Positions 1 through 27,354 of a stretch of 27,354 nt of DNA are shown in pieces. Below the pieces are notes generated by a model. The model was not told the origin of the DNA. It was given only the letters and a program-made list of their open reading frames with translations, and searched no databases. The stretch is from a virus. Taxonomy: Duplodnaviria > Heunggongvirae > Uroviricota > Caudoviricetes. Position numbers and translations under genes: made by a program. How positions within the stretch are numbered: position 1 is the first letter of the stretch; every line of letters starts with the position of its first letter. The stretch lies in the IMG/VR virus record IMGVR_UViG_2703719365_000004, positions 1 to 27,354 of that record. One strand, written 5' to 3'.

Positions 1-67
1 GACTTTCCAGAACCATACGAATCGCCCGCTGACGGACTTCGGGGGAAAAACGAGTATTTTTAGTCAT
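1..67 (-). CDS. IS3-family transposase OrfA, N-terminal fragment (gene runs off the window start)
   Basis: Minus-strand ATG (complement of about 65-67) followed by MTKNTRFSPEVRQRAIRMVLES, the characteristic N-terminus of IS629/IS1203 OrfA. Confidence 0.65.
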   Translation of the reverse strand, partial: MTKNTRFSPEVRQRAIRMVLES

Positions 68-121
68 CCTGTTTACCTCTATCTCAGGGAGTTTAGTCTC
101 CAGGATTTCCGGAGCGGTTCA
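1..121 (-). mobile_element. Partial IS3-family insertion sequence (IS629/IS1203-like), left end with terminal inverted repeat; continues beyond the window start
   Basis: Reverse complement of 61-121 reads TGAACCGCTCCGGAAATCCTGGAGACTAAACTCCCTGAGATAGAGGTAAACAGGATGACT, which matches my memory of the IS629 left terminus (TGAACCGCCCCGGGAATCCTGGAGACTAAACTCCCTGAGAAAGAGGTAAACAGGATGACT) with a few mismatches. Recall only, not searched. Confidence 0.7.
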
Positions 122-167
122 GCAATTAACGACGAGCTGTACCTCTCAATTTCGAAGCTGCAGGAGC

Positions 168-380
168 ATGCAGCACTGGTCTACAAAATTTTTTGCATTT
201 CAGAAAGTAATGACGCCCGCGAGTGTGCAGCTCCGGGCGCCGTGGCGTGTCGTGACTGTGGAGAAACTAACGCATGAACAGTTTAACAACACACTACCGT
301 CGCTCGCAACTGATTGCACTTCCTGTACCGGGTGGAAAAGCGAAGGTGGAGTATTGCTATGCAGTGAATGTACCAGGTGA
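168..380 (+). CDS. Hypothetical protein with C-terminal CxxC-x(n)-CxxC zinc-ribbon-like motif; possibly the 3' remnant of a gene cut by the IS
   Basis: ORF-track 70-aa ORF ending [21 protein letters not shown]. The same frame is open back to the IS junction at about 122 with no stop. The ATG at 168 has a poorly spaced SD (AGGAG only 1-2 nt upstream). Confidence 0.3.
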
Positions 381-452
381 CAGGGAAATTGTAACCCACA
401 GCTTTGCAGAGTGGGCTGTGGGTGATTTCAACAGGCAAAAGGAGACAGTCCT

Positions 453-632
453 TTGCGACAAGTTAACCGCTGGTTCAAAGATCACTACGGAGTGCCCGTC
501 AGAGTCATTCGTTGGGAACCGGAAACACAACGGGTTATCTACCTCCGCGAAGGCTATGAGCATGAGTGCTTCAGCCCGCTCGAACAGTTTCGTCGTAAAT
601 TCAGGGAAATAGAGGTCGGTCATGAGCACTAA
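453..632 (+). CDS. Small hypothetical protein (about 59 aa, TTG start), not in the ORF track
   Basis: Frame-0 translation [65 protein letters not shown] at about 437-442 sits 8 nt before the TTG. Codon choice looks host-like and the sequence is globular-looking, unlike the Ser-rich tail of the overlapping frame-1 ORF 274..612. Confidence 0.3.
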
Positions 633-1563
633 ATTAACCGGCTATGTATGGGATGGTTGCGCTGCGTCAGGCATGAAGTTATCCAGCGTGGCAATTATGG
701 CCCGCCTGGCTGATTTCAGTAATGACGAAGGTGTGTGCTGGCCATCAATTGAAACCATTGCCCGCCAGATTGGCGCGGGGATGAGCACCGTCAGAACGGC
801 TATCGCACGGCTGGAAGCAGAAGGCTGGTTAACGCGTAAGGCGCGTCGCCAGGGTAACCGCAATGCGTCGAATGTTTATCAGCTTAACGTTGCGAAGCTT
901 CAGGCAGCGGCATTTTCTCAACTGTCAGATTCTGACCCGTCAAAATCTGACGCATCAAAATCTGACCCGTCAAAATTTGATGCGTCGAAATCTGGCAAAA
1001 AAGCGGGTTTTCACCCGTCAGAATCTGGCGGGGATCCGTCAGTAAAATCAAAACATGATCCGTCAGATAAAAAACCTTCTCGTCCGGACGCTTCGCAACC
1101 GGACACGCAGACGGATGAACAGGATTTTTTAACTCGCCATCCTGATGCGGTTGTATTCAGCCCTAAAAAGCGCCAGTGGGGGACGCAGGATGATTTGACC
1201 TGTGCACAGTGGCTCTGGAAAAAAATCATCGCCCTGTACGAGCATGCCGCCGAATGTGACGGCGAGGTGGTTCGTCCCAAAGAACCGAACTGGACAGCCT
1301 GGGCAAACGAAATTCGCCTGATGTGTGTGCAGGATGGTCGTACTCATAAACAAATCTGCGAGATGTACAGCCGCGTCAGTCGCGATCCGTTCTGGTGCCG
1401 TAACGTGCTCAGCCCGTCGAAGCTGCGGGAAAAATGGGATGAGCTTTCCCTGCGCTTATCGCCGTCCGTCAGCACGTACACCGAAAAACGCGAGGACCCG
1501 TACTTCAAAGCCAGTTACGACAACGTGGACTACAGCCAGATCCCGGCAGGATTCAGGGGGTGA
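622..1563 (+). CDS. Phage replication initiation protein (N-terminal winged-helix/HTH origin-binding domain, repeat-encoded linker, C-terminal domain)
   Basis: 313-aa ORF. N-terminus (IARQIGAGMSTVRTAIARLEAEGWL) looks like an HTH_36-type replication-initiator domain. Sits at the expected O-gene position and contains internal iterons. Confidence 0.85.
   Translation: MSTKLTGYVWDGCAASGMKLSSVAIMARLADFSNDEGVCWPSIETIARQIGAGMSTVRTAIARLEAEGWLTRKARRQGNRNASNVYQLNVAKLQAAAFSQLSDSDPSKSDASKSDPSKFDASKSGKKAGFHPSESGGDPSVKSKHDPSDKKPSRPDASQPDTQTDEQDFLTRHPDAVVFSPKKRQWGTQDDLTCAQWLWKKIIALYEHAAECDGEVVRPKEPNWTAWANEIRLMCVQDGRTHKQICEMYSRVSRDPFWCRNVLSPSKLREKWDELSLRLSPSVSTYTEKREDPYFKASYDNVDYSQIPAGFRG
925..1075 (+). repeat. 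Iteron array (putative origin of replication) embedded in the replication gene
   Basis: Tandem approximately 15-bp units TCTGACCCGTCAAAA / TCTGACGCATCAAAA / TCTGACCCGTCAAAA / TTTGATGCGTCGAAA, then more CCGTCAG-containing copies and A-rich tracts. They encode the repetitive SDPSKSDASKSDPSKFDASKS linker. Layout parallels lambda ori inside gene O. Confidence 0.6.
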
Positions 1564-1565
1564 GC

Positions 1566-2054
1566 ATGAGTCTTTTGAATGACGTTCAGAAATTCATTGA
1601 AGCCCATCCGGGCTGTACTTCCGGAGACATTGCGGATGCTTTTGCAGGTTACTCACGGCAGCGCGTTCTGCAGTCTGCAAGCAAGTTACGTCAGAGTGGG
1701 CGTGTGGCTCACCGTTGTGAAGGGGATACACGCAGACATTTCCCGCGCCTGACTGAGAGAGCGCAGGAGCCGGAACCACAACCAGTTCGTGAAACCAGAC
1801 CTGTGCGCAATTTCTATGTCGGCACTAACGATCCCCGGGTGATTTTGTGCCTGACCCGCCAGGCTGAAGAACTGGAGTCCAGGGGCTTATACCGTCGTGC
1901 TGCAACGGTGTGGATGGCGGCATTCCGTGAAAGCCACTCCCAGCCAGAACGAAACAATTTTCTGGCGCGTCGTGAGCGGTGCTTACGGAAAAGCAGCAAG
2001 CGCGCTGTATCGGGTGAAGAGTGGTATCTGTCAGGGAATTACGTGGGGGCTTAA
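1566..2054 (+). CDS. PerC/ANR-family-like transcriptional regulator (putative)
   Basis: ORF track 1560..2054; ATG at 1566 is preceded by AGGGGG. C-terminal segment AEELESRGLYRRAATVWMAAF...RRERCLRKS resembles the PerC-family motif as I recall it. Family assignment is from memory only. Confidence 0.5.
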   Translation: MSLLNDVQKFIEAHPGCTSGDIADAFAGYSRQRVLQSASKLRQSGRVAHRCEGDTRRHFPRLTERAQEPEPQPVRETRPVRNFYVGTNDPRVILCLTRQAEELESRGLYRRAATVWMAAFRESHSQPERNNFLARRERCLRKSSKRAVSGEEWYLSGNYVGA

Positions 2055-2707
2055 TGAGTAATAAATATTGCCAGGCGCTGGTGGAGCTGCGGAACAAACC
2101 AGCCCATGAACTGAAGGAAGTGGGCGATCAGTGGCGCACGCCGGACAACATTTTCTGGGGAATTAACACCCTGTTTGGCCCGTTTGTTCTGGATCTGTTC
2201 ACTGACGGTGATAACGCCAAATGTGCCGCTTATTACACTGCGGAAGACAACGCGCTGGCGCATGACTGGTCAGAACGTCTTGCGGAGCTTAAAGGTGCTG
2301 CCTTTGGTAATCCCCCATACAGCCGCGCCAGTCAGCATGAGGGGCAATACATCACCGGCATGCGTTACATCATGAAGCATGCCAGTGCCATGCGTGATAA
2401 AGGCGGGCGCTATGTTTTCCTGATCAAAGCTGCCACCAGCGAAGTGTGGTGGCCGGAAGATGCAGATCATATTGCTTTTATTCGCGGGCGTATTGGTTTT
2501 GAACTGCCTGCCTGGTTTATCCCGAAGGATGAGAAGCAGGTGCCGACAGGCGCTTTCTTCGCTGGTGCTATTGCTGTTTTCGACAAGACCTGGAAGGGAC
2601 CGGCAATCAGCTACATCGGGCGCTATGAACTTGAGGCATGTGGTGAGGCCTTTCTGGCGCAGGTTCGCCAGCAGGCAGAAAAACTGGTCAGGGAGATGGC
2701 GGCATGA
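2054..2707 (+). CDS. Phage DNA N6-adenine methyltransferase (Dam-like)
   Basis: Catalytic NPPY motif (AAFGNPPYS) in the track translation. ATG at 2054 overlaps the upstream stop (TAATG). Nin-region position typical for phage Dam methylases. Confidence 0.9.
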   Translation: MSNKYCQALVELRNKPAHELKEVGDQWRTPDNIFWGINTLFGPFVLDLFTDGDNAKCAAYYTAEDNALAHDWSERLAELKGAAFGNPPYSRASQHEGQYITGMRYIMKHASAMRDKGGRYVFLIKAATSEVWWPEDADHIAFIRGRIGFELPAWFIPKDEKQVPTGAFFAGAIAVFDKTWKGPAISYIGRYELEACGEAFLAQVRQQAEKLVREMAA

Positions 2708-3030
2708 CGACGTTAACTCAATGCCAGCAGCAGGTGCTGGATATGCTGATTTCTTATCAGAAAGAACGTGGCTTCCCGCCAACCAATCAGGAGGTGGCAA
2801 CCATGCTGGGATACCGTTCAGTGAATGCAGCGGTGGAGCATCTTCGCGCACTGGAGAAAAAAGGCGTCATCACGATAAAGCGTGGCGTGGCCCGGGGGAT
2901 AACGCTTCATATCGCGGTGAAGGACGACGACAGCGAGGCGGTCGGGATTATCCGCGCACTGCTTGCCGGTGAGGAAAACGCAAGGCTGCGTGCAACCCAC
3001 TGGTTACATGAGAGGGACCTGAAAGTATGA
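2704..3030 (+). CDS. LexA-like DNA-binding protein (LexA N-terminal winged-helix domain only; no S24 peptidase domain)
   Basis: MTTLTQCQQQVLDMLISYQKERGFPPTNQEVATMLGYRSVNAAVEHLRALEKKGVITIKRGVARGITLH aligns with the LexA N-terminus ([58 protein letters not shown]...). The protein ends after 108 aa without the Ala-Gly cleavage site or Ser/Lys dyad region. Confidence 0.85.
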   Translation: MTTLTQCQQQVLDMLISYQKERGFPPTNQEVATMLGYRSVNAAVEHLRALEKKGVITIKRGVARGITLHIAVKDDDSEAVGIIRALLAGEENARLRATHWLHERDLKV

Positions 3031-3416
3031 AGCTGATCCTGCCTTTTCCGCCCAGCGTGAACACGTACTGGCGACACCCCAACAAAGGGGCGTTTGCTGG
3101 TAAGAGCCTGATAAGCGCGGCGGGGCGAAAATTCCAGAGCGCGGCGTGCGCAGCAATAGTTGAGCAGTTACGTCGTCTGCCGAAACCAACGTCGGCACCT
3201 GCTTCAGTGGAGATCGTGTTGTTTCCTCCGGATAACCGGATCCGCGATCTGGACAACTATAACAAGGCGCTGTTTGACGCCCTGACCCACGCGGGTGTGT
3301 GGGAAGACGACAGTCAGGTGAAAAGAATGCTGGTGGAGTGGGGACCGGTTATCCCGGAAGGGAAGGTCGAGATCACTATCAGTAAGTACGAGAAAACGGC
3401 GGGTGCAGCCGCCTGA
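3027..3416 (+). CDS. rusA: Holliday-junction resolvase RusA
   Basis: 129-aa ORF starting MKLILPFPPSVNTYWRHP with the conserved acidic residues (DLDNYNKALFDAL) typical of RusA. Nin-region context. Confidence 0.9.
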   Translation: MKLILPFPPSVNTYWRHPNKGAFAGKSLISAAGRKFQSAACAAIVEQLRRLPKPTSAPASVEIVLFPPDNRIRDLDNYNKALFDALTHAGVWEDDSQVKRMLVEWGPVIPEGKVEITISKYEKTAGAAA

Positions 3417-3435
3417 TTAAGAGGAGAAACGAAGT

Positions 3436-4245
3436 ATGAATAATCTGATGGTCATTGATGGTATTGAAGTTCGTCGTGATGCTTATGGGCGTTACAGCCT
3501 GAACGATCTGCATCGCGCAGCAGTAGCATCTGGTGCAAATGCCAGAACCAAGGAGCCGGGAAAGTTTCTTTCCAGCCAACAAACTGTTGAGCTTGTTCAT
3601 GAATTGACCAACACCCAGAATTTGGGTGTTGACCCGGTGAGTGTGATTCATGGGGGAAATGAACGGGGAACGTATGTCTGCAAGGAACTGGTGTATGCCT
3701 ATGCAATGTGGATCAGCCCGTCATTCCATCTGAAGGTGATCCGTACTTTCGATATGGTAACCAGCGCACCGGAAAAATTATCCGGACAGGCTGCTGACAA
3801 GATGCAGGCTGGCGTGATCCTGCTGGACTTTATGCGCCGGGAGTTAAACCTGTCTAACTCTTCAGTGCTTGGTGCCTGTCAGAAACTCCAGGAGGCTGTT
3901 GGCTTACCGAATCTGGCACCGCGCTATGCCATTGATGCTCCTGCTGACGCGCCTGATGGCTCAAGCCGCCCCACGCTATCATTGAGTGCACTGCTGAAGC
4001 AGTATGGTATCCGCCTGACAGCTAATCAGGCATATCACCAGATGGCGAAGCTGGGGATCGTTGAACAACGTGAACGATACAGCCGCACTGCGATTAACAA
4101 CATCAAAAAATTCTGGTCGCTGACAGCGAAAGGCTGCATGTTCGGCAAGAACATCACCAGTCCCGCAAATCCGCGCGAGACGCAGCCGCATTTCTTCGAA
4201 TCCCGATTCCCTGAGCTGTTAAAGCTGCTCGATACCGTTCATTGA
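3436..4245 (+). CDS. KilA-N domain protein (antirepressor-like)
   Basis: N-terminus MNNLMVIDGIEVRRDAYGRYSLNDLHRA...YAMWISPSFHLKVI is a typical KilA-N domain. AGGAG-type RBS (GAGGAGAAACGAAGT) upstream. Confidence 0.85.
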   Translation: MNNLMVIDGIEVRRDAYGRYSLNDLHRAAVASGANARTKEPGKFLSSQQTVELVHELTNTQNLGVDPVSVIHGGNERGTYVCKELVYAYAMWISPSFHLKVIRTFDMVTSAPEKLSGQAADKMQAGVILLDFMRRELNLSNSSVLGACQKLQEAVGLPNLAPRYAIDAPADAPDGSSRPTLSLSALLKQYGIRLTANQAYHQMAKLGIVEQRERYSRTAINNIKKFWSLTAKGCMFGKNITSPANPRETQPHFFESRFPELLKLLDTVH

Positions 4246-4246
4246 G

Positions 4247-5242
4247 GTGACCGTGAGAGCACTACTGACTCCTGAAATTGCCCCGCGTATGGGGATCGTA
4301 TTGTTCAGGCCAGGTTCAGAGCTGATGCCCCTGTTTATGCAGGGGCGTGTCCTGCTGGAGCCTGAGCCGGAACGTTATTCATCTTTCGCCAGTGGTGCCG
4401 TTCCGGCGGCATCACAACCGCTGGCGGATGATCCTGCCGTTCGGGCCGTGTTCCGCAATGAGGCAGTGATCCGTCGTGCTGGTGGCGTGGAATGTCTTGA
4501 AAGCTGGTTACTTCGTGAAAAAGGCTGCCAGTGGCCTCATTCCGACTGGCACAGCGAGAACATGACCACAATGCGACACGCTCCGGGCGCAATCCGTCTG
4601 TGCTGGCACTGCGATAACCAGCTGCGCGATCAGTTCACGGAACGGCTGGAATCAATGGCAACGGATAACTGTGCCCGCTGGGTGTTGTCTGTTGTGCGTC
4701 GGGATCTCGGTTTTGATGACAGTCACGTTGTGACAATGCCGGAACTGTGCTGGTGGCTGATTCGTAATGACCTGGCGGATGCCTTACCGGAAAGTGCAGC
4801 CCGTAAGGCACTTAGATTACCGAAGCCTGTTGTGCCGTCTGTTACCCGGGAAAGTGACCTTGTGCCTTCGGTTCCTGCCACCAGCATCATCCAGGATAAA
4901 GCGAAAAAGGTGCTGGCGCTGAAAGTGGATCCTGAGTCGCCGGAGTCTTTTATGTTACGCCCAAAACGTCGCCGCTGGGTTAATGAAAAGTACACGCGCT
5001 GGGTTAAGACACAGCCGTGTGCATGTTGTGGAAAGCCTGCTGATGATCCCCACCACCTGATAGGTCACGGTCAGGGAGGAATGGGTACAAAAGCGCATGA
5101 CCTCTTTGTGTTGCCTTTGTGCAGAAAGCATCACGACGAGCTGCATGCGGATACCGTGGCATTTGAAGAGAAGTATGGCTCCCAGCTGGAGCTGATATTT
5201 CGTTTTATCGATCGTGCGCTGGCAATAGGCGTACTGGCGTAA
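4247..5242 (+). CDS. DUF968-domain protein (YdfU-like)
   Basis: 331-aa ORF with C-terminal Cys/His cluster CACCGKPADDPHHLIGHGQGGMGTKAHDLFVLPLCRKHHDELH. Lies immediately upstream of a Q-like gene, as YdfU does in the Qin prophage of E. coli K-12. GTG start is presumed to be translationally coupled. Confidence 0.8.
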   Translation: MTVRALLTPEIAPRMGIVLFRPGSELMPLFMQGRVLLEPEPERYSSFASGAVPAASQPLADDPAVRAVFRNEAVIRRAGGVECLESWLLREKGCQWPHSDWHSENMTTMRHAPGAIRLCWHCDNQLRDQFTERLESMATDNCARWVLSVVRRDLGFDDSHVVTMPELCWWLIRNDLADALPESAARKALRLPKPVVPSVTRESDLVPSVPATSIIQDKAKKVLALKVDPESPESFMLRPKRRRWVNEKYTRWVKTQPCACCGKPADDPHHLIGHGQGGMGTKAHDLFVLPLCRKHHDELHADTVAFEEKYGSQLELIFRFIDRALAIGVLA

Positions 5243-5255
5243 GTGGAGAACGAGC

Positions 5256-6008
5256 ATGAACTTTGAAGCCTTACCGAAATATTACTCCCCAAAATCTCCA
5301 AAATTGAGCGATGACGCACCGGCGACAGGCTCTGGTGGTTTAACAATTACGGATGTAATGGCTGCGCAGGGGATGGTGCAGTCGAAAGCACCGCTTGGGT
5401 TTGCCTTATTCCTGGCAAAAGTTGGTGTTCAGGATCCTCAGTTTGCGATTGAAGGTCTGCTCAATTACGCGATGGCACTGGATAACCCGACATTGAACAA
5501 ATTGAGTGAAGAAACCCGGCTACAGATCATTCCTTACCTTGTGAATTTTGCCTTTGCTGATTATTCCAGGTCTGCGGCAAGTAAGGCTCGCTGTGAGCAT
5601 TGTGCTGGTACTGGATTTCATGATGTATTGCGCGAGGTGGTGAAACACTCCAGAAGCGGGGAATCTGTTATCAAGGAAGAGTGGGTGAAGGAACTGTGTC
5701 AGCATTGTCATGGTAAGGGAGAAGTCAGCACAGCGTGCAGAGGGTGTAAGGGTAAAGGTATTGTCCTGGATGAAAAAAGAACCAGGCTTCATGGCACGCC
5801 TGTTTATAAGGTTTGTGGGCGTTGCAATGGAAACCGGTTTAGCCGTTTACCAACCACACTGGCGCGGCTTCATGTCCAGAAGCTGGTACCAGACCTGACG
5901 GATTATCAGTGGTACAAAGGATATGCAGATGTCATTGATAAACTGGTTACAAAGTGCTGGCAGGAAGAAGCGTATGCTGAGACACAATTGAGGAAAGTGA
6001 CGAGATGA
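5256..6008 (+). CDS. Late-gene antitermination protein Q (QuuQ/YdfT-like, with DnaJ-like CxxCxGxG zinc-finger repeats)
   Basis: 250-aa ORF with CEHCAGTG, CQHCHGKG, CRGCKGKG and CGRCNGNR motifs. Located just upstream of a strong promoter-plus-terminator unit and the lysis genes. Confidence 0.8.
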   Translation: MNFEALPKYYSPKSPKLSDDAPATGSGGLTITDVMAAQGMVQSKAPLGFALFLAKVGVQDPQFAIEGLLNYAMALDNPTLNKLSEETRLQIIPYLVNFAFADYSRSAASKARCEHCAGTGFHDVLREVVKHSRSGESVIKEEWVKELCQHCHGKGEVSTACRGCKGKGIVLDEKRTRLHGTPVYKVCGRCNGNRFSRLPTTLARLHVQKLVPDLTDYQWYKGYADVIDKLVTKCWQEEAYAETQLRKVTR

Positions 6009-6037
6009 ATGATTTTCGACGAAAATGGCGACATGAT

Positions 6038-6068
6038 GCTTGCATTTTTCAAAAAAAATGGATAATAT
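6038..6068 (+). promoter_or_regulatory. Putative late promoter PR' (with presumed qut region) downstream of Q
   Basis: -35 TTGCAT, 17-bp spacer (TTTTCAAAAAAAATGGA), -10 TAATAT, about 30 bp after the Q stop codon. An intrinsic terminator follows roughly 50 nt further on. Confidence 0.5.
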
Positions 6069-6113
6069 TTTCTCAATGATAGGCATTGTGTGTCCGGCTT
6101 TAATAAAAAGTAG

Positions 6114-6141
6114 AAAACCCGCTGATGTGCGGGTTTTTTTT
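6114..6141 (+). terminator. Rho-independent terminator (tR'-like) after the PR' leader
   Basis: AAAACCCGC-TGATGT-GCGGG followed by a run of eight T. Confidence 0.65.
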
Positions 6142-6219
6142 CGGAATTTTAGATGTGTGGCATTGAAATGGTATTCGGCGAGTAGGTAGAATTTAAACTT
6201 TCGTCTCGTCTGGATCGAC

Positions 6220-6762
6220 ATGATGTTTCAAGCCTTCCAAACAGCAGTATTTAAAAATGTTGCAGAGTATTTAAAAGGGCGCTTCCCTCATAAGTCGTTA
6301 GGGCTCGTATATGCCGACGAGCTGGTACTAAAAGATATGGAGTTCCTCAAGGCTAACAATAAACTGCGGTGGGATCCCGGACTAAAGTCGCGAGTGTTTA
6401 TGGATATGATGGAAGAACACCCGATAAAACTAGTTGTTTATTATCGTGGGGAGCCTATTGGATTTGCATTTGGGTGTTACTGTAAGCCGAAAAATGCGGT
6501 GCATATTTGCTGGATGGAAAAACGTAATGATGCACATGAAGACCTAGACCATCAGATGCTTGGTATCGTTTTGGATTGCTTCTCTGCATATGCACGATTT
6601 CTGAACCTTCAGGGTGAATCTATTGATTCGATAGCTTTAGTTAGTCCAGTTGATGGGGCAATAAGATACTATACTGAAAGTGGTTTTGAGTACATTGCTG
6701 ATTACGAACGAGGTGGTTGCGCAATGGTGCTTAGGAGCGTTTTACCTAACCAATCAGTGTGA
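6220..6762 (+). CDS. Cargo (moron) protein, GNAT-fold acyltransferase-like, function unknown
   Basis: 180-aa ORF in a visibly AT-rich block. The C-terminus (AIRYYTESGFEYIADYERGGCAMVLRS) resembles the GNAT C-terminal helix/strand and QMLGIV sits where motif A (Q/R-x-x-G-x-G/A) would be. Its own sigma70-like promoter (-35 TTGAAA, 18 bp, -10 TAGAAT) lies at about 6170-6200. No good SD. Confidence 0.6.
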   Translation: MMFQAFQTAVFKNVAEYLKGRFPHKSLGLVYADELVLKDMEFLKANNKLRWDPGLKSRVFMDMMEEHPIKLVVYYRGEPIGFAFGCYCKPKNAVHICWMEKRNDAHEDLDHQMLGIVLDCFSAYARFLNLQGESIDSIALVSPVDGAIRYYTESGFEYIADYERGGCAMVLRSVLPNQSV

Positions 6763-6953
6763 GTTAGATTCTTAATTTCTCCAGAATCATTACAAAAGTA
6801 TTGAAAACCTCTTTTAGTTGATGCAATCTGGATCCACACAAAGCACACACAAAATGTACTACGCTTTACTTTATACATCTTCAGGTAACAAACTTTGTTG
6901 CCTTTATGCTTCAAAGAAGCAACTACAGCTTAGTGCTGAACAAGGGGATTTTT

Positions 6954-7139
6954 ATGAAACATCATGAGCAGATAGAGATTGAGGCAGCTAAAGTCGTCGC
7001 CGAACTCTTTGCTGGCAATGCATCTCCAATGGAAACCTTTGGTATTACATGGAGTCAAACTCAGATGTTAGAGCGTAAGAATCCTGGTGTAGTGATCAAA
7101 CTAGTACCGGATGACGGTAAAAAACTTGCGTATTGCTGA
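6954..7139 (+). CDS. Small hypothetical cargo protein (about 61 aa) co-located with the GNAT-like gene
   Basis: ORF track 6906..7139. The internal ATG at 6954 (MKHHEQIEIE...) has a strong SD (AAGGGGA, about 7 nt spacing). AT-rich codon usage matches the upstream gene. Confidence 0.5.
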   Translation: MKHHEQIEIEAAKVVAELFAGNASPMETFGITWSQTQMLERKNPGVVIKLVPDDGKKLAYC

Positions 7140-7197
7140 TAATTTTTAAAGATTTTTTCAGCTAGAGAATCGATTATTTTACTATAAATCGCGAAGG

Positions 7198-15904: not shown

Positions 15905-15950
15905 ACGCCGCGTAATGCGGTTTTTTTGTGCCCGCGTTCTGGCGGGCACA
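15905..15950 (+). terminator. Tandem hairpins after the major capsid gene (putative partial terminator)
   Basis: CCGC-GTAAT-GCGG followed by TTTTTTT, then a perfect 8-bp stem GTGCCCGC-GTTCTG-GCGGGCAC immediately before the AGGAGG RBS of the next gene. Confidence 0.45.
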
Positions 15951-15959
15951 GGAGGTTTT

Positions 15960-16283
15960 ATGCTGTTAAAAATGGAAGAGATTAAGCTTCAGCTCCGTCT
16001 GGATGATGATTTCTCTGATGAAGATGAGTTGCTTGAACTGCTTGGTAAGGCCGCTCAGAGTCGTACGGAAAACTTCCTTAACCGTAAGTTGTATGCAACC
16101 GCAGATGACAGGCCTGCGGATGATCCTGATGGGCTTGTGATATCTGATGATGTGAAGCTGGCACTTCTGCTACTTGTCAGCCATTTCTACGAAAACCGCT
16201 CAACGGTTACAGACGTTGAGAAAATGGAGTTGCCAATGAGTTTTAACTGGTTGGTTGCTCCTTATCGCCTTATACCACTATGA
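15960..16283 (+). CDS. Head-tail connector protein (gp6-like DNA-packaging/head completion protein)
   Basis: ORF track 15915..16283. ATG at 15960 follows AGGAGG. Translation MLLKMEEIKLQLRLDDDFSDEDELLELL...VSHFYENR resembles the gp6-like connector family. Confidence 0.8.
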   Translation: MLLKMEEIKLQLRLDDDFSDEDELLELLGKAAQSRTENFLNRKLYATADDRPADDPDGLVISDDVKLALLLLVSHFYENRSTVTDVEKMELPMSFNWLVAPYRLIPL

Positions 16284-16690
16284 AAATTCGTCAGGCGCAG
16301 ACCAGCGCAACCTACATACTGCCGGACCCCGGCGAACTGAATAAACGCGTCCTGATCCGCCAGCGGGTGGATATGCCCGCGGATAACTTTGGCGTGGAGC
16401 CTCAATACCCGGTTGCGTTCCGGGCATGGGCGAAGGTTATCCAGACCAGTGCCACCACCTGGCAGGAAACCGCGCAGACCGGGGACGCCATCACCCATTA
16501 CATCACCATTCGCTACCGCCGCGGGATCACTGCTGATTATGAGGTGGTCTGTGATGACAGTGTGTACCGGGTGAAACGTCAGCGCGATCTGAACGGGGCG
16601 CGGCGCTTTCTGCTGCTGGAGTGTACGGAACTGGGCGAATTTACGCAGAGTCACGGAGGCAGCAATGGCGACTCCCTTTTTTCACGTTGA
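16280..16690 (+). CDS. Head-tail adaptor / head closure protein
   Basis: 136-aa ORF overlapping the upstream stop (ATGA), in the conserved order after the gp6-like gene. Confidence 0.7.
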   Translation: MKIRQAQTSATYILPDPGELNKRVLIRQRVDMPADNFGVEPQYPVAFRAWAKVIQTSATTWQETAQTGDAITHYITIRYRRGITADYEVVCDDSVYRVKRQRDLNGARRFLLLECTELGEFTQSHGGSNGDSLFSR

Positions 16691-17171
16691 TGTTCAGCAG
16701 CCCGCCGAGATGCGCTTTAACCGCGCCCGTGTCCGGCGGGCGTTTGTCACGATTGGGCAGCGTCATATGCGTGATGCCCGTCGGCTGGTGATGCGCCGTG
16801 CGCGGTCGGCACCGGGTGAAAACCCCGGTTATCAGACCGGACGCCTGGCTCGTTCGATTGGTTACATGGTGCCGAGAGCCAGTAAAAAGCGAGCCGGTTT
16901 TATGACACGCATTGCCCCTAACCAGCGCAACGGGAAGGGGAACCGGATGATCTCTGGTGACTTCTATCCGGCGTTTCTGTTTTTTGGTGTCCGGGGAGGA
17001 GCAAAACGTCGTCGTAGTCATCATCGTGGTGCATCCGGTGGCAGCGGCTGGCGGCTGGCTCCACGTAATAACTTTATGGTGGAAACGCTTGAAAAGAACC
17101 GCAGCTGGACACGCTATTTTCTGGCGCGAGAATTACGTAAATCACTGAAGCCTGAGCGACGACGCAGATGA
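16665..17171 (+). CDS. HK97 gp10-like head-tail joining / tail-completion protein
   Basis: 168-aa basic protein with GGAGG RBS. Positional and compositional similarity to the HK97 gp10 family. Confidence 0.7.
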   Translation: MATPFFHVDVQQPAEMRFNRARVRRAFVTIGQRHMRDARRLVMRRARSAPGENPGYQTGRLARSIGYMVPRASKKRAGFMTRIAPNQRNGKGNRMISGDFYPAFLFFGVRGGAKRRRSHHRGASGGSGWRLAPRNNFMVETLEKNRSWTRYFLARELRKSLKPERRRR

Positions 17172-17728
17172 AACTGACGCCTGTTATTGCTGCGCTGCGT
17201 GCCCGCTGCCCGTATTTTGAAAACCGGGTGGCAGGCGCGGCACAGTTCAAAAATCTGCCGGAGGTCGGAAAGCTGAGACTCCCGGCGGCGTATGTGGTAC
17301 CGGGTGATGACTCTCCGGGAGAAAACAAAAGCCAGACCGACTACTGGCAGGAGCTGAAAGAGGGCTTCTCCGTGGTTGTCATACTGAGTAACGGGCGTGA
17401 TGAGCTCGGTCAGTTTGCTTCGTATGATGTGGTGGACGATGTCCGGCAGATGCTCTTTAAGGCCTTGCTGGGCTGGAACCCGGAAGCGTGCGGTAACCCG
17501 ATTACCTATGACGGCGGCACGCTGCTGGATCTGAATCGTCATGAGCTGATTTATCAGTTCGATTTTTCGGTCATCAGCGAGCTGACTGAAGACGATACCC
17601 GCCAGCAGGATGATCTGAACAGTCTGGATGAACTGCAAACGCTGGCGATTGATGTTGATTATCTCGAGCCCGGTAACGGGCCTGACGGCGATATCGAACA
17701 TCACACCGAAATAACCCTTCCTTCCTGA
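17168..17728 (+). CDS. Tail terminator / tail completion protein (Mu-like tail module), putative
   Basis: 186-aa acidic ORF immediately upstream of the small DUF2635-like ORF and the sheath gene. Assigned by position and gene order only. Confidence 0.55.
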   Translation: MKLTPVIAALRARCPYFENRVAGAAQFKNLPEVGKLRLPAAYVVPGDDSPGENKSQTDYWQELKEGFSVVVILSNGRDELGQFASYDVVDDVRQMLFKALLGWNPEACGNPITYDGGTLLDLNRHELIYQFDFSVISELTEDDTRQQDDLNSLDELQTLAIDVDYLEPGNGPDGDIEHHTEITLPS

Positions 17729-17736
17729 GGATCCTC

Positions 17737-17907
17737 ATGTTTGTCAAACCTGTTAAAGGGCGGTCAGTGCCTGACCCTGCCCGCGGCGACCTTTTGCCCG
17801 CCGAAGGGCGAAATGTTGACGAGAACAACTACTGGCTGCGCCGTGAAGCAGCGGGTGATATCCGGCGCGTGAATAAAAAGGTGAACACCGATGACGATAA
17901 GCTTTAA
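17737..17907 (+). CDS. Small conserved protein (DUF2635-like) preceding the tail sheath gene, not in the ORF track
   Basis: ATG at 17737 follows TGAGGA. Translation MFVKPVKGRSVPDPARGDLLPAEGRNVDENNYWLRREAAGDIRRVNKKVNTDDDKL matches my memory of short proteins found before sheath genes in Mu-like tail clusters. Confidence 0.5.
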   Translation: MFVKPVKGRSVPDPARGDLLPAEGRNVDENNYWLRREAAGDIRRVNKKVNTDDDKL

Positions 17908-19387
17908 CACCATTCCGTCGAATACGCTGGTTCCGTTGTTTTATGCGGAAATGGATAACCAGGCGGCGAATACTGCACAGGACAGCGGAGCATCGCTGCT
18001 GATTGGTCATGCCAATAACGGTGCAGAGATTGTTGCCAACAGTCTGGTACTGATGTCGTCGGCAGACTATGCACGCCAGATTTGTGGTGCGGGAAGTCAG
18101 CTGGCGCGTATGGTCGAGGCTTATCGCCAGACTGACCCGTTTGGCGAGCTGTATGTGATTGCCGTTCCTGAATCCACAGGTGCGGCGGCAACAGTTACGC
18201 TGACGGTGACCGGGGCGGCAACCGAAACCGGCACGGTGAATGTGTATGTAGGACGTACCCGCGTGCAGGCACCGGTGACTAACGGCGATAACGTCACGAT
18301 GATTGCCAGCAGTATCCAGGATGCCATCAATGCCGTTCCGACCCTGCCGTTTACGGCTTCATCTTTGGCAGGCGTGGTCACACTGACCGCGCGTCATAAG
18401 GGGCTTTGTGGGAATGAAATTCCTGTCAGCCTCAATTACTACGGCTTTGGTGGGGGCGAAGTGCTGCCAGCGGGCGTACAGATTGCCGTGGCGACGGGTA
18501 CCGCCGGAACGGGTGCTCCGGTTCTCACCGGCGCGGTGGCTGCAATGGCGGATGAGCCGTTTGATTATATCGGCCTGCCGTTCAACGACACGGCCTCCGT
18601 TAACACGCTGGTGACCGAGATGAACGATACCAGCGGTCGCTGGAGCTATGCGCGTCAGCTGTATGGTCATGTGTATACGGCAAAGATCGGCACGCTGTCA
18701 GAACTGGTGACCGCAGGTGACCAGTTTAACCAGCAGCACATTACCCTGGCGGGGTACGAAAAAGAGACCCAGACGCCTGCCGACGAGCTGGCGGCAAGCC
18801 GTACCGCCCGCGCAGCGGTGTTTATCCGCAACGATCCGGCACGTCCCACGCAGACCGGTGAGCTGGTGGGTATGCTGCCTGCGCCGAAGGGGAAACGGTT
18901 CACGATGACCGAACAACAGACCCTGCTGTCTCATGGCGTGGCAACGGCGTATGTCGAAAGCGGGGTACTACGCATTCAGCGTGATGTCACCACGTACAGG
19001 AAAAACGCTTACGGGGTTGCGGATAACAGTTACCTCGACAGTGAGACGCTGCATACCAGCGCGTATGTACTGCGCAAACTGAAATCCGTCATTACCAGTA
19101 AGTACGGGCGTCACAAGCTTGCCAGTGACGGTACCCGCTTTGGTCCCGGTCAGGCGATTGTCACCCCGGCGGTGATCAAAGGGGAACTGCTGGCAACCTA
19201 CCGTCAGCTTGAGCGTGCGGGGATCGTGGAAAACTACGAACTGTTTAAGCAGTACCTGGTTGTGGAGCGTGATGCCAGCGATCCGAACCGCCTGAACACG
19301 CTGTTCCCGCCTGACTATGTTAACCAGCTGCGTGTCTTTGCCGTGGTTAATCAGTTCCGTCTTCAGTATTCAGAGGAGTCTGCATAA
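17891..19387 (+). CDS. Tail sheath protein (Mu gpL-like)
   Basis: 498 aa, the size and position of a contractile-tail sheath protein, directly followed by the tube gene. Confidence 0.9.
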   Translation: MTISFNTIPSNTLVPLFYAEMDNQAANTAQDSGASLLIGHANNGAEIVANSLVLMSSADYARQICGAGSQLARMVEAYRQTDPFGELYVIAVPESTGAAATVTLTVTGAATETGTVNVYVGRTRVQAPVTNGDNVTMIASSIQDAINAVPTLPFTASSLAGVVTLTARHKGLCGNEIPVSLNYYGFGGGEVLPAGVQIAVATGTAGTGAPVLTGAVAAMADEPFDYIGLPFNDTASVNTLVTEMNDTSGRWSYARQLYGHVYTAKIGTLSELVTAGDQFNQQHITLAGYEKETQTPADELAASRTARAAVFIRNDPARPTQTGELVGMLPAPKGKRFTMTEQQTLLSHGVATAYVESGVLRIQRDVTTYRKNAYGVADNSYLDSETLHTSAYVLRKLKSVITSKYGRHKLASDGTRFGPGQAIVTPAVIKGELLATYRQLERAGIVENYELFKQYLVVERDASDPNRLNTLFPPDYVNQLRVFAVVNQFRLQYSEESA

Positions 19388-19743
19388 TGGCCCGTATCGG
19401 GGGAACCTGTTATTTCAAAATTGACGGTCAGCAGCTATCGCTGACCGGCGGCATTGAGGTGCCCATGAACAAAACGGTTAACGATGACATCATCGGCCTG
19501 GACGGTTCAGTGGACCGCAAGGAAACTCACCGTGCGCCTTATGTCAAAGGGACCTTCAAGGTGCCGAAGAATTTTCCGGTAAGCAAAATCACCTCGTCTG
19601 ATGAGATGACCATCACTGCCGAGCTGGCGAACGGTCAGGTCTATGTACTGTCGTCTGCCTGGCTGCACGGCGAAGCGAACCATAATGCCGAAGAAGGCAC
19701 GGTTGATCTTGAGTTCCACGGTGAAGAAGGGGATTACCAGTAA
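19387..19743 (+). CDS. Tail tube protein (Mu gpM-like)
   Basis: 118 aa, MARIGGTCYFKIDGQQLSLTGG..., start overlapping the sheath stop. Conserved sheath-tube order. Confidence 0.9.
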   Translation: MARIGGTCYFKIDGQQLSLTGGIEVPMNKTVNDDIIGLDGSVDRKETHRAPYVKGTFKVPKNFPVSKITSSDEMTITAELANGQVYVLSSAWLHGEANHNAEEGTVDLEFHGEEGDYQ

Positions 19744-20012
19744 TGAAAGAGCTTGAGTTAAAGAAACCGATTACTGCTCATGGCGAGACACTCTCCGTAC
19801 TGGAGTTTGATGAACCCACCGGGAAGGATGTCCGCGAGCTGGGGTATCCCTACCAGATGAATCAGGATGAGTCAGTCAGACTTCTGGCGCATGTGGTGTC
19901 GAAATACATTGTGCGGCTGGCGAAAGTGCCGCAAAGCTCTGTCGACCAGATGTCTCCGGCAGACCTGAATGCAGCGGCGTGGCTTGTGGCTGGTTTTTTC
20001 CTCCAGGCCTGA
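19743..20012 (+). CDS. Tail assembly chaperone (upstream frame, G-like)
   Basis: 89-aa ORF between the tube and tape-measure genes. Contains the slippery heptamer TTTTTTC near its 3' end. Confidence 0.8.
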   Translation: MKELELKKPITAHGETLSVLEFDEPTGKDVRELGYPYQMNQDESVRLLAHVVSKYIVRLAKVPQSSVDQMSPADLNAAAWLVAGFFLQA

Positions 20013-20167
20013 CGGCTGAATACCTCACTGATCGCTTCTTTGACTGCGCCAGCTACTGGCGCATTAATCCTTTCGAATTGCTGAATATGCCGATCAGTGA
20101 AATTCCCTTGCTGGTCAGTCAGGCAAACAGGATAGAGCAGGAGAAACGCACACATGGCGGAATTTGA
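19979..20167 (+). CDS. Tail assembly chaperone, -1 frame extension (GT-like frameshift product segment)
   Basis: Overlapping ORF in the -1 frame relative to 19743..20012. It is reached from the slippery site T_TTT_TTC (about 19994-20000) and ends just inside the tape-measure gene start. Confidence 0.5.
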   Translation: MACGWFFPPGLTAEYLTDRFFDCASYWRINPFELLNMPISEIPLLVSQANRIEQEKRTHGGI

Positions 20168-21989
20168 GCTTAAGGCGTTGATCACCGGTGTCGACAGGCT
20201 TTCTCCCGCGCTGTCGAAAATGCAAAAGAAAATCCGGGGATTTAAACGCCAGGCGGAAGAAGCGTCACAGGGTGGGCTGGCGCTTGGTGGCGGACTGGCA
20301 GCGGGTCTGACGCTTTCCCTGAAATCTTATGCCGATCAGGAAAACGCCGCCACCGGGCTGAAAGTCGCCATGATGGATGCGAACGGCGAGGTTGGAAAGA
20401 GCTTTCAGGACATCAATAAACTGGCTATTGGCCTGGGTAACCAGCTACCCGGTACAACGGCTGATTTCCAGAACATGATGCAGATGCTGGTGCGTCAGGG
20501 GATCCCGGCAGAAAACATTCTTGGCGGTGTGGGTAAAGCGACAGCTTATCTTGCGGTACAACTGAAAAAAACACCGGAAGCGGCTGCTGAGTTTGCTGCA
20601 AAGATGCAGGATGCTACCGGAACGGCGTCAGAAGACATGATGGGGCTGTTCGACACTATCCAGAAGGCGTTTTATCTGGGTGTTGACGATACCAACATGT
20701 TGTCCTTCTTCACTAAAACCAGCTCTGTTCTGAAGATGGTGAACAAGGACGGTCTTCAGGCTGCACAGAGCCTTGCCCCCATCAGCGTCATGATGGATCA
20801 GATGGGGATGAACGGGGAGTCGGCAGGTAACGCCCTGCGAAAAGTTATCCAGTCCGGATTAAGCGTTAAGAAAATCAGGGACGTCAATAAAATCATGGCC
20901 CGCCAGAAACTCGGGGTACAGCTCGATTTTACTGACGGCAAAGGAAGTTTTGGCGGTCTTGATAACATGTTCAGGCAACTGGCAAAGCTGCGAAAACTGA
21001 CCGACGTTAAGCGAACAGGTGTACTTAAGGCAATATTTGGTGATGATGCCGAAACCCTTCAGGTGGTCAATGCACTAATCGATAAAGGAAAGGATGGCTA
21101 CGATCAGATCCAGCAGAAGATGAATAAACAGGCCAGCCTGAATAAACGTGTTCAGGCCCAGCTTGGTACGCTGTCCAACCTGTGGGAGGCAATGACGGGG
21201 ACCGCAACTAACGGCCTTGCGGCTATTGGCGGCGCATTTTCTGGTGACGCCAAAAATATCACGCAATGGCTGGGGGAGTTAGGGGAAAAATTCACGAAGT
21301 TTGCGGATGAAAATCCCCGGGTTATTCGCGGCGTCGTCGGGCTTGCTGCCGGTCTTGCGATTCTGAAACTGGGATTGATGGGCGTTGGCGGTGCCATCAG
21401 TATTGTCAGCAGGATCATGTCGATGACGCCGATTGGAATGATTGCGACGGCGATAGCCCTGGCTGCGGGATTAATTATCACTAACTGGGATGTTGTCGGA
21501 CCTTATTTCAAGAAGCTCTGGGAAACCATTGGTCCTTATTTTGAGGCTGGCTGGGAACTTCTGAAGAAGGTTTTTGCCTGGTCGCCGCTGGGGATGGTAA
21601 TCAATAACTGGGGACCGGTTGTTAAGTGGTTTCAGGATATGTGGGACAAACTGAAGCCAATTATTGAGTGGTTTACCGACAGTTCCGGTGACACGGTCGA
21701 TGCCATTAACTCTGCGCAGTGGGGCGCGGGTGCTTATGATGCTTATGGGACGGGAATACCGGCACGGGGATACACACCTTATCAGGCGGTAGATCCGGCT
21801 CAGTCAAACAACGCCTCCGGTGCCACAGGCCCGAATCCCTTCATGATTAACAAAGCTTCTGCGCCAAAAGTTGATGGTGAGATCAAGGTCTCTTTTGTGA
21901 ATTCGCCTCCGGGTATGCGGGTTATGGAAACGCGATCCAGCGGTTTTGATGTCAGCCATGATGTTGGCTATACGCGCTTTGGCAGGTAA
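20154..21989 (+). CDS. Tail tape measure protein
   Basis: 611 aa, Ala/Gly-rich helical protein with C-terminal hydrophobic segments. Follows the frameshifted chaperone pair. Confidence 0.9.
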   Translation: MAEFELKALITGVDRLSPALSKMQKKIRGFKRQAEEASQGGLALGGGLAAGLTLSLKSYADQENAATGLKVAMMDANGEVGKSFQDINKLAIGLGNQLPGTTADFQNMMQMLVRQGIPAENILGGVGKATAYLAVQLKKTPEAAAEFAAKMQDATGTASEDMMGLFDTIQKAFYLGVDDTNMLSFFTKTSSVLKMVNKDGLQAAQSLAPISVMMDQMGMNGESAGNALRKVIQSGLSVKKIRDVNKIMARQKLGVQLDFTDGKGSFGGLDNMFRQLAKLRKLTDVKRTGVLKAIFGDDAETLQVVNALIDKGKDGYDQIQQKMNKQASLNKRVQAQLGTLSNLWEAMTGTATNGLAAIGGAFSGDAKNITQWLGELGEKFTKFADENPRVIRGVVGLAAGLAILKLGLMGVGGAISIVSRIMSMTPIGMIATAIALAAGLIITNWDVVGPYFKKLWETIGPYFEAGWELLKKVFAWSPLGMVINNWGPVVKWFQDMWDKLKPIIEWFTDSSGDTVDAINSAQWGAGAYDAYGTGIPARGYTPYQAVDPAQSNNASGATGPNPFMINKASAPKVDGEIKVSFVNSPPGMRVMETRSSGFDVSHDVGYTRFGR

Positions 21990-22049
21990 TGAAAAATTAA
22001 TCTGTTAATGAGTCCCACTCCGGTGGGATTTTTTATGTACGGAGTTTAT

Positions 22050-23378
22050 ATGACGTGGAAAGACAGACTTCAGGACGCGTCATTTCGCGGTGTGCCGTTT
22101 AAGGTTGAAGAAGAAAGTGCGGGAACCGGTCGTCGTGTGGAAACGCACGAATACCCGAACCGCGACAAACCCTATACCGAAGACCTGGGGAAAATCACTT
22201 TCCGCCCGTCCATCACAGCTTATGTGGTGGGAGATGACTGCTTTGACCAGCGCGATCGCCTGATTGACGCGCTGAATAAACCCGGTCCCGGCACGCTTGT
22301 CCATCCGACTTACGGTGAGCTGAAAGTCTGTGTTGACGGGGAAGTTCGGGTCAGCACATCGAAGAGTGAAGGGCGTATTGTCCGCTTTGACCTGAAGTTT
22401 GTCGAAGCGGGAGAACTCTCTTACCCCACTTCAGGTGCGGCGACGGCGCAGACGCTGATGTCATCCTGTTCTGCACTGGATGACTGCATCAGTGACAGCT
22501 TCAGTGGTTTCAGTATCGATGGCGTGGCAGATTTTGTGCAGAACGACGTCGTCGGTAATGCCAGCACAATGCTTGGGTATGTTTCTGATGCGATGAAAGT
22601 GGTGGATTCTGCCGTATCGGATGCCGCCAGGCTGTTGCAGGGGGATATCTCGGTACTTCTGCCGCCACCATCGTCAGGCAAAAATTTCGTTGAGCAGGTG
22701 CAGAAAATGTGGCGTACCGGGAAACGCCTTTATGGTAACGCCAGCGACCTGGTCACCATGATCAAAACGCTTTCCGGTGTCAGCCTCGGCAGCGATCTGC
22801 AACCGCGCGGCGTCTGGAAAACGGACAGTAAAACTACCGCCACGGCGACGCAGCAGCGTAACGTGGTTGCCAGCACCCTTCGTACGACCGCAATCAGCGA
22901 AGCGGCGTATGCCGTCACACGATTGCCTGCGCCCACAACTTCCGCGGTGATGCAGAATGCCACAGTAGGGCAGTCAACAACACCCGCGCAGAGCACCGGC
23001 TGGCCTTCTGTCACGCATCCGGCACTGAACAATGCACCGGCGGTGAAAAACACGGTTGACCTGCCAACGTGGGAAGAACTGACCGACATTCGCGACACAC
23101 TGAATACGGCAATTGATAAGGAGTTGTCCCGTACAACCAGTGATGCGCTGTTTCTGGCGCTGCGCCGGGTGAAAGCAGATCTGAATGCGGATATCAACAC
23201 GCGCCTTGAACAGTCTGCACGGATCATTCAGCGCACGCCGGATGAGGTTTTACCCGCGCTGGTGCTGGCGGCGACCTGGTTTGATAACGCGGCGCGTGAC
23301 GCGGACATTATCCGGCGTAATGCCATTACGCATCCCGGCTTTGTGCCGGTGATCCCTCTGAAGGTGCCAGTGCAATGA
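22050..23378 (+). CDS. DNA circulation protein (Mu gpN-like)
   Basis: ORF track 22008..23378; probable start at the ATG at 22050 (MTWKDRLQDASFRGVPFKVEE...). Follows the tape-measure gene as in Mu-like tail modules. Confidence 0.8.
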   Translation: MTWKDRLQDASFRGVPFKVEEESAGTGRRVETHEYPNRDKPYTEDLGKITFRPSITAYVVGDDCFDQRDRLIDALNKPGPGTLVHPTYGELKVCVDGEVRVSTSKSEGRIVRFDLKFVEAGELSYPTSGAATAQTLMSSCSALDDCISDSFSGFSIDGVADFVQNDVVGNASTMLGYVSDAMKVVDSAVSDAARLLQGDISVLLPPPSSGKNFVEQVQKMWRTGKRLYGNASDLVTMIKTLSGVSLGSDLQPRGVWKTDSKTTATATQQRNVVASTLRTTAISEAAYAVTRLPAPTTSAVMQNATVGQSTTPAQSTGWPSVTHPALNNAPAVKNTVDLPTWEELTDIRDTLNTAIDKELSRTTSDALFLALRRVKADLNADINTRLEQSARIIQRTPDEVLPALVLAATWFDNAARDADIIRRNAITHPGFVPVIPLKVPVQ

Positions 23379-24454
23379 ACGACAATGTCACGCTACGGGT
23401 AAATGGCCGGGAGTGGAATGGCTGGACATCGGTGCGCATCGGTGCCGGTATTGAACGGCTGGCGCGGGATTTCAGTGTGGAGATCACTCGCCAGTGGCCG
23501 GGAGATGAGGGTATCACCACGCTTCAGCCGCGCATTAAAAACGGTTCAAAAGTGGAAGTGCTGATTGGTGATGAGCTGGTGATCACCGGCTGGGTGGAGG
23601 CGACTCCCGTTCGTTACGATGCCCGTTCGGTCAGCACCGGTATTGCCGGACGTAGTCTGACGGCTGACCTGATTGACTGTGCAGCCGAACCGACACAGTT
23701 TAACGGACGCTCGCTGGTGCAGATTGCGCAGGCGCTTGCTGCGCCTTTCGGCATTGAGGTGGTGAACAGCGGTGCGCCGTCGGGTGTTATTCCTGATGTT
23801 CAGCCTGATCACGGTGAAACGGTGATTGAGGTTATCAACAAAATACTCGGTCAGCAGCAGGCGCTGGCTTACGACGATCCGCACGGCAGGCTGGTGATTG
23901 GCGGTATTGGCTCAACGCGGGCACATACCGCGCTGGTACTTGGGGAAAACATCCTTTCCTGTGATACGGAGAAGAGTATCCGGGAGCGGTTTTCTGTTTA
24001 CCAGGTGGCGGGGCAGCGTGCCGGAAACGACGATGATTTCGGTGAGGTCACCACCACCGCGCTGCGGGCCCGCACAGAGGACGCATTTATTGCCCGTTAC
24101 CGTCCGATGTATATCAGGCAGACAGGGCAGGCCACGGGGGCAGGCTGTATTGCGCGTGCTGACTTTGAAGCCCGACAACGGGCGGCGCGGACGGATGAAA
24201 CCACCTATGTGGTGCAGGGCTGGCGACAGGGTAACGGTACGCTGTGGCAGCCCAACCAGCGGGTGATTGTCTTCGATCCAGTCTGTGGTTTCGACAATAC
24301 CGAACTGCTTGTCTCGGAAGTCACGTTTACTCAGGACCAGAACGGCACCCTGACGGAAATCCGTGTCGGCCCGCCTGATGCTTATCTGCCTGAACCCGAA
24401 GCCCCCGGCGCGCGGAAAAAGAAAAAAGCCAGAGTACAGGAGGACCCGTTCTGA
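23375..24454 (+). CDS. Baseplate hub / tail protein (Mu gpP-like)
   Basis: 359-aa ORF with overlapping start, in conserved Mu-like order (N, P, gp45, gp46, gp47, gp48). Confidence 0.8.
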   Translation: MNDNVTLRVNGREWNGWTSVRIGAGIERLARDFSVEITRQWPGDEGITTLQPRIKNGSKVEVLIGDELVITGWVEATPVRYDARSVSTGIAGRSLTADLIDCAAEPTQFNGRSLVQIAQALAAPFGIEVVNSGAPSGVIPDVQPDHGETVIEVINKILGQQQALAYDDPHGRLVIGGIGSTRAHTALVLGENILSCDTEKSIRERFSVYQVAGQRAGNDDDFGEVTTTALRARTEDAFIARYRPMYIRQTGQATGAGCIARADFEARQRAARTDETTYVVQGWRQGNGTLWQPNQRVIVFDPVCGFDNTELLVSEVTFTQDQNGTLTEIRVGPPDAYLPEPEAPGARKKKKARVQEDPF

Positions 24455-25002
24455 TGAGGACGATTGAAGCCATGCAGCGACAACTTCTCGGCCTGATTGC
24501 GCGGGCAGTGGTGAAAAGCATCAGTGCCGCCACGAAATGTCAGACCGTGGATGTGTCCCTGATTGCCGGTGAACCCAAAGCCGGGGTTGAACATCTTGAA
24601 CCCTACGGTTTTACCGCAAGGGCAAACAGCGGCGCGGAAGCGGTGGTGTTGTTTCCGGATGGCGACCGTTCTCATGCGGTGGTTGTTACGGTGTCGGACC
24701 GGCGCTACCGCCTGAAAGGGTTGCAGACGGGTGAGGTGGCTGTCTATGACGATCAGGGGCAGTCTGTGACGCTGACCCGGGAGGGGATCGTGGTGGACGG
24801 TGCAGGTAAAACGATCACGTTTCGCAATTCACCTAAAGCACGTTTTGAAATGGACCTGGAAGTGACAGGACAGGTGAAAGACCTGTGCGACTCCAGCGGC
24901 ACTACCATGTCAGCGATGCGGCTTGCCTATAACGGGCATCGTCACAGAGAGAACGGTCAGGGCAGTAACACCGACAAACCGGATAAAGCGATGGAGGCAT
25001 GA
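24454..25002 (+). CDS. Baseplate assembly protein V / spike (Mu gp45-like)
   Basis: 182 aa with beta-rich N-terminal domain (VDVSLIAGEPKAGVEHLEPYGFTARA). Conserved position. Confidence 0.85.
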   Translation: MRTIEAMQRQLLGLIARAVVKSISAATKCQTVDVSLIAGEPKAGVEHLEPYGFTARANSGAEAVVLFPDGDRSHAVVVTVSDRRYRLKGLQTGEVAVYDDQGQSVTLTREGIVVDGAGKTITFRNSPKARFEMDLEVTGQVKDLCDSSGTTMSAMRLAYNGHRHRENGQGSNTDKPDKAMEA

Positions 25003-25427
25003 TGGAACTGTGGCTGACGGTGAACGGTAAACGCACCTGCGCCAGCGCACCGCTGGATCCGCTGACCCGCGCCGTGGTGATTTCCCTGTTTACCTGGCGG
25101 CGGGCGGAGCCTGATGACAACGCCGACGTCCCGATGGGATGGTGGGGGGATACCTGGCCTGCGGTACAGAATGACCGTTACGGCTCACGACTGTGGCTGC
25201 TTCAGCGCAGCAAACTGACCAATCAGCTGGTGCAGACAGTAAGGGGGTATATCCGCGAATGCCTGCAATGGATGATTGATGACGGCGTGGTGTCCCGTAT
25301 TGATCTGGATATCCGCCGCACCGGGATTAATGAGCTGGGTAACAGTATCACCCTCTGGCGTCGTGACGGACCGGTAATGATTTCTTTTGATGATCTGTGG
25401 AGTGCGATAACGCATGGCGGACAGTGA
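24999..25427 (+). CDS. Baseplate protein (Mu gp46-like)
   Basis: 142-aa ORF overlapping the upstream stop, between the gp45-like and baseplate J-like genes. Confidence 0.8.
   Translation: MMELWLTVNGKRTCASAPLDPLTRAVVISLFTWRRAEPDDNADVPMGWWGDTWPAVQNDRYGSRLWLLQRSKLTNQLVQTVRGYIRECLQWMIDDGVVSRIDLDIRRTGINELGNSITLWRRDGPVMISFDDLWSAITHGGQ

Positions 25428-27354: not shown

Follow-up and report, generated by a model that had tools for sequence, protein, structure and literature searches.

The window, by which we mean the whole stretch of 27,354 nucleotides analysed here, begins inside an insertion sequence. Positions 1..121, on the minus strand, are the left (IRL-side) end of an IS3-family element of the IS629/IS1203 type, as judged by their identity to full copies of IS629 in Escherichia coli O157:H7; PGAP names such elements 'IS3-like element IS1203 family transposase' and the O157 literature calls them IS629 (PMC3271280), the name we use below. 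From position 121 the terminus 5'-TGAACCGCTCC... leads leftwards, and the remainder of the element lies beyond the window edge. The minus strand from 121 to 1 starts with TGAACCGCTCCGGAAATCCTGGAGACTAAACTCCC..., a terminal inverted repeat of the TG...CA type with the IS629 IRL sequence, and the reverse complement of 1..121 reads TGAACCGCTCCGGAAATCC... and then reaches the orfA ATG at 67..65 (minus strand), which is preceded by a GAGG ribosome-binding site. The visible part of orfA (2..67, minus strand), cut by the window edge, comprises its first 22 codons, encoding the peptide MTKNTRFSPEVRQRAIRMVLES, an N-terminus of the HTH_Tnp_1 type, and all 22 residues are those that start OrfA in the 1310-bp IS of locus L005, where the reading frame begins about 55 nucleotides from the end. 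OrfA of that copy, 108 amino acids long, matches PF01527, and both its OrfA and its OrfB match the NCBIfam model transpos_IS3, OrfB with 316 bits at a cut-off of 160.

At the DNA level the window end shares 120 of 121 bases with the first 121 of two IS629 copies in the O157:H7 locus L009, where the IS629 copy is flanked by the 3-bp duplication GTC, and 119 of 121 with the L005 copy, which has the 3-bp duplication CCA; a more distant IS3-family relative found in L003 and L006 matches it at 112 of 121 positions. Alike in 119-120 of these terminal bases, in the 22 OrfA residues and in the TG...CA terminus, our element differs from the O157:H7 IS629 in that a single end is visible here and in that it carries substitutions at IS positions 9 and 41. 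The first of these (window 113) is a C to T change within the terminal repeat, which is present by itself in both IS copies of L009 (CP044350.1), and the second (window 81) is an A to T change just 5' of the orfA ribosome-binding site. The substitutions at 81 and 113 were found together in no IS629/IS1203 copy of the 5,426 complete RefSeq E. coli genomes, the best match being 75/77.

To the right of the IS, the DNA is that of a well-represented prophage. The last IS base is the terminal A at 121, and megablast of the left window end against phages and the 5,426 complete E. coli genomes gave many IS-free matches, 98-100% identical, from 120 onward, bearing out the first-pass annotation, which had put an IS629-like terminus at about 121. 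The alignments begin at 120 and not at 122 because the target bases before GCA happen to be CA, the same as the IS end. The IS-free matches include the Shigella phages SfII and SfIV and the prophage of many O157:H7 strains, and window 122..25000 is about 100% identical to the O157:H7 prophage adjoining proA/thrW (45,927-45,944 bits over 24,879 bases). Occupancy of the thrW/proA site differs between O157:H7 lineages: in Sakai (L036, NC_002695.2 300042..310627) it holds Sp1, a different and heavily degraded lambdoid remnant, which we considered and rejected as a copy of the present prophage.

In the IS-free locus L001, from strain 7784, the site of the junction lies within ymfL, a gene of 183 amino acids that overlaps the end of cro and whose counterpart in SfII is annotated as cII. 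The insertion point is ymfL codon 133 (GCA), which follows immediately on the IS terminus; without the IS, the allele reads ...GAGAAGACA GCA ATTAAC, and in a three-way alignment the uninterrupted sequence is ...CATGAGAAGACA GCA ATTAACGAC.... The GCA at 122..124 (plus strand) is a candidate 3-bp target-site duplication of which the right-hand copy is visible, as suggested by the IS-free allele and by the duplications in L009 and L005. Window 122..277 (plus strand), a 3' remnant of this gene for a CII-like regulator, equals L001 4003-4158, the end of ymfL (WP_000515845.1, 183 aa), with 0 DNA mismatches, and its frame 2 translates exactly into YmfL residues 133-183, that is 51 residues, followed by the TGA stop. 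The suggestion that the IS had entered a phage gene and left a 3' fragment was thus correct, and comparison with the IS-free relatives places the break at ymfL codon 133; judged from this alignment, the IS interrupts the phage gene ymfL and does not lie in intergenic DNA. When the junction was modelled with the L009 IS copy, frame 2 stayed open for just 135 nucleotides into the IS and contained no ATG, GTG or TTG before a GTG at 242. Lacking a start codon in this model, the 51-codon ymfL remnant would therefore be untranslatable, and from its reading frame 122..277 is best treated as a ymfL pseudogene fragment without a start codon. Other strain-specific IS copies occur within the same prophage (L003, L005, L006 and L009), and several O157:H7 genomes match the window in two pieces, being 1.3 kb longer. 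As regards both element and site, this is an ordinary strain-specific IS629 insertion, known in kind, with an exact site that is new to the searched collections.

The gene order in IS-free loci is int ... cI, cro, ymfL, DUF4222/ymfM, O, PerC, Dam, LexA-like, RusA, KilA-N, DUF968, antiterminator, lysis and terminase. Accordingly, ymfL in the IS-free relatives has cro, cI and the integrase on its left and the replication, lysis and structural modules on its right. The proposal that the IS separates these modules from an immunity and integration region holds for this layout of the relatives, from which alone it would carry over to the left side of the present copy. The IS does not abut the replication module, as had first been supposed, since the ymfL remnant, ymfM and a DUF4222 gene (together 122..632) intervene before the O-like gene at 622..1563, at a distance of about 500 bp from the IS.

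The ATG of the ymfM homologue (274..612, plus strand; 112 aa) overlaps the ymfL stop codon (ATGA), and 109 of the 112 residues of its product (97%) are those of YmfM of the K-12 prophage e14, annotated as 'cell division inhibitor YmfM'. The gene can therefore be assigned by identity to the characterised K-12 protein, the SOS-inducible division inhibitor of e14, SfiC, whose division-inhibitor function has been demonstrated (bioRxiv 10.1101/2020.11.19.390815). The DUF4222 gene, which has a TTG start and encodes 59 amino acids (453..632, plus strand; PF13973, 67.3 bits at a cut-off of 27; called by PGAP in O157:H7), shares its sequence, read in a different frame, with the second half of ymfM and also overlaps the start of the O-like gene. 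The latter (622..1563, plus strand), encoding an O-like replication initiator of 313 amino acids with a match to Pfam HTH_36, is the first gene of the replication module; it is annotated as 'O protein family' or 'DNA replication protein O' in SfII and other phages, and the exact protein is widespread in E. coli, with 5559 blocks of the collection. An Rfam search of window 1..3000 gave no match.

The overlap of ymfM and the DUF4222 gene is treated unevenly in current annotation, K-12 having ymfM only and PGAP in O157 having DUF4222 only. In 278-452, substitutions that separate the window from its relatives favour ymfM third positions (phiNP 9/12/24), and in 453-612 they favour DUF4222 third positions, which are ymfM second positions (2/2/10 for the Stx2a phage, 0/0/3 for SfII and 0/0/4 for L004). 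This shift towards DUF4222 third positions makes the last ~52 residues of YmfM, as annotated, look unconstrained.

The interrupted gene itself belongs to a known family of regulators. The uninterrupted allele shares 95% identity with the YmfL encoded by e14, the cryptic prophage of K-12, and the full-length YmfL of L001 scored 168.1 bits against NF041471 (YmfL family putative regulatory protein; cut-off 90) and 51.3 bits against PF06892 (Phage_CP76; cut-off 26), the latter over residues 17-150. The 51-residue fragment alone had no Pfam match, because just its first 18 residues (133-150) fall inside the profile-matched part. PF06892 is built around CII of phage 186, an activator that primes repressor synthesis and is required for the establishment of lysogeny (PMC7708051). 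By BLASTP we detected no pairwise similarity between YmfL and 186 CII, and therefore the link between the two rests on the profile models together with gene order and position. In phage 186 (L037 1642..2680) the order apl, cII, fil parallels that of cro, the CII-like gene and the division inhibitor in L001 (3354..4513); YmfM and 186 Fil had no sequence similarity by BLASTP. What the uninterrupted allele has in common with e14 YmfL, the SfII 'cII' and 186 CII lies in its matches to NF041471 and PF06892, in the 95% identity for e14 and in being the gene that SfII calls cII. Thus, ymfL here is a gene of the 186-CII family, placed next after cro in the early-right operon of a prophage resembling e14 and SfII, and by its family it is a putative CII-type activator of repressor establishment. 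Overexpression of ymfL caused no filamentation and that of ymfM did (bioRxiv 10.1101/2020.11.19.390815). In the IS-free early region a single sigma-70-like match was reported, at L001 3735..3764 on the minus strand in early ymfL. It points leftwards from the place at which, to judge from lambda pRE and 186 pE, one would look for an establishment promoter activated by CII; the match (9/12) is weak and does not reach what chance alone would give in this region.

Beyond the IS, a simple insertion would leave the 5' part of ymfL, ended by a TGA in the IS terminus after residue 133 and encoding a product of 133 amino acids. YmfL 1-133 covers positions 5-123 of the 146 in the PF06892 profile and so misses the last 23, whereas residues 10-145 of 186 CII cover profile positions 1-146. 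For 186 CII, the 1-145 form has full activity and is stabilised, and the 1-135 product of natural cleavage has no activity (PMC7708051). Because of the short profile coverage and these truncation data on 186 CII, the truncated YmfL 1-133 is probably inactive.

How the IS came to be joined to ymfL bears on what lies to its left. IS629 makes duplications of 3-4 bp (PMC3271280), and the event would have been an ordinary IS629 transposition with the 3-bp duplication GCA, for which the predicted left junction is ...AAGACAGCA|TGAACCGCC.... A simple insertion is the most economical reading of the junction, the left junction itself lying outside the window. Overall, we consider it very probable that an IRL end sits at ymfL codon 133 through IS629 transposition in a prophage that would consequently be expected to induce poorly. 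Extending the window leftwards by junction searches of genome, viral and metagenome collections yielded no match. The exact 24-mer across the right junction was absent from species-representative genomes, viral contigs and metagenome contigs, and a BLAST search with a junction-spanning query found no contiguous match in the 5,426 complete E. coli genomes; the sole record with at least 80% coverage of that query, from an O111:H8 strain, was set aside as a different insertion, at codon 112. The predicted left-junction 20-mer had 10 matches in the genome, viral and metagenome collections, all of them chance occurrences in ribosome-binding-site/ATG contexts of unrelated bacteria.

Public records with the exact 133-aa sequence, labelled 'YmfL, partial' and located on contigs that stop no more than 2 nucleotides from the site, were considered as support for the predicted left-hand product and rejected: two of the contigs end with GCAAT, which is the IS-free sequence, and the host contexts and prophage backbones differ. 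Moreover, a 133-aa class could arise by chance, as the cluster holds 552 partial YmfL entries and many lengths occur among the 15 listed. In L013-L020, the last bases of eleven public contigs (ymfL nt 398-401) lie no more than 2 nucleotides from the site; three or more different prophage backbones are represented. Neither phage records nor 2,715 records from complete E. coli genomes showed a mosaic breakpoint close to the site, and the alleles compared had no SNP at ymfL nt 400-402, so that a mosaic boundary or an allele SNP was rejected as the cause of these contig ends; given the 552 partial YmfL entries, the ends near the site may be due to chance.

The alternative that survives best is a rearrangement, that is, a deletion, an inversion or a recombination between two IS629 copies, after which the far side of the IS would not be the 5' part of ymfL and the prophage would have lost its own immunity and integration region. 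Such an outcome has a parallel in the O111:H8 locus L022, where the IS1203 in ymfL is followed by a short piece of ymfL, then by another IS fragment and by a deletion that extends to DUF968, and matching duplications were present at just 21 of 47 IS629 sites in O157 genomes (PMC3271280). Since the window starts inside the IS, the far side is unconstrained, and the predicted left junction was found nowhere in the searched collections; this absence carries no information, however, as these collections lack the right junction as well. The right junction falls at the exact IS terminus, as it would in primary transposition, and most O157:H7 genomes with this prophage keep an intact left arm. On balance, we hold a rearrangement to be possible but unlikely. 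An assembly artefact, in which a contig end or a repeat misjoin had created the IS-phage junction, might account for a window that begins within a multicopy repeat, for a junction absent from every collection searched and for two substitutions in 121 IS bases that occur in no complete RefSeq E. coli genome. Nevertheless, the join coincides to the base with the canonical ...CA terminus of the IS, a position seldom hit by random misjoining, the rest of the window is essentially error-free relative to the O157:H7 genomes, and strain-specific IS629 insertions are common in the same prophage, as exemplified by L003, L005, L006, L009 and the genomes with two-piece matches; an artefact is therefore highly improbable.

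A further reading concerns the reading frame at 168..380 (plus strand, frame 3, 70 aa), to which the first-pass annotation had drawn attention as the possible 3' fragment of a gene cut by the IS. As a bare fact of sequence its frame is indeed open back to the junction: frame 3 has no stop in 33-377, the flanking stops being at 30..32 and 378..380, and frame 2 is likewise open across the junction. The product of 168..380 had no Pfam match and corresponded to no recorded gene among 153 billion gene positions, and the frame is unannotated in every relative inspected. In the diverged relatives L021, L022, L023 and L024 its ATG is lost or its frame is interrupted by stops, and these same relatives keep the YmfL tail motif ...DARECAAPG... 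in frame 2. In 278-380, substitutions relative to the relatives fall mainly on codon position 1 of this frame, which is the third position of ymfM. From this pattern, 168..380 is a chance open frame over the ymfL tail and the ymfM start and not a gene. That this frame, extended back in frame 3, is what remains of the cut gene has practically no chance of being right, its openness from 33 to 377 across the junction notwithstanding, given that IS-free genomes encode YmfL in frame 2 here, with the window identical over the last 51 residues, that it matches no family and has never been called in any annotation inspected, and that L021-L024 have lost its start or open frame; the remnant of the interrupted gene is the frame 2 sequence at 122..277.

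Insertions of this kind have precedents. IS629 is the most active IS in O157:H7, with 62% of its copies in prophages or prophage-like elements (PMC3271280). The closest parallel is the prophage of O111:H8 strain 2009C-3675 (NZ_CP077531.1, L022), in which an element of the same IS family, in the same orientation with the transposase antisense, interrupts the homologous gene, annotated by PGAP as a pseudogene without its C-terminus. The two differ in that the L022 insertion is at codon 112 and not 133, in a ymfL allele about 88% identical, and in that L022 has a second IS fragment and a deletion of the replication module, whereas the window keeps the whole right arm. With this homologous precedent of IS1203 in ymfL and a known gene family, the insertion is already known in kind. 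In the Stx prophage of STEC strain PA2, which is of O157 type, the position of IS629 alters induction (Gong et al., NAR 2023, PMC10810198); there a methyltransferase gene is disrupted and the effect was measured, whereas here the gene is that of a CII-like regulator and the effect would follow from gene arrangement. In related prophages, about 600 bp of the early-right operon contain three independent insertions of IS629/IS1203, at ymfL codon 112 (L022 2784..4093), at codon 133 (window 1..121) and just before the ATG of the O gene (L009, CP044350.1, 8686..9993), with the transposase antisense to the operon in all three. It is conceivable, though we consider it rather improbable, that IS629-family elements recurrently hit the interval from ymfL to the O start in antisense orientation and are perhaps kept by selection for silencing the SOS-inducible unit of ymfM, replication and antiterminator genes; if true, this would constitute a recurrent host route to the domestication of e14/SfII-like prophages.

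Under the preferred reading of a simple IS629 insertion, the expected consequence is a polar one. Polar effects of IS elements are classical, and insertions in the cII-O region of lambda are the textbook case: r14 and r32 are insertions of IS elements (IS1 and IS2) in that region which are polar on the replication genes, and in lambda N antitermination partly relieves IS polarity. What our locus has in common with these is an IS downstream of the early-right promoter and upstream of the replication genes, whose expression polarity reduces in lambda and would reduce here; the differences are the phage and the IS types, IS1 and IS2. In the IS-free loci cro, ymfL, ymfM/DUF4222, the O-like gene, PerC, Dam, LexA-like and RusA follow one another with overlaps or hardly any space between them, and the antiterminator gene is located a few genes beyond RusA. 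A crude scan of window 1..1000, with results at or below chance level, reported no sigma-70-like site, and the same scan of the IS-free locus failed to report any promoter in the cI-cro interval. All that the promoter and terminator scans show, being at or below chance level, is the lack of a strong sigma-70 match from the IS to O. Because the genes are packed and the stretch from the IS to the O-like gene yielded no promoter-like site, an antisense IS of 1.3 kb would be expected to cut strongly the transcription of ymfM and of the replication and antiterminator genes after loss of the repressor. Left to itself, the prophage would then induce poorly, though it might be complemented by further lambdoid prophages of the same host. 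That polarity abolishes autonomous induction is thus plausible, as the packing of the genes suggests, and the first-pass remark that the IS would bear on inducibility is reasonable.

The loss of YmfL itself would contribute little to such a phenotype. A 186 prophage lacking cII induces approximately like the wild type, CII not itself being needed for induction (PMC7708051), and therefore, by analogy, loss of YmfL alone should not block induction. It is plausible that any effect on induction arises mainly through polarity on the downstream operon and not through the loss of ymfL. Many lambdoid prophages reside in O157 cells and can complement defective ones, which may still undergo excision, replication and packaging when others help (PMC2669165).

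IS629 in the prophages of O157:H7 is well documented and already used for typing, and the significance of the present insertion beyond annotation and strain typing is small. For annotation, 122..277 should be entered as a pseudogene fragment of ymfL, and no gene should be called at 168..380. With an IS between the early promoter region and the ymfM, replication and antitermination genes, this copy of the prophage should be treated as probably not self-inducible. Were the source strain of interest, the insertion would provide an inexpensive, testable marker and might explain a loss of phage production.

Follow-up and report, generated by a model that had tools for sequence, protein, structure and literature searches.

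In phage lambda the origin of replication lies inside the initiator gene O, in mid-gene between the DNA-binding N-terminal domain and the C-terminal domain, and it is the C-terminal domain of lambda O that recruits P-DnaB. The lambda-like group also takes in the Stx phages 933W and P27, together with phages 21, 434 and phi80. Lambda, P22 and phage L carry distinct iterons within their initiator coding regions (PMC8022706; PMC7466680), and for phage L gene 18, with its six imprecise 11-bp repeats (TGTCCAACGGA), an origin was proposed from sequence alone (PMC8022706). The iterons in gene 18 of P22 and phage L are unlike those of lambda and sit inside a distantly O-like initiator gene, which is likewise the situation at the locus described here, but their sequences appear unrelated to the repeats that we report, and these initiators work with a DnaB-type helicase (gene 12). 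A winged-helix initiator acting on repeats beside an A+T-rich unwinding region, much as we propose below, is also characteristic of the iteron plasmids (pSC101, R6K, P1 oriR). However, plasmid iterons lie outside the rep gene rather than inside it, are in most cases asymmetric, monomer-bound direct repeats of ~17-22 bp rather than palindromes, and have DnaA boxes alongside, none of which occurs near the element described here (the sole TTWTNCACA match in 27 kb is far away at 7242). In P1 oriR the unwinding region also includes GATC sites, and the origin is dependent on Dam methylation.

Here we describe an element at 916-1104 of a 27,354-nt phage sequence (the window, by which we mean the whole stretch of DNA analysed) that is 98% identical to Shigella phage SfII. 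We consider it very probable that this element, which falls in the part of the initiator gene encoding a disordered linker, is the replication origin of an SfII/SfIV-type lambdoid prophage. Origin annotation is absent from the records examined, including the SfII GenBank stretch around the gene, and the paper on the SfIV genome speaks only of a 'replication module'. The literature searched yielded no paper on binding or origin activity in this phage group, and the accessible literature no origin description for SfII, SfIV or SfV, although an earlier description may exist.

An O-like initiator with a winged-helix N-terminal domain

The initiator gene follows cro/cII-like genes in the early-right operon, as O does in lambda (PMC7466680). 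Its parts are as follows.

622-1563, plus strand: O-like replication initiator gene, 313 aa (ORF list)
622-924, plus strand: coding region of the winged-helix N-terminal domain, aa 1-101 (AlphaFold fold, conserved amino acids)
1117-1470, plus strand: coding region of the lambda-O-type C-terminal domain, aa 166-283 (tblastn, BLASTP, AlphaFold)

The RefSeq name of the protein is only 'helix-turn-helix domain-containing protein', but it matches phrog_391, 'replication initiation O-like', over its full length (E 4e-135). AlphaFold folds residues 1-101 and 166-283 and leaves residues 102-161 disordered, giving a layout of N-terminal winged-helix domain, disordered linker and lambda-O-type C-terminal domain. 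Residues 70-277 align with lambda O by BLASTP (31% identity, E 7e-26), and in tblastn the C-terminal domain (about aa 166-278) is homologous to that of O from lambda, phage 21 and 933W (39% identity, E ~1e-17) and to phi80 gp15 (35% identity). Judged by these comparisons, the initiator is a true relative of lambda O. A search of solved structures with the C-terminal domain returned nothing informative.

The N-terminal domain is of a different kind from that of lambda O. Pfam places HTH_36 at residues 23-70, with further winged-helix matches to GntR and DnaD_N-like families, whereas Phage_rep_O, the type of the lambda O N-terminal domain, is absent among the Pfam matches; a profile of the domain compared with lambda O aa 1-115 by hhalign shows no detectable similarity (probability 0.05%). 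The AlphaFold model runs helix-helix-helix-helix-strand-strand-helix, with block-mean pLDDT of about 65-88. Its best Foldseek matches are MarR/ArsR-type winged helices, all at E 5e-3 or weaker, and solved structures searched by sequence and by fold gave only generic MarR/ArsR winged helices, none at E <=0.001. This domain is presumed to be the iteron-binding module.

In lambda the P gene follows O, whereas here the next gene is PerC/YfdN-like, followed by genes for Dam, a LexA-DBD-like repressor, RusA, KilA-N, an HNH-like protein and Q. Neither a P-type or DnaC-type helicase loader nor a helicase was found among these downstream genes. The phage's own Dam gene lies two genes downstream of the initiator gene. 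The initiator gene is common: of 5426 complete E. coli genomes, 1576 (about 29%) contain at least 80% of its length, and SfII and SfIV, two Shigella phages that convert serotype, have it too.

Palindromic iterons and an A-rich tract in the linker-coding region

The initial annotation had described approximately 15-bp repeats in the middle of the initiator gene, and repeat searches bear this out. Tandem Repeats Finder reports 931-994 (period 15, 4.3 copies) with the consensus TCTGACCCGTCAAAA, exactly the unit that had been claimed, together with a 30-bp super-period at 88% matches, and six in-register copies extend from 910 to 1032. The claimed unit is a circular permutation of a palindromic site, (G)TCARAWTCTGR(C), which appears when the repeat is re-phased. 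The elements of the region, to which no strand is assigned, are these.

916-1104: whole DNA-constrained element (codons 99-161), proposed origin (synonymous entropy; AlphaFold disorder)
924-996: proximal array of five abutting 13-bp palindromic iterons (repeat searches)
924-936: iteron 1, GTCAGATTCTGAC
939-951: iteron 2, GTCAAAATCTGAC
954-966: iteron 3, ATCAAAATCTGAC
969-981: iteron 4, GTCAAAATTTGAT
984-996: iteron 5, GTCGAAATCTGGC
997-1016: spacer, AAAAAAGCGGGTTTTCACCC, with an A6 tract at 997-1002 and a T4 tract at 1008-1011
1017-1029: distal iteron, GTCAGAATCTGGC, the best conserved site
1033-1071: two GATC-containing repeats, GATCCGTCAGTAAAA (1033-1047) and GATCCGTCAGATAAA (1057-1071)
1041-1080: A-rich low-stability tract, candidate unwinding region (stability scan)
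1076-1104: G+C-rich right border with the direct repeat CTTCTCGTCCGGAC / CTTCGCAACCGGAC

There are thus six 13-bp palindromes of the form GTCARAWTCTGRC, five at 15-bp spacing and the sixth 33 bp further on. They occupy codons 101-136 of 313 and encode the peptide SDSDPSKSDASKSDPSKFDASKSGKK..., which AlphaFold models as disordered; the earlier description of mid-gene repeats encoding a linker stands. Neighbouring iterons, at 15 bp centre-to-centre, lie on nearly opposite faces of the helix, whereas the spacing in lambda is roughly two turns. The cluster is unique in this DNA. The 11-mer core, allowing at most one mismatch, gives 15 strand-matches in the 27-kb window compared with 3.4 +/- 1.9 in shuffles (0 of 100 shuffles had 15 or more), and 11 of the 15 fall inside 925-1028. 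The window holds no zero-mismatch core site outside the cluster, and the 10 kb of the SfII early region hold no further iteron site.

The array is present in nearly all of about 77 relatives, in 4-10 copies, and its copy number changes in 15-bp steps even among genes with an identical N-terminal domain. Relatives repeatedly show the same 33-bp step between the last unit of the array and the distal iteron, and apparent 48-bp cases hold a degenerate extra unit. Within the spacer, 71/71 relatives have the TTT codon, and the AAA/AAT codons are conserved; at the position of the distal iteron many relatives carry the perfect palindrome CCAGAATCTGG.

Downstream of the iterons the initial annotation had pointed to CCGTCAG copies, which are found at 1033-1047 and 1057-1071, and to A-rich runs. 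The former correspond to two GATCCGTCAG repeats, 24 bp apart within the A-rich tract, each of which carries the iteron left half-site and a GATC (at 1033 and 1057). Asp in these repeats is written GAT in 77/78 and 69/69 relatives, this zone has two or three GATC sites in 69/78 (with the 24-bp spacing in 63), and synonymous entropy here is the lowest in the gene (0.09-0.17). The A-rich runs are real but moderate: 1041-1080 holds the least stable 20-, 30- and 40-bp windows of the gene, and the 40-mer starting at 1041 is in the top 0.1% for instability within the gene and the top 1.2% of the whole 27-kb window, yet 1040-1075 reaches only 69% A+T (53% A on the top strand) as against 77% in lambda, where there is no counterpart of the conserved GATC pair. 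To the right, 1076-1110 falls to 34% A+T and includes a perfect palindrome, CGTCCGGACG, at 1081-1090. Constraint fades across this border as synonymous entropy climbs from 0.21 to 0.47, and homology with relatives bearing other C-terminal domains stops at about codon 161. The constrained element, at about 916-1104, slightly exceeds the 925-1075 interval first proposed.

Selection acts on the DNA rather than the peptide

Constraint was assessed in 78 distinct relatives from Enterobacterales, ranging from Escherichia to Providencia. Normalised synonymous-codon entropy is 0.26 over codons 99-161, compared with 0.81 for codons 2-97 and 0.74 for codons 164-182. The difference between linker and N-terminal domain gives a Mann-Whitney p of 4e-21, a value that overstates independence because the 78 sequences are phylogenetically related. 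Amino-acid entropy runs the other way (1.29 in the linker versus 0.70 in the N-terminal domain), and where the amino acid is the same, the codon is identical in 83% of cases in the linker but in 41% in the N-terminal domain. In other words, the N-terminal domain is conserved as protein but scrambled at synonymous sites, whereas in the linker the amino acids drift and the codons are frozen, Ser being TCA in 72/72 and Lys AAA in 66/66 cases. The constrained zone coincides with the AlphaFold-disordered linker, residues 102-161.

The same signature emerges when the repeats are defined purely at the protein level. In S-x-S-[DEGN] motifs TCA makes up 93% of first-position and TCT 85% of second-position Ser codons, compared with 17% TCA and 9% TCT among the remaining Ser codons of these genes; Lys is always AAA (130/130), and the central motif codon, which varies between K, E, D and N, is merely RAW at the DNA level. 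In phiP27 (L005) and one further relative (L074), the distal-iteron DNA, TTTTCACCCGTCAGAATCTG, is unchanged but read in another frame, so that the peptide VFTRQNLTP stands in place of GFHPSESGG. Frozen linker codons, together with a distal repeat that is frame-shifted while its DNA stays the same, therefore indicate purifying selection on the DNA.

Comparison with lambda and with other HTH_36-type initiators

The element is positionally equivalent to the lambda origin. Relative to the shared C-terminal domain, the annotated lambda iterons occupy O codons 117-145 and those described here codons 101-136, and the A-rich tract aligns with the lambda AT-rich tract in an O/O alignment. In both systems the direct repeats are internally dyad-symmetric and A-rich at the centre (TCCCTCAAAACGAGGGA in lambda, GTCAAAATCTGAC here), and are followed by an A-rich, purine-skewed tract and then by a G+C-rich segment. 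They differ in the sites themselves, which here are six of 13 bp, five of them at 15 bp, and in lambda four of 18-19 bp at 20-24 bp. The lambda-type arrangement proposed initially has therefore held up in every sequence-level prediction tested, but with an N-terminal domain outside the lambda O family and with no P gene.

Within the family the array always accompanies the N-terminal domain, whatever the type of C-terminal domain or the neighbouring genes (DUF4222, PerC), an indirect sign that this domain binds the repeats. Of the 84 family loci scanned, 69 have a DUF4222 gene directly next to the initiator gene, and some relatives carry other C-terminal domains, with DnaC and a helicase (phiP27) or with an IstB-like ATPase (L172). 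Conversely, e14-like fusions, in which the N-terminal domain is lost after residue 79, are without the array. Diverged members have changed TCAGA..TCTGA to CCAGA..TCTGG or TCAA-N3-TTGA around a core that is still similar, and covariation between N-terminal domain and iteron within the family is weak, as the iteron sequence varies little. Points that weigh against the origin reading are this weak covariation, the 15-bp packing of the iterons, the modest A+T content of the A-rich tract, the dissimilarity of the N-terminal domain to that of lambda O and the lack of an encoded helicase loader.

More distant HTH_36 initiators have their own, different palindromic iterons at the same position. A sister group of O-like proteins (the 'replication protein O' of the Stx2a_F403/Min27 type, Klebsiella RothC, Aggregatibacter S1249 and Vibrio D67) has an N-terminal domain 35-45% identical to that described here, and its palindromic repeats also begin directly after that domain, about 265 nt into the gene. 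In the sister group each phage has iterons of its own (GGGCAGGAGCTGCCC, TGCCATCTGATGGCA, GTGACAAAATGTCAC and others), spaced at 21-24 bp, whereas the post-iteron element is constant, with GAACCAGTCA repeats standing where GATCCGTCAG stands here. A P-like loader follows in two of the four.

Alternative explanations

The array might in principle be a mere low-complexity Ser/Asp/Lys/Pro coding repeat, expanded by slippage and without any function as DNA. Its peptide is predicted to be disordered, nearly all units share one reading frame, and in-frame 15-bp copy-number steps among near-identical genes are typical of slippage. We nevertheless regard this as very improbable, given that frozen synonymous sites combined with varying amino acids are the reverse of protein-level selection, that the central codon accepts charge-reversing K/E/D substitutions, and that phiP27-type genes keep the DNA of the distal unit in another frame. 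Moreover, the strongest constraint falls in the non-repetitive A-rich/GATC part, and the units are palindromic, which the peptide does not require. It also seems highly implausible that the constraint derives from RNA structure in the early-right transcript or from an overlapping gene in another frame. The 910-1110 segment does fold strongly (-67.5 kcal/mol, z = -5.65 against shuffles), but this follows from the palindromes, whose array amounts to a long imperfect hairpin; in the predicted fold 1024-1074, where constraint peaks, is only weakly paired, in the centroid it is unpaired, and variation from 4 to 10 units shifts the register of any long-range pairing. The sole Rfam match, to a eukaryotic miRNA family, is far below threshold (30.7 vs 97 bits) and is explained by the hairpin-like nature of the array. 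Alternative-frame ORFs do cross the repeats at 863-1045 (plus strand) and 884-1051 (minus strand), but no alternative frame is open across the zone in all relatives (29/78 at best); such frames are closed in most of them, and the overlapping gene was rejected.

A more serious rival is that the element acts as DNA but not as an origin, either as an operator-like array that controls early-right transcription or the initiator's own translation, bound by the initiator or by another phage or host protein, or as a conserved 'linker' at which phages would swap N- and C-terminal modules by homologous recombination. DNA-level constraint does not by itself specify a function, the C-terminal domain switches at the right end of the element (about codon 161), and the small DUF4222 gene that so often abuts the initiator could encode a partner. 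We consider this explanation distinctly unlikely. The position matches that of the proven lambda origin relative to the homologous C-terminal domain, and a run of palindromic repeats that leads into the gene's least stable DNA is the anatomy of an origin. Arrays persist at loci without DUF4222 or PerC genes, a scan of 600-1600 found no promoter-like site, and a recombination linker needs neither dyad symmetry nor a fixed 15-bp register. Such a phage must also have an origin somewhere, and no other candidate came to light in the window or in 10 kb of the SfII early region. A terminator scan picked up a weak minus-strand terminator-like hairpin at 1004-1017.

A model for initiation

If the element is the origin, its likely mode of action can be sketched by analogy with lambda. 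Dimers of the N-terminal domain would bind the six palindromic sites, GTCARAWTCTGRC, five of them packed head to tail every 15 bp and the sixth across the A-tract/T-tract spacer. The resulting nucleoprotein complex (an 'O-some') would strain and open the A-rich tract at 1041-1080, which would contribute two additional half-sites within its GATCCGTCAG repeats, and replication would start here. The lambda-O-type C-terminal domain would then bring in the host replicative helicase, probably by acting directly on host DnaB-DnaC because no phage P-type loader is encoded.

Two extensions of this model can be put forward jointly, although we think it rather doubtful that they hold together. In one, the locus is a P-independent, methylation-gated origin of the lambda type, at which a solo O-like initiator with a lambda-type C-terminal domain may recruit host DnaB-DnaC directly; Dam/SeqA control of firing is suggested because the unwinding tract consists of two nearly invariant GATC half-iterons, 24 bp apart. 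The other is broader and holds that origins associated with HTH_36-type initiators are bipartite, in that fast-evolving palindromic iterons may set specificity while a post-iteron repeat that is held constant (GATCCGTCAG in this family, GAACCAGTCA in the sister group) may serve as a common unwinding or helicase-entry element.

The lambda-type arrangement is already known, so placing an origin here is a useful annotation that introduces no new principle and leaves the understanding of origins unchanged. It does, however, provide a handle for constructing lambda-dv-like replicons, and should help to predict replication incompatibility or titration between co-resident prophages and to judge which cryptic prophages still replicate, e14-type fusions having lost the array. 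The locus also provides a clean natural example of dual coding, in which the signature at synonymous sites is enough by itself to fix the limits of a cis-acting element to within a few codons.

Two other lines of enquiry yielded minor observations. Searching a plasmid collection for a natural minimal replicon yielded, for the most part, prophages within mis-assigned or very large records. One circular record of 16 kb, pZ1322PEC0161-2, consists of a lambdoid early region in which a variant of the initiator gene is disrupted; it may be an assembly product, and as a sign of initiator-dependent replication it is only suggestive. The oriJ of the Rac prophage was considered as support and rejected: K-12 YdaU is a DUF1376 protein and belongs to another family, and the work on oriJ therefore does not transfer. 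An initiator variant that is 52-59% identical to the one described here follows ydaS/ydaT in Rac-like prophages.

Results

The initiator gene and its repeats

The window opens with 6 kb of early-right operon from a temperate phage of enterobacteria, and this early region shares 98% DNA identity with the Shigella phages SfII and SfIV and several E. coli phages. SfII has the gene order cI, cro, cII-like, small ORF, 'O protein family' gene, PerC-family, dam, LexA-DBD-like, rusA, KilA-N, hypothetical, Q. The initiator gene recurs at 100% identity in an E. coli strain 7784 prophage. Its product matches phrog_391 ('replication initiation O-like') over the full length (E 4e-135) and carries a Pfam HTH_36 winged helix at the N-terminus (aa 23-70). 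Over residues 166-277 the protein shares 39% identity with the O C-terminal domains of lambda, phage 21 and 933W and 35% with phi80 gp15, and BLASTP aligns residues 70-277 with lambda O (E 7e-26). AlphaFold predicts folded regions at 1-101 and 166-283 separated by a disordered linker (aa 102-161, pLDDT <50).

The initial annotation had described repeated units of approximately 15 bp inside this gene, and their presence is confirmed: Tandem Repeats Finder returns 931-994 with a period of 15, 4.3 copies and the consensus TCTGACCCGTCAAAA. The later CCGTCAG copies were also recovered by a repeat search, which stretches the repeat family to 910-1032. When the array is re-phased, every unit is a palindrome, GTCARAWTCTGRC. 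The A-rich runs reported beside the repeats are also real, if moderate, with 1040-1075 being 69% A+T and 53% A, and the gene's least stable 20-, 30- and 40-bp windows sit in this tract. The features are as follows.

622-1563 (+): initiator ORF, 313 aa, containing the repeats
924-936: perfect palindrome GTCAGATTCTGAC, first site of the array
939-951, 954-966, 969-981, 984-996: further abutting palindromic sites
1017-1029: separate distal palindrome
1033 and 1057: two repeats, GATCCGTCAG(T/A)(A/T)AAA, after the last palindrome
1033-1036 and 1057-1060: GATC pair with 24-bp spacing, within the candidate unwinding tract
1081-1090: palindrome CGTCCGGACG in a G+C-rich segment after the A-rich tract
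1560-2054 (+): PerC/YfdN-family gene, in the slot of lambda P
2051-2707: Dam methylase gene, two genes downstream of the initiator

Searching the window for the 11-nt core with at most one mismatch yields 15 strand-matches, compared with 3.4 ± 1.9 in shuffles, and 11 of these 15 fall within 925-1028. No exact core site lies elsewhere in the window, and the rest of a 10-kb stretch of the SfII early region has no further sites either.

Several minor observations were made around the gene. A terminator-like minus-strand hairpin (CGGGTGAAAACCCG, 1004-1017 (-)) followed by a T-run sits after the array and before the distal iteron and coincides with a conserved A6/T4 spacer; it may serve as a bend, as a hairpin or as a terminator of antisense transcription. 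The heptamer CCGTCAR occurs 27 times in the whole window, against 7.7 ± 2.7 expected (e.g. 2202, 5895, 11446, 13834 ... 26006); copies outside the initiator gene are nearly all on the minus strand, reading CTGACGG on the coding strand, and the excess is probably a codon-usage effect. Upstream, a 59-aa DUF4222 ORF (453-632 (+), Pfam E 9e-19) runs 11 nt into the initiator gene and also overlaps, in another frame, a 112-aa ORF (274-612 (+), phrog_1170) that SfII annotates instead. DUF4222 matches occur in 70 of 89 loci overall, one of them ~1 kb off; in 69 of the 84 scanned loci of the family a homologue adjoins the initiator gene, so that this protein is a conserved partner of the gene.

Selection on the linker

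The comparison covered 78 distinct relatives, made up of the window, four phages and 73 loci in genomes of Escherichia, Citrobacter, Klebsiella, Yersinia, Pantoea, Rahnella, Proteus, Providencia and others. In nearly all of them, 4-10 palindromes spaced 15 bp apart begin ~300 nt into the gene, and the distal palindrome is present too. From a codon alignment we computed, column by column, the entropy of synonymous codons for the majority amino acid, with the adjacent N-domain of the same sequences as an internal control for kinship.

Table. Entropy along the codon alignment of 78 relatives (region: normalised synonymous entropy; amino-acid entropy)
Codons 2-97, N-domain: 0.81; 0.70
Codons 99-161, linker: 0.26; 1.29
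Codons 164-182, after the linker: 0.74; 1.23

Synonymous entropy differs between N-domain and linker with a Mann-Whitney p of 4e-21, which is not a true probability as the sequences are akin. Codon identity at matching amino acids is 83% in the linker versus 41% in the N-domain, and individual linker codons are frozen (Ser TCA 72/72, Lys AAA 66/66, Val GTA 75/76, Asp GAT 77/78, Phe TTT 71/71). To guard against circularity, the repeats were redefined from the peptide as S-x-S-[DEGN] motifs (n=255). Here TCA makes up 93% of the first and TCT 85% of the second Ser codons, compared with 17% and 9% of Ser codons outside these repeats in the same genes; Lys is always AAA (130/130). At the centre K, E, D and N alternate, which is simply RAW in the DNA. 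In phiP27 and a Citrobacter relative, the distal site TTTTCACCCGTCAGAATCTG lies in another reading frame, encoding VFTRQNLTP as opposed to the usual GFHPSESGG, and the original frame resumes afterwards. Constraint is strongest at the distal iteron and the tract after it. Codons 99-161 (window 916-1104), the zone under constraint, match the predicted disordered segment, so the linker peptide is free to vary and it is the DNA that is conserved.

Other sources of such constraint fit less well. As to an overlapping gene, every alternative frame is closed somewhere in the zone in at least some relatives, and the best is open in 29 of 78. RNA structure has a folding z of -5.65 in its favour, yet pairing at 1024-1074, where constraint peaks, is only weak in the predicted fold and absent from the centroid; the region folds well because the array consists of palindromes. 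The Rfam match is far sub-threshold, and no promoter-like site is present in the region.

Linkage of the array to the N-domain

The array accompanies the N-domain through three C-domain types: lambda-O-like (the window and Klebsiella phage 1), that of phiNP and YeP3, and that of phiP27, which is followed by DnaC and a helicase. It is kept where the DUF4222 or PerC neighbours are missing, and is lacking in e14-type fusion genes that retain only the first 79 N-domain residues. Two E. coli chromosomal loci (L056 and L083, gene at 1501) hold 455-aa ORFs that share these 79 residues (99% identity), have no array and look like a deletion fusion. They resemble YmfN of e14, a defective prophage in which the origin would be gone.

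Genes whose N-domains are identical differ in unit number, from 4 to 7. In a set of 80 viral contigs with one and the same N-domain (L086-L165, gene at 1501), 72 share the window's unit pattern and the remainder have one 15-bp unit fewer, or one or two more; in one contig a 1-nt shift cuts the ORF to 145 aa.

Discussion

The comparative evidence supports the proposal of a lambda-type arrangement, in which the array and A-rich tract probably form an origin within the initiator gene. The annotated lambda iterons occupy O codons 117-145 and are followed by an AT-rich tract; when the two O-type proteins are aligned, these features coincide with the iterons (codons 101-136) and A-rich tract of the window, and both sets of iterons have dyad symmetry and an A-rich centre. 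Lambda iterons bind O, and the two nearest the AT-rich tract, together with that tract, suffice for unwinding (PMC7466680). P22 and phage L likewise have their own iterons inside the initiator gene (PMC8022706).

There are also clear differences from lambda. The N-domain lies outside the lambda O family, and the five abutting sites are packed at 15 bp, or ~1.4 helical turns, so that adjacent sites lie on almost opposite faces of the helix; the complex cannot simply reproduce the lambda O-some. The C-domain belongs to the type that in lambda binds P, yet neither a helicase nor a helicase loader is encoded in the early operon, whose genes after the initiator are the PerC/YfdN-like gene (1560-2054) and those of 2051-6008 (Dam, LexA-DBD-like repressor, RusA, KilA-N, HNH-like protein and Q). 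No DnaA boxes were found near the array. Finally, the candidate unwinding tract, in contrast to that of lambda, holds the GATC pair. Two or three GATC sites follow the iterons in 69 of 78 relatives, with 24-bp spacing in 63 cases; the pair is kept in nearly all despite changed flanking bases, and diverged members have three. SfIV is reported to lack a Dam methylase gene, unlike the window phage (PMC3851460).

We found no prior description of this candidate origin in a literature search on SfII, SfIV and SfV that covered the SfIV genome paper. Its value lies in annotating a module present in ~29% of complete E. coli genomes, and it will not surprise a specialist.

More distant initiators with the same N-domain type (35-45% identity) each have different palindromic repeats in the same place, at 21-24 bp spacing. 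An E. coli variant (52-59% identical) has TCAA-N3-TTGA units with a 15-bp period and the same GATCCGTCAG pair as the window; its genes (L172 1501-2448, L171 1675-2634) lie after ydaS/ydaT-like genes and before an IstB/DnaC-like ATPase. One copy, broken by a stop codon, is found on a circular record of 16 kb that holds nothing but lambdoid early and lysis genes, perhaps a lambda-dv-like plasmid, perhaps an assembly artefact. In the sister group of HTH_36-type initiators (L167-L170, L175-L254; e.g. L175, L231, L247, L188), the iterons vary by phage (GTGCAGGAGATTCAC, GTGAAAATTTTGCAC, TGCCATCTGATGGCA, GGGCAGGAGCTGCCC, GTAGGCCCAGAAAGCAC and others) and are always followed by the constant element CCAGAACCAGTCACTCTTTTGAACCAGTCAATGAACC. 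This looks like a constant post-iteron origin element, a positional analogue of the window's GATCCGTCAG repeats (compare 1012-1071); the 17-mer recurs exactly in >120 viral contigs with 77 distinct upstream contexts.

Follow-up and report, generated by a model that had tools for sequence, protein, structure and literature searches.

The window, by which we mean the whole stretch of 27,354 nucleotides of tailed-phage DNA that was analysed (IMG/VR record IMGVR_UViG_2703719365_000004, positions 1 to 27,354), contains an intact and conserved gene for a small LexA-like protein. This protein comprises the DNA-binding winged helix of LexA, lacks the autocleavage domain, and ends in a conserved tail unrelated to LexA. 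The gene is under purifying selection, and it is an already known, correctly annotated and common phage gene. We tentatively propose, while holding the proposal somewhat doubtful, that its product is a dimeric and RecA-proof reader of LexA-type operators, which is made in lytic growth and re-occupies SOS-type sites on phage and host DNA once host LexA has been destroyed. In the following, this proposal is weighed against other readings of the same gene.

The LexA-like open reading frame is intact over 327 bp on the + strand, from an ATG at position 2704 to a TGA at 3028-3030 (Table 1). An earlier note, made from the sequence of the window, had placed the gene in an overlapping cluster with those for Dam and RusA, and it does lie in such a cluster: the Dam stop and the LexA-like start share the sequence ATGA at 2704-2707, and the LexA-like stop and the RusA start share another ATGA at 3027-3030. 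Judging from these overlaps, the LexA-like gene is translationally coupled to both neighbours. A promoter scan of window positions 1-3400 on the + strand recovered no sigma-70-like promoter upstream of the LexA-like gene, and neither did it recover the dam promoter annotated in SfV. Since it appears to have no such promoter of its own, the LexA-like gene is most likely a delayed-early gene that is read from the rightward early promoter.

Table 1. Features of the LexA-like gene and of its neighbourhood in the window.
Feature	Position	Strand	Basis or context
Replication-initiator-like HTH_36 protein	622-1563	+	same rightward early operon, upstream
PerC/YfdN-like protein	1560-2054	+	same rightward early operon, upstream
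Phage N-6-adenine methyltransferase (Dam)	2054-2707	+	PF05869, TIGR01712; RefSeq annotation of identical locus
Shine-Dalgarno-like AGGGAG	2690-2695	+	8 nt 5′ of the LexA-like ATG; direct sequence reading
LexA-like gene, 108 aa	2704-3030	+	ORF; profile matches in Pfam, NCBIfam and PHROG; 100% identity to copies in O157:H7
LexA-type winged helix-turn-helix, residues 1-68	2704-2907	+	PF01726, AF2 secondary structure, Foldseek
Recognition helix VNAAVEHLRALEK, residues 40-52	2821-2859	+	alignment to E. coli LexA
C-terminal tail, residues 74-103, two amphipathic helices, putative dimerisation module	2923-3012	+	AF2 model, family conservation
RusA Holliday-junction resolvase	3027-3416	+	PF05866; conserved synteny
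KilA-N protein	3436-4245	+	nin-type region, downstream
DUF968/HNH protein	4247-5242	+	nin-type region, downstream
Q antiterminator	5256-6008	+	nin-type region, downstream

Two further observations concern the surroundings of the gene. The gene directly 5′ of dam encodes a YfdN-like protein whose C-terminal region is of the PerC / ANR type (Pfam PerC, E 3e-9); this protein is a further small putative regulator encoded by the operon. Further downstream, between the Q antiterminator and the lysis genes, positions 6000-7500 form an island of low GC content (37-41% versus about 53%) at what is the stx site of Stx phages; it contains open reading frames at 6220-6762 (180 aa) and 6906-7139 (77 aa), and there is no Pfam match in either.

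The identity of the N-terminal domain is well established. Residues 1-65 match the entire Pfam profile PF01726, LexA_DNA_bind (profile positions 1-65/65, E 2.9e-19, score 69 bits, cut-off 23.7 bits), and a phmmer search with the protein as query recovered three structures of E. coli LexA (1LEA, 1JHH, 3JSO) at E ~1e-15. The AlphaFold model, with a pLDDT of 83, contains helices at residues 6-22, 28-35 and 40-52 and a two-strand wing at 56-58 and 66-68. In Foldseek comparisons, this model superimposed on 3JSO, 1JHH and 1LEA with an rmsd of 1.0-1.3 Å; for 3JSO, a complex of LexA with DNA, the rmsd to the LexA domain was 1.0 Å over 68 residues at 50% identity.

The earlier note had described a stand-alone LexA DNA-binding protein without an autocleavage domain, and this description holds. 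The protein ends at residue 108 and has no match to Peptidase_S24 (PF00717) with its Ser119/Lys156 dyad. The lexA equivalog profile TIGR00498 aligns only over its positions 1-91/203, and the resulting 69.3 bits fall below its cut-off of 110.95 bits. A HMMER alignment does pair Ala-Gly at residues 88-89 with Ala84-Gly85 of LexA, in a stretch of low confidence. These two residues vary among the relatives (AN, VG, ER and others) and lie inside a predicted helix, so they form no credible cleavage site; a LexA-type cleavage site, including one cleaved in trans, was therefore rejected, in agreement with the claim of the note that no such site exists. Self-cleavage on RecA* requires the LexA domain that carries Ser119 and Lys156. 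As the LexA-like protein has no such domain it should be unable to self-cleave on RecA*, and resistance to RecA*, which follows from the established biochemistry of LexA, is plausible.

One element of this description did not survive. The protein had been said to align with the LexA winged helix and then to stop; the winged helix is there, but a conserved tail of 40 residues follows the wing. In residues 69-108, a linker leads into helices predicted at 74-87 and 93-103, and the tail follows the family pattern EA..(I/L)(I/L)RAL.......A...A..(W/L)L, in which L86, L87, A93, A97 and L101 are invariant or nearly so. The tail is kept in relatives down to 38% identity. Hydrophobic residues recur at i, i+4 and i+7 in both helices, and from this spacing we infer that the tail is probably a helical hairpin that dimerises. 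A search of the protein collection with the tail alone (43 aa) returned only fragments of the LexA-like protein itself, so the idea that the tail is a portable module is without support. Two LexA heads can also be joined without an S24 dimer interface, as in two proteins of the representative library (P0126, 222 aa; P0129, 352 aa), each of which carries tandem LexA_DNA_bind domains in a single chain.

The residues through which LexA contacts DNA are Ser39, Asn41, Ala42, Glu44 and Glu45 (PMC3091678). Four of these five, Ser39, Asn41, Ala42 and Glu45, are kept in the LexA-like protein, which has Val at position 44, and this makes binding to an SOS box plausible. The idea in the earlier note, that the protein could occupy such boxes without being inactivated by RecA*, is likewise plausible. 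Within the family, Ser39 and Asn41 hardly vary, Glu44 is kept in no member, and positions 42-45 vary, as in NTITG of Citrobacter, NTVFI of P0137 and NGAFE of Kosakonia. The recognition helix reads SVNTITGH in Citrobacter as opposed to SQNTVFIH in P0137, in hosts that have the same SOS box. Divergence is also faster in the LexA-like protein, at 49-58% identity, than in the adjoining RusA, at 76-81%. Variation of the recognition helix and fast divergence may fit a diversifying operator specificity at least as well as binding to a fixed SOS box.

These observations lead to a different reading, modelled on the protein gp6 of the Bacillus phage GIL01. This truncated LexA homologue activates the late promoter P3 by binding its own palindrome, GaCACAn nTGTGaC, which is centred at -43.5 of P3 and overlaps the -35 element (PMC6182141). 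By analogy, the LexA-like protein would be a captured LexA domain with an operator of its own, other than the SOS box, and would activate or repress a phage promoter and so time the lytic programme. We consider this doubtful. It would account for the variable recognition helix that never has Glu44, for evolution faster than that of the neighbours, and for a window that has no SOS box. Against it, the protein of the window keeps Ser39, Asn41, Ala42 and Glu45, and phages of this kind already have cI, Cro and Q for timing. Furthermore, when spacings of 0-16 between CTGT and ACAG half-sites were counted in five carrier phages, only N8 rose above expectation; non-canonical spacings were accordingly dropped as an alternative operator, and no recurrent palindrome on CTGT half-sites, other than that with N8, was found in these five phages for such a regulator.

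The LexA-like gene is widespread. It is present in 2233 of the 5426 complete E. coli genomes (41%), usually as one copy and at 90-100% nucleotide identity, and 100% identical copies occur in many O157:H7 strains, in a prophage that is integrated at the tRNA-Thr gene beside proA. Copies at 94-99% protein identity are found in SfV (orf42), SfII (gp44), SfIV, mEp460 and phage cdtI, and at the same level of identity in Stx2a, Stx2c and Stx2k converting phages. The protein is identical to RefSeq WP_000210141.1, a 'LexA family transcriptional regulator', and matches phrog_362 ('transcriptional repressor') over its full length (positions 1-106/106, E 2.1e-58); the SfII and mEp460 copies are annotated 'LexA DNA binding domain protein', and a comparative study of Stx phages lists the protein as a pham of 15 phages with pfam01726. 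The gene can therefore not be called unusual: many published phages and 41% of complete E. coli genomes carry it, and it is already annotated as encoding a LexA DNA-binding-domain protein. No functional study of the family (PHROG 362) was found in the literature searched.

More distant relatives are also informative. A HMMER scan of 1.84 billion representative proteins gave 11,531 matches at E <= 1e-3, mostly LexA proteins. Among them, full-length relatives of 106-135 aa at 38-49% identity keep both the winged helix and the tail. Between close alleles, residues 1-69 are nearly invariant and the few substitutions cluster in the tail; the better-separated pairs of these alleles have dN/dS values of 0.06-0.19, which are below 1. 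These data bear on the view that the gene is a dead remnant of a full-length LexA or CI-type repressor gene. The protein does look like LexA cut short, and the databases include some partial or frameshifted entries. The length (104-118 aa) and the specific tail are nevertheless conserved across enterobacterial genera at 38-49% identity, dN/dS lies below 1, a good ribosome-binding site and apparent translational coupling are present, and intact copies are carried by plaque-forming phages and by thousands of genomes. On the strength of this conservation the remnant view is effectively refuted, and we regard it as highly improbable.

The position of the gene is remarkably constant. The family member of the window occupies the usual place of PHROG 362, in the nin-type region directly 5′ of rusA and before DUF968 and Q. 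The LexA-like gene lies directly 5′ of rusA at identities from 97% down to 38%, usually with a stop/start overlap: this arrangement is found in the window, SfII, SfV, cdtI and mEp390 (47% identity), in the metagenomic or genomic loci L007, L010 and L011 (38-48% identity), and in 10 of 12 further loci from Shigella, Citrobacter, Kluyvera, Kosakonia and Enterobacter. Two loci (L008, L013) have one small gene between the LexA-like gene and rusA. The 5′ neighbour varies, being a gene for Dam, a C5 methyltransferase, PerC or an initiator, or a small open reading frame.

Such constancy on the 3′ side, while the 5′ side varies, is what would be expected if the LexA-like protein were a partner of RusA, with its winged helix tethering or regulating the resolvase on DNA, either in a complex or, in some phages, within one polypeptide. 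A further argument for such a partnership comes from a fusion that occurs naturally. Two species of Kluyvera, one of them Kluyvera cryocrescens, have the LexA-like winged helix in frame with a complete RusA (L019 4001-4627, L020 4004-4639), and a linker of about 12 residues stands where the tail would be. This architecture is represented by 24 clusters at 90% identity (P0252-P0275), with one entry from Klebsiella sp. The proteins measure 202-212 aa, are down to 73% identical to one another, score above threshold for both Pfam domains, and retain the acidic RusA motifs DLDN...DD intact. One junction is common to all of them, so the fusions represent a single, maintained event. An apparent second event in E. 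coli (P0330) was rejected, since this singleton has lost about 36 residues from the N-terminus of RusA through an in-frame deletion and is probably defective.

Two interpretations of the fusion can be given. The winged helix and RusA may act together, as the partnership would have it. Equally, RusA may supply the dimerisation that the tail normally provides. RusA is a homodimer, and a swap of the tail for RusA in one sub-lineage fits a dimerising role of the tail. In favour of the second interpretation, the tail persists where rusA is missing: in L021 and L025, which have no rusA, the LexA-like gene and its tail are intact, and they are likewise intact in SfIV, whose rusA is interrupted by an in-frame TGA near 8297 and is a pseudogene. 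RusA is, moreover, frequent in phages that have no LexA-like gene, and most matches in the search for RusA fusions were stand-alone RusA proteins. The fusion, too, is a single event that can be read either way. We think it unlikely that the protein is a partner of RusA.

If the protein reads SOS-type operators, as in our preferred proposal, candidate sites should be sought in the phages that carry it. The earlier note had proposed a scan of the prophage for CTGT-N8-ACAG boxes, and the outcome was mixed: negative for the window, positive for the same prophage outside it. The window contains no CTGT-N8-ACAG box, its matches with one mismatch are at chance level (11 observed versus 8.9 expected), and it has no match of at least 12 bits to an SOS-box position-weight matrix, which was built from classical E. 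coli operators. In the same prophage, a perfect 20-bp LexA consensus box, TACTGTATATAAAAACAGTA (in the sense of cI), is located beyond the left end of the window, at a distance of about 850 bp (L001 16444-16463), within the linker codons of the gene for a cI-type S24 repressor.

This intragenic box is not peculiar to one prophage. A box at this site, 209-230 nt into cI, recurs in mEp460, SfII and prophages of Shigella and Citrobacter, and also in a locus in which cI is only 71% identical; its recorded positions include L002 29167, L016 1103, L015 572, L018 996 and L007 836. Its half-sites are conserved while the spacer and the flanking codons change. The box could be an internal or antisense promoter under SOS control, or a roadblock.

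Canonical SOS boxes of 22-27 bits (PSSM) are present in every complete carrier phage examined, namely in SfII and the O157 prophage (in cI) and in SfV, SfIV, cdtI and mEp390; in the last, a strong box lies 5′ of a dinI-like gene. In two distant lineages, at 40% and 38% identity, the LexA-like gene is directly preceded by a terminator, an SOS-box promoter and a conserved open reading frame of 75-82 aa (L008 5500-6000, L010 4480-4990). The small open reading frames of these two loci are 53-55% identical and have no Pfam match. By analogy, this promoter would provide the kind of SOS-box control that is seen at lexA. No strong SOS box was found in lambda, the sole control phage. Temperate enterobacterial phages commonly have SOS boxes, and host LexA alone explains those of the carrier phages; for the phage protein, the boxes show opportunity, not proof.

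Other boxes lie at accessory genes. In SfV, cdtI and others (L003 34170, L005 44083, L010 7739, L020 7929), a conserved SOS box overlaps the start of a late-region gene for an N6/N4 methyltransferase; the corresponding gene of the window, at 7397-7711, is an N-terminally truncated pseudogene from which the box is gone. In SfIV, a strong box (L004 8640-8659) lies about 100 bp 5′ of a KilA-N-type gene that follows the rusA pseudogene, and its position suggests that this gene is LexA-controlled and antirepressor-like. In the window, the junction before the KilA-N gene measures only 20 bp and has no SOS box. Finally, a CARF-related match to a PADLOC defence model (E 3e-4) was dismissed as marginal.

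These strands can be combined into the following scheme for the proposed operator reader. The protein would derive from the N-terminal domain of a gammaproteobacterial LexA, and would be sequence-specific and insensitive to RecA. It would be made in lytic growth from the rightward early (nin-type) operon, coupled to the translation of Dam and RusA. The winged helix would read LexA-type CTGT half-sites, and the two-helix tail would bring about dimerisation in place of the C-terminal domain of LexA. Having no S24 domain, the protein would outlast the cleaved host LexA; it would then re-occupy the SOS-type operators of the phage, such as the box inside cI and the SOS-box promoters of accessory genes, and possibly also SOS promoters of the host.

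On sequence grounds, this scheme is supported by the four contact residues kept of five, the missing S24 domain, the conserved tail and its replacement by RusA in one sub-lineage, the low dN/dS, the SOS boxes in carriers and the SOS-box promoter before the gene in two lineages. Conversely, Glu44 is lost, and the divergent recognition helices in hosts with one and the same SOS box look like diverging specificity. The protein also changes faster than RusA, and the window has no box. Host LexA accounts for the boxes, with lambda as the only control, and gp6, the closest precedent, binds a different palindrome and is an activator. An operator reader of SOS type, a regulator of the gp6 type and a partner of RusA are not fully exclusive of each other. 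Two bolder versions can be formulated. In one, the winged helix and RusA would form a functional unit, either a sequence-directed resolvase or one whose activity or expression is gated by a RecA-proof mimic of LexA. In the other, the protein would bind the box inside cI after the loss of host LexA and thereby lock the phage into lytic growth. We judge it improbable that either applies.

If one of these bolder versions were true, a new link would emerge between the recognition of SOS operators, recombination and the lysis-lysogeny switch, Stx2 converting phages included. The carriers comprise about 40% of complete E. coli genomes, and among them are Stx2a, Stx2c and Stx2k converting phages and Shigella serotype-converting phages. 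Should the product re-repress SOS promoters or modulate RusA, prophage induction and toxin release after exposure to DNA-damaging antibiotics would be affected, as would cross-talk between co-resident prophages, and GIL01 gp6 would gain its first counterpart from a Gram-negative host. For now, the LexA-like gene is an ordinary, correctly annotated phage gene for a putative regulator.

Several known systems can be compared with the LexA-like protein. SfV orf42, SfII gp44, the mEp460 protein, PHROG 362 and WP_000210141.1 belong to the same family, with the gene order Dam - LexA-like - RusA. Nothing of substance differs in SfV, SfII, mEp460 and the RefSeq entries, where the gene is known as an annotation only. 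With the N-terminal domain of E. coli LexA (1LEA, 3JSO), the protein has the winged helix in common, at 50% identity over 68 residues. It differs from E. coli LexA in lacking the S24 domain, a conserved Ala-Gly site and the LexA dimer interface, in the replacement of Glu44 by Val, and in the unrelated two-helix tail after the wing. The non-cleavable LexA variants lexA3 G85D and S119A (1JHF, 1JHH) are of full length, retain the native dimer interface and have proven SOS-box binding. The LexA-like protein would be analogous to them in function, as a LexA-type operator binder that RecA* cannot remove.

The closest parallel is provided by gp6 of GIL01, with which the LexA-like protein was compared by description. 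Both are phage-encoded LexA DNA-binding domains without a protease, and owing to the precedent of gp6, a LexA head of this kind already counts as a described type of regulator. gp6 shares about 44% identity with the LexA domain of its host, is produced early once the SOS response has been induced and requires Lys38 for its function, and lysogeny of GIL01 is maintained through repression by host LexA together with gp7 (PMC6182141). The two systems differ in several respects. gp6 consists of the domain only, whereas the LexA-like family has a helical tail of 40 residues, a lambdoid context and a link to rusA. GIL01 is a tectivirus of a Gram-positive host and depends for lysogeny on host LexA and gp7, whereas the O157 prophage has its own cI-type S24 repressor and Cro. 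Finally, gp6 activates the late promoter of GIL01, while the late genes of the prophage are under the control of the Q antiterminator.

Follow-up and report, generated by a model that had tools for sequence, protein, structure and literature searches.

A divergent GNAT-fold protein devoid of the canonical acetyl-CoA motif and its small partner in a mobile cassette of gammaproteobacterial temperate phages

The window considered here, that is, the whole analysed stretch of DNA of 27,354 nucleotides (IMG/VR record IMGVR_UViG_2703719365_000004), is a lambdoid-early, myovirus-late prophage of Escherichia coli, with 99.8% identity to Escherichia phage vB_EcoM-689R6 over the probed 1.3 kb. Of 5426 complete E. 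coli genomes, 105 (approximately 2%) contain the query segment, 98 of them at an identity of at least 99%, and many of the carriers are O157:H7. Between the gene for antiterminator Q and the holin/endolysin genes lies a gene for a GNAT-fold protein, followed on the same strand by a small gene. The features of the locus are as follows:

5256..6008, + strand: gene for antiterminator Q, the upstream context (Pfam PF03589, E 8e-53)
6114..6141, + strand: tR'-like intrinsic terminator after Q, a CCCGC/GCGGG stem followed by T8 (listed on the - strand by the scan)
6141..7401, + strand: cargo cassette with a GC content of 39% (window, 53%), delimited by blastn junctions with phage SfV
6163..6192, + strand: candidate sigma-70-like promoter of the GNAT-fold gene, TTGAAA-N18-TAGAAT, agreeing with the consensus at 10 of 12 positions in a scan
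6220..6762, + strand: gene for the GNAT-fold protein, an ORF of 180 aa, probably 179 aa from the ATG at 6223
6801..6843, + strand: conserved intergenic box, TTGAAA-N15-TGCAAT-CTGGATCCACACAAAG, from alignments
6883..6903, + strand: stem-loop in the intergenic leader, from a terminator-like scan
6954..7139, + strand: partner gene, 61 aa (phrog_11292), with a strong Shine-Dalgarno (SD) sequence, AAGGGGA, at 6942-6948
7194..7222, + strand: strong intrinsic terminator closing the transcription unit, a 13-bp stem followed by a T-run
7402..7711, + strand: 3' remnant of a DNA methyltransferase gene, the right-hand scar (PF01555 profile positions 156-209 only)

The Q allele of the window is also present, at approximately 94.5-95% identity, upstream of orf47 and the methyltransferase gene in SfV, in phiSTEC1575-Stx2k, which carries tRNA genes and stx2 in its post-Q interval, and in 15 records of Stx2c-converting phages, a count that refers to the allele only. 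At 6140, within the T-run of the terminator after Q, the homology to SfV and to the Stx phages breaks off, resuming for SfV at 7402; the SfV record, too, has a putative rho-independent terminator annotated at the corresponding place. With the SfV homology interrupted between the blastn junctions 6140/7402, 6141-7401 is a replacement cassette, which has taken the place of orf47 and of about two thirds, from the 5' end, of the DNA methyltransferase gene of SfV. The methyltransferase remnant is a RefSeq pseudogene without N-terminus, and the SfV gene is full-length. The DNA common to the carriers is narrower than the cassette, spanning approximately 6185-7145. A reading made from the sequence alone (hereafter, the sequence-only reading) had singled out 6220-6762 as the main cargo gene, with which the low GC content of 6141-7401 and its character of an insertion or replacement relative to SfV agree.

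The ORF at 6220..6762 is a real gene. Translation starts at the second ATG (6223), giving 179 aa, in the homologues and in a near-identical phage record. Both this gene and its partner are under strong purifying selection, with dN/dS values of 0.04-0.05 for the GNAT-fold gene (against relatives with synonymous sites near saturation) and of approximately 0.04 for the partner. The family comprises 28 clusters at 90% identity, and 1.84 billion proteins contained 36 representatives of it; the protein belongs to phrog_11949, labelled as of unknown function. Pfam and NCBIfam returned 0 families for the protein; among 37 members, none matched a Pfam GNAT model (clan CL0257) at threshold, the best E value being 0.11 to PF00583 in 2/37. 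Sequence searches of the PDB (phmmer and profile) with both cassette proteins produced nothing beyond chance level, and matches to GDP-mannose dehydrogenase (E 0.023) and AhpC (E ~1) were set aside as chance.

The AlphaFold2 model, built with 28 homologues and confident (pLDDT 86, pTM 0.84), displays the order alpha0-beta1-alpha1-alpha2-beta2-beta3-beta4-alpha3-beta5-alpha4-beta6-beta7, i.e. the complete beta1-to-beta7 topology of the GNAT superfamily, together with structural matches to solved GNATs. In the Foldseek comparison of the model with the PDB (300 matches at E <= 0.001), all 50 matches listed were GNATs, including Naa50, RimI, PaiA and Gcn5 (E ~4e-6, TM ~0.5), and a fold search of a viral structure library gave the same picture. 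The profile-profile alignment (hhalign) with RimI was weak (probability 8.6%, E 0.0039) but colinear. Based on the predicted topology, the Foldseek matches and the colinear RimI alignment, the product of 6220..6762 is a highly divergent GNAT-fold protein with the whole fold kept, as the sequence-only reading had suspected. Its assignment of the C-terminal segment to the closing GNAT helix and strand was likewise correct: helix 145-153 and strands 157-159 and 168-172 are predicted there, corresponding to alpha4-beta6-beta7, and hhalign pairs the segment with the same elements of RimI. The proteins with which the fold is shared, RimI (PDB 5ISV), Naa50 and Gcn5, are only 10-15% identical to the GNAT-fold protein, which differs from them by an extra N-terminal helix (residues 2-21) and by K-R-N-DAHE-D-L-D in place of motif A.

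The motif A consensus, Q/R-x-x-G-x-G/A between beta4 and alpha3, is absent from the protein. Its position is taken by K101-R102-N103, a four-residue insertion (DAHE) and D108-L109-D110, a register on which the AlphaFold2 helix boundaries (alpha3, 108-130) and hhalign (RimI QRQGLG placed on KRN-(DAHE)-DLD) agree. The segment is free of glycine and bears four acidic side chains; the beta4-alpha3 loop proper, R102-NDAHE-D108, contains no Gly. The sequence-only reading was thus right about a degenerate pyrophosphate-binding motif but looked for it in the wrong place, at QMLGIV (112-117), which is situated one to two turns inside helix alpha3; in that alternative register (Q112-M-L-G115-I-V117), within the predicted helix, position 115 is occupied by Pro in most mid-distance members. 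We conclude that canonical binding of acetyl-CoA is doubtful.

The sole invariant positions among the 37 diverse members are Y74 and G85; Q7, D39, E100, P143 and G155 are kept in at least 90%. E100, at the end of strand beta4, persists at this frequency down to approximately 20% identity, and the EKRxD signature is retained through the mid-distance clade; E100 may plausibly have a catalytic role. In the weak hhalign match Y151, the putative general acid, is paired with Tyr115, the catalytic residue of RimI; distant members have F, L, W or M at this position. Since Y151 is not conserved in distant members and no conserved catalytic pair can be named, the protein may be non-enzymatic.

A homologous ORF of 54-64 aa is located downstream of the GNAT-fold gene, on the same strand and after a gap of 87-226 nt, in 47/47 sequences. 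These consist of 38/38 in one set, distant loci from Vibrio, Aeromonas and metagenomes, and 5 further loci, and represent approximately 22 lineages from Enterobacterales, Vibrio, Aeromonas and marine metagenomes with GNAT identities down to ~20%. The pairing is obligate, and the downstream 61-aa ORF, which the sequence-only reading had raised as a possible rescuer of growth, is a genuine partner. The partner proteins share the core motif VAELFA..SPME.FG..W.Q..LER in the alignment; the tail is more variable and usually ends K/R-x-x-A-x-C (K-K-L-A-Y-C in the window), the C-terminal Cys being missing from the termini in loci L041, L009, L010 and L038. The AlphaFold2 model of the partner is poor (pLDDT 63), with helices 2-20, 25-28 and 33-42 and a low-confidence tail 43-61. 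Its family, phrog_11292, is labelled as of unknown function; 24 partner sequences had no match in Pfam, including NHLP/Nif11, the partner had none in NCBIfam, and neither a signal nor a double-glycine leader is present. A resemblance of the partner profile to the C-terminus of peptide deformylase was at chance level (E ~1) and was dismissed.

Signals suggestive of separate expression surround both genes. The site at 6163..6192 is a candidate promoter by its match to the consensus, and comparable 10/12 promoter-like sites are found upstream of the GNAT-fold gene in loci L025, L027, L002, L009 and L010. In the intergenic box, the core TGATGCAATCTG is nearly invariant in 10 lineages despite saturated synonymous sites, and the spacer is constant in length and variable in sequence; with 15 nt it is the reason why the consensus scan missed the box. 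The box may serve the partner gene as its promoter or operator, and in the Vibrio and Aeromonas clades (L038, L039) strong sigma-70-like promoters of 10-11/12 occur directly after the GNAT stop codon, in the same place as the box. Further downstream, 86.7% of cells are paired in the stem-loop at 6883..6903, compared with at most 44% in slid registers, and three pairs changed on both sides; as only 5 sequences were available, the support for covariation is modest. Hairpins followed by T7-8 lie between the two genes in L006, L047 and L049, and terminators equivalent to that at 7194..7222 follow the partner gene in L002, L006, L038, L047 and L049. An Rfam scan of 5900-7500 yielded sub-threshold matches only, on the tR' terminator. 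A 12-nt perfect inverted repeat joining the start-codon regions (6219-6230 and 6955-6966) was considered as a regulatory pairing and rejected, being conserved only in the nearest relative.

The SD sequence of the GNAT-fold gene in the E. coli clade amounts to GGA (-3.1 kcal/mol), that of the partner gene reaching -7.6, and strong SDs precede the GNAT-fold gene in Pragia, Aeromonas and metagenome members. The statement that the gene has no obvious SD therefore applies, roughly, to the E. coli clade but not to the family, and we rejected a weakly translated effector as a family-wide trait. A leaderless message is not indicated either: the promoter-like site at 6163-6192, if used, would give a 5' UTR of approximately 20-25 nt.

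Upstream neighbours of the cassette include Q genes of two unrelated families, and downstream neighbours holin genes of three. It is also found in one locus after the lysis genes adjoining Pyocin_S, between tail genes K and I, and beside integrases at prophage ends, IS elements and HicB-like genes; one locus lies beside a CAT gene. It also occupies one non-phage chromosomal site adjoining IS elements, and in Aeromonas and Vibrio prophages it is oriented opposite to the flanking phage genes. No conserved third gene (transporter, protease or immunity) was present in any context examined. Given its own promoter-like site, the opposite orientation and the occurrence outside lambdoid late operons, the cassette is an autonomous moron of temperate phages of Gammaproteobacteria, and the same observations speak against the earlier view of a simple late phage gene. 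In a P2-like prophage of Vibrio vulnificus (L038), the pair is inserted between gpA/ogr and the portal gene; the P2 gpA-gpQ interval is a hotspot of anti-phage defence genes (Rousset et al. 2022, PMC9122126). This location is circumstantial evidence for a defence role. It should be noted that genes for virulence or metabolism, stx and iss among them, are carried in such hotspots as well. Cargo of prophage hotspots, both in P2 and among lambdoid Q-S morons like stx, resembles the present cassette in being small, low in GC, self-promoted (here, by promoter-like sites), bounded by terminators and situated in the same slots.

The GNAT toxins that acetylate aminoacyl-tRNA, to which the sequence-only reading had pointed, are organised differently. 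In TacT-TacA, AtaT-AtaR, KacT-KacA and ItaT-ItaR, an RHH (DUF1778) antitoxin is encoded upstream in the same operon, whereas the partner described here lies downstream after 87-226 nt and has no Pfam match, and the canonical acetyl-CoA site of those toxins is missing. As gene order, antitoxin type and CoA motif all disagree, the protein does not belong to the TacT/AtaT-type families. In rnlAB and mqsRA the toxin gene comes first and the antitoxin has an extra, dedicated promoter. The pair under study resembles these modules in its order (effector-like gene, then small partner), independent promoter-like element and stronger ribosome-binding site of the second gene, but there is no sequence or fold relation, and their spacers are far shorter than that of the present pair, in which a hairpin or terminator occurs. 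The obligatory small partner gene also distinguishes the family from ordinary GNATs. Among known defence systems, none of the 5027 models of PADLOC-DB v2 matched either protein at E <= 1. Accession- and keyword-based searches of the literature found nothing on the GNAT-fold family; the only GNAT defence gene encountered, integron Brc113, has a canonical GNAT domain, unlike the protein described here.

Motif A is likewise lacking in many genuine transferases of the GNAT fold whose donor is acyl-ACP or aminoacyl-tRNA, namely in the LuxI, HlyC and Fem families. A GNAT fold retained purely as a binding scaffold, which together with the small protein would sequester or sense a host or phage factor, would be consistent with the acidic, glycine-free P-loop position and its four-residue insertion, with the short list of conserved residues (two invariant and five in at least 90%) from which the canonical Tyr is missing, and with the failure of Pfam GNAT models in all 37 members. 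Nevertheless, we consider such a pseudo-enzyme unlikely: at the catalytic end of beta4, 90% or more of the members retain E100, over a range that reaches down to ~20% identity, EKRxD is retained through the mid-distance clade, the whole protein is under strong purifying selection, and the absence of motif A is no mark of inactivity in LuxI, HlyC or Fem. The non-CoA acyltransferases HlyC/ApxC, LuxI/FeeM and FemX scored no better than ordinary GNATs; they differ from the GNAT-fold protein in their conserved residues, and the neighbourhood of the pair contains no gene for ACP, LuxR or an RTX toxin. If the protein is an enzyme, its substrate might be the partner itself, acylated at the Lys or Cys of its C-terminal tail or at the N-terminus to yield a modified peptide or protein, either by RiPP-like maturation or by activation of a pro-protein as in HlyC or the selidamide GNATs. 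The strict co-occurrence of the pair, the conserved 'leader-like' N-terminal region of the partner and its more variable tail with a recurrent K/R..A.C, predicted at low confidence, would all suit this, as would the Pyocin_S gene at one locus. We rate it below the scaffold, as quite unlikely, because no transporter, protease or immunity gene accompanies the pair in any context, the partner has neither a signal or double-glycine leader nor a Pfam NHLP/Nif11 match (the leader and the export/processing genes of known RiPP precursors with a GNAT maturase were likewise not found), the terminal Cys is absent in L041, L009, L010 and L038, and separate promoters and terminators would be unusual for a precursor-maturase operon.

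Two further readings both strike us as improbable. SfV-type phages are known for serotype-converting cargo, and a conventional acetyl-CoA enzyme acting on an antibiotic, a metabolite or a surface component, with the small ORF as an unrelated or minor regulatory gene, could accommodate this habit, the GNAT fold, the alignment of Y151 with RimI Tyr115 in the E. coli clade and the CAT gene at one locus. Against lysogenic conversion of this kind stand the missing motif A, the linkage of the small ORF in all 47 sequences and ~22 lineages, and the lack of any relation to resistance or O-antigen acetyltransferase families in Pfam or NCBIfam. Just as improbable is a function in lytic growth, e.g. in anti-defence or host takeover and not in protection of the lysogen, with the pair expressed by Q-dependent read-through from PR'. 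The cassette does follow Q and the terminator directly in the window and in many relatives, where it lies on the late strand and precedes the lysis genes; however, the pair has promoter-like sites of its own, runs opposite to the flanking phage genes in Aeromonas and Vibrio prophages, exists as a non-phage chromosomal copy beside IS elements, and is found at prophage ends beside integrase genes.

We tentatively prefer, over these alternatives, to see the pair as a conflict module of the toxin-antitoxin (TA)-like or abortive-infection/defence kind, a possible rather than an established function, because the pairing is obligate, the partner appears to be expressed separately and more strongly, the cassette is small and bounded, and it has been captured repeatedly at hotspots. 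In such a module, the GNAT-fold protein would be the effector, transferring an acyl group to a target of the cell or of a phage, and its donor might not be acetyl-CoA, with E100 placed at the beta4/beta5 splay where GNATs catalyse this reaction. The partner, made separately and in excess, would restrain or regulate the effector, and its flexible Lys-x-x-Ala-x-Cys tail might be inserted into the acceptor cleft. In the lysogen the cassette would be expressed from its own promoter and, after induction, additionally by Q-dependent read-through of the upstream terminator. Several findings count against the conflict module: no homology to a characterised toxin, antitoxin or defence protein was found, type II TA operons do not usually have a gap of 87-226 nt or intergenic terminators, the weak SD is confined to the E. 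coli clade, Y151 is variable, the partner model has a pLDDT of only 63, and the hotspot location is circumstantial. The more specific proposition of a hitherto unrecognised phage-borne two-gene conflict system, in which a P-loop-less GNAT-fold effector is checked by a separately transcribed, Lys/Cys-tailed small protein at the stx-equivalent locus, is somewhat unlikely as it stands; within it, another acyl donor or another chemistry would be expected, as the CoA P-loop has been discarded.

Should the protein turn out to be merely an odd acetyltransferase, the cassette would be a routine moron. If, on the other hand, the two genes form a defence or TA module, they would represent a new effector chemistry in prophage immunity, a GNAT fold operating without the CoA loop, and a function would be assigned to the cassette which this SfV-like prophage carries where other phages have stx. 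The GNAT-fold and partner protein families, neither of which is recognised by curated libraries, are now defined, so that annotators can assign the fold and use the gene pair as a diagnostic signature.

The two-gene cassette has left a scar where it replaced the SfV cargo, and a second cargo gene lies further downstream in the same prophage:

7402-7711, + strand: remnant of a DNA methyltransferase gene, retaining the C-terminal 104 codons only (PF01555 profile positions 156-209)
about 9150-9443, - strand: iss (increased serum survival), encoding a Bor-like lipoprotein (RefSeq annotation)

In SfV and in a Photorhabdus prophage (L009), the methyltransferase gene is full-length at the same place, whereas in the window it is reduced to this stump, which is the scar of cassette replacement. 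The iss gene, which comes directly after Rz in the opposite orientation and lies inside a low-GC stretch (9150-9900), is a second moron of the prophage. Homologous cassettes occur in other surroundings. In a Pragia fontium prophage (L006, 6444-8037 in its own coordinates), a gene for a 433-aa Pyocin_S-domain protein and a 100-aa ORF, which may be its immunity gene, are found immediately downstream of the cassette; this pair is a further conflict module stacked in the cassette's slot. In two Erwinia-type lambda-like prophages (L012, 5115-8153, and L049, 615-3011), the cassette interrupts the tail gene block, an unusual site for a moron, and is flanked by a K-like gene (JAB plus NlpC/P60) on one side and an I-like gene on the other.

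Two non-coding elements were recognised between the genes for the GNAT-fold protein and its 61-aa partner:

6801-6843, + strand: conserved box, TTGAAA-N15-TGCAAT-CTGG...
6883-6903, + strand: stem-loop 3' of the box

One possibility is that they act jointly as promoter and attenuated leader (approximately 120 nt) of the partner gene; alternatively, they could specify a small RNA of approximately 50 nt. Neither element matches an Rfam family. Part of the box is also repeated directly: TCTGGATCGACA (6209-6220), in the ribosome-binding region of the GNAT gene, recurs as TCTGGATCCACA (6827-6838), which could be an operator common to both sites or a coincidence. A perfect 12-nt inverted repeat, CATGATGTTTCA (6219-6230) and TGAAACATCATG (6955-6966), joins the start-codon regions of both genes; we rejected it as a regulatory pairing, and it is probably due to chance, since its conservation ends at the closest relative.

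The profile of the partner (residues 7-40) weakly resembles peptide deformylase around and after the HExxH helix of that enzyme, at a non-significant E-value of approx. 1; it is recorded here only since N-terminal acetyltransferases are the top fold matches for the larger protein. The tail of the partner (residues 52-61) consists of an acidic patch, two to three basic residues, Ala, any residue and a C-terminal Cys (GKKLAYC, GKRRACC, QKTAC). In this pattern the tail is reminiscent of ClpX recognition motifs of the basic, C-terminal type, for example the one in MuA.

Upstream of the cassette, the antiterminator gene Q and its terminator (5300-6140) share approximately 94.5% identity with their counterparts in Stx2c- and Stx2k-converting phages (phage records LC727876-LC727890 and OQ243220), SfV and mEp460. 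This sequence identity points to a single late-control module that would drive widely differing cargo.

What the first reader, a model, noticed from the sequence alone, without database searches (positions are those of the whole stretch)
6954..7139. 61-aa partner ORF with strong RBS downstream of the GNAT-like gene
The ORF MKHHEQIEIEAAKVVAELFAGNASPMETFGITWSQTQMLERKNPGVVIKLVPDDGKKLAYC has an AAGGGGA SD and sits about 190 bp after the GNAT-like gene, inside the same promoter-terminator unit. The size and pairing fit an antitoxin, immunity or regulatory partner, but the order (large gene first) is the reverse of most GNAT toxin-antitoxin pairs and no RHH or HTH signature is evident. The 190-bp spacer could hold a second promoter.
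Basis: inference. Interest (0 to 1): 0.45.

Follow-up and report, generated by a model that had tools for sequence, protein, structure and literature searches.

The report
Small Cys-tailed partner of prophage GNAT
The 61-codon ORF is a real, strongly conserved gene that always sits just downstream of an orphan acetyltransferase-fold gene; the two move between prophages as one small cargo cassette whose function is untested and is most plausibly a toxin/antidote-like or anti-phage module.

The parts
6163..6192 (+). Promoter-like site of the cassette (TTGAAA-18-TAGAAT), just after the Q-dependent tR'-like terminator.
   Evidence: One search found the site. The same ATTGAAA...GGTA(A/G)A(A/C)T arrangement lies upstream of the large gene in other copies, including the Siccibacter copy that sits beside an integrase rather than after Q.
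6220..6762 (+). 180-aa orphan GNAT-fold protein (WP_021519681.1, phrog_11949).
6801..6827 (+). Conserved promoter-like box in the spacer: TTGAAA (6801-6806), 15 nt, TGCAAT (6822-6827), with TG at 6819-6820.
   Evidence: Mean pairwise identity is 0.70-0.86 in the box against 0.2-0.5 in the rest of the spacer, among copies whose synonymous sites are saturated. The same box occurs in 14 of 20 diverged spacers. Good sigma-70-like sites occur at the equivalent place in another four: two Photorhabdus-type copies (TTGAAA-17-CATATT) and the remote copies L026 and L028.
6883..6903 (+). Conserved stem-loop between the box and the small ORF. It is a weak terminator here (tail TTATGCTT).
   Evidence: One search lists it as terminator-like. 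RNAalifold recovers it with 3 compensatory pairs in 6 sequences. Relatives L016, L017, L023, L024, L025, L046 and L054 have a hairpin plus a run of five to eight T at the same place, and L047 has a hairpin with a displaced T run (CTGGATTTT), all 80-94 nt before the small ORF.
6942..6948 (+). Shine-Dalgarno AAGGGGA of the small ORF.
   Evidence: Read directly. An AAGGGG/GAGG-type SD precedes the aligned ATG in most of the 20 diverged copies; L045, L049 and L052 have only a weak GGGAAA-type match or none.
6954..7139 (+). 61-aa protein (WP_000680348.1, phrog_11292): an acidic three-helix domain (residues 2-42) followed by a disordered tail (43-61) that ends in Cys.
   Evidence: establish the ORF and its annotation. 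AF2 gives pLDDT 79, helices 2-19, 25-28 and 33-42, and a tail below 60. The family alignment has invariant P25, M26, F29, G30, W33, M38-L-E-R41, P44, V47, A59 and C61. dN/dS is about 0.04.
7194..7230 (+). Intrinsic terminator-like hairpin (13 bp, 6 GC) plus a T run that closes the cassette.

Best explanation
SHOWN. The 61-aa ORF is a translated-type gene under strong purifying selection. It is the obligate partner of an orphan GNAT-fold protein. The two genes, with their own promoter-like sites and a terminator, form a cassette of about 1 kb with low G+C (a 'moron'). This cassette has been inserted into accessory hotspots of different temperate phages of Enterobacterales. INFERRED, the mechanism I commit to. 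The small protein docks on the GNAT through its conserved flexible C-terminal tail (NPGxVIKLxPDDGKxxA(x)C), which places the Cys in or next to the acceptor/cofactor cleft. In this way it holds the enzyme in check, acting as an antidote to a potentially harmful transferase. The separate conserved promoter in the spacer, followed by a stem-loop or terminator that ends the large gene's transcript, keeps the small protein in excess over the enzyme. That arrangement resembles toxin-first modules whose antitoxin has its own promoter. The module would then act as prophage cargo for addiction or abortive-infection/exclusion: the enzyme is released when the small protein is lost or titrated. Late Q-dependent read-through would express both genes during lytic growth. 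The helical domain is not a DNA binder. It probably contacts the GNAT or a third party.
For: Real gene: against relatives 80-90% identical in protein, pN is 0.05-0.11 and pS 0.6-0.88, which gives dN/dS 0.04-0.05; the median over 65 usable pairs is 0.18. A Shine-Dalgarno site is conserved. Obligate pairing: 24 of 26 distinct large-gene variants have a homologous small ORF on the same strand 80-240 nt downstream (jackhmmer E <= 1e-18); one more has a 54-aa look-alike ending in TAC, and one contig is too short. The two families have matching cluster counts and contigs. Mobile unit: homology between phages with different Q, holin and flanks covers only window ~6185-7145. G+C is 36-42% against about 50% in the flanks. 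Cargo positions: the Q-lysis gap with at least two Q families and several holin families; beside int; after the lysis genes; inverted, beside umuDC; and between a gpA-like gene and the portal gene in a P2-like element, which is the defence hotspot described in PMC9122126 and PMC13586616. GNAT fold. Partner architecture: helices plus a disordered but sequence-conserved tail with a near-invariant Cys. Separate transcription signals in the spacer. When the GNAT is absent, the small gene has lost its tail (L087-L090). One natural variant has a 44-bp deletion in the GNAT while the small gene is intact.
Against: There is no experimental evidence of toxicity, of complex formation or of phage defence. 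The GNAT matches no toxin-type GNAT model. It is acidic (median pI 5.2). It lacks a clear R/Q-x-x-G-x-G/A loop: the nearest match, Q112-MLG-IV, lies inside helix 3 of the model, and G115 is P, S or T in remote members. The small protein is about as conserved as the enzyme, which is unusual for antitoxins, and it has no DNA-binding domain. A near-invariant Cys is explained more naturally by chemistry at that thiol (as a substrate, carrier or metal ligand) than by simple steric blocking. Two remote partners carry the Cys further from the end, and one (L055) has none in the tail. Hotspot context is suggestive only. PADLOC finds nothing. All 98 E. coli copies are at least 99% identical, and in the 60 records listed both genes are annotated, so they say nothing about selection on either gene alone.
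Confidence: 0.32

Rival explanations
1. Enzyme-substrate or carrier pair. The GNAT-fold enzyme modifies the small protein itself, most likely at the tail Cys thiol (S-acylation or another transfer). The acidic helical protein with its flexible Cys-tipped arm would then be the product or a protein-borne thiol carrier, and the modified form would do the work.
Confidence: 0.25
2. Adaptor or targeting subunit. The helical domain binds a third party (a host or an incoming-phage protein) and the tail tethers it to the GNAT. The pair would then be a two-subunit transferase that modifies that target, for host takeover, anti-defence or exclusion.
For: The helical domain occurs alone, without tail or GNAT, in other phages. 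Examples are a 47-aa version on a 168-kb viral contig and tail-less Photorhabdus-type copies. This shows it is a separable module. In most copies the cassette sits at the head of the late operon, so it would be strongly expressed in lytic growth.
Against: The tail-less copies next to lost GNAT genes may simply be decaying remnants. No candidate target exists. The cassette's own promoter and terminator, and the inverted and int-adjacent copies, point to expression in the lysogen rather than to a dedicated lytic role.
Confidence: 0.2
3. The small protein is a DNA-binding transcription regulator (an RHH/HTH antitoxin-type autorepressor) that acts on the conserved box in the spacer.
For: The spacer box is conserved beyond the two hexamers, including the stretch between them, as an operator might be. 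The segment PMExFG(I/T)xW..(E/Q)MLER superficially resembles a helix-turn-helix.
Confidence: 0.05
4. The ORF is a chance reading frame or an unrelated neighbour, and the conserved thing is an RNA or DNA element.
For: None beyond its small size. The spacer does contain conserved non-coding elements.
Against: dN/dS is about 0.04 with saturated synonymous sites. The start codon and SD are conserved. The protein-level profile finds partners where the DNA is no longer alignable.
Confidence: 0.02

Closest known systems
GNAT/RHH type II toxin-antitoxin pairs (AtaT-AtaR, TacT-TacA, ItaT-ItaR, KacT-KacA)
   Different: The known toxins form one monophyletic GNAT group with the R/Q-x-x-G-x-A/G P-loop (PMC7180214). 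This protein matches no GNAT sequence model and has no clear P-loop. Here the small gene is downstream, 191 nt away, with its own promoter-like box. It has no RHH/DUF1778 domain, it is acidic, and it carries a near-invariant tail Cys.
Toxin-first modules whose antitoxin has its own promoter (e.g. rnlAB of prophage CP4-57, mqsRA, higBA); recalled from the literature, not tested here
   Same: The gene order is large/toxic gene first, small antidote second. Extra transcription signals feed the second gene. The module is prophage-borne, and for rnlAB there is an anti-phage role.
   Different: There is no sequence or fold relationship. In those systems the genes abut or overlap, whereas here an 80-240-nt spacer with a stem-loop separates them. 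Toxicity of this GNAT is not shown.
Phage 'morons' and accessory hotspots (lambda bor/lom, stx between Q and S, P2 old/tin between gpA and gpQ)
   Same: The cassette has its own promoter and terminator, a G+C lower than its flanks, and a presence/absence pattern among otherwise related phages. It occupies the same insertion hotspots: the Q-lysis gap, the int end and P2 gpA-gpQ.
   Different: The cargo itself is a previously uncharacterised two-protein family.
GNAT-like S-acyl-transfer and acyl-carrier-dependent enzymes (CurA/GphF loading domains, FeeM, HlyC-type acyltransferases)
   Different: The partner here has no phosphopantetheine-type Ser motif (position 24 is S, T, Y or N). The thiol would be a protein Cys. 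No pathway genes accompany the pair. The similarity is at the level of the generic fold only.

Membership tests
GNAT superfamily (fold level) | Mixed alpha/beta GNAT fold: a central sheet of 6-7 strands with four helices. | tested here: met
GNAT superfamily (sequence level) | A match to an acetyltransferase sequence model (Pfam Acetyltransf_* or NCBIfam). | tested here: not met
   There are no Pfam hits at E <= 1 and no NCBIfam hits at E <= 10. A profile search against PDB sequences finds no GNAT. A profile search of 1.84e9 representatives returns only the family's own 36 clusters.
GNAT superfamily (cofactor site) | The pyrophosphate-binding motif R/Q-x-x-G-x-G/A at the beta4-alpha3 junction (PMC7180214). 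| tested here: inconclusive
   Between strand 93-101 and helix 108-130 lies the invariant acidic/His loop EKRNDAHEDLD. The nearest motif-like string is Q112-M-L-G115-I-V117, which is 4 residues into the helix, and G115 becomes P, S or T in remote members. The hhalign comparison with RimI was too weak to fix the register. An RYY...GF segment at 149-156 fits the usual motif B.
GNAT/RHH type II toxin-antitoxin (AtaRT/TacAT type) | The toxin belongs to the monophyletic aminoacyl-tRNA-acetylating GNAT group. | tested here: not met
   No sequence model is matched. The structural similarity to TacT and AtaT is no higher than to RimI, NatD and others.
GNAT/RHH type II toxin-antitoxin (AtaRT/TacAT type) | The antitoxin is encoded upstream and has an RHH (DUF1778) DNA-binding domain. 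| tested here: not met
   The small gene is downstream in all loci. The model has helices only and no N-terminal strand. The helical domain is acidic. There is no Pfam hit.
GNAT/RHH type II toxin-antitoxin (AtaRT/TacAT type) | The toxin arrests growth, and the cognate small protein neutralises it by direct binding. | not testable with these tools
   This needs expression and neutralisation assays.
Phage moron / accessory cassette | An autonomous unit with its own promoter and terminator, atypical composition, inserted between conserved phage genes, and present in only some related phages. | tested here: met
   Promoter-like and terminator-like sites are present. G+C is 36-42% against about 50%. 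Homology is limited to ~6185-7145. The flanks differ between copies. The cassette is in 98 of 5426 complete E. coli genomes and 1 of 50,697 phage records. Promoter and terminator activity were not measured.
Known anti-phage defence systems | A match to a model of a described defence protein. | tested here: not met
   PADLOC-DB v2 gives 0 families for either protein at E <= 10. Only hotspot context points to defence.
RiPP precursor / carrier protein with a modifying enzyme | The small protein is covalently modified by the adjacent enzyme, and accessory processing or export genes are usually present. | not testable with these tools
   There are no accessory genes in the cassette. Modification can only be shown by mass spectrometry.

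The most novel reading that the evidence does not exclude
The pair is a new kind of two-protein prophage module. An orphan GNAT-fold enzyme with a non-canonical cofactor loop acts on, or is gated by, the thiol of a Cys at the tip of a flexible tail on a small acidic helical protein. This would be either a protein-borne thiol 'arm' that is acylated or a covalent/metal-mediated latch. The module would work as a previously unrecognised anti-phage or addiction system, carried in the Q-lysis and P2 gpA-gpQ hotspots of Enterobacterales prophages.
Probability: 0.3. Interest if true: 0.7.

Novelty: new variant of a known kind. Interest (0 to 1): 0.5.

Why it matters
Prophage accessory hotspots are a proven source of new defence and toxin systems. 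Here a compact, self-contained two-gene cassette, present in about 2% of complete E. coli genomes (many of them O157:H7) and in Proteus, Photorhabdus, Erwinia, Cronobacter, Pragia and Morganella prophages, has no assigned function and fits no catalogued family. If the GNAT is a toxin or effector gated by a Cys-tipped tail, that would add a mechanistically distinct branch to GNAT toxin biology and a new candidate defence system. If the Cys is acylated, it would be an unusual protein-thiol carrier. Either outcome can be tested with simple expression, mass-spectrometry and phage-challenge experiments. If neither holds, it remains an ordinary conserved hypothetical moron.

Tried and rejected
1. 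Family libraries. Pfam, NCBIfam and PADLOC gave nothing for either protein. PHROGs gave only two 'unknown function' families.
2. PDB sequence profiles found no relatives.
4. Rfam on 5900-7800 gave only sub-threshold hits on the tR' region and nothing in the spacer.
5. Literature. There were no papers for the accession or PHROG identifiers, and none combining GNAT, C-terminal cysteine, small protein and phage.
6. Leader-peptide attenuation. I noticed Tyr-rich mini-ORFs between the spacer box and the stem-loop, read by eye from the spacer sequences: MYYALLY... from 6854 in the window, MSYYYYY* in L006 and (V)IYYNY... in L003. I considered a Tyr-codon leader that senses charged tRNA. I rejected it because the mini-ORF is 4 codons long in L044, is absent from L047, and has one Tyr in L017.
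7. A minus-strand promoter in the box. The -10 is not conserved, so I dropped it.
8. HTH reading of PMExFGxxW..MLER. I rejected it on charge and on helix length.
The probability was 1.6%, so it was not usable.
10. The plasmid hit CP044351.1 is an error-ridden copy of the same cassette (74 gaps in 1300 nt, frameshifts in both genes) and is uninformative.
11. A correlation between loss of the EKRxDAH loop and loss of the tail Cys in remote pairs is not consistent: L055 has lost both, whereas L028 has lost the loop but keeps the Cys.

Full report
**Where the window comes from**

The window is a lambdoid prophage of E. coli. The segment 6000-7450 is 100% identical to chromosomes of many O157:H7 and other strains and 99.9% identical to the induced phage vB_EcoM-689R6. 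The cassette at 6190-7230 is in 98 of 5426 complete E. coli genomes, always as a single copy at >= 99% identity.

RefSeq annotation and ORF listing give this gene order:

| Window coordinates | Strand | Feature |
|---|---|---|
| 4247-5242 | + | DUF968 |
| 5256-6008 | + | Antiterminator Q (PF03589) |
| 6114-6145 | + | tR'-like terminator |
| 6220-6762 | + | 180-aa gene |
| 6954-7139 | + | 61-aa ORF |
| 7194-7222 | + | Terminator |
| 7397-7711 | + | 5'-truncated N6_N4 DNA methyltransferase pseudogene |
| next, through 9121 | + | Holin, lysozyme, Rz/Rz1 |
| 9153-9494 | - | bor/iss |

The two genes therefore occupy the slot between Q and the lysis genes where Stx phages carry stx.

**Checking the observation**

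- The ORF, its translation, the AAGGGGA (6942-6948) and the 191-nt spacer are exactly as described.
- PGAP already calls it WP_000680348.1, and it matches phrog_11292 over its full length.
- Start choice: the ATG at 6954, not the upstream ATG at 6906, is the conserved start.

**Is it a gene?**

Yes. I collected 20 diverged copies and made a codon alignment.
- Against relatives 80-90% identical in protein, the proportion of synonymous differences is 0.60-0.88, which is near saturation. The proportion of non-synonymous differences is only 0.05-0.11.
- Where dS can be estimated, dN/dS is 0.038-0.053 against the close relatives. The median over 65 usable pairs is 0.18.
- Most copies keep an AAGGGG/GAGG-type SD just before the aligned ATG; three (L045, L049, L052) have only a weak match or none.

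**Is it a partner of the upstream gene?**

Yes.
- A word-seeded search with the small protein alone found only relatives at >= 80% identity. The large protein has relatives down to 41% identity.
- Every context I read had a 54-67-aa ORF on the same strand 80-240 nt downstream. These contexts come from Siccibacter, Proteus, Pragia, Photorhabdus, Limnobaculum, Erwinia and metagenomes.
- A profile of these small ORFs retrieved 29 clusters whose contigs match those of the large-protein clusters one for one.
- Across the 57 loci scored that carry either gene (the window plus 56 fetched loci) there are 26 distinct large-gene variants. Twenty-four have a small ORF recognised by iterative HMM search (E <= 1e-18). 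In one (L028/29, large protein 20% identical) a 54-aa ORF with the same layout and ending in TAC follows. One contig ends too early.
- In the reverse direction, a scan with the small protein found 28 of 32 viral loci with the GNAT gene just upstream. The other four have tail-less or frameshifted copies of the helical domain only.
- DNA similarity between phages with different Q proteins, holins and flanks is confined to window ~6185-7145.
- That stretch has 36-42% G+C against about 50% around it.

The unit is a two-gene moron.

**The large protein**

- No Pfam, NCBIfam or PADLOC model matches it. A profile search of 1.84 billion representative proteins returns only 36 clusters, all 170-197 aa apart from five fragments.
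- The usual R/Q-x-x-G-x-G/A pyrophosphate loop (PMC7180214) is not evident. Its place is taken by an invariant acidic/His loop, W98-x-EKR-x-DAH-x-D...Q112, which degenerates in the remotest members.
- An RYY...GF segment fits motif B.
- The family is acidic, with median pI 5.2.

**The small protein**

- AF2 (pLDDT 79) predicts helices at 2-19, 25-28 and 33-42, followed by a disordered tail from residue 43.
- No fold or sequence relative exists in the PDB.
- The helical domain carries a net charge of -2 to -7, which argues against an RHH/HTH-type DNA-binding antitoxin.
- The tail is disordered but its sequence is conserved: NPG(I/V)V(I/V)KL(A/P)PDDGK(K/R)xA.
- In the 26-sequence main family a Cys is invariant within the last 1-5 residues, as AYC, ACC, ACG, ALCC or ACGGIR.
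- Remote partners keep a tail Cys: RRVCY in a P2-like element, DEDCLQHVR in Photorhabdus, LKCPEE...YAY in another group, and TAC in L028. L026 has it mid-tail, and one partner (L055) has none in the tail.

**The spacer**

*Promoter-like box.* Among seven copies whose synonymous sites are saturated, a 30-35-nt block (window ~6795-6834) keeps 0.70-0.86 mean pairwise identity. The rest of the spacer has 0.2-0.5. The block reads TTGAAA (6801-6806), 15 nt, TG-a-TGCAAT (6819-6827), which is a -35 plus extended -10 promoter-like site. The box itself recurs in 14 of 20 diverged spacers. Good TTGAAA-17-CATATT, TTTGCA-17-TATAAT or TTGACC-17-TAGAAT sites lie at the equivalent place in four more, the Photorhabdus-type copies L023 and L054 and the remote copies L026 and L028.

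*Stem-loop.* Between 22 and 66 nt further on lies a stem-loop (window 6883-6903). RNAalifold recovers it with three compensatory pairs in six sequences. In several other lineages it is a textbook hairpin-plus-T-run terminator, 80-94 nt before the small ORF. A second short hairpin, CAGC...GCTG (6926-6938), abuts the SD.

The order is box, then hairpin, then ORF. This leaves three possibilities:
- a leader with an attenuator-like hairpin;
- a short RNA, with a further promoter downstream;
- a terminator for the large gene's message, with read-through in the window's lineage, where the T run is degenerate.

Only transcript mapping can settle this.

*Large-gene promoter.* The large gene's own promoter-like site (6163-6192) also travels with the cassette, including to the Siccibacter copy beside an integrase.

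**Context as a clue to function**

The cassette is found in these positions:
- between Q and the lysis genes, in phages with at least two unrelated Q families and several holin families;
- after the lysis genes in Pragia;
- at the int end of a Siccibacter prophage;
- inverted, next to umuDC, in the Q-lysis gap;
- between a gpA-like replication gene/ogr and the portal gene in a P2-like element. This is the gpA-gpQ hotspot that holds old/tin and many defence systems (PMC9122126; PMC13586616).

These are classic accessory or defence cargo sites.

Two further hints fit an enzyme that can be costly and a small protein whose tail exists for the enzyme. Both are anecdotal.
- One natural variant has a 44-bp deletion in the GNAT gene with the small gene untouched.
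- Where the GNAT is missing, the small gene has lost its tail.

**Mechanism**

| Model | My probability | Summary |
|---|---|---|
| Antidote-like partner | about 0.3 | The tail, with its Cys, enters the GNAT cleft and keeps a potentially harmful transferase in check. The spacer signals supply the small protein in excess. |
| Substrate or carrier | 0.25 | The Cys thiol is what the enzyme modifies. This explains the near-invariant Cys and the strong conservation better, but it leaves the product without a user. |
| Adaptor | 0.2 | The helical domain binds a third party and the tail tethers it to the GNAT. The helical domain exists on its own elsewhere. |
| DNA-binding regulator | 0.05 | Unlikely. 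|
| Chance ORF | 0.02 | Unlikely. |

For the antidote model, the parallels with how GNAT antitoxins work and with toxin-first modules whose antitoxin has its own promoter are recalled from the literature, not tested here. Under this model the module would serve addiction or abortive infection/exclusion.

Which steps are shown and which are inferred:
- Shown: coding status, obligate pairing, cassette limits, GNAT fold, domain layout, conserved spacer elements, and hotspot locations.
- Inferred: physical interaction, the role of the Cys, promoter and terminator activity, and any phenotype.

**Comparison with known systems**

The module works most like a toxin-first toxin/antitoxin or a two-gene defence module, but it is not a member of the GNAT/RHH family. 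The toxin clade, the P-loop, the gene order, the RHH domain and the tight operon were all tested and are not met or are unclear. It is a bona fide moron. Both genes are already in databases as hypothetical proteins, so their existence is not new. The pairing, the architecture and the hotspot distribution appear to be undescribed in the literature I could search.

**Verdict**

This is a real, conserved, uncharacterised two-gene prophage cassette of moderate interest (0.5). It is best classed as a new variant of a known kind.

Noticed in passing
window 6040-6145: Right after Q lies a pR'-like promoter (TTGCAT 6040-6045, 17 nt, TAATAT 6063-6068, read by eye). About 70 nt downstream is a strong terminator (6114-6137 plus a T run). 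This is the layout of the short Q-dependent late leader RNA (lambda 6S; the StxS sRNA of Stx phages, from memory). Rfam gives only sub-threshold terminator-like hits here.
   Followed up: partly
window 7397-7711: A 5'-truncated N6_N4 DNA methyltransferase pseudogene (PF01555 positions 156-209 only) follows an AT-rich 170-nt stretch after the cassette terminator. In locus L019 a full-length 348-aa N6_N4 methylase sits at the same place after the pair (window 7511-7740 aligns). The window's copy therefore looks like a deletion remnant.
   Followed up: partly
L005 5150-6200 versus L006: These are otherwise identical metagenomic copies. L005 has a 44-bp deletion between short direct repeats that removes the conserved SGF...GGSA end of the GNAT gene. 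The spacer and the small gene are intact.
   Followed up: yes
L087 1477-1620; L088-L090 around 1495-1680: The helical domain of the small protein occurs without a GNAT gene and without the Cys tail. One is a 47-aa version on a 168-kb viral contig among lytic-phage-like genes. Others are Photorhabdus-type copies whose reading frame diverges after ...AE(R/Q)LD.
   Followed up: partly
L056 3001-3842; L028 4001-4881; L003 5241-6186: Remote or displaced copies of the pair sit in three other places: the P2-like gpA/ogr-portal hotspot (L056); inverted beside umuDC in a Q-lysis gap (L028); and between a host SBP_bac_5 gene and the integrase of a Siccibacter prophage (L003).
   Followed up: partly
window 6854-6967; L006 and L003 spacers: Tyr-rich mini-ORFs start at a semi-conserved AATGnnCTAC between the spacer box and the stem-loop: MYYALLYTSS... 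in the window, MSYYYYY* in L006 and IYYNY... in L003. They look like attenuation leader peptides but are not conserved (4 codons in L044, absent from L047).
   Followed up: yes
window 6926-6938: A short conserved hairpin, CAGC-N5-GCTG, lies immediately upstream of the SD of the small ORF. The CG pair is kept in 6 of 6 sequences and there is one compensatory change. It may modulate ribosome access.
   Followed up: no
window 8880-9062 within 8660-9121; 9153-9494 (-): An Rz1-like lipoprotein ORF ([20 protein letters not shown]...) is embedded out of frame in Rz. A bor/iss lipoprotein gene lies on the opposite strand just after the lysis cassette. That is a second classic moron, also with low G+C.
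   Followed up: no
L011 9152-9433: In one phage that carries the pair, a gene with the Acb2/Tad1 hairpin domain (anti-CBASS/anti-Thoeris sponge family) lies about 3 kb downstream in the same late region.
   Followed up: no
L091 (plasmid record CP044351.1, 39590-40100): An IncX4 'plasmid' record of 111 kb holds a copy of the same E. coli cassette with 74 gaps in 1300 nt and frameshifts in both genes. This is almost certainly long-read sequencing error and possibly a misassembled prophage segment.
   Followed up: yes

What the first reader, a model, noticed from the sequence alone, without database searches (positions are those of the whole stretch)
19743..20167. Programmed -1 frameshift site (T_TTT_TTC) in the tail assembly chaperone pair
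The upstream chaperone ORF ends ...AGFFLQA*, and the heptamer TTTTTTC sits about 15 nt before its stop. Slipping back by one base there gives ...AGFF-PPGLTAEYLTDRFF..., continuing to 20167 just inside the tape-measure gene. This is the conserved G/GT-type recoding found upstream of tape-measure genes, here in a Mu-like contractile tail module.
Basis: partly seen in the sequence, partly recalled or inferred. Interest (0 to 1): 0.5.

Follow-up and report, generated by a model that had tools for sequence, protein, structure and literature searches.

The report
Tail chaperone -1 frameshift site
An SfV-like prophage of E. coli carries, between its tail tube and tape-measure genes, the well-known kind of slippery sequence that lets some ribosomes slip back one base and make a longer version of the tail assembly chaperone; it is real and strongly conserved, but it is an ordinary example that genome annotations happen to miss.

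Summary
An 89-aa ORF (19743-20012, Pfam Phage_TAC_7) ends ...AGFFLQA*. TTTTTTC lies at 19994-20000 in the phase T_TTT_TTC. The -1 frame is open from 20000 to a TGA at 20165-20167, 14 nt inside the tape-measure gene (ATG 20154). The predicted fusion is 141 aa.

The sequence alone is weak evidence; comparison is decisive:
- In 99 distinct relatives (27-100% chaperone identity) the heptamer is always T_TTT_TTC or T_TTT_TTT at the same Phe-Phe.
- The P-site codon is TTT in 99/99 and the preceding codon ends in T in 99/99. Elsewhere in these genes TTT:TTC is 48:48.
- Every complete locus has a -1 extension of at least 45 codons.
- The "gap" shows -1 frame codon periodicity and encodes a conserved peptide.
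- Most relatives have no start codon for an independent ORF.

The site is at the same Pfam profile position as the phage P2 E/E+E' site (T_TTT_TTG; 91/142 aa). Mu itself is reported to use a -2 shift at another site. I found no stimulatory structure at the usual distance.

GenBank and RefSeq records of SfV-like phages and E. coli prophages annotate only the short product. Verdict: interpretation supported, a new member of a known kind, low interest.

The parts
19387..19743 (+). Tail tube gene (118 aa), immediately upstream. Its stop overlaps the chaperone ATG.
   Evidence: PF10618 Tail_tube 3.3e-33 and phrog_185.
19743..20012 (+). Short, zero-frame tail assembly chaperone ('G'/P2-E-like), 89 aa, ending AGFFLQA*.
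   Evidence: PF10109 Phage_TAC_7 1.9e-16, residues 4-86 matching profile positions 2-78 of 79. RefSeq annotates it as 'phage tail assembly protein'.
19994..20000 (+). Slippery heptamer T_TTT_TTC. The P-site codon is TTT (19995-19997) and the A-site codon is TTC (19998-20000).
   Evidence: Phase verified. T_TTT_TTC or T_TTT_TTT is present in 99 of 99 distinct relatives. The P-site codon is always TTT and the preceding codon always ends in T.
20000..20167 (+). -1 frame extension ('T'/E'-like domain): 55 codons (PPGLTAEYLTDRFFDCASYWRINPFELLNMPISEIPLLVSQANRIEQEKRTHGGI) plus TGA at 20165-20167. It is reached only by re-reading C20000.
   Evidence: Open frame. phrog_32181 4.7e-40. Codon-position substitution pattern 0.221/0.134/0.428 in the -1 frame. 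Conserved peptide motifs in relatives down to SfIV, phiP27, ST64B and YeP1.
19743..20167 (+). Predicted frameshift fusion product (join 19743..20000, 20000..20167), 141 aa.
   Evidence: Constructed. Its size and architecture parallel P2 E+E' (142 aa).
20010..20012 (+). Zero-frame stop codon (TGA), 9 nt after the heptamer.
   Evidence: Its position is not conserved: 9, 24-33 or 63 nt after the heptamer in different sub-lineages.
20139..20143 (+). AGGAG, a likely Shine-Dalgarno sequence for the tape-measure gene. It lies inside the extension's coding sequence, 10 nt before the ATG.
   Evidence: Read directly from the sequence; inference.
20154..21989 (+). Tape-measure protein gene (611 aa). Its first 14 nt overlap the end of the -1 extension.
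   Evidence: PF10145 1.3e-26; phrog_17727 and phrog_28 'tail length tape measure protein'.
20045..20063 (+). Conserved GC-rich hairpin TGCGCCAG-CTA-CTGGCGCA inside the extension, 44 nt after the heptamer. Whether it has any role in the frameshift is unproven.
   Evidence: The stem is invariant, wobble bases included, in 12 of 12 close relatives. There is one compensatory G-C to A-U change (L125), but the hairpin is lost in many sub-lineages.

Best explanation
This is a programmed -1 ribosomal frameshift of the G/GT (P2 E/E+E') type in the tail assembly chaperone gene of an SfV-like prophage with a Mu-like contractile tail.

Proposed mechanism:
1. Most ribosomes translate 19743-20012 and release the 89-aa chaperone.
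2. A minority slip while the P-site tRNA-Phe is on UUU (19995-19997) and the A-site tRNA-Phe is on UUC (19998-20000). Both tRNAs re-pair one base upstream, on UUU UUU.
3. Those ribosomes then read CCU CCA GGC ... and add a 55-residue C-terminal domain, ending at the TGA 14 nt inside the tape-measure gene. The product is a 141-aa fusion.

By analogy with lambda gpG/gpGT and P2 E/E+E', the shared N-terminal domain would coat the tape-measure protein. The extension would recruit the tube protein. The fixed, low slip frequency would set the ratio of the two products.

Shown here: the anatomy of the site, nucleotide-level conservation of the slip site, coding constraint on the extension, and the lack of an independent start codon.

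Inferred: that the slip is ribosomal, how often it happens, and what the two products do in assembly.
For: - Context: sheath, tube, PF10109 chaperone, tape measure and Mu-type baseplate genes in order.
- Phase: the heptamer is in the X_XXY_YYZ phase, 9 nt before the stop.
- Frames: only the -1 frame is open across the 141-nt gap.
- First set of relatives: in 17 genome loci at 55-100% chaperone identity, TTTTTTC is invariant while the preceding Ala codon varies among GCT, GCC, GCG and GCA. The -1 frame stays open for 50-55 codons and ends at the tape-measure start.
- Wider set: in 99 distinct DNAs at 27-100% identity the site is GGT/AGT/CGT/AAT TTT TTC/TTT. The P-site codon is TTT in 99/99 and the base before it is T in 99/99. 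Elsewhere in the same genes Phe is TTT:TTC = 48:48 and GGT is 33% of Gly codons.
- Wobble bases: 74 of 81 wobble positions in the chaperone body vary among 13 close relatives, yet the three at the heptamer do not.
- Coding constraint: in the gap after the zero-frame stop, pairwise differences at codon positions 1/2/3 of the -1 frame are 0.221/0.134/0.428. The chaperone body gives 0.167/0.097/0.524.
- Conserved peptide: the extension keeps its motifs (..[FY]W[RK][IL][ND]P..QA.RI) in SfIV, phiP27, ST64B and YeP1, whose DNA no longer aligns with the window there. It matches phrog_32181.
- No independent start: 15 of 24 loci have no ATG, GTG or TTG between the upstream -1 frame stop and the heptamer.
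- Known counterpart: P2 E/E+E' is annotated in the P2 record with a -1 shift at GGT TTT TTG. PF10109 ends at profile position 78 of 79 exactly at the slip site in both proteins (residue 86 here, 85 in P2). Product sizes are 89/141 aa here and 91/142 aa in P2 (PMC3091744).
- Motif competence: U_UUU_UUC is a frameshift-prone motif in E. coli, giving 0.12% without a stimulator, 0.89% with the IS911 stimulators and 7.6% with the IS3 pseudoknot. It belongs to the efficient H_HH.U_UU.Y class (PMC4066793).
Against: - There is no direct evidence for the protein: no mass spectrometry or reporter data for this family were found.
- The heptamer's measured efficiency without a stimulator is only about 0.12% in an E. 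coli reporter. That is far below lambda's roughly 1:30 ratio (PMC5009743).
- I found no conserved hairpin at 5-9 nt spacing, no Shine-Dalgarno-like element (-2.7 kcal/mol) and no Rfam match. The real efficiency is therefore unknown.
- An extra U added by RNA polymerase at the U6 run would give the identical protein, so sequence data cannot separate that route from ribosomal slippage.
- The extension does not match Pfam PF06528 (P2 GpE). Its profile similarity to P2 E' is weak (P = 0.003).
Confidence: 0.85

Rival explanations
1. Transcriptional slippage. RNA polymerase occasionally adds one extra U at the U6 run (19994-19999). Standard translation of those transcripts gives the same 141-aa GFF-PPGL... 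fusion.
For: The element is a homopolymer run of T6 (T7 in the SfIV/YeP1-type relatives). An inserted U gives exactly the same protein. No ribosomal stimulator was found. PMC4066793 notes that U7 and A7 runs are avoided in E. coli genes, possibly because of transcriptional slippage.
Against: From my own knowledge, productive slippage by E. coli RNA polymerase generally needs runs of about 8-9 or more; six to seven is short. The run is always in the ribosomal X_XXY_YYZ phase and is never lengthened in 99 relatives, although amino-acid conservation partly confounds this. The homologous P2 site, TTTTTTG, is described as a translational frameshift (PMC3091744, citing Christie 2002).
Confidence: 0.08
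2. Independent small gene. The -1 frame ORF is translated on its own from GTG 19979 (62 aa), as one phage record annotates it, and no frameshift occurs.
For: the ORF listing finds a GTG-initiated ORF at 19979-20167. ON470584.1 annotates the equivalent as a separate 'hypothetical protein'. PHROGs has a family, phrog_32181, built from such calls.
Against: The GTG is the wobble base of an Ala codon plus the TG of a conserved Trp codon. It reads CTG in most relatives. 15 of 24 loci have no possible start codon upstream of the heptamer in that frame, and there is no conserved Met inside the extension. No Shine-Dalgarno-like sequence lies upstream. This reading would not explain the invariant wobble bases of the heptamer.
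Confidence: 0.03
3. Chance or decay. The heptamer is a coincidence of a Gly-Phe-Phe motif, and the gap is non-coding spacer or the remnant of a gene broken by an indel in the T run.
For: T6 runs are common in the window (11 on the + strand). 24% of random frames are open for 55 codons. RefSeq and the SfV record leave the gap unannotated.
Against: The same arrangement occurs in 99 distinct sequences across Enterobacterales phages and prophages, with synonymous-site invariance at the site and -1 frame codon periodicity in the gap. The only 'fused' database proteins are singletons with garbled local sequence, typical of assembly indels.
Confidence: 0.02

Closest known systems
Phage P2 gpE / gpE+E' programmed -1 frameshift (Christie et al. 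2002; annotated in NC_001895)
   Same: - The N-terminal domain belongs to the same Pfam family, PF10109. The profile ends at position 78 of 79 exactly at the slip site in both proteins.
- The codon context is the same: GGT TTT TTN.
- The direction is -1 in both.
- Product sizes are nearly identical: 91/142 aa in P2 and 89/141 aa here.
- The gene lies between the tube and tape-measure genes.
- The extension ends a few nt inside the tape-measure gene: 8 nt in P2 and 14 nt here.
- No downstream stimulatory structure is reported for P2 (PMC3091744), and none was found here.
   Different: - The last base of the heptamer is G in P2 and C here. The A-site tRNA is therefore Leu in P2 and Phe here, which gives cognate re-pairing after the slip.
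- The P2 extension is Pfam PF06528. The extension here does not match that family and belongs to phrog_32181.
- Profile similarity between the two extensions is only suggestive (P = 0.003).
- The surrounding tail genes are Mu-type, not P2-type.
Phage lambda gpG / gpGT (Levin, Hendrix & Casjens 1993; Xu, Hendrix & Duda 2004, 2013, 2014)
   Same: - Two overlapping ORFs lie between the major tail gene and the tape-measure gene.
[quoted passage not shown]
- The proposed roles are the same: the shared domain binds the tape measure, the extension binds the tube protein, and a fixed ratio of the two products is needed (PMC5009743).
   Different: - Lambda slips on G_GGA_AAG in a non-contractile tail.
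- There is no detectable sequence similarity to the lambda proteins.
- Lambda's efficiency (about 1:30) has been measured. The efficiency here is unknown.
Phage Mu gp41 and its -2 frameshift extension (Xu et al. 2004)
   Same: - The neighbouring tail genes are the same kind: Mu gp38-like DUF2635, sheath L, tube M, tape measure, N and P.
- Mu gp41 also hits PF10109, but below Pfam's cutoff (24.7 bits against 25).
- The Mu +1 frame extension shows weak profile similarity to this extension family (P = 0.002).
   Different: - Mu is reported to shift by -2 into the +1 frame, at a G-rich site (PMC5009743, PMC2628397). In Mu the +1 frame is the open one across the gap.
- In the window the +1 frame has 6 stops.
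- Mu gp41 is 144 aa and matches PF23746, which the window protein does not.

Membership tests
G/GT-type tail assembly chaperone frameshift (Xu, Hendrix & Duda 2004) | Two overlapping ORFs lie between the major tail/tube gene and the tape-measure gene. | tested here: met
   Tube gene 19387-19743, ORF1 19743-20012, -1 frame ORF to 20167, tape-measure gene from 20154.
G/GT-type tail assembly chaperone frameshift (Xu, Hendrix & Duda 2004) | A slippery sequence lies near the 3' end of ORF1, in the phase that gives access to the frame of ORF2. | tested here: met
   T_TTT_TTC at 19994-20000, 9 nt before the stop. A -1 slip enters the only open frame.
G/GT-type tail assembly chaperone frameshift (Xu, Hendrix & Duda 2004) | The slip site and the downstream frame are conserved among diverged relatives. 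| tested here: met
   99 of 99 distinct relatives have T_TTT_TTY with invariant wobble bases, and every complete locus has a -1 extension of at least 45 codons.
G/GT-type tail assembly chaperone frameshift (Xu, Hendrix & Duda 2004) | ORF2 codes for protein but has no start of its own. | tested here: met
   Codon periodicity in the -1 frame. Conserved peptide. No candidate start codon in 15 of 24 loci.
G/GT-type tail assembly chaperone frameshift (Xu, Hendrix & Duda 2004) | Both the short and the fused protein are made at a fixed ratio, and both are needed for tail assembly. | not testable with these tools
   This needs expression, mass spectrometry or genetics. No published data for SfV-like phages were found.
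P2 E/E+E' subfamily | The N-terminal domain is PF10109 and the slip occurs at its C-terminal end, on GGT TTT TTN. | tested here: met
   PF10109 profile positions 2-78 match residues 4-86 here and 7-85 in P2. The codons are GGT TTT TTC here and GGT TTT TTG in P2.
P2 E/E+E' subfamily | The extension belongs to Pfam PF06528 (Phage_P2_GpE). | tested here: not met
   No PF06528 hit even at E <= 10, whereas P2 E+E' scores 1.2e-21. hhalign of the extension profile against P2 E' gives P = 0.0033, probability 10%.
Mu gp41 -2 frameshift | The chaperone has the Gp41_Mu domain (PF23746) and shifts by -2 into the +1 frame. | tested here: not met
   The window protein does not hit PF23746. The +1 frame has 6 stops in the gap. 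In Mu the +1 frame is the open one.
Stimulated -1 PRF (dnaX / IS3 / IS911 type) | A downstream hairpin or pseudoknot lies 5-9 nt from the heptamer, and/or a Shine-Dalgarno-like element lies 6-17 nt upstream. | tested here: not met
   The 60 nt downstream fold no better than shuffles (z = 0.15). Only a 3-bp consensus stem lies near the site. Anti-SD pairing is -2.7 kcal/mol. No Rfam element was found.

The most novel reading that the evidence does not exclude
The conserved 8-bp GC hairpin 44 nt downstream of the heptamer (20045-20063) may be a functional RNA element. Its stem is invariant at synonymous positions in the window's sub-lineage, and one relative carries a compensatory change. It could tune the G:GT ratio or tape-measure translation from an unusual distance, for example by pausing frameshifted ribosomes so that a trailing ribosome stalls over the slippery site. 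That would be a distal, collision-type stimulator of a phage tail chaperone frameshift.
Probability: 0.06. Interest if true: 0.45.

Novelty: new member of a known kind. Interest (0 to 1): 0.2.

Why it matters
The main value is for annotation.

- The SfV, SfIV, phiP27, ST64B, AH07 and YeP1 records and the RefSeq E. coli record inspected annotate only the short chaperone. Feature summaries for SfI, SfII and the other listed E. coli records show no fusion product either.
- This region occurs in about 1,090 of 5,426 complete E. coli genomes.
- These records either leave the 141-nt stretch empty or call it a separate 'hypothetical protein'. PHROGs files the extension as a family of unknown function (phrog_32181).
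- Recognising the T_TTT_TTY site would allow the 141-aa fusion to be annotated across this large family.

A secondary point concerns how these tails evolved. Mu-like contractile tail modules do not all use Mu's -2 shift. This lineage uses the P2-style -1 site.

Nothing here changes how tail chaperone frameshifting is understood.

Tried and rejected
- A viral-contig scan with the close-family alignment returned 80 loci with an identical chaperone protein, which told me nothing about conservation. I re-scanned with two diverged chaperones to get diversity.
- 'Fused' 107-139 aa proteins in the protein database (P0001-P0006) looked at first like natural in-frame fusions. They are singletons with scrambled local sequence, most likely assembly indels, so I did not use them.
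- Stimulatory elements:
  - The 107-nt fold of 19994-20100 gives z = -3.7, driven by a 9-bp long-range inverted repeat. That repeat is not conserved in relatives, so I rejected it.
  - The small GGCC/GGCU hairpin at spacer 5 is only 3-4 bp and lies in doubly coding sequence.
  - No Shine-Dalgarno-like element was found and there was no Rfam hit.
- A sequence search of the PDB gave only spurious light-harvesting-protein hits.
- The primary papers, Xu et al. 2004 and Christie et al. 2002, are not held in the library. I could therefore not check whether SfV was already listed there.
- Literature searches for an explicit report of this site in SfV-like phages found none.
- No promoter or terminator was found in the gap.

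Full report
**What is there**

The window is a prophage whose long ORFs, including all its identified genes, lie on the + strand. The region around the finding is 100% identical to prophages in many E. coli O157:H7 genomes. It is present in about 1,090 of 5,426 complete E. coli genomes. It is 98.8% identical to Shigella phage SfV.

Gene order around the finding:
- DUF2635 / Mu gp38-like small ORF
- tail sheath, 17891-19387
- tail tube, 19387-19743 (PF10618)
- an 89-aa ORF, 19743-20012
- a 141-nt stretch with no annotated gene
- tape-measure protein, 20154-21989 (PF10145)
- Mu-N-like DNA circulation protein, 22008-23378
- Mu-P/gp44-like baseplate hub, 23375-24454

The 89-aa ORF matches PF10109, 'Phage tail assembly chaperone proteins, E, or 41 or 14', at 1.9e-16.

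**Checking the observation**

- The ORF ends GCT GGT TTT TTC CTC CAG GCC TGA. TTTTTTC is therefore at 19994-20000 in the phase T_TTT_TTC, 9 nt before the stop.
- Reading from C20000 in the -1 frame gives 55 codons, PPGLTAEYLTDRFF...RTHGGI, and a TGA at 20165-20167. That is 14 nt inside the tape-measure gene.
- The zero frame has 3 stops in the gap and the +1 frame has 6.
- The predicted fusion protein is 141 aa.

The sequence alone is not statistically impressive. T6 runs occur 11 times on the + strand. About 24% of random frames in this window are open for 55 codons. Among real genes, though, this is the only in-phase heptamer followed by a long -1 ORF that runs past the stop.

**Comparative evidence**

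*First set of relatives.* A scan of one genome per species returned 17 loci whose chaperone is 55-100% identical to the window's. All 17 have TTTTTTC at the same codon position, and GGT TTT TTC is invariant while the preceding Ala codon varies among GCT, GCC, GCG and GCA. In every locus the -1 frame is open for 50-55 codons and ends at or just inside the tape-measure start. The zero-frame stop moves: 9 nt after the heptamer in some, 24-27 nt in others.

*Substitution pattern.* Among 13 distinct close sequences, 74 of 81 wobble positions in the chaperone body vary, but the three wobble positions inside the heptamer do not. In the gap after the zero-frame stop, pairwise differences at codon positions 1/2/3 of the -1 frame are 0.221/0.134/0.428. 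That is the signature of a translated frame; the chaperone body gives 0.167/0.097/0.524.

*Wider set.* Two further viral-contig scans with diverged chaperones, plus phage records, brought the set to 99 distinct DNAs at 27-100% identity to the window's chaperone.

| Feature | At the slip site | Elsewhere in the same genes |
|---|---|---|
| Heptamer | T_TTT_TTC in 77, T_TTT_TTT in 22 | - |
| P-site Phe codon | TTT in 99/99 | TTT:TTC = 48:48 |
| Preceding codon | ends in T in 99/99 (GGT 93, AGT 3, CGT 2, AAT 1) | GGT is 33% of Gly codons |

The T before the run is kept even where the amino acid changes. Every locus that does not run off its contig has a -1 extension of at least 45 codons.

*More distant phages.* The DNA of SfIV, phiP27, ST64B and YeP1 no longer aligns with the window over this region. 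They carry T_TTT_TTT at the equivalent Phe-Phe, followed by a 52-53 aa -1 extension. That extension shares the motifs ..[FY]W[RK][IL][ND]P...QA.RI.. with the window's.

**Rivals**

- *Independent ORF.* An ORF starting at GTG 19979 is what one GenBank record annotates. That GTG is not conserved, and 15 of 24 loci have no possible start codon in that frame upstream of the heptamer. There is no conserved internal Met and no Shine-Dalgarno-like sequence.
- *Chance or gene decay.* This is excluded by the conservation pattern above. The few 'fused' database proteins are singletons with garbled sequence.
- *Transcriptional slippage.* An extra U at the U6 run would give the identical protein, so it cannot be excluded from sequence. 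I rate it unlikely (about 0.08). The run is only 6-7 nt and is never lengthened. The homologous P2 site is described as a translational frameshift (PMC3091744).

**Mechanism and efficiency**

With tRNA-Phe on both UUU (P site) and UUC (A site), a tandem -1 slip gives cognate or wobble re-pairing on UUU UUU.

Sharma et al. 2014 measured frameshifting on UUUUUUC in E. coli: 0.12% without a stimulator, 0.89% with the IS911 stimulators and 7.6% with the IS3 pseudoknot. They place H_HH.U_UU.Y among the efficient motifs. The P2 motif UUUUUUG gave 0.118% without a stimulator (PMC4066793).

- The 60 nt downstream fold no better than shuffled sequence (z = 0.15).
- The consensus fold of 12 relatives has only a 3-bp stem near the site.
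- Anti-SD pairing upstream is -2.7 kcal/mol.
- Rfam finds nothing.

This agrees with the reported absence of stimulators in P2 (PMC3091744). The efficiency is therefore unknown and may be low.

The functional model comes from lambda (PMC5009743). In it, the shared domain binds the tape-measure protein, the extension recruits the tube protein, and the ratio of the two products matters. That model was not tested here.

**Comparison with known systems**

- *Phage P2 E/E+E'* is the closest known case. Both N-terminal domains are PF10109, and the profile ends at position 78 of 79 exactly at the slip site in both proteins. The codon context is GGT TTT TTG in P2 and GGT TTT TTC here. Product sizes are 91/142 aa and 89/141 aa. 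In both, the extension ends just inside the tape-measure gene.
- *The extension domains differ.* P2's is PF06528. The window's is not and belongs to phrog_32181, 'unknown function'. Profile comparison gives only weak similarity to P2 E' (P = 0.0033) and to the Mu +1 frame extension (P = 0.0021).
- *Mu itself*, although the tail module is Mu-like, is reported to use a -2 shift (PMC5009743, PMC2628397). In my translation only the +1 frame is open across the Mu gap.

**Annotation status and novelty**

RefSeq/PGAP, the SfV record and the SfIV, phiP27, ST64B, AH07 and YeP1 records annotate only the short protein. I found no paper in the searchable library that reports this site for SfV-like phages. 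I could not read Xu et al. 2004, which may already list it.

I therefore class the finding as a new, or at least unannotated, member of a thoroughly known kind. Interest is low, at 0.2.

**One thing seen in passing**

An 8-bp GC hairpin at 20045-20063 has a stem that is invariant, wobble bases included, in the window's sub-lineage. One relative has a compensatory G-C to A-U change, but the hairpin is absent from many other sub-lineages. It lies 44 nt from the heptamer, too far for a classical stimulator. Its role, if it has one, is unknown.

Noticed in passing
window 20045-20063 (+): A perfect 8-bp GC-rich hairpin or palindrome, TGCGCCAG-CTA-CTGGCGCA, lies inside the -1 extension (codons C-A-S-Y-W-R). 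In 12 of 12 close relatives, and in L019/L020 (chaperone only 55% identical), the stem is invariant at wobble positions and only the loop varies. L125 has a compensatory G-C to A-U change. The hairpin is broken or absent in L017, L018, L110-L129, and the SfIV, YeP1 and P2 types. It occurs only once in the window.
   Followed up: partly
window 19979-20167 (+); L003 2093-2275; L001 3627-3767: Public records treat the extension inconsistently. RefSeq and the SfV record leave a 141-nt unannotated gap, and the RefSeq locus tags jump from RS01715 to RS01725. ON470584.1 calls a separate 60-aa 'hypothetical protein'. PHROGs holds it as phrog_32181, 'unknown function'.
   Followed up: yes
window 20159-20167 compared with L004-L006 1912-1919: The window's extension is 2 aa longer (...THGGI*) than in SfV-type relatives (...THG*). 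A synonymous change in the tape-measure gene's second codon (GCT to GCG) removes the overlapping TGA.
   Followed up: yes
L101 (Mu) 2960-3130; L105 (P2) 686-858; window 20000-20167: The extension domains reached by -1 (SfV type, P2) and by -2 (Mu) share a weak common motif (P..[LM]..[MP][SP]L[ST]..[LF]...[QK]A). hhalign gives P = 0.003 against P2 E' and P = 0.002 against the Mu extension. This suggests one ancestral 'T' domain reached through different frames, but it is not significant.
   Followed up: partly
L151, L154-L185 (IMG/VR loci), about 5-8 nt after the heptamer: A diverged sub-lineage, with chaperones ending AGFFM[ST]AAS..., has stable predicted structures (-13 to -22 kcal/mol in most members) starting 3-8 nt downstream of T_TTT_TTC. 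These could be real stimulators in that lineage. The window's lineage has nothing comparable.
   Followed up: no
L008, L013, L019, L020 and other loci: Many relatives have GGG TTT TTC preceded by G (G_GGT_TTT_TTC). This gives two overlapping in-phase heptamers, GGGTTTT and TTTTTTC. The window has GCT GGT and so only the second.
   Followed up: no
L104 (ST64B): [quoted passage not shown] I did not work out which gene is meant, or whether it is connected with the programmed T_TTT_TTT site in sb15.
   Followed up: no
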